A DNA stretch of 62,974 nucleotides, filler included. It is 14 parts of 14 records of this genome, joined end to end, with 100 filler letters (N's around TTAATTAATTAA, not from the genome) between each part and the next. Parts side by side here need not be neighbours in the genome. Positions count along the whole stretch, not along the records: positions 20,865 to 23,873 come from SRR11831580_79; 13 more parts are not named here. The stretch is one strand, 5' to 3'. Position numbers and translations under genes: made by a program. Below the pieces are notes generated by a model that was given only the letters and a program-made list of their open reading frames with translations, did no database searches and had not been told where the DNA came from. Below, one piece after another: positions 1 to 62,974 of this stretch. The stretch's first letter is position 1, and every line of letters begins with the position of its first letter.

Positions 1-1121
1 GAACAGCAGCGAGTCATCGGCATCCGCGGGCAAGTTGTACACATAAAGGTTGCTCTCATCACCGGGCGAGGGCACCACAGGCGGCGGCGACGGAGTGTAC
101 TAGTGGAAAACAGGGTCAGCTAGCCGACACATAGTGCGGGACAGGACGGGGCGTACAAGAGGGGTAGCATAGCCGGACCCGGCGAGGATAGGTGCATAGA
201 ACGCAGGATAGGATGCAGGTGCTAGTGTGGGGTATGTAGGCTCGGGCACGGGCGGCAGCGGGCGGCGTCCCTGCTTGGCTTTCCCTACACAGAAGCGCAT
301 GGTGAGACGCCGTCGGCGAGAACGGAACTATGACCAAACGTACTCTGCGCCTTTTCGGCCTCTGTATCGGCGTATTTAACAAGCAAGGGGCGAGACGCGC
401 CCGCCAACACCACGTTGTTGAGAGCTAGAACCAAATATTAGACGACGCGGCATCTGGAGAAAAAAAACCAAACATACAGCGAATGGCAAGAGCACCCTCG
501 TCAACATGCTGGAATCGAGCAAAACCGATTCCCCTGCTAAGACCGCTTGTCGCATGTGTGCAAGTTAAGGATTAACGTAAAATCGCAAACGAATAAACGA
601 AAGAAAAGGACTGGCGGATATCAATCAGAATGCGTGATTCCAAGATCGTGCCAAAGCGCGAGAACAAGGCATCCAACTCCTGATGGGTAAACTGCAGCGG
701 AAGCCCTTTCACGTAAATGTTGTTAGTCGGCGTCTGGGATGGCTCGGTGCTGTTTGCAGGCTTCACAGTCAACTGCTTACCCTCCACAGCCACTCCATTA
801 AGGACCTGGATCGCGTTATGCGCTGTTCACACAGTGAGCCATCAGGAAGATAGAAAAGCTATCTGAGATACCTTGATCCGGAGTTTCAAACTTAACAAAC
901 CCGAAGCCGCGGCTTCGACCAGTATTGAAGTCAATCATGACTTTGCAGGAGACGATAGTGCCAAAGCTGTTGAAGAGCGCCTTCAAGGTATCATCACCGG
1001 CAGAATCCGGGAGATTGGCAACAAACAAGTTGGTGGGGCTCACATCTCCGGAACGCTTTTCCATGCTGCTCTGAGCGGAATGGTCAACAGGGCTATGCGA
1101 TACAGTTTGCTCAGATGCCAT
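1..1121 (-). CDS. Eukaryotic three-RRM RNA-binding protein (ELAV/Hu/Sxl- or CELF-like), 3'-partial, 5 introns
   Basis: Manual splicing (introns 823-871, 556-621 AT-AC, 425-477, 285-343, 100-156) gives a continuous ORF: RRM1 (NLFVANLP..RGFGFVKF), RRM2 (NIYVKGLP..RGIGFARF), Pro/Tyr linker, start of RRM3 (NLYVYNLP). Confidence 0.88.
556..621 (-). other. U12-type (minor spliceosome) AT-AC intron, 66 nt
   Basis: 5' ATATCC, branch site TCCTTAAC (571-564), 3' CAC. Removal restores SRILID-ATSGLSRGIGFARF; retention gives an in-frame TAA. Confidence 0.85.
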
Positions 1122-1495
1122 AGTACGATGAAGAAGGAACCGGCTTTTACTCCGGCTGCAGTGCCCACACAATGTCGCGCGATGGCCTTTGTTGCTGCAC
1201 AGTATTGATGCCACGTTCTCCACTCAATACGAATTTGGTCAACTTGTCAATAGGATCTCGGTATGCAATACTCCGAGATCGGCCGCATATGGGGGTACAT
1301 CATATCTCCGATCCTATCGAGATGTATCGCGATCGAAATTCGTAGACAAGAAACTTTCCAAATGGAATTCCATCTTCATCGCTCACGACGACAGCGCATA
1401 GACAGTTCTCGCGTTAGTTAGATGATGACTGGTCCGCTCTGATACTGGCCTGCTCTGTGCTAAATCAAAAAGCGTGTAATCTGCATTTTCTCATT

Positions 1496-2304
1496 ATGCT
1501 CTCCGCCGACAAGACGCACCTCAGTCTTGCCTTCTGCAACCTGAGCGACGTTCCCCTTGAAGTTGCGAAGAAATATGGATCTGCTGTAAAACATCTGGAT
1601 CTTACGGGCAATTTACTTCGGTACGTCGTTTCGATGGTAGCTCAGCGCTTACGTTTGAGCAGTGGTGATTTGCTTGGACTTGCCTATTTTGCATCGTTAG
1701 ATACCTTGGTGTTGGACGACAATGGTCTGGATTGGAAACTGCGCTTGCCCATTCTACCTGCTCTGACCTCCCTCTCGTTCAACAAGAACGAAGTGGACAA
1801 TCTGAGCGCGTTTGTGGACCGCGTCACGCAAGTAGCCCCCAACCTGCGCTACCTGAGCATGCTGCAAAACCCTTGCTGCCCCAATTTTCTCAATGGCGGC
1901 ACTCCCGACCAGTACCGCGACTATCGGTGCGTGCGTTGTGTGTGTTTGTTCTTTCCCTTTGTTCGTGCGTGTGTCTGACGCATGGCGCTGTTGCAGGCTG
2001 TTTGTGACCAGCCGCATACCGAACCTGGTGGGATTGGACTCGACGTCCATCACCACGGATGAGCGGGATGCTGCGGATAAGGTACGCGCAATGAGCAAGC
2101 CCCGGCGGTTTATGGGCGAACATGATGTTCTTCTTCTTGGTGAAACTTTTGTGTGTTGTGTGGGTGTGGATTGCTGATTGGTGCTTGCGTGGCAGGTGTA
2201 CGGCGTCATTGCCAAAGCAAGGTCCCTCTCTTTCTCGGACGGTGCGTCTGTCGCCACCACTGCCAGTGTCGCATCGAAGAAAAAGGTAACGCATCGCATG
2301 GCTG
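1496..2304 (+). CDS. Leucine-rich repeat protein, LRMDA/C10orf11-like, 3'-partial, GT-AG introns
   Basis: LDLTGNLL, LVLDDNGL, LSFNKNEV, LSMLQNPCCPN and an LRRcap YR-LFVTSRIPNL..LD after removing introns 1621-1662, 1927-1996, 2082-2195. Confidence 0.78.
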
Positions 2305-2404
2305 NNNNNNNNNNNNNNNNNNNNNNNNNNNNNNNNNNNNNNNNNNNNTTAATTAATTAANNNNNNNNNNNNNNNNNNNNNNNNNNNNNNNNNNNNNNNN
2401 NNNN
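2305..2404. other. Artificial contig linker (first of 13; others at 5345, 8104, 11600, 18146, 20765, 23874, 33933, 36270, 38705, 49337, 56646, 58958; each 100 nt)
   Basis: N-run, TTAATTAATTAA (stops in all six frames), N-run; the flanking sequences are unrelated. Confidence 0.99.
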
Positions 2405-2641
2405 GCAATCCGCAGCCAAGTCCGTAGTGCTCCCCCCTGCATGCATGCATGTGTGCGGGGAGTAACCGGATGCTGTTCACAGACTAAATGTTGGTGGGTC
2501 CGTCGCATGCGTGCGATGGGCTTAAGATATAGTCGATCCCCCGGGGAAACCCGGGCTGCTTAGAGGAAGCTCGTGCGGAGTGCGAGCGGAGAGCTACGCA
2601 GGAGCGCGTGCAAACATGCTTGCATGCGCTCGGAGGCAATG
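2405..2641 (+). ncRNA. Group I intron (IC1-like), 3' half, in nuclear LSU rDNA; apparent site L2079
   Basis: Q AATCCGCAGCC, R GTTCACAGACTA, S AAGATATAGTCG, terminal G at 2641, then LSU exon CTAGTCCGAC. Confidence 0.88.
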
Positions 2642-3051
2642 CTAGTCCGACTTTGTGGAATGATCCAAGAGGTGTAGAATAAGAGGGAGCCCTTAAAAGC
2701 GCCGGTGAAATACCTCTACTCTTGGCATTATTCTACTTATTCAATCGCACAAGGAAGCGTGGGGTGGTCCCTCACGTCACTTCTGGAGTTAAGGTTGCCG
2801 CAAGGCGACGCGACTTGCGTTGAAGACATAGTCAGGTGGGGAGTTTGGCTGGGGCGGCACATCTGATAAAGGGTAACTCAGGTGTCCTAAGATGAGCTCA
2901 AAGAGAACAGAAATCTCTTGTGGAGTAAAAGGACAAAAGCTCATTTGATTGAAATTTTCAGTACCAATTTCAACCATGAAAGTGTGGCCTATCGCTCCTT
3001 TCAATGCTCTAAATTTGAGCTGAGAGGCGTCAGAAAAGTTACCAGAGGGAT

Positions 3052-3585
3052 GAACCACTACTATAGATAGTCCCAGTCGAAGCGAGTGACACGTAACCAC
3101 TCGGCATACGAAACTTCGGCTAGTCGCTACGAGGTACGCGTCCCATGCGCGGACGTGCCTGTGGATCTCGTAGGTCGGGCAACACACCTGGATGCTGGGA
3201 ACTCCTGTTTGAGGCTTGACGTACCAAGCACGGCCGGTAACGCCGCCGTGTGAACACGTAGTTCGTGCGTGGGGTGACAATCGTCAAGATAGGGACAATC
3301 AGCAGGCGAGCGGGCTGCGTGCATGAAGTGTGCGCGGTTCGCCGTCTCGACGGCTGGTAAGGTGTGCGGTCGCCTCCATTGTGGCGCGATCGTAAGGTAC
3401 AGCCTATGCCCACGCGAAAGCGTGCCACTGGCGAAATCATAGTCGGGCCTATGATAGTCAGTGGAGGACACGGTCGGTTGCGCCACCATCTCGTTCGTTC
3501 GAGACGTCTTCATGCACTCCAAACACATTTTGTACAAGTATAAGAGTGGAAGGCGAGGGTGCGCACGCGGGTCTCGGTACTACAG
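3052..3585 (+). ncRNA. Group I intron at L2449 (IE-like core), 534 nt, no homing endonuclease ORF
   Basis: Interrupts GGGAT|AACTGG; IGS GTCCC; P3 CACACCT/AGGTGTG; P7 ACGGCTG/CAGCCT; ends in G. Confidence 0.92.
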
Positions 3586-3622
3586 AACTGGCTTGTGGCA
3601 GCCAAGCGTTCAAAGCGACGTT

Positions 3623-3667
<45 letters not shown>

Positions 3668-3720
3668 GAATTCACACAGTGTCAGATTGTTCACCTGCTA
3701 CCAGGGAACGTGAGCTGGGT

Positions 3721-4217
3721 TTACACGATGCAAGTCCATCCGTATGCATGGACTTTCTTTTAGCCCAACAGTCGAGAGGGTTGTGTTTGGCGACGCTCCT
3801 CACGTCGTCGCCTGCGAAAAGAAACACAGCGAAGGAACTCTCGGCTCAACCGAGGTGTGTCGGAGTGCGTCAAACTGTTCGGGGAAACCCTGAGAGCTTT
3901 AGGTACCGCCTGCACGGGAGAAATCGCGAGCAGGTCCTCAGTCCTTGAGGGGGTCACAATCCTAAAGATTGGGTAATCCGCAGCCAAGCCTCTACCGCTA
4001 GCTATACACATAGTGCTAGCCAGGAGGAAGGTCCAGAGACTGTAAGGCGCGCCGCGCAAGCGGAACATACAGTCCAGCCCCGTCCGAAAGGACGTCTCTA
4101 CTCTAGTAAGCTGTGCGAGCACACACCTGCATGCAAAGCAAGCTCGCAGCCTAGGGAGCAGAGAAGGCGCTCGAGTCCCCGGAGCAAATGCCGCGGAGAC
4201 GATGCCTGGTGCAAGCG
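3721..4217 (+). ncRNA. Group I intron at L2584 (IC1-like), 497 nt, no homing endonuclease ORF
   Basis: Interrupts TGGGT|TTAGACC; IGS GCCCA; Q AATCCGCAGCC, R GTCCAGAGACTG, S AACATACAGTCC; P5abc-like extension; ends in G. Confidence 0.92.
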
Positions 4218-4252
<35 letters not shown>

Positions 4253-5444
4253 CGTCGATGCGTTGTCGTTACAGTAGTTCAGATTAGTACGAGAGGAACA
4301 TCTGGACGGCATGATGGGTATTTGCATTTGGTCGAACGACCAATGATGCGAAGCTTCTTGCCTTTTGATTATGCTTGAACGCCTCTAAAGCAGAAGCAAA
4401 TCTGGAGCGACGATAAGTGCTTCCCCAACGTCAGAGGATGACAATAGGACATGGCCGCAAGGTTGTGCTCCGAGCATCATACCACAGTATCGCCCGCGGC
4501 CGCAGAACAGGTGGCTGCGGGTTTCTGTGGATTGTAAACGAAAGCGTGGGGAAGAGAAATCTCTTGTATACGACTTGATTCGGACTGGGTATTGTACGGG
4601 GTAGAGAGGCCTAGTGCCTCGATCCTCTGAGATTCAGCCCGTGTTCGACGATTTGTCTCTTTTTTCTTTGATTCTTCATTTTCTATATCCACACATCATC
4701 ATGCATGATCAGATAAATCTCCATTCAGTAGACAGAAAGTAACAAAAAAAGATAGGTTCAACCACGCCCAAGTCCGCCCAGGTCAAAAAAATGGCCCATC
4801 CCAGGGTCGCGGGGTCGCTTCCTGCTGCATATCCCAGTACTTATATATGGTCCCAACTAGAAGGAGCTAGAGAGTTACGACGCGAGTACCTTCAAGAACG
4901 CGGGCCTGGATATAGAGCATTGTGCGGCATTGTAGAGCTTCAAGAACGGGTTGGGACCGTGTGATGCGATCAGCCTGGACATAGTTTTTGTGCGGCATGG
5001 TACGGGTTTGCCGCATACACATTGACCAGAATGCGTATGTAAGCGCTGCAGCGTCATAGTTGGCTCGTTTTGTGCACCGACCCGCTGACCCAATCCCGTT
5101 CCCTTTCATGCACAAAAACGTGCACGCTCACATGGATGCACGCACGTTGTATAGATAGAGCGTGCCCTGCATGGGTGGTGGTTGTTTTCTGAACCTGGTT
5201 GTATACAGCGTCCGCGCTCATTCATTCAGCCATGCATATATACATGCAGCACTCACACAAACTATTATAGGGATTCAGCATACCGCGACACACCCGCACC
5301 TGCACCGCTCGTATACACAAACACACGCACACACGCACACACATNNNNNNNNNNNNNNNNNNNNNNNNNNNNNNNNNNNNNNNNNNNNTTAATTAATTAA
5401 NNNNNNNNNNNNNNNNNNNNNNNNNNNNNNNNNNNNNNNNNNNN

Positions 5445-5862
5445 ATCGGAACTGCCTTTTGTGTTCCACGCGCACGTGCCTTACAACTGGGACGCAGACG
5501 AGGATCAGCTCAGTGTGCGCATGTCAACGTACTGGACGAACTTTGCCCACAACGGTACGAACTGGGATGAATCATGTGTGTTGTAGGTAGTTGGCTGCGA
5601 ATGTATGCATGTGTGAGATTGTTTGTTTTGTTGTTGTGAAGTGTCCACGATGGTTCGTATGACAGTTGACGGTGCCGATCTTACTGTTGTTTGTTCCTTA
5701 TTAGGTGATCCCAACATCGGACAGCCCGTCGACACGCAGTGGACTGCCCTAAATAGCAACCCGAATGCGACCCTGCTGTTCCAGACTGGCTCACTGGTTG
5801 TGGACACTGACTACCGCACTCAGTACTGTGATTTCTGGGACACGGTCGGTTACACTTATTAA
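5445..5862 (+). CDS. C-terminus of a type-B carboxylesterase/cholinesterase-family protein (5'-partial; intron 5555-5704)
   Basis: ELPFVF...MSTYWTNFAHNG|DPN...W...CDFWD motif series. Confidence 0.85.
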
Positions 5863-6372
5863 GCCCATACGATGTGAGGAAAGAAGAGAGTGACAGCATA
5901 TGTGTGTGTTTAGTTTGCGTCTGCACACATGCCTGTATACGTGGCGTGGTCAATATATTACTAGTCATCTCAGAAACGTCGTTCTCTGTCTCAGCCGTTC
6001 AGCGGATTGGCACGAGGTTGTTGCCTTACGCTATCAGCGACAGATGCAATGCATCAACTCCTCAAGTCAACAACCACAACAACCACAACATCCATCATCG
6101 CGCGCAACAACCACAACAGCAATTTGACGAGCTCCATCACGTGCGCATATCCTATCCATCACCGTTCACAGGCCAACTGCGCGCTACGGCTGACATCGCG
6201 GCCTGTCACACATCCTATGACGCACACGACCCACCACACCATAGGATAAATGACAACGATTGCTCCTCATCATAAATAAGCAAGTCTCGGGTAAAACAGA
6301 GCATTGCGAGACCTCCACTCTCTTAGAAGAGCAGCACAGAACGACAGCCATCACCGAAAGCACCAAATCAAA

Positions 6373-8103
6373 TCAATAGGTAGTGGCGTATCGGCCAAAA
6401 CACATTCCATTGTATGAATTATCCCCTGTCAGACATTTTCGCTGCACAATTGTGTGATCCGCTACGAGCTGCGTCCATGCCTACAAACATGGAACGTGAG
6501 CACACACCACACACACATTTCAGAAGAGTGAAACTGGGAGTTTCAGAACCATTTGGTGCCTCTCTATTCCCATTCATTGTGTACGTTCACATCAAAACAC
6601 ACGCACAGGCGAATGTCGCGTATCAACCGTATAACAAACAGCGTACCGCATGTGGGTCATTGCAGTATACCGTGGTACACGCCGTGTCGTCCATCACCAG
6701 TGTGTGCGAGAGCGGGTTCGCTAGCACCGCCATGTTCCGCAGATCAGCTAATAGAACAGTTCAGAAACACGAACTAAGAGACAGTGTTTAACATGATCGC
6801 TGTGCCAACCGCAGAAATAACTCGCACACACATACACACGACACACCACGCTAACGAAGAGATTCAATCAGCACACACGAACATGTGCACACAGAGACCA
6901 TGCATCGGACTAACAAACAACATCGGCACCAACTCAAAAGAAGCAAACACCACGCACCGAGGGGCACATCGCCTTCATGACCGCCATCAATGTGGATCAC
7001 GTCACAGCGAACGTCAGGATGGTTCTACAAACAACGAGCACAGCGTCATTAGACCCTGCCAGCCAATGCCAGTAAACATGACGCACACACGGATAACAGG
7101 AGAAGCGCACAATACACCAACTCAGGATGCGCCATAAAACACACGTTACCTTAATGAACTCAGGTACAGTTTGGCGCGAATCGCCGCATGTAATGACGAA
7201 TCGGTCACCATAACGTTGCCTCATGTAGTCGATCGCCAGCTGGGAGCACGGGTTGCCGCAGAAATCGAACGAGTACAGACGCGCATCGGGGTTGTTTTCC
7301 AGCCATACGATAGTGGAGTGGCCCACATTGAAACCTGACAAAACCACATGTGAGCTGCATCGTTACACTTCCCTGCCTCGCAACAGCACCGGAGAGATCG
7401 ATCACAGGTACGCAAACAGATACTAAGCTTCAACCACAACCAAAACCCACAGAATGTTAATACGATACAGTACACAGCCGTACCGATCTCGCAAACCGTA
7501 TCGACCATCGCCGTGTTCGAGGCAAGTCCCCGCAGTGCACGAATCTACACACAGAGTGATACGACACATACACACACGTATACTAGTTGAGAATCTGCAC
7601 ATGAAGACACAACAACAAATCAGACCAACCACTCACATATCAGGCATACAGACAACAATGGATCACCGAGATTCACACGGATGAGTGTACCTTCCACGGG
7701 CTCTGCGCAATGTGTCCTTCAATAATGTGAAACTGCGGGTCTTTGGCCTTCTCTGACAGCGCACACGCTCGCACCACCTTATCGAGATGTGACAACTATA
7801 ACAACACGCAGTGCACAGATACACACACGCACGCACGTACACACACGATACATTGTACACGAGGGGTGAGACAATAGGAGCATGAATATAAAGCAAACAC
7901 AGAACGCGACACACACATCAAGGTATACAAAGGCTAAACGGAAACCTCAACAGCATGAACGTACAGCTACGCTGTCTTCGTTTGTATAGTTCCAGGACGC
8001 GGGGAATGGTGCATCTAGCACGTCATACACTCAGCACACGGAAAAAACAGCAGATACAAAGCTTACCGTGCCTCAAAACGCACACAAGCCATCTCATAGG
8101 AAG
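6373..8103 (-). CDS. Class I SAM-dependent methyltransferase (Methyltransf_24-like), multi-intron, 5'-partial
   Basis: Spliced exons give VCEIG|FNVGHS, LYSFD, GDSRQTVP, CDVIHIDGGH, DLRNM..LVMDD, ending GRYATTY*. Confidence 0.78.
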
Positions 8104-8203
8104 NNNNNNNNNNNNNNNNNNNNNNNNNNNNNNNNNNNNNNNNNNNNTTAATTAATTAANNNNNNNNNNNNNNNNNNNNNNNNNNNNNNNNNNNNNNNNN
8201 NNN

Positions 8204-8668
8204 CGTTTACGGCCTGAATAACTGCCGTCGTTTAATATGTAATTCTTTATTTAACGCCTGATAAAACGGATTATCGCCGCGATAATTAAACAGGGTTTCA
8301 TTTTCCCCCAGGTGCTGATGAATAATGTCGTGCCACTGTAGCCAGGCGATAAGGTGAAAATTCACAGCGGTCATTTGCAAGGTTGGGGACAGCCAACGCC
8401 GACAACGACTCATCTCTATATGAAGATGTTGACCAACCGTAATACCTTGATCGTCAAACTGAACCTTATCACCATGCCGGAACAGATCATCAAAGTGAGT
8501 GAGTGCCAACCGACAACTGTTTGGCGCATTGTCGTACTCTTCACAAAGCAGCGTCAGCAACTGCTGGCGAGCCGGGAGTGCGATATTTACCGCTCTGGCA
8601 AAGACCTGTTCAACCTGTCCTTGCCCCCGCTGCGCCAGAAAATCCGCATCCGCAGTTAGCGCCCACAC
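8204..8668 (-). CDS. yahE: DUF2877 protein YahE, 3'-partial
   Basis: MWALTADADFLAQRGQ N-terminus, downstream of yahD; apparent 1-nt homopolymer loss near 8224. Confidence 0.85.
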
Positions 8669-8707
8669 ACACCGTCTTTCTGGTGTGTTGATAGCAAGCC
8701 TCCCGGT

Positions 8708-9313
8708 TTATGCACCTGCGGCAATCAGTAACTGCGCAATCTCTTCAAAGCCCCGTTCCCGCGCCAGTTCCAGTGGCGTTTTGCCATATTTATCGGTCAG
8801 ATGCGGGCTGGCACCGTGTTCCAGCAATAACTGCACAATCGCCTGCTGTTTAATACCACCATCATTAAGCACAATCGCTTCCAGTAGCGGCGTCCAGCCT
8901 ACATGGTTGGTCTGGTTAACGTTAATCTCCGTATGCGCCAAAAGCTCTTTTACAATACTTAAATGGCCTTTTTCACAGGCAGGCGTCAGGCCGACACCGC
9001 CAAAACGGGTTACGCAATTAAGATCGGGTTTAGCCGGTAAAATAATTCGTAGTAGCGTTAAATCATCGTTCAGACAGCTAATTAAAAAAGGATTTAAACA
9101 GGTATGATCTTGCTTATTAATATCCGCTCCGGCATCAATTAATGCCTGAACGCAAGCATATTGCTGATATAAACTTGCCAGCGTAATTGCCGTTTTCCCC
9201 TGACGATCGCAGGTATTAATATCGACACCCAGCGCAAGGCAGGTTTTTACTTTATCGATATCACCCTGTTGTGCAGCCAATAAATAGTCGGCAGGTAGAT
9301 TTTTTATACTCAT
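8708..9313 (-). CDS. yahD: Ankyrin-repeat protein YahD
   Basis: 201 aa with ankyrin repeats; yah gene order. Confidence 0.92.
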   Translation of the reverse strand: MSIKNLPADYLLAAQQGDIDKVKTCLALGVDINTCDRQGKTAITLASLYQQYACVQALIDAGADINKQDHTCLNPFLISCLNDDLTLLRIILPAKPDLNCVTRFGGVGLTPACEKGHLSIVKELLAHTEINVNQTNHVGWTPLLEAIVLNDGGIKQQAIVQLLLEHGASPHLTDKYGKTPLELARERGFEEIAQLLIAAGA

Positions 9314-9570
9314 TCACATTCCCCTGGTTTTTGTGGCTGTTTTCGATGAATTGAGAATAGCAACGATAATCTGATAAAAGAACCCGCTTAAATTTAATTC
9401 GCCGTATCTCGCCTTTTTGTTGAATAATATTCAACAATCTTTTCGCAGTGTGCGGTAGTGCAATATTTGTTTCTTTGACCCGATACCCTTTCACTCAATC
9501 AGGTTTTATTTCTCTATAGTCTGCACATGTAAGAGTAGCTTTCGTCCATGTCTAACCAGAGGGGAACAAG

Positions 9571-10068
9571 ATGAACGGACTCACGGCAACGGGTGTCACC
9601 GTCGGTATTTGTGCAGGGCTTTGGCAGTTAGTGTCTTCACATGTCGGGCTCTCTCAAGGATGGGAATTATTAGGAACCATTGGCTTCGTCGCCTTTTGCA
9701 GTTTTTATGCCGCAGGCGGCGGTAAATCGGGGTTTATCAGAAGTCTGGCGGTTAATTATTCCGGGATGGTGTGGGCGTTTTTCGCCGCGCTGACTGCTGG
9801 TTGGCTGGCCTCTGTAAGTGGACTGTCCGCGTTCTGGGCGAGCGTAATTACTACCGTACCCTTCTCGGCGGTAGTGGTCTGGCAAGGGCGTTTCTGGTTA
9901 CTGTCCTTTATTCCCGGTGGCTTTCTCGGCATGACGCTGTTTTTTGCCAGCGGGATGAACTGGACGGTGACGTTACTGGGTTTTCTGGCGGGTAACTGCG
10001 TGGGGGTAATTTCAGAATATGGTGGACAAAAATTAAGCGAAGCGACGACTAAACGCGACGGGTATTAA
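9571..10068 (+). CDS. yahC: Inner membrane protein YahC (DUF1097)
   Basis: 165 aa hydrophobic ORF; synteny. Confidence 0.9.
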   Translation: MNGLTATGVTVGICAGLWQLVSSHVGLSQGWELLGTIGFVAFCSFYAAGGGKSGFIRSLAVNYSGMVWAFFAALTAGWLASVSGLSAFWASVITTVPFSAVVVWQGRFWLLSFIPGGFLGMTLFFASGMNWTVTLLGFLAGNCVGVISEYGGQKLSEATTKRDGY

Positions 10069-10159
10069 AAGTTATTCAAAAATGATTATCTATCTTTAAC
10101 CGATACCTCTACAGTCATAGCTGGAGAAATTCATAGTAGATAATGGCGAGAATGGTTTA

Positions 10160-11091
10160 ATGAACTCAATTTTTACCGAAGAGAATCTGTTGGCATTTAC
10201 TACCGCTGCGCGTTTTGGCAGCTTCAGTAAAGCCGCAGAAGAGTTGGGTTTAACCACTTCCGCCATTAGCTACACCATTAAGCGTATGGAGACGGGGCTG
10301 GATGTGGTGCTGTTCACTCGCAGTACCCGCAGCATTGAGTTAACGGAGTCCGGGCGTTATTTTTTCCGCAAAGCTACCGACCTGCTGAATGATTTTTATG
10401 CCATCAAACGCAGAATCGATACTATTTCGCAGGGCATAGAAGCGCGTGTGCGCATTTGTATTAATCAGCTGCTTTATACGCCCAAACACACCGCACGCTT
10501 GTTACAGGTGCTGAAAAAGCAGTTTCCTACCTGCCAGATTACCGTCACCACCGAAGTGTATAACGGCGTCTGGGATGCGATTATTAATAATCAGGCCAAT
10601 ATCGCCATCGGCGCACCCGATACACTACTGGACGGCGGCGGTATTGATTACACTGAAATTGGCGCGATTCGCTGGGCTTTTGCTATCGCCCCGGATCACC
10701 CGTTAGCCTTTGTGCCGGAACCCATCGCCGAAAGCCAACTGCGTCTCTACCCTAATATTATGGTGGAGGACACCGCGCATACGATTAATAAAAAAGTGGG
10801 CTGGTTGCTGCACGGGCAGGAGTCAATTCTGGTGCCAGATTTCAACACCAAATGTCAGTGCCAGATTTTAGGTGAAGGAATTGGTTTTTGCCGGATTACA
10901 TGGTCCGTGAGGCGATGACGCAATCCCTGCTGGTTACCCGACAAATCCATAATCCGCGCCAGGATTCGCGCATGTTACTGGCGACTCAGCATTCTGCTAC
11001 GGGTCAGGTGACGCAGTGGATTAAAAAACAATTTGCGCCAAATGGCATATTAACGGGGATCTATCAGGATTTACTGCATCGGGAGAATTAA
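10160..11091 (+). CDS. yahB: LysR-family regulator YahB (split by a 1-nt homopolymer frameshift near 10885-10889)
   Basis: LysR HTH; adding one T to GGTTTTTG joins both ORFs as IGFLPDYMVRE. Confidence 0.88.
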
Positions 11092-11132
11092 TCGCTGCCA
11101 ACCTCCCGATGCGCTGTGAATAGCGGTTTACA

Positions 11133-11599
11133 TCAACCACCTGCTTTCATTACCCATTCAGAGATAAATTTATTACCCGGTACTGGCGGAGAGTACAAAT
11201 AGCCCTGCAAAAAGTGAACGCCTTTACCGATCATTAAATCCGCCTGCTCCTGGGTTTCTACCCCTTCCGCCACGATACTCAGACCAGGCTTACGCGCTAG
11301 TTCGACAATATTGTCCACAATATGACCGGAGATTTCGTCGACACTCGCCATTTGCACAAATGACTTATCGATCTTAATAAAATCGACCGGGAACGCCTGC
11401 AAGTAACGATAGGTCGCATAACCCGTACCAAAGTCATCCAGCGCAAAGGTAATGTTGTGCTGATGAAGGCTGTCAAATATCGCTCTGGCTTCTGGCGTTA
11501 CCGGAATAGGGTTACGTTCCGTTAGCTCGAGAACCAGCTTGATTTTATCGTTACCTAATTTATTAACCAGGTTCAGACACTCTTTTTCAAATCCCGCTG
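11133..11599 (-). CDS. pdeL: EAL c-di-GMP phosphodiesterase PdeL (YahA), C-terminal part
   Basis: DDFGTG, IKIDKSFV, AEGVET, QGYLYS motifs. Confidence 0.9.
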
Positions 11600-11699
11600 N
11601 NNNNNNNNNNNNNNNNNNNNNNNNNNNNNNNNNNNNNNNNNNNTTAATTAATTAANNNNNNNNNNNNNNNNNNNNNNNNNNNNNNNNNNNNNNNNNNNN

Positions 11700-14600
11700 G
11701 GGGGTGGTTTGCATGTCGTCCAGCCCAGGAGGGGCGCGGTTAGACGTAAGCGATGTCAGAGAAATCATCGAGGTCGGGGATGCTCTACACAAGGCACCAT
11801 GTAGGTGAGGAAAAAAGAATCCGACAAGAAAACAGAACACATTGTTACGAGATGCGAGCGATGAATCAAGTTTACCACACGGAGTAGCGGTTCACAAGCT
11901 TTTAGCTGCGGTACCTTCGCTTGGGCACAGGTGAGTGCATCCGTGTCACCGCGGCTGAGTTGGGTTTACTAACACGGCGGAACGGGGAGGCTGCACGGAA
12001 TGACGAGCCATCGCTTGGCCTATGCGCGTGGAAGCACACAATGAGTGAAGGTGAACAGAGGAAAAAAACTGGATTCTTGAGTACTTGAAAGTAGCACTAC
12101 CAAACAGCATGTGCCACAAACAACACGAGCACAACTGGTATTTAAAACGTACACGAAGTTTTCCTGCGGGCCGCCGTCCTGTGCAAGGCCCACGCCAGCG
12201 CCCACCAACTCACGTTGATCTGCCGCGTAGGCTCGGTCCCCTGGTTTGGTGGACGTAGAGGGGTTTACATGGGAACGAGGGGTGTCGGAGGCGGTGATGG
12301 GCTGTCGTTTGTGCGATGCAAACCTACACGCTCGGATGTCAGAAAGCAACAGAAAGATGGGAAAGGGAGAAGAAGGAACAAATAAAGTTGAGTCGTCATT
12401 ACGAAGATGTATGCAACGAGAAAGAAGCAATATTGGAGGCACATGGTACCGTCGTGGTTTGTGCAGGAAGGCACTGCACTGTGTGCACTGTTTCTGATAC
12501 TTGCTGCATTCCGAGCAGTAGACGCTGGCCGGATTGTGTGAGTTGTCCTCACGCCAGCATCGGTCACAATCCTCCTGCGTACACACATGAGCCGTGATCC
12601 AGTGAACAGTGAATAAAATCAGACTGCACTCCGTACATATGTTGCTTCCAAAGGAACCATGTACTTCGTCACAACATACCGTCACCACGTGTCGTGTCCC
12701 TGAGGCTGATTCTGTGGTGTCCCAGCCTGCTCGAGCGTCCTTTCGTACCATACTTTGTGTGACACGTTGAACTACACACACAGCAACAACATCAAGCCCA
12801 CTGAGTGAGACGGCACAGAAAATACTTGATCATCTGGTAGCAAAAAGCCGTGCTGCTCAACACACATAATAGAACTATAACACATGCAACAACGCACCGG
12901 CAGATCGCAGTGTTCCCATGCTGTCGGAGGCTTTAGTGAGCTGCTTAACACGTTCACTGTGAGCACATCTGGCGCACACATATTCGTTGTCGTTCGTATC
13001 ACCGAGAAGCGACGCCAGGGAGACAAGAGGTTGAGAGGAGCGTTTGTTACAGAGACCGCAGCGCTCGGGAATCTACACAGAGACATCACTCTGAGTTAAT
13101 TGGTGCAGGAGACGTACAAACGTCATACATAGTTTTACAACACCATGAATATACGACTGCGAAGTAGTAACAGTGGTTGATAAGATCATAGCTGGAGGCG
13201 AGTACATACCGACACGGATGGTGTGTTCAGTTCATCATCGTCTTCTTCTTCGTTGAAATCTTCATTGGCTGACAGTGTCAACTCAGCAGAGTGCATAGCT
13301 GCATATGCCGCCCGCTTGAATCGATAGCGCATCACGCACACCACCAAGATGAATCCGAGCACGGTCAATATCAGTACGGGCAAGCCGACCGCGAGCCAGT
13401 AGTTCTACACAGTGTGAAGAAACGCAATTGTTAGACAGTCATTAAGCATCTCTTTTACCAACAGGGATCAGCCAACACACACACACACACAAACAAACAT
13501 AAACACACACACATACACAAATGGTTGGCCAATACCACCGTATGAACGTCACATGGAGAACGTACTGTCTCGAAACGGTCAAACACTTCCGCATCCACAG
13601 TCGTAACAGCGCTCACAAACTGCCCTGCGCTGCGTGCCACAGCTTTCACCACCGTCGTCGAGTTGAGCACAATAGGCCCCACATATCGACAGGGTAACGC
13701 AGTGGTGCAGGGCGCTGAGAGGGGCAGACTGGTGGTCGACGCTGGGAACAGAGGTAGATGGGATGTGCCCAGTGTGTAGAGAATAGTGTCACCGGCGCTG
13801 CTGCTCTGTAGTGTGACGGTGGTACGGCCCACGTCGTAGGTGGTGGTGATAGTGGGTGCGGTAGCTCGCTACAATAACGTGAGTTAGGGAGAAATGATGC
13901 GGGGAGGCATAGCAGCATAGCACAGAGCAACGCAGCTTGTTCTGAAGGTGAGACAGGAAGGAGAGACTGCGCGACGTACCGGTTGTATAACGAATCGCAT
14001 AATTTGAACAGAGCTGGGGACATGACCCGTTTCCACAGCCCGCACATAGACTGTAACATCTGACAGGCCGAATGATGACAGCGGTATTGTGGGGCTTGTC
14101 ACCGTTACGTAATCTGCACATTGTCCATGAATATACAAGCTGCGCACAACGCGCGTTGCCATTCATTCTGATCAACTACATGAATAACAACAACGCGTAC
14201 CTGAATCCTGGACCACTGTGTTGTTGGGTTTGTATGCAACCTGAATGCGTGAGTTCGCTGTCCCTGTTAGGTGCAGCGGTATGTGGGAGTCACGGCCCGC
14301 GAGATAAAAGGAACCGCTCACAGAAATGAATTGCTGTTGCTGTGATCCATCTACCACCACCAACGCAAAAGCGTGAGCGAATAAAATGCATCTGATCACC
14401 TGCAGCTACGAGCGATAGGTACGCTGGAAAACATGTACTTCTGCTACAGACTACAGACGTACCACCTCGCGAAGCGAAGGCAGCTATGTTGATTACGACA
14501 GTGGACACCGCAGGCAGGGCAACATTGTACACGGCTGTCGTCTCCGGGCCCGCGAAGGAACCGGCCTTGAAGCAGCGCACTACACAGCAATACGATAAGA

Positions 14601-17600
14601 GCGTGATAATGCAAAAAAAGATGTTCTGATATACGCTCCGAGAAAACCGGATATTACCCTACGTCAACCACTGCCCGAGCCATAATTCAGCACAACATAT
14701 GGGTTTGAGAAGGCACCGCTTTACACGAGTGTCAAGTTTGTAACAACGTATAGACACATACCTCTGAGGACGGTTGTAGTGAGCAGCACAATATTGCCAC
14801 CCGCCACAGCAGTTGAGTATTGTGTGACGTTGCTGTTGTCTGTCGTGTAGCGCATGGTGATGTTCGGGTACAAATCAATGGGTGCAACGCGCACAGTCAA
14901 CGGAGACGCATATCTGCGCAGATACGAAGTGAGTTATTACGAGGGATTCGTCATCAAAAGGTCATGTTTTGCTATTTACCCTTCCCCGCGCAGTTTTCAC
15001 GACAATTACAGAATGAAGCAAGATGCACTGTAAACAAGTCTATATAATATGTATGCACATACGATTGATTTCTCGGTGGGCTCATGGTGACGCCTGCAAG
15101 CGTAACTCGCACAGAGTAGTATCGCTGAGCCTCGGATGAGGGCGGTCTGTCTGCACCAGTAGCTATCGCACGAACTACACTCGTGAACATAGAGAGGGAA
15201 AATTAGGACAGCGACACGAAAAAAGTACAGGCAAACAGGGACACGCGCACTAGAAAACGATTCGATAAACTCCATACAAACGAATGACCTTGACTCGTAC
15301 CAAGGAACGAGCTACTCGTGGCGTTTAATGTCACTGGCGATGTGTAAACTGTGCCTTGCATTGGGTCAGAGCCATCAGTGGTGTATCTGAGACATCAAAG
15401 TAGTCGTAAGCTCCCTCGTTGCAACTTGGGCAAACAATTTACCAAGCCACTCATAGCAACACATTCAGGACCAACCTCAAACACTCTCACGGGAGACAAC
15501 CATACCGAATAACAACGGCACCACTGAGCAGGTCTGCGGAAGACACGCTCACGTTGAACGTGACAGAATCCGCATAAATACCGTCCACAGGATACACAAC
15601 AGGTGTACCCACTCGCACGGGGGAGCTGTACAGAAGACAGCGACCATCCGGTGCGCGAGACAGTCTACTCACACCACGAAAGAATGAGCACACGATTCGT
15701 ATAAAGAGAGAGAGAGAGAGTCAAACCATAACCTGTACAACACATTGCATACAAATTACACAGTACGTATCGTACCCGGGCAGGCATCCGCATGATGAAT
15801 ATCGTGTGCGCGGTGGTGTGCTGACTGTGCTGTTGGGAGGACATGAGGCGCATGCCACAGCGGACGCTGACTGCGTGTAGGACCGATCATCCATGATAGC
15901 CGCAGGGGCTTGTGCCGTGGGTTGTCCACTTGCCTAATGCACATATCATAGTTAGAATCAAGGGTACTCTATACAATGGATCAACTACCAGAACCCGGTA
16001 CTCGTGGGTATTACGCTGATCAAAGCAGTATCGGATACGTAAACCAGAACCGGTATAGACCAATACCGGTGCGTATCCTTAGGTACGCACCTGTGTCAGG
16101 GAGTAATTTGACACGGCCAGCGCTCCAAGCTCCGTCACACTAAGAGATCCATTGGCAACGGGTACATTGCCTACATAGACACTGATGCGCGACACGCCCC
16201 GAGATGACAGAAACTGCGCGTTGTAGTTGAAGATTGCAATGGATGAGATGTGTGTGGAGCGCCCTAGATCTAGTGTGACGCGAAAACGACCACTCTGTGC
16301 ACTAGCAAACTGGAGTGCCGACTATCGGTCAAGGAGATAACACTACGAACACGCAATTCACTGACTTGCATTCACAGTCGGGACAAACAATAACCGAGTG
16401 ACGATAACGAGCAATATGGGACACATGAATAGAAACGCGGAATGCTGAAAGGATATGATTAGGGTTGTTGCTGGTGGTGTCGCCATCAAACAATCGCTCA
16501 CAGGAAGTTTGCGCGGTGCTGCTCCCATCCGAAGTACAGTTCACAATGGGCACCCTACAGCACACACAAACATTAACAGGCGCGAATCATCTATCGCAAT
16601 AACACACATAAACTTGGACGGAGCGAATAGAGCGCCATCTGCGCGTAGGTAATGGTGTGCGTACAGTGACAGCAGGTTGTCATACACTTGCACCTCCAGA
16701 AGTCCTGTGGGCTGACTCGCACACGAGAAACAGTCGTTCGGGTGGACTAGCAGCGTGAGATAGCGCCCCTGCCACACCTACGTTCGCAAGACCACGTTCA
16801 GAGTTAGCGCGCCATCATCTAACACGACCAAAGTAGAAATTTCGTGTGACAGTAAAATATAGAGCTGGGTTGATATCATATCGCGTAAGAGCAAAAGAAT
16901 AGAACCATTGACCGACTGTGACAGATGAGCAGGGTAAGTTGCGTACCTGAAACTGGTTCCAGCTACATTCACACGTGCAGTCATCGGTTCTCTTCATGCC
17001 TGCTGGGCAAGGGGCAACGAACAGGCCTCGGCCCGCACAAAACTCTGCACGAACGATATGATGAGAGCGATGCAACTCACTGGTTGTAACTATTCAAGTA
17101 TCCATCTGAAACTCACTCATCTGAAACTAACTCATTTCTGCGGTTCTTCGTACCTGTTGAGGACGTCGCTGCAATACACGTGCAATTTGTTGACGCTCGC
17201 TGAAATCCCGGTGCACATTGGGGTACGCAGGTTCCTAGATGCACCAAAATGACTTGTGAGTTAGTTTAACGGTCCTGTGGTTCCGGGAACTTGTGACGAA
17301 GCGGACAGGGAACCCAAAAGATCATACCGTTGCACATCTCATCGAGTACGCCGTCGCACGCGTTCTGCACTGTATAACTTGTCTGATAGTAACCAAGCAA
17401 GCTGCTTGTAATGGCGGTGGGGTACATACGCACTTCATCCACGGACGCGACCAGAAACGAGTTGTAATTGGTATCCTGCAGCAAATTATTCATAAAGGCC
17501 AGAGCACGCATGAAGCCATTGAAACATATATCGTGCACCGAGATTATCCCGCCATTGTATGGAGTGTACGGAAACGTACGTTTCGGCCACCCACGTAGAC

Positions 17601-18145
17601 CAATTCTAGCGATCCCGCGTATGTGATAGTGCCCATATACACAGCTTGACCTGTGACACAGACACGTGCGCGGGGTGAGTCCGCAAGAAAAGAAACCACA
17701 CACGCAAAGATTACAGTCAACCCAAGCCCATATGTCCCAGAGATCACACACGCAAAAGCGTACCTGTCAGCTGACCATCCACCCAGAACTGCGTGACTCC
17801 GCTAGTCACCGTCACAGCAATGTGGTGCCACAGTGTGAGGTCCAGTGAAACGGGACTAGAGTACACGGTCCCTATGGAGCCTCGTGTGAATTGAACCGTG
17901 AGTGTGGTGTACGTGGTGACGATGCCCAGCGACCAGAATGGATGCCTGTGCACAGAAATCAAGGTGAGTTCACACTGTATCACTGAACAAGCACTTCTCC
18001 GTTGTGTTAATATCAGGCACCTATGATGCACGTACACGCCGATGATGGTAGCGTTTTGCGAAGTTGGACCTGCTCTGACCCATGCCTCCGCGGCAAAGTT
18101 CGACTGAGGCTGCAGCAGACGGCTGTCGGTTACGTTGGCAGAAAA
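11700..18145 (-). CDS. Large multi-exon single-pass membrane protein: LamG-like, Cys-rich, discoidin-like and Fn3-associated ectodomain, TM, cytoplasmic zinc fingers; partial at both ends
   Basis: Exons encode WHHIAVT..FWVDG/DEVRMY, LFDGD..LDLG..IFNYN..RG, RYTTDGSDP..YTSPV, TM LAVGLPVLILTVLGFILVVCVM-RYRFKR, CGLC..CARC and a B-box. Phases checked from TM to B-box; some ectodomain junctions (13400-14800) unresolved. Confidence 0.65.
16315..16456 (-). other. U12-type AT-AC intron, 142 nt
   Basis: Canonical 5' ATATCCTTT, branch TCCTTGAC (16335-16328), 3' CAC 14 nt after the branch A; restores frame NNPN-L-QFASAQ. Confidence 0.92.
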
Positions 18146-18245
18146 NNNNNNNNNNNNNNNNNNNNNNNNNNNNNNNNNNNNNNNNNNNNTTAATTAATTA
18201 ANNNNNNNNNNNNNNNNNNNNNNNNNNNNNNNNNNNNNNNNNNNN

Positions 18246-18351
18246 TGCATCGAGGCGGCAACTGAGTGAACTCCCATGAGCATAGATAACTATGTGAATG
18301 GGATGAGCGAAGGCAGTCAACGAAGAGGCAGCGTGAAGGATAAAGTGTATA
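18246..18351 (+). repeat. ERIC/IRU element (5'-truncated) overlapping the nudB start
   Basis: Resembles the ERIC consensus (GGCGGCAA.TGAGTGAA..CCC..GAGC...GGG.TGAGCGAA.GCAG.CAACG...GTATA). Confidence 0.78.
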
Positions 18352-18785
18352 AGCGTCCCGTTTCGATCTTAGTGGTCATCTACGCACAAGATACGAAACG
18401 GGTGCTGATGTTGCAGCGGCGTGACGATCCCGATTTCTGGCAGTCGGTAACCGGCAGCGTGGAAGAGGGTGAAACCGCGCCGCAAGCTGCCATGCGCGAA
18501 GTAAAGGAAGAGGTCACCATTGATGTTGTCGCTGAACAACTGACCTTAATTGACTGTCAGCGCACGGTAGAGTTTGAAATTTTTTCACATTTACGTCATC
18601 GCTATGCGCCGGGCGTGACGCGTAATACGGAATCATGGTTCTGTCTTGCGCTTCCGCACGAGCGGCAGATCGTTTTCACTGAACATCTGGCTTACAAGTG
18701 GCTTGATGCGCCTGCTGCGGCGGCGCTCACTAAGTCCTGGAGCAACCGGCAGGCGATTGAACAGTTTGTAATTAACGCTGCCTGA
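18333..18785 (+). CDS. nudB: Dihydroneopterin triphosphate diphosphatase
   Basis: Nudix box [23 protein letters not shown] start gives 150 aa. Confidence 0.95.
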
Positions 18786-18813
18786 ACAGGCAGGGCTATC
18801 TGGAGATATTTTT

Positions 18814-19554
18814 ATGGCAGGTCATAGTAAATGGGCCAACACCAGACATCGTAAAGCTGCGCAGGATGCTAAGCGCGGTAAAATCTTCACTAAAATCATT
18901 CGTGAGCTGGTAACCGCGGCTAAGCTGGGCGGTGGCGATCCGGACGCTAACCCGCGTCTGCGTGCGGCGGTGGATAAAGCACTGTCTAACAACATGACCC
19001 GTGACACACTGAACCGCGCAATTGCACGTGGTGTGGGCGGTGATGATGATGCAAACATGGAAACCATCATCTACGAAGGTTACGGTCCTGGCGGCACGGC
19101 AATCATGATTGAATGTCTGTCTGACAACCGCAACCGTACCGTTGCTGAAGTGCGTCATGCATTTAGCAAATGTGGCGGTAACCTCGGTACTGATGGTTCC
19201 GTTGCCTATCTGTTCAGCAAAAAAGGCGTGATCTCCTTCGAGAAAGGCGATGAAGACACCATCATGGAAGCAGCACTGGAAGCAGGTGCTGAAGACGTTG
19301 TGACCTATGATGACGGCGCGATTGATGTCTACACTGCATGGGAAGAAATGGGTAAAGTGCGCGACGCTCTGGAAGCGGCAGGTCTGAAAGCAGACAGCGC
19401 GGAAGTTTCCATGATCCCGTCTACCAAAGCTGATATGGATGCAGAAACCGCACCGAAACTGATGCGTCTGATCGATATGCTGGAAGATTGCGACGACGTG
19501 CAGGAAGTTTACCATAACGGTGAAATCTCTGATGAGGTCGCAGCGACTCTCTGA
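18814..19554 (+). CDS. yebC: YebC/PmpR-family protein
   Basis: [17 protein letters not shown]. Confidence 0.97.
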
Positions 19555-19588
19555 TGAGGCCTGCTAAACAGCAAAACGGAGACGCGTG

Positions 19589-20110
19589 ATGGCTATTATT
19601 CTCGGCATTGATCCGGGTTCGCGCGTGACCGGCTACGGCGTCATCCGCCAGGTAGGTAGGCAACTGTCCTACCTGGGTAGCGGATGCATCCGCACCAAAG
19701 TGGATGATTTACCGTCTCGTCTGAAACTCATCTATGCGGGCGTGACGGAAATCATCACCCAGTTCCAGCCTGATTATTTCGCCATTGAACAAGTCTTTAT
19801 GGCAAAGAACGCTGACTCAGCCCTGAAACTGGGCCAGGCGCGCGGCGTGGCGATTGTGGCGGCGGTGAATCAGGAGTTGCCAGTATTTGAATACGCGGCA
19901 CGTCAGGTAAAGCAAACGGTGGTAGGTATTGGCAGTGCCGAAAAAAGCCAGGTGCAGCATATGGTCCGCACCTTGCTGAAACTGCCCGCTAATCCACAGG
20001 CGGATGCCGCCGATGCGCTGGCGATTGCTATCACCCACTGCCACGTTAGTCAGAATGCGATGCAGATGAGCGAATCGCGGCTGAACCTGGCGAGAGGGCG
20101 ACTGCGTTAA
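19589..20110 (+). CDS. ruvC: Holliday junction resolvase
   Basis: [23 protein letters not shown]. Confidence 0.98.
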
Positions 20111-20111
20111 G

Positions 20112-20714
20112 TTATACCGCCTCGGTCAGTTCCGGCTGAGGCGTTTCCACTCCCTCCGCATGAATCAACACCAAACCCGGATGATGCCACAAACTGGCTG
20201 GCGTGACGGTTTTACGCTCCCACGGAATAGAACCCAGGAACCAGAATTTCCAGAAAGTGAGTTTTGCATTCGGATTGCTATTTAACAATTCTCCAAACGT
20301 CTCTATTTCACCCACCGGAATACATAGCGCTTCTTTATAAATATCAAAAACAAATTTTGAACAGAACTGGCGCGAAGATTCGTATTTAAAACCGGTGTGG
20401 TAAAGTTTGCGTAGCCGGGAGGGAACCTGTTCAACAATTCGTTGTTTTTGTCGTTCTGTCAGCCCAGCGTCTAATCGCTTTATAGCATAGCGTTGATTAG
20501 ACGAACGTTTAATAAAACGAGATAGCGTGGTGATGGTTGAAAGGGGAACCCGGCTTTCTGCAACCAGGAAGTCTTCACCGTTATGACCGATAATGATCCC
20601 GACGTGATTACTCCAGCAATTTGATGCAGCTGATATTTGACCAAATAAGGCAGCACCTATACATGTAAAGACGATATCTCCAATTTCATATTCAGCAGGG
20701 TAATTAATATTCAC
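20112..20714 (-). CDS. yebB: Permuted papain-like NlpC/P60 protein YebB
   Basis: SNHVGII, QFCSKFV; convergent with ruvC. Confidence 0.9.
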
Positions 20715-20864
20715 GTTGTCATTCCATTGAAATAGATACAAATATACGTAATAGCATAAAAATTNNNNNNNNNNNNNNNNNNNNNNNNNNNNNNNNNNNN
20801 NNNNNNNNTTAATTAATTAANNNNNNNNNNNNNNNNNNNNNNNNNNNNNNNNNNNNNNNNNNNN

Positions 20865-21350
20865 CTGATGCGCATCCACGAAGTTCACCAGCGAGATGTT
20901 GTAGCGGGGGGCAGCCTCGCCGTCCGGTTGTGCGCGGGTCATACGCGTGAGTGCGTCGTTGCAGCGGTGCATGAAGGCGTATGGCGGGTCTTCCCATGAG
21001 TACGCAAACAGCCGAACGCCCAGGTACAGATAGGTCAGACCCGGATCACCGAACAAGATGCGTTGAACGGTGGTGATACTGAAGCGGCCATCTCGTTCTG
21101 TGATATTCTGTTGCATGAGTCCATTGCGCTGCAACGCTTCCAGTGACGACTCAATTTGCTCCACTGACTCGATGGATAGCCCATGCTGAGAATCGTCTGA
21201 GTGTGGCAGCAAAGGAATATGACGGAACAGAGGATAGTGTTTCCGCTGAACAGATTCAAAAGTAGGAGACGACGGTCGATGAAATGGTGCAGGGGTCTCA
21301 TTCAGCTGCTGCCATAACCGCTTTTTCTTAATGCGGGCGGATGACATCAT
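20865..21350 (-). CDS. FTO: FTO-like AlkB-family RNA demethylase, N-terminal part (truncated by the contig end)
   Basis: KKKRLWQQL..PF.RP...F..HYP, RILFGDPGLTYLYLGVRLFAYSW and YNISLVNFVD align with recalled human FTO ([42 protein letters not shown]). Confidence 0.85.
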
Positions 21351-21938
21351 TCACGAGTAATTTTCCTCGATACGAAATGCTACACCGGAGAAGCAACCTG
21401 TAAAATTACGAGTCGCGCAAGGAACACGAAACGCCACCCCCCATGTTGGCTAGCATCGAAACGTCGAGCGATTTAGCACTGTCGTGTATCGATAGTTGAT
21501 GTACAGTGGGGAGCGACTTATAGGGACCAGGAACACGTGGCCCATAACGCATAGCGTTCCACAGCTGTGATACACATATATTCCCATGACTCGCCCGACA
21601 ACCATACATACTCCACGATGAATATACAGGCAGCAAATCCATAGGGAACGTCCCACACCCCTCCCATACAACAAACCAACAGGCTACTGCAACAACCCTA
21701 ACGCACAAAGAAGACAGGCCAGTGCTAGGGAACAGCGCCCCCATAATGTTACTGGACGCAACCTTCTCGAAGGCATCATCCACGTTCCGCTGCCAATATT
21801 CGCCACTCGTCCTTCTGGGAGTGCACAACGGGAAGATACCCAACGTACACTCACAACGCAACGCACAAGCTGCTTTCAGGAAACATATATCGAGAGCCAT
21901 GATATGTGCAACAGGGACATGGACTCGCACACAAGCCA

Positions 21939-23395
21939 TCACTCCTCTGCAGTAACAGCTGTGCGCTTTGCCGCACGCTCCGGCTCCTCCACCGACACCG
22001 CCTCCTTCTCCCTGCCACCACCATCAAGACCGGAATCACCACCACCACCATTGCCATCCTCAACAGTGGGTGCTGCACGAGCCACACGATCCTCCTTACT
22101 ATGGTTCACCGCCGTCCGTAGCGTCCGCACCGACTCACTGACAAACTCCTCTAGACCGGCACCCAACGCGTGCGGCCGTTGATCACCTTCGTCGCGTGCC
22201 CGTTTGCGCGCCATCTGCGCATCATAATAGCGCTGCCGATCCTCCGTCAACACAGGTTTCGATTCCTGGAACGCGCGCAGGAGAGCCGATACACGCTCGT
22301 CGGTTGGGGCCCAGCGTTGAAGTCCGGCGTCGTTTTGCAGGAAGAACACTGCTGTGTGAAAGGTCGCGGGCAGGTACCCATCGCCCGTGTTCCGGTGCTG
22401 GTCCCCGGTGCGGTATGCGTGATCGCTCTGCGGAACAACAAAGAAGCGGCGCAGGAACGCGGACTCACGCATGAGAGGCCACGCTGGTGTATCCGTCCAG
22501 CTGGGGATGAAAACGGCAAAGGACAGGGCCTGCTGACTTTCGGAAAGCAGCGTGATCATATGCTGTGCCATTCGCAGCATCACCGCCTCTACAAAGGGAG
22601 GGTTGACCTCGAAGGAGCCCGAGCAAGGCCGGAACCGGAAGAACGAGCCCAAGCTGCCGAACGGTGCGTCCGTGTCTGCGAACGCGCTGCAGAACGTGCC
22701 GTAGCAGCAGTTCAGCGGGGATGCGAAGCACTCGAGACGAACATGAAACTGAGCCGTAAGCTCCGCAAACACACGCGGGGGCAGGGCAGCCTGGTACCCC
22801 ACGCCACCCAGCGAGTCGTACCGTGCCAAGAGACAGAACAGCGCACTCGCAAACCCTTCTGTCGAGTGAGGCTGCACGCGGCGGTAGCAGACAAACAGTT
22901 TCTCGTGATGCTCGCGACGGATACTGTACTTGAGGTCACGGAATTCAACCTCGAAGCCCCGGTCTCCTACGTCCCGTAACGACACGGACGCGACGGAAGG
23001 GGAATCATCCACAGAGTTGCGATCACTCGCAAGGCGAACACAGGCATCGCTTAGTGTTTTTCACGATGTCCCCCCGCGTACTTGGGATGCATGCCTGCTT
23101 TGCTTAACTCAGCGAGGACCTCGTGAAATACAGGCCGCGATGGGATCAGCGGGTCACCAACCCCAGCCTCGAGCGACGCAAGATGCCATCGCTGAAAAGC
23201 TTGTGGAGGTTCGCGCCGCACTCCAGCCTCACGCACCGCTTCAGAAAACACTCTCCGCAGTTCCCGGACCGCTTTCGTTCGACGCACTTCCAAGTCCGGT
23301 GTACAAAGTGAGAATGACGCATCCGCAATTTGTGATGTTTTCGTCAGTTGCTCACGAAGATAGCTTACGGTGCGTAACCATATATTCTCAGTCAT
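21939..23395 (-). CDS. PCIF1: PCIF1/CAPAM-like cap-specific adenosine N6-methyltransferase; frameshift at homopolymers ~23057-23075
   Basis: EPPQAFQRW..DPLIPS, LLARYD, QAALP, ECFASPLN, FCSAFADTDAPFGSLGSFF, GSFEVNPPF (catalytic NPPF), LSFAVFIPSW, HAYRTGDQH, FFLQNDAG. Confidence 0.9.
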
Positions 23396-34032: not shown

Positions 34033-36269
34033 GATGAGGCCCTGGAGCAGTACAATGAGGACGTTGCTGTGATGGACCTGGTGTTGTTCGAGGACGCTAT
34101 GTACCACATCTGCCGTATCTCGCGCATCATCGGTACGTTGGTCCTTAACATGCATGATTCTGTTACCTGTTCCCAAAAGGTCGACTACGGTGATGTTTCG
34201 TTTGGACCGGATAGTTGACATGATTTGTGACACACAGAGAACCCGCGTGGCAATGCGTTGCTGGTGGGTGTGGGAGGCAGCGGTAAGCAGTCTCTGGCGC
34301 GCATTGCAGCGTTCATCAGTCAGTACACTGTGGTGCAGATTACGATCTCCAAGACGTACGGTGTGGCGGATCTCAAGGCGGACATCAACGCCATGTACCA
34401 GAAGGTACGACAAGAGTGTGTGTGGCGTGATCTTGTTGCGTTTGTTGCGATAGAGAGACTAATCCCAGTGTGGTGCTTGGCCCTGTGTCGGCGTTGTTCT
34501 TATGCGGTTGTGTGTGCTTCTGTTGGCGCATTCTAATACCGTTGTGTTTACACTTGTGTGTGTATCTTTTGTGTGATGTGCGTAGGCCGGTGTCAAGAAC
34601 ATGGGTCTGCTGTTCCTGCTGACAGACTCGCAAATCGTCGACGAGAAGTTCCTCGTGTACATCAACGACATGCTCAGTACGGGTTACCTGCCCGACATCT
34701 TCACGCAGGTGCGCTGGCTCCCCACTCTTTAGGAGCTTTGGCGGGTAGCTGACATGTTGCTTGCTCTTTTCTCGTGGTGCAGGAGGAGCGCGACAATATC
34801 ATCAACGCGCTGCGATCTGAAGTCAAGGCCACCGGTCTCGTGGACACTCCCGATACTGTGTGGGACTTCTTCATTGAGAAAGTTCGCCGAAACTTGCATG
34901 TCTGCCTGTGCTTCTCCCCCGTGGGTGATGCGTTCCGTGTGCGTGCGCGCAAGTTCCCTGCCCTCGTGAACTCCACGATGATTGACTGGTTCCATCCTTG
35001 GCCTCATCAGGCGCTCATCTCCGTGGCAACTCGGTTCTTGGCCGATGTCGAGTTTGCATCCGATGACGTACGTTCCTGTTTTTGTGTGTGTTGATGTTGG
35101 TAGTGTTGGTTGTTTTGGTGCGTGTGATAGGTAGTGCTGGGTTTCGTTGGATAATCTTTCGTGCTCGTTGGTCATTTTTGTAATATACACCCACACGCAG
35201 CACTCTGCTTCCCTCTTTCAACGCATACATACACCTTCTAACATGATTCCCCGTATAGGTCCGCGATAATGTGGTGGCCTTCATGGCCCATGCCCACGGC
35301 TCCGTTAAGAAAGTGTCAGAAGTGTACCTAGCCGCTGAGAAACGCGCCAACTACGTGACACCCAAGTCCTACCTCGAGTTGATTTCACTGTACAAGAGTA
35401 TGTTGTTGCAGAAGCGGCAGCAGAACCGAGAACAGATTGAGCGCTTGGAGAATGGTTTGGTGAAACTGCAGGTGCGTCGTTGTTGCTGAGTGCACACACA
35501 GCGTCGGTTGTGTCTATGCTACTGTGTCCATGCTGCACGTTTCGAGCCGTTGGTGTGGTGTTCCTGTATCATATCTTTGGTTTCTTTTCTTTGTGCCTTT
35601 CCCTGTGCGCTTGAATCTAAACCGGCTTTTCTTCCTGCCCTCGTGTGCACAGGCAACCACAGATGATGTGGAGAAGTTGAAAGACTCGCTCCGTATTCAG
35701 TCTTTGGAGGTGGACCGCAAGAAGGCCGCCGCAGACCAGCTGTTGGAGCGGGTAGGCAAGGAGACCGTCATTGTGCAGGTACGCGAATTGATGAAGGACA
35801 TGTATGTGTGCGTGCTTTTGTGTCAAAAGAGGGGGTGTTTCAGGGTCTCTGAGAAATGCTGCGCTGCATCTGACACTATACGTACTTGCTATGTGTGTCC
35901 GCGTGTGCGTGTGTCTCTGTGTAGGGCGAGCAAGCAAAGGCTGCGGCTGAAGAGGAGAAAACAGCTGCCCAAGCACGTGAGGTTGCTGCCAAACAGGCCG
36001 AATGTTCGAAGGATCTTGAGAAGGCCGAACCTGCTATCATTGCGGCGGAGAAAGCGCTCAACACCCTCAACAAGGCGAATTTGACCGAGTTGAAGTCGTT
36101 CGGTAAACCGGTACGTAGAGGTCTCGGTTCAGGAGATGTCCGAGCGCATGGATTGAATGTGGATTTCTCTCAGTGTGGACGGGTATCTGACATGTGTTTT
36201 GACAAAACTCCTACAGGCTCAGGAAATCGTGGATGTCGCAGCGGCTGTGATGTACCTGCTCTCCCCGAA
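34033..36269 (+). CDS. Axonemal dynein heavy chain, outer-arm (DNAH9/11/17-like); AAA4 and stalk fragment, 7 GT-AG introns
   Basis: [73 protein letters not shown]. Confidence 0.93.
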
Positions 36270-36369
36270 NNNNNNNNNNNNNNNNNNNNNNNNNNNNNNN
36301 NNNNNNNNNNNNNTTAATTAATTAANNNNNNNNNNNNNNNNNNNNNNNNNNNNNNNNNNNNNNNNNNNN

Positions 36370-37595
36370 ACGGTTTGTTCGCCCATGGTATGGCTGATGT
36401 CAAAGCACTCCATCCGCTTCACTTCCGGCAATTTCAACACGCTGGCAAGCGCGGTCAGTCGCTGGTGAACGGTAGATTGCTGCGAAAGTTTGCTGGTTAA
36501 GGCCGTCGCCGCATTGGTGCGCGCGAGTTTCAGATAACGCGCCCTATCGCCGCGAGGTTTGGTTTGAACATTAATCTTGCGTCCCGCCAGTTCTGAAAGG
36601 GAATCGGCGAGCAGCGTTTTATCGCTAAGATTAAAATCGAGCAGGATCTCACCCGGTAAGGTGCGCATCTGGCTGCCTTGTAAATAGAACTGGCCTACGA
36701 AGGTTTCTACCACCTCGCTCAGTTCCGTACCGCCAGGCACTTTCGGGAAATAGCTGCGGCTGCCGAGCACTTTGCCCTGACGAATGAACAATACGTGGAC
36801 ACAAGCCATGCCCGCATCGAACGCCACACCAATAACGTCGAGGTCGTCGCCGGTATTGGAAACGAATTGTTTTTCGGTGACGCGTCGCACCGCCTGAATT
36901 TGGTCGCGAATACGTGCAGCTTCTTCAAACTCCAGATTCTGGCTGGCAGTTTCCATACGACTAATGAGTTGCGTAAGCACCTGATCATCTTTGCCAGACA
37001 AAAACAGGCGCACATACTCGACCTGCTGAGCGTATTCTTCTTCACTCACCAGTCCTTCAACGCACGGTCCCAGACAGCGCCCTATCTGGTATTGCAGACA
37101 CGGACGCGAGCGATTGCGATAAACACTATTTTCGCACTGGCGAATGGGGAAAATCTTTTGCAGTAGCGCCAGTGTTTCACGTACGGCATAGCCATTCGGG
37201 AACGGGCCGAAATATTCACCTTTGGCATGCTTCGCACCACGATGCATCGCCAGACGCGGGTGGGTATCACCACTCAGGAAGATAAAAGGATATGATTTAT
37301 CATCGCGTAGCAAAACGTTGTAACGCGGCTGATAGAGTTTGATGTAGTTGTGTTCCAGCAACAGCGCTTCGGTTTCTGTGTGAGTAACCGTTACATCAAT
37401 TTGCTGGATCTGGGCGACCAGCGCTTCGGTTTTGCGCGAAGCGAGGTTGCTACGGAAATAGCTGGAAAGCCGTTTTTTCAGGTCTTTCGCTTTGCCGACA
37501 TAGATAACCGTACCACCAGCATCGTGCATGCGATAAACGCCTGGCTGGCTGGTTACGGTTTTTAAAAACGCTTTTGCGTCAAACTGATCACTCAC
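36370..37595 (-). CDS. uvrC: Excinuclease ABC subunit C, 3'-partial
   Basis: [20 protein letters not shown] domain; ECFDISH. Confidence 0.97.
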
Positions 37596-38248
37596 TGACT
37601 TGATAATGTCTCCGCATTACACAGACCATGGCGAATTGCCAGGTGAGTCAGCTCAACATCGCCATGAATGTTTAGTTTACTGAACATACGATAGCGGTAG
37701 CTGTTCACCGTTTTCGGACTGAGATTGAGCTGTTCTGAGATCTCATTGACCTTCTGGCCCTTGGTGATCATCAGCATAATCTGCAATTCACGTTCAGACA
37801 AACTGGCAAATGGGCTTTCTGTTTTTTCTGGTTCGATCTGGCTTAACGCCATTTGTTGAGCGATGTCAGAAGCAATGTAACGCTGCCCTGAATAGACAGA
37901 ACGAATCGCACTCACGACTTCCTGCGGAGCCGCGCCTTTGCTGAGGTAGCCCGCAGCACCGGCCTGCATGACTTTCGCTGGTAAAGGGTTTTCTGTATGG
38001 ACGGTAAGCATGATGATTTTGACATCAGCTGTGGAACGCGCGATTTTACGCGTCGCCTCAAGACCGCCAATGCCCGGCATACTCATGTCCATTAGCACCA
38101 CGTCAACGGCATTTGTCCGGCACCACTTAACGGCGTCTTCACCGCACGATGCCTCACCGACGACTTTTATACCCTTTATATCTTCCAGAATGCGTCGTAT
38201 CCCTGCGCGCACCAGTTCGTGGTCATCAACAAGTAGAACGTTGATCAA
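37592..38248 (-). CDS. uvrY: Response regulator UvrY
   Basis: REC plus LuxR HTH, 218 aa, overlapping the uvrC start. Confidence 0.97.
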
Positions 38249-38543
38249 AGGAATATCTCCAGAAATAGGGATAACGCTACTGATAGTTAGTCATTCGTAT
38301 ATTAGCGGTTTTTATTGCAACTTTGAAACGTTAAAAATGGTGGGTATTCGATTTTTCTCTCGTTTTTGTCAATTCGATTGTCCACAGTTATGGTCACGCC
38401 CGTCACCAACGGCTTACCGGATCGTTTCACAGTAAGCCCTACGATGAAATGTGACAAAAATTGACTTTATTCAGCAAAAATGAAAATCAGCCCGCTGAAT
38501 ATGTAACATTAATTAACCCGAACAATACGGGCAAAAAACATTC

Positions 38544-38704
38544 ATGATAAAAATATTTATTGGTCATTATATTAACGTATTTTATAGCACTGCCGATATC
38601 ACGCTCAAAAAACAACCACTGCTATTTTTAGCAAAGCTTATGGTATACTCCGCCGCCTTAACATTTTTCACCGCAAATTTTCATTGCAACATGACGAGGA
38701 AAAT
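38544..38704 (+). CDS. yecU: Small protein YecU, 3'-partial
   Basis: MIKIFIGHYINV, divergent from uvrY (recalled K-12 annotation). Confidence 0.55.
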
Positions 38705-38804
38705 NNNNNNNNNNNNNNNNNNNNNNNNNNNNNNNNNNNNNNNNNNNNTTAATTAATTAANNNNNNNNNNNNNNNNNNNNNNNNNNNNNNNNNNNNNNNN
38801 NNNN

Positions 38805-38828
38805 TGTATGCTATACGAAGTTATTACG
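38805..38828 (+). other. 454 Titanium paired-end (loxP-derived) linker remnant
   Basis: TGTATGCTATACGAAGTTATTACG fused to internal dfp sequence at the contig start. Confidence 0.9.
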
Positions 38829-39586
38829 GTCAGGCTTGTGGTGATATCGGTCCTGGGCGAATGCTCGATCCGTTAACCATTGTGGATATGGCGGTAGCGC
38901 ATTTTTCGCCCGTCAACGACCTGAAACATCTGAACATTATGATTACCGCCGGCCCGACGCGTGAACCGCTCGATCCGGTGCGTTATATCTCTAATCACAG
39001 CTCCGGCAAGATGGGTTTTGCTATCGCCGCCGCCGCTGCCCGTCGTGGCGCGAACGTCACGCTGGTATCAGGTCCGGTTTCACTACCGACGCCACCGTTT
39101 GTTAAACGTGTTGATGTGATGACCGCGCTGGAAATGGAAGCCGCCGTGAATGCTTCTGTACAGCAGCAAAATATTTTTATCGGCTGCGCCGCCGTGGCGG
39201 ATTATCGCGCAGCTACCGTGGCCCCAGAGAAAATCAAAAAGCAGGCCACGCAGGGTGATGAATTAACAATAAAAATGGTTAAAAACCCCGATATCGTCGC
39301 AGGCGTTGCCGCACTAAAAGACCATCGACCCTACGTCGTTGGATTTGCCGCCGAAACAAATAATGTGGAAGAATACGCCCGGCAAAAACGTATCCGTAAA
39401 AACCTTGATCTGATCTGCGCGAACGATGTTTCCCAGCCAACTCAAGGATTTAACAGCGACAACAACGCATTACACCTTTTCTGGCAGGACGGAGATAAAG
39501 TCTTACCGCTTGAGCGCAAAGAGCTCCTTGGCCAATTATTACTCGACGAGATCGTGACCCGTTATGATGAAAAAAATCGACGTTAA
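38829..39586 (+). CDS. dfp: CoaBC, 5'-partial
   Basis: [35 protein letters not shown]. Confidence 0.96.
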
Positions 39587-40022
39587 GATTCTGGACCCGC
39601 GCGTTGGGAAGGAATTTCCGCTCCCGACTTATGCCACCTCTGGCTCTGCCGGACTTGACCTGCGTGCCTGTCTCAACGACGCCGTAGAACTGGCTCCGGG
39701 TGACACTACGCTGGTTCCGACCGGGCTGGCGATTCATATTGCCGATCCTTCACTGGCGGCAATGATGCTGCCGCGCTCCGGATTGGGACATAAGCACGGT
39801 ATCGTGCTTGGTAACCTGGTAGGATTGATCGATTCTGACTATCAGGGCCAGTTGATGATTTCCGTGTGGAACCGTGGTCAGGACAGCTTCACCATTCAAC
39901 CTGGCGAACGCATCGCCCAGATGATTTTTGTTCCGGTAGTACAGGCTGAATTTAATCTGGTGGAAGATTTCGACGCCACCGACCGCGGTGAAGGCGGCTT
40001 TGGTCACTCTGGTCGTCAGTAA
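39567..40022 (+). CDS. dut: dUTPase
   Basis: [31 protein letters not shown]. Confidence 0.98.
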
Positions 40023-40128
40023 CACATACGCATCCGAATAACGTCATAACATAGCCGCAAACATTTCGTTTGCGGTCATAGCGTGGGTGCCGCCTGGCAA
40101 GTGCTTATTTTCAGGGGTATTTTGTAAC

Positions 40129-40725
40129 ATGGCAGAAAAACAAACTGCGAAAAGGAACCGTCGCGAGGAAATACTTCAGTCTCTGGCGCTGATGCTGGAA
40201 TCCAGCGATGGAAGCCAACGTATCACGACGGCAAAACTGGCCGCCTCTGTCGGCGTTTCCGAAGCGGCACTGTATCGCCACTTCCCCAGTAAGACCCGCA
40301 TGTTCGATAGCCTGATTGAGTTTATCGAAGATAGCCTGATTACTCGCATCAACCTGATTCTGAAAGATGAGAAAGACACCACAGCGCGCCTGCGTCTGAT
40401 TGTGTTGCTGCTTCTCGGTTTTGGTGAGCGTAATCCTGGCCTGACCCGCATCCTCACTGGTCATGCGCTAATGTTTGAACAGGATCGCCTGCAAGGGCGC
40501 ATCAACCAGCTGTTCGAGCGTATTGAAGCGCAGCTGCGCCAGGTATTGCGTGAAAAGAGAATGCGTGAGGGTGAAGGTTACACCACCGATGAAACCCTGC
40601 TGGCAAGCCAGATCCTGGCCTTCTGTGAAGGTATGCTGTCACGTTTTGTCCGCAGCGAATTTAAATACCGCCCGACGGATGATTTTGACGCCCGCTGGCC
40701 GCTAATTGCGGCACAGTTGCAGTAA
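40129..40725 (+). CDS. slmA: Nucleoid occlusion factor (TetR family)
   Basis: [16 protein letters not shown]; 198 aa. Confidence 0.96.
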
Positions 40726-40730
40726 TATGA

Positions 40731-40754
40731 CGCCGGATGACTTTTCATCCGGCG
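40731..40754. terminator. Hairpin between convergent slmA and pyrE
   Basis: CGCCGGATGA-CTTT-TCATCCGGCG. Confidence 0.65.
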
Positions 40755-40761
40755 AGTTTCT

Positions 40762-41403
40762 TTAAACGCCAAACTCTTCGCGATAGGCCTTAACCGCCGC
40801 CAGATGTTCCGCCATTTCCGGCTTCTCTTCCAGGTAAGCAATCAGGTCTTTCAGGGTGATGATAGAGATCACTTTGCAGTTGTAATCACGCTCAACTTCC
40901 TGAATCGCCGAAATCTCGCCGCGCCCGCGTTCCTGACGATCGAGCGAAATCAACACGCCAGCAAGCGTCGCGCCATTGGCCTGAATAATCTCCATCGACT
41001 CGCGAATCGCCGTTCCGGCGGTGATCACATCATCTACCAGCATTACGCGTCCTTGTAACGCGCTACCAACCAGATTGCCGCCTTCACCGTGGTCTTTTGC
41101 TTCTTTGCGGTTAAAGCAGTACGGCAGGTCCAGGTCGTGATGCTCCGCCAGTGCCACAGCGGTTGTGGTGGCAATCGGGATCCCTTTGTAAGCAGGGCCA
41201 AACAGCAGATCGAACTCAATGCCGGAATCCACCAACGCTTCAGCGTAAAAACGGCCTAACAGTGCCAGATCGCGCCCGGTATTAAACAGCCCGGCGTTGA
41301 AGAAATAGGGGCTTTTGCGCCCGGATTTCAGCGTAAACTCGCCAAACTTTAACACCTGCTTGCTAAGCGCAAATTCAATAAACTGGCGCTGATATGGTTT
41401 CAT
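40762..41403 (-). CDS. pyrE: Orotate phosphoribosyltransferase
   Basis: [22 protein letters not shown]. Confidence 0.98.
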
Positions 41404-41435
41404 GCCTTCGCTCCTCATCTTACTTTTCTACAGAC

Positions 41436-41463
41436 AAAAAAAAGGCGACTCATCAGTCGCCTT
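41436..41463 (-). terminator. pyrE attenuator
   Basis: AAGGCGACT-GATG-AGTCGCCTTTTTTTT on the minus strand between rph and pyrE. Confidence 0.85.
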
Positions 41464-41468
41464 AAAAA

Positions 41469-42185
41469 TCAGTTTGCCAGCGCCGCCTTCTGCGTCGCTA
41501 CAATGGATTCGATTCCCCCTCGGGCCAGAGCCAACAAGATGAGTAGCTCTTCATGGGTGAACGGCTCGCCTTCTGCCGTCCCCTGCACTTCAATGATGCG
41601 CCCGTCTTCGGTCATCACTACGTTCATGTCGGTCTCTGCGGCAGAGTCTTCAACGTATTCCAGATCGCAAACCGCTTCGCCGTTCACAATTCCGACAGAA
41701 ACTGCGGCTACCATCCCTTTCATCGGATTGGTTTTCAGCTTGCCGTTTTCCACCAGCTTCTGTAGCGCATCTACCAGCGCCACGCAGGCACCCGTAATCG
41801 ACGCGGTACGCGTGCCACCATCAGCCTGAAGCACGTCGCAGTCCAGCGTAATGGTGAACTCACCCAGCGCTTTCAAATCTACTGCCGCGCGAAGAGCACG
41901 GGCGATCAGACGCTGGATTTCCATTGTGCGTCCACCCTGCTTACCTTTCGCCGCTTCACGAGCGTTACGGGTGTGGGTAGAACGTGGCAGCATGCCGTAC
42001 TCTGCGGTGATCCAGCCCTGGCCCTGACCTTTCAGGAAGCGCGGCACGCCTTCTTCAATAGAGGCGGTACACAACACTTTGGTATCGCCAAATTCGACCA
42101 GCACCGAGCCTTCTGCATGTTTTGTATAGTTACGAGTCAGGGTAACGGGACGCACCTGATTATTGCTACGGCCTGCTGGACGCAT
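41469..42185 (-). CDS. rph: RNase PH, full-length 238 aa (rph+)
   Basis: [13 protein letters not shown]; intact C-terminus [18 protein letters not shown]. Confidence 0.97.
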
Positions 42186-42311
42186 ATTGAAATCTCCGGC
42201 TTGAAACAAATGTGGCTGCGCATTATACGGACTTCCGGCGGTTATTCCTATCCTGACAAGGCATCGATGGCTATAATCCTTCCACCTCTCCTTTTATAAA
42301 CAGGAACGTCT

Positions 42312-43175
42312 ATGATCCGCAGTATGACCGCCTACGCCCGGCGTGAAATCAAGGGTGAATGGGGGAGCGCAACCTGGGAAATGCGCTCGGTAAACCAGCG
42401 TTATCTGGAAACTTACTTTCGTCTGCCGGAGCAGTTCCGTAGCCTTGAACCTGTCGTTCGCGAGCGTATTCGTTCTCGCCTGACGCGCGGTAAAGTGGAA
42501 TGTACCCTGCGCTATGAGCCAGATGTTAGCGCGCAAGGTGAGCTGATCCTCAACGAAAAACTGGCTAAACAGCTGGTAACTGCCGCGAACTGGGTAAAAA
42601 TGCAGAGTGACGAAGGGGAAATCAACCCGGTTGATATTCTACGCTGGCCGGGCGTGATGGCAGCCCAGGAGCAGGATCTTGACGCCATTGCCGCTGAAAT
42701 TCTCGCGGCGCTGGATGGTACGCTGGACGACTTTATTGTCGCGCGCGAAACCGAAGGTCAGGCACTGAAAGCATTGATCGAGCAGCGTCTGGAAGGCGTC
42801 ACCGCCGAAGTGGTCAAAGTCCGCTCCCATATGCCGGAAATCCTGCAATGGCAGCGTGAGCGTCTGGTCGCGAAGCTGGAAGATGCTCAGGTGCAACTGG
42901 AAAACAACCGTCTGGAGCAGGAACTGGTTCTGCTGGCACAACGAATTGACGTTGCCGAAGAACTGGATCGCCTCGAAGCGCATGTCAAAGAGACCTACAA
43001 CATTCTGAAGAAAAAAGAAGCGGTTGGTCGTCGTCTGGATTTTATGATGCAGGAGTTCAACCGCGAGTCGAACACTCTTGCGTCGAAGTCTATCAATGCC
43101 GAAGTGACAAACTCCGCCATCGAGCTGAAAGTGTTGATTGAGCAGATGCGCGAGCAGATTCAGAACATCGAATAA
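42312..43175 (+). CDS. yicC: YicC endoribonuclease family protein
   Basis: MIRSMTAYAR, QEFNRESNTLASK. Confidence 0.95.
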   Translation: MIRSMTAYARREIKGEWGSATWEMRSVNQRYLETYFRLPEQFRSLEPVVRERIRSRLTRGKVECTLRYEPDVSAQGELILNEKLAKQLVTAANWVKMQSDEGEINPVDILRWPGVMAAQEQDLDAIAAEILAALDGTLDDFIVARETEGQALKALIEQRLEGVTAEVVKVRSHMPEILQWQRERLVAKLEDAQVQLENNRLEQELVLLAQRIDVAEELDRLEAHVKETYNILKKKEAVGRRLDFMMQEFNRESNTLASKSINAEVTNSAIELKVLIEQMREQIQNIE

Positions 43176-43334
43176 CTCGTAACGCCAATTCTTACTTTTC
43201 CGCCTTCACAAATGCCGCCACTCAAACAGAGCGGCATTTTTCTTCCCCGCAACATTCAATTCTGTTTTGCGTGCCTGCTCCAGATTTTGCGATGTTTTTT
43301 TGCCCAGCACACTGAGAACGTGAGATACTCACAA

Positions 43335-43350
43335 CTGTATATAAATACAG
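43335..43350. promoter_or_regulatory. LexA (SOS) box of dinD
   Basis: CTGTATATAAATACAG fits CTG-N10-CAG. Confidence 0.9.
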
Positions 43351-43395
43351 TTACAGATTTACTTTCTTTGCAATTGATATCACATGGAGTGGGCA

Positions 43396-44220
43396 ATGAA
43401 CGAACATCATCAACCTTTTGAAGAGATAAAACTGATTAATGCAAACGGAGCAGAACAATGGTCAGCAAGACAACTTGGGAAACTACTGGGTTATTCAGAG
43501 TATCGTCACTTTATACCTGTATTAACGCGCGCCAAAGAAGCCTGTGAGAACAGTGGTCACACAATTGATGACCATTTCGAGGAGATCCTCGATATGGTCA
43601 AAATTGGCTCAAATGCCAAAAGAGCATTAAAAGACATCGTACTCTCCCGCTATGCCTGTTACCTGGTAGTACAAAACGGCGACCCTGCGAAACCGGTCAT
43701 TGCGGCAGGGCAGACTTATTTTGCTATCCAGACCCGACGGCAGGAGCTTGCTGACGATGAAGCATTTAAGCAACTTCGTGAAGACGAAAAGCGTCTGTTT
43801 CTGAGAAATGAGTTGAAAGAACATAACAAACAATTGGTTGAGGCAGCACAGCAAGCTGGGGTAGCGACAGCTACTGATTTCGCCATATTTCAGAATCATG
43901 GTTACCAGGGGCTGTATGGTGGATTAGATCAGAAAGCTATTCATCAGCGGAAGGGGCTGAAAAAGAATCAGAAGATCCTGGATCATATGGGTTCAACAGA
44001 ACTGGCGGCTAATCTCTTTCGAGCTACCCAAACAGAAGAAAAACTCAAGCGGGATGGCGTGAATTCAAAACAGCAAGCAAACACCACACACTTTGACGTG
44101 GGTCGCAAGGTGAGGCAAACCATTCAGGAACTTGGCGGAACCATGCCTGAGGAGTTGCCGACCCCGCAGGTCAGCATCAAGCAGTTGGAAAACAGTGTAA
44201 AAATTACAGAGAAGAAATAG
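43396..44220 (+). CDS. dinD: DNA damage-inducible protein D
   Basis: WSARQL, LSRYACYL, MGSTELAANLFR; upstream SOS box. Confidence 0.95.
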   Translation: MNEHHQPFEEIKLINANGAEQWSARQLGKLLGYSEYRHFIPVLTRAKEACENSGHTIDDHFEEILDMVKIGSNAKRALKDIVLSRYACYLVVQNGDPAKPVIAAGQTYFAIQTRRQELADDEAFKQLREDEKRLFLRNELKEHNKQLVEAAQQAGVATATDFAIFQNHGYQGLYGGLDQKAIHQRKGLKKNQKILDHMGSTELAANLFRATQTEEKLKRDGVNSKQQANTTHFDVGRKVRQTIQELGGTMPEELPTPQVSIKQLENSVKITEKK

Positions 44221-44509
44221 CAGAAACTAAAAACTCTTTTTGTTGATTGAGACACCCGATGCGTAAGCCAAGGTCCAGGTGCAGTGAACACAATGGCTAA
44301 ATATTGCACCTTTCTTTTCCCCCTCAGTTTTAACCTATTTTTTCTTATGCATTTTCTCAGACAAGAAGTCAGAAGAATGCATCTCTGCTACAGAAAATAG
44401 CGATTTCACATAACTACAAGTTATCAATTTCCCCTCCCCTTAAAAAATCTCAATCGTGACAATGCGCACAAATCGCTACCCTGCCAGACAGATTTTTAGG
44501 GAGAGAACC

Positions 44510-47687
<3,178 letters not shown>

Positions 47688-47741
47688 ACCTGATTTCAGT
47701 ATCATGCCCAGTCATTTCTTCACCTGTGGAGCTTTTTAAGT

Positions 47742-48017
47742 ATGGCACGCGTAACTGTTCAGGACGCTGTAGAGAAAATTGGTAACCGTTTTGACCTGGT
47801 ACTGGTCGCCGCGCGTCGCGCTCGTCAGATGCAGGTAGGCGGAAAGGATCCGCTGGTACCGGAAGAAAACGATAAAACCACTGTAATCGCGCTGCGCGAA
47901 ATCGAAGAAGGTCTGATCAACAACCAGATCCTCGACGTTCGCGAACGCCAGGAACAGCAAGAGCAGGAAGCCGCTGAATTACAAGCCGTTACCGCTATTG
48001 CTGAAGGTCGTCGTTAA
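47742..48017 (+). CDS. rpoZ: RNA polymerase omega subunit
   Basis: [17 protein letters not shown]. Confidence 0.98.
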
Positions 48018-48035
48018 TCACAAAGCGGGTCGCCC

Positions 48036-49336
48036 TTGTATCTGTTTGAAAGCCTGAATCAACTGATTCAAACCTACCTGCCGGAAGACCAAATCAAGCG
48101 TCTGCGGCAGGCGTATCTCGTTGCACGTGATGCTCACGAGGGGCAAACACGTTCAAGCGGTGAACCCTATATCACGCACCCGGTAGCGGTTGCCTGCATT
48201 CTGGCCGAGATGAAACTCGACTATGAAACGCTGATGGCGGCGCTGCTGCATGACGTGATTGAAGATACTCCCGCCACCTACCAGGATATGGAACAGCTTT
48301 TTGGTAAAAGCGTCGCCGAGCTGGTAGAGGGGGTGTCGAAACTTGATAAACTCAAGTTCCGCGATAAGAAAGAGGCGCAGGCCGAAAACTTTCGCAAGAT
48401 GATTATGGCGATGGTGCAGGATATCCGCGTCATCCTCATCAAACTTGCCGACCGTACCCACAACATGCGCACGCTGGGCTCACTTCGCCCGGACAAACGT
48501 CGCCGCATCGCCCGTGAAACTCTCGAAATTTATAGCCCGCTGGCGCACCGTTTAGGTATCCACCACATTAAAACCGAACTCGAAGAGCTGGGTTTTGAGG
48601 CGCTGTATCCCAACCGTTATCGCGTAATCAAAGAAGTGGTGAAAGCCGCGCGCGGCAACCGTAAAGAGATGATCCAGAAGATTCTTTCTGAAATCGAAGG
48701 GCGTTTGCAGGAAGCGGGAATACCGTGCCGCGTCAGTGGTCGCGAGAAGCATCTTTATTCGATTTACTGCAAAATGGTGCTCAAAGAGCAGCGTTTTCAC
48801 TCGATCATGGACATCTACGCTTTCCGCGTGATCGTCAATGATTCTGACACCTGTTATCGCGTGCTGGGCCAGATGCACAGCCTGTACAAGCCGCGTCCGG
48901 GCCGCGTGAAAGACTATATCGCCATTCCAAAAGCGAACGGCTATCAGTCTTTGCACACCTCGATGATCGGCCCGCACGGTGTGCCGGTTGAGGTCCAGAT
49001 CCGTACCGAAGATATGGACCAGATGGCGGAGATGGGTGTTGCCGCGCACTGGGCTTATAAAGAGCACGGCGAAACCAGTACTACCGCACAAATCCGCGCC
49101 CAGCGCTGGATGCAAAGCCTGCTGGAGCTGCAACAGAGCGCCGGTAGTTCGTTTGAATTTATCGAGAGCGTTAAATCCGATCTCTTCCCGGATGAGATTT
49201 ACGTTTTCACACCGGAAGGGCGCATTGTCGAGCTGCCTGCCGGTGCAACGCCCGTCGACTTCGCTTATGCAGTGCATACCGATATCGGTCATGCCTGCGT
49301 GGGCGCACGCGTTGACCGCCAGCCTTACCCGCTGTC
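48036..49336 (+). CDS. spoT: (p)ppGpp synthetase/hydrolase, 3'-partial
   Basis: HD motif LLHDVIED, YQSLHT, TGS start. Confidence 0.98.
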
Positions 49337-49436
49337 NNNNNNNNNNNNNNNNNNNNNNNNNNNNNNNNNNNNNNNNNNNNTTAATTAATTAANNNNNNNN
49401 NNNNNNNNNNNNNNNNNNNNNNNNNNNNNNNNNNNN

Positions 49437-49461
49437 CCTGTGTGCCTTGCCTCCCACGACT
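49437..49461 (-). other. Untrimmed 454 rapid-library adaptor
   Basis: CCTGTGTGCCTTGCCTCCCACGACT. Confidence 0.9.

Positions 49462-62974: not shown

Follow-up and report, generated by a model that had tools for sequence, protein, structure and literature searches.

We found that a PCIF1-like methyltransferase gene and the beginning of an FTO-like dioxygenase gene are neighbours on the minus strand of one protist contig. The adjacency is real on the assembled contig, and it appears to be undescribed. Two independent genes have probably come to be neighbours by chance or in this lineage alone: among the relatives examined there is no support for a conserved, fused or transferred unit.

The window, by which we mean the whole stretch of DNA analysed, is 62,974 bases long and consists of 14 contigs of 2.2–10.5 kb each, split by 13 identical artificial spacers of 100 nt (N44-TTAATTAATTAA-N44). 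Eight of the 14 contigs match an Escherichia genome at 96–100% (positions 8204-11599, 18246-20764, 23974-33932, 36370-38704, 38805-49336, 49437-56645, 56746-58957 and 59058-62974). The contig carrying the two genes (20865-23873; 3,009 bp, GC 0.548, eukaryote-like; hereafter the target contig) is flanked on both sides by E. coli contigs. The linker at 20765-20864 joins it to the nudB-yebC-ruvC-yebB region, which matches at up to 100% and is present in all 5,426 complete E. coli genomes searched; the linker at 23874-23973 leads to a contig with the 3′ end of fumB, melB and melA. The target contig itself has no match in the same 5,426 genomes, and belongs to a set of six contigs without an E. coli match (1-2304, 2405-5344, 5445-8103, 11700-18145, 20865-23873 and 34033-36269). 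Eukaryotic features were seen on three of these six: a eukaryotic LSU rRNA represented by its 3′ half, which contains the tail of a group I intron and another large insertion; a dynein heavy chain, its AAA_8 and stalk domains divided among pieces that lie in more than one frame; and an RRM protein. The dispersal of the dynein pieces over different frames, with gaps of about 130–350 nt between them, indicates spliceosomal introns. Judged from these sequences, the source is a mixture of an intron-bearing eukaryote possessing a dynein heavy chain with E. coli contigs, artificially concatenated. Since linkers join protist and E. coli contigs in this stretch, a neighbourhood that extends over one of them has no meaning.

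The kinetoplastids, whose cap carries m6,6Am, were considered as the source and dropped. The dynein gene found on another of the non-E. coli contigs is in pieces, the insertions in the rDNA represent group I introns rather than a fragmented rRNA, and there is no trypanosomatid among the PCIF1 matches listed.

The PCIF1-like gene occupies two reading frames of the minus strand. The main frame (21939-23060) comprises 373 aa from stop to stop (23060-21942) and ends with a TGA at 21939-21941; an N-terminal frame of 114 aa (23395-23054, feature 23051-23395) opens with an ATG at 23395 and closes with a TAA at 23053-23051. The main frame matches the PCIF1_WW family with 198.9 bits (cut-off 31.1; E 6.4e-59) over positions 4-176 of the 176-position profile, the family domain corresponding to residues 54-219. 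Solved PCIF1 structures are matched with E-values of 2e-53 (6irx) and 2.4e-52 (6irv), and residues 40-264 align with the PCIF1 methyltransferase region (E 2e-53). The motifs ECFASPLN and NPPF, on which the sequence-only reading had based its assignment, are found in the minus-strand translation. NPPF, the catalytic motif of N6-adenine methyltransferases, aligns with the NPPF of 6irx, and its residues N153, P154 and P155 are invariant in an alignment of 27 PCIF1 sequences; the window protein retains all 30 of the 30 invariant columns of that alignment. A word-indexed search recovered 278 PCIF1 relatives, with PF12237 in each of the 120 listed. The best relatives among the matches listed have 45–49% identity, the best named one being that of the malawimonad Gefionella okellyi (45%).

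Full-length homologues align at their N-termini with the 114-aa open reading frame, and the alignment runs on into the 373-aa frame, so the two frames belong to one gene of about 480 codons. The only stretch in which both frames are open is the 7-nt overlap at 23054-23060, which partly covers a 5-base homopolymer run at 23057-23061. The break probably reflects a 1-nt indel, whether introduced by the assembly or genuinely present in the gene. As another cause of the frame change we considered a 32-nt GT...AG intron at 23081-23050. Its removal restores the frame but takes out about 10 residues relative to homologues, and it would be far shorter than the gaps of the dynein gene; the 1-nt indel is preferred.

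PCIF1/CAPAM is the cap-specific mRNA (2′-O-methyladenosine-N6-)-methyltransferase of vertebrates, and the N-terminal WW domain of the animal protein binds the phosphorylated C-terminal domain of RNA polymerase II. The window protein shares with vertebrate PCIF1/CAPAM (6irv, 6irx) the full-length PCIF1_WW domain and both motifs. It differs in its C-terminal tail, which is rich in Gly and Glu, in the frame broken at 23054-23060, and in the WW domain, for which neither frame gives a match at E<=1. Such an absence is usual for relatives of near length: of the 120 listed, 119 have no WW domain, while a manual count found one in 28 of the 67 longer relatives listed, and all the named proteins among those 28 come from animals. 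The upstream gene would encode a WW-less methyltransferase of the PCIF1/CAPAM family, about 480 aa long, whose NPPF motif is intact. This protein is predicted by homology to N6-methylate the cap-adjacent 2′-O-methyladenosine.

The FTO-like gene is truncated. Its first 162 codons lie at 20865-21350 on the minus strand, beginning with an ATG at 21350-21348, and the frame is still open where the contig ends. The fragment matches FTO_NTD with 56.3 bits (cut-off 27; E 3.9e-15), covering only positions 25-89 of the 275-position profile; among its 13 PDB matches 12 are FTO, with a best E-value of 2e-7. The motifs RILFGDPGLTYLYL and YNISLVNF, named in the sequence-only reading as FTO-specific, are present in the minus-strand translation. 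A word-based search for longer relatives of the fragment returned nothing at E<=0.001; an exhaustive HMMER pass over 1.84 billion representatives returned 80 relatives, none better than E 4e-10. The domain scan of these relatives covered 35 of the 80, mostly the longer ones: 34 contain FTO_NTD and 29 also contain FTO_CTD, in 28 of them above the curated cut-off. The remaining protein is a false positive with leucine-rich repeats. The fragment has at most 30–45% identity to any known sequence over the matched stretch, and relatives with a named source come from Prymnesium parvum and Aphanomyces astaci. Both open reading frames pass their family HMMs, a check proposed together with the assignments, and the Pfam and PDB matches agree with the identities first put forward, namely two genes of a protist belonging to the PCIF1 and FTO families.

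The downstream gene would represent the N-terminus of an FTO-family Fe(II)/2-oxoglutarate dioxygenase, and homology suggests that its product is an N-methyl nucleic-acid demethylase, with no particular substrate preference implied. In common with vertebrate FTO it has the N-terminal part of FTO_NTD and, in a pairwise alignment, the equivalents of human R96, Y106, Y108 and L109 (here R97, Y107, Y109 and L110). In contrast to vertebrate FTO, the window gene supplies 162 residues only, and the equivalent of human I85 is an arginine (R86). The contig ends at residue 162, just after YNISLVNF, and the HxD...H motif and the 2-oxoglutarate-binding residues fall beyond its end.

These features bear on whether the two genes, though real neighbours, may not be a writer and an eraser of one mark, either because the FTO-like protein has another substrate or because one of the copies is a pseudogene. 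Candidate substrates of this kind are internal m6A, snRNA, tRNA m1A and 3-methyl-T/U. Several substrates have been reported for FTO. Human I85 is one of two FTO residues described in the passages cited here from a preprint (10.1101/2025.05.09.653100) as contacting the 2′-O-methyl of m6Am, and its equivalent here is arginine; our human numbering was mapped by hand from the pairwise alignment and agrees with the I85 and L109 of those passages. The residues given there as contacts of the m7G cap, Y220, H232 and W278, have their equivalents beyond the contig end together with the catalytic motifs and the C-terminal domain (FTO_CTD). The broken frame of the PCIF1-like gene also fits a pseudogene. 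Against this, conservation extends to the base-pocket residues and the equivalent of L109, and the reading frame breaks in or next to a homopolymer run, as is typical of sequencing error. We consider it improbable that the neighbours are not a writer–eraser pair for one of these reasons.

Read along the minus strand, the target contig has the PCIF1-like gene first, then the spacer and, downstream, the FTO-like gene. The sequence-only reading had described two co-oriented minus-strand genes about 590 nt apart; the spacer between the TGA of the PCIF1-like frame (21939-21941) and the FTO-like ATG (21350-21348) measures 588 nt (21351-21938) and contains no N. Neither a tRNA nor an Rfam family was found in the spacer, and searches for both over the whole target contig were likewise negative. 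A 177-aa open reading frame at 21406-21939 has no Pfam match and a flat GC content over its codon positions (0.52/0.51/0.53), and is probably non-coding. Both genes have the codon-position GC of coding sequence, with GC3 of 0.66 and 0.61. Since the spacer frame has no such structure and both genes do, the two genes are direct neighbours on the contig. The region upstream of the PCIF1-like gene (23396-23873) is A/C-rich and has no long coding-like open reading frame. A TGA lies directly before the FTO-like ATG, as first noted in favour of two genes, and we find it to be in frame (21353-21351). The stop codon of the PCIF1-like gene, the 588-nt spacer and this in-frame TGA support two separate genes and not a fusion.

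An assembly artefact would also place unrelated genes side by side. The assembly is a low-quality mixture of protist and E. coli contigs stitched together with linkers, and the target contig is short and has an apparent homopolymer frameshift, as a chimeric contig might. However, it contains no Ns and no abrupt break in composition between the genes, and neither of its halves matches E. coli. The codon-position GC is similar in both genes, and their GC3 values resemble those of the dynein exons found elsewhere among the contigs without an E. coli match (0.58–0.75). A chimera is very unlikely in our judgement. The practical lesson of this material is that even features inside one contig derive here from short, error-prone contigs.

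The same neighbourhood was searched for elsewhere. A metagenome scan with the 27-sequence PCIF1 alignment gave 363 confirmed relatives, and the survey used their 80 best loci, 564 kb in all; 38 of them have at least 1.5 kb downstream and 51 at least 2.5 kb on one side. No FTO was found at any of the 80 loci by tblastn (E<=1e-3) with 79 FTO-family proteins and the window fragment as queries; many of these loci are short and come from organisms that may have no FTO at all. As a positive control, all 79 FTO queries find the window contig under the same settings and database size. FTO was similarly absent from all 10 PCIF1 loci on giant-virus or other viral contigs, and the FTO alignment gave 29 pattern matches on viral contigs, none of which was confirmed. 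The contigs of prokaryote genomes yielded one pattern match for FTO and 58 for PCIF1, again with none confirmed, and neither family was found there. Prymnesium parvum, like the source of the target contig, is a protist with both families. Its genes are unlinked, unlike those of the window: the PCIF1 gene (AB1Y20_021713) is on a contig of 3,767,289 bp and the FTO gene (AB1Y20_006462) on another of 2,678,391 bp, their locus tags differing by more than 15,000. No PCIF1–FTO fusion occurs among the 120 near-length and 67 longer PCIF1 relatives listed, nor does PCIF1_WW occur in any of 34 FTO relatives searched for fusions. A comparison of the regions upstream of the two genes revealed only 12–15-mers in common, at the level expected by chance.

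The sequence-only reading had gone further and proposed a co-regulated or co-transferred module. A selected cassette for cap m6Am, co-regulated or jointly transferred in this lineage, would account for two genes of confirmed families standing on the same strand, adjacent and 588 nt apart, and for their relation in vertebrates, where according to the cited passages (including 10.1101/2025.05.09.653100) PCIF1 installs cap m6Am and FTO removes it. Among the papers that literature searches on PCIF1 and FTO turned up, no title or abstract deals with a genomic linkage of the two genes, in line with the sequence-only reading, which knew of no description of such a cluster. The comparative evidence runs against it, with FTO at none of the 80 metagenome and none of the 10 viral PCIF1 loci, the two genes apart in P. 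parvum, no fusion proteins among the relatives listed and no upstream motif above chance level. The named nearest relatives also differ, being a malawimonad for PCIF1 and a haptophyte and an oomycete for FTO, a weak argument given that most matches are unnamed. Absence of linkage in relatives had been set beforehand, together with uncorrelated expression, as a refutation of the module, and linkage was absent in every relative examined; all of these are distant (at best 45–49% identity for PCIF1 and 36–41% for FTO), so that the survey says little on close relatives. We regard such a cassette as unlikely, and it is quite unlikely that selection in this protist lineage maintains the two genes side by side and under common regulation, as a WW-less PCIF1 writer and an FTO eraser of cap m6Am.

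The reading that we prefer is that these are two separate, ordinary nuclear genes of an intron-bearing eukaryote, which happen to stand in tandem on a short contig of draft quality. Each gene would probably have its own promoter, and their adjacency would be lineage-specific or due to chance, as opposed to a conserved or transferred writer–eraser cassette. We estimate the chance of such an adjacency at about 2 in 10^4 for a pair named beforehand and about 10^4 genes; this pair was picked post hoc from a very large scan.

Two observations point away from the preferred reading. In vertebrates the two enzymes oppose each other on the same mark, and a tandem, co-oriented arrangement with a short spacer is the look expected of a co-regulated pair.

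For mammals, the debate over the reversibility of cap m6Am and the ancestral substrate of FTO continues. A selected pairing would make this protist a simple system in which to study both questions. Such a pair would then be the first case of an RNA-modification writer linked in the genome to its eraser, and reversible cap m6Am would predate animals. Both families are already known outside animals, PCIF1 from many protists and FTO from marine algae, the latter as reported by Robbens 2008 in the form in which it is cited in a passage of PMC2906751. The present data show that a protist outside the usually cited groups has both families, here as neighbours.

The window joins 14 unrelated contigs through 13 spacers of 100 nt (the first at 2305-2404, 5345-5444 and 8104-8203, followed by ten more). 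All 13 are identical (N44-TTAATTAATTAA-N44) and carry stop codons in all six frames. A feature that runs across one of them is artificial.

Eight of the 14 contigs, at 8204-11599, 18246-20764, 23974-33932, 36370-38704, 38805-49336, 49437-56645, 56746-58957 and 59058-62974, consist of Escherichia DNA and match both the Escherichia genome G001 and genomes of E. coli at 96-100% identity. Because these contigs are drawn from scattered positions of the bacterial chromosome, they are DNA of a contaminant or of a food bacterium, mixed with the contigs of the eukaryote. A short low-complexity stretch at 13455-13520, which lies in a contig that is not of E. coli origin, gives weak matches (86-89%) to a tandem-repeat array of G001; this similarity is probably compositional.

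A eukaryotic LSU rRNA gene is represented by its 3' half at 2634-4654, where model positions 2391-3399 are stretched across 2,021 nt. Ahead of it lies a group I intron (2405-2556) of which the contig end leaves the 3' part, and a second large insertion follows model position 2792. The nuclear rDNA thus contains at least two intron-like insertions. On the plus strand at 34231-36269, a gene for a dynein heavy chain is present in pieces (AAA_8 and the microtubule-binding stalk). The pieces are in differing frames and are separated by gaps of ∼130-350 nt, which indicates that the source organism has spliceosomal introns.

PCIF1-like proteins are also encoded on ten viral contigs (L081-L090), with 28-40% identity to the PCIF1-like protein of the window. 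Two of the ten are labelled GVMAG, and several span 89-270 kb. No FTO relative was found in the flanks examined around the PCIF1-like genes of any of the ten.

P0239, a protein of 958 aa from a public assembly, ranks among the closest PCIF1 relatives, at 49% identity. This single predicted protein comprises XRN_N (residues 3-214), PCIF1_WW (433-599) and XRN_M (701-764) domains. P0239 represents either a cap methyltransferase domain placed within a 5'-3' exoribonuclease or a merged gene model. In some other PCIF1 relatives, namely P0282, P0287 and P0289, one and the same protein bears additional methyltransferase domains of class I (PF13649, PF08241, PF05891).
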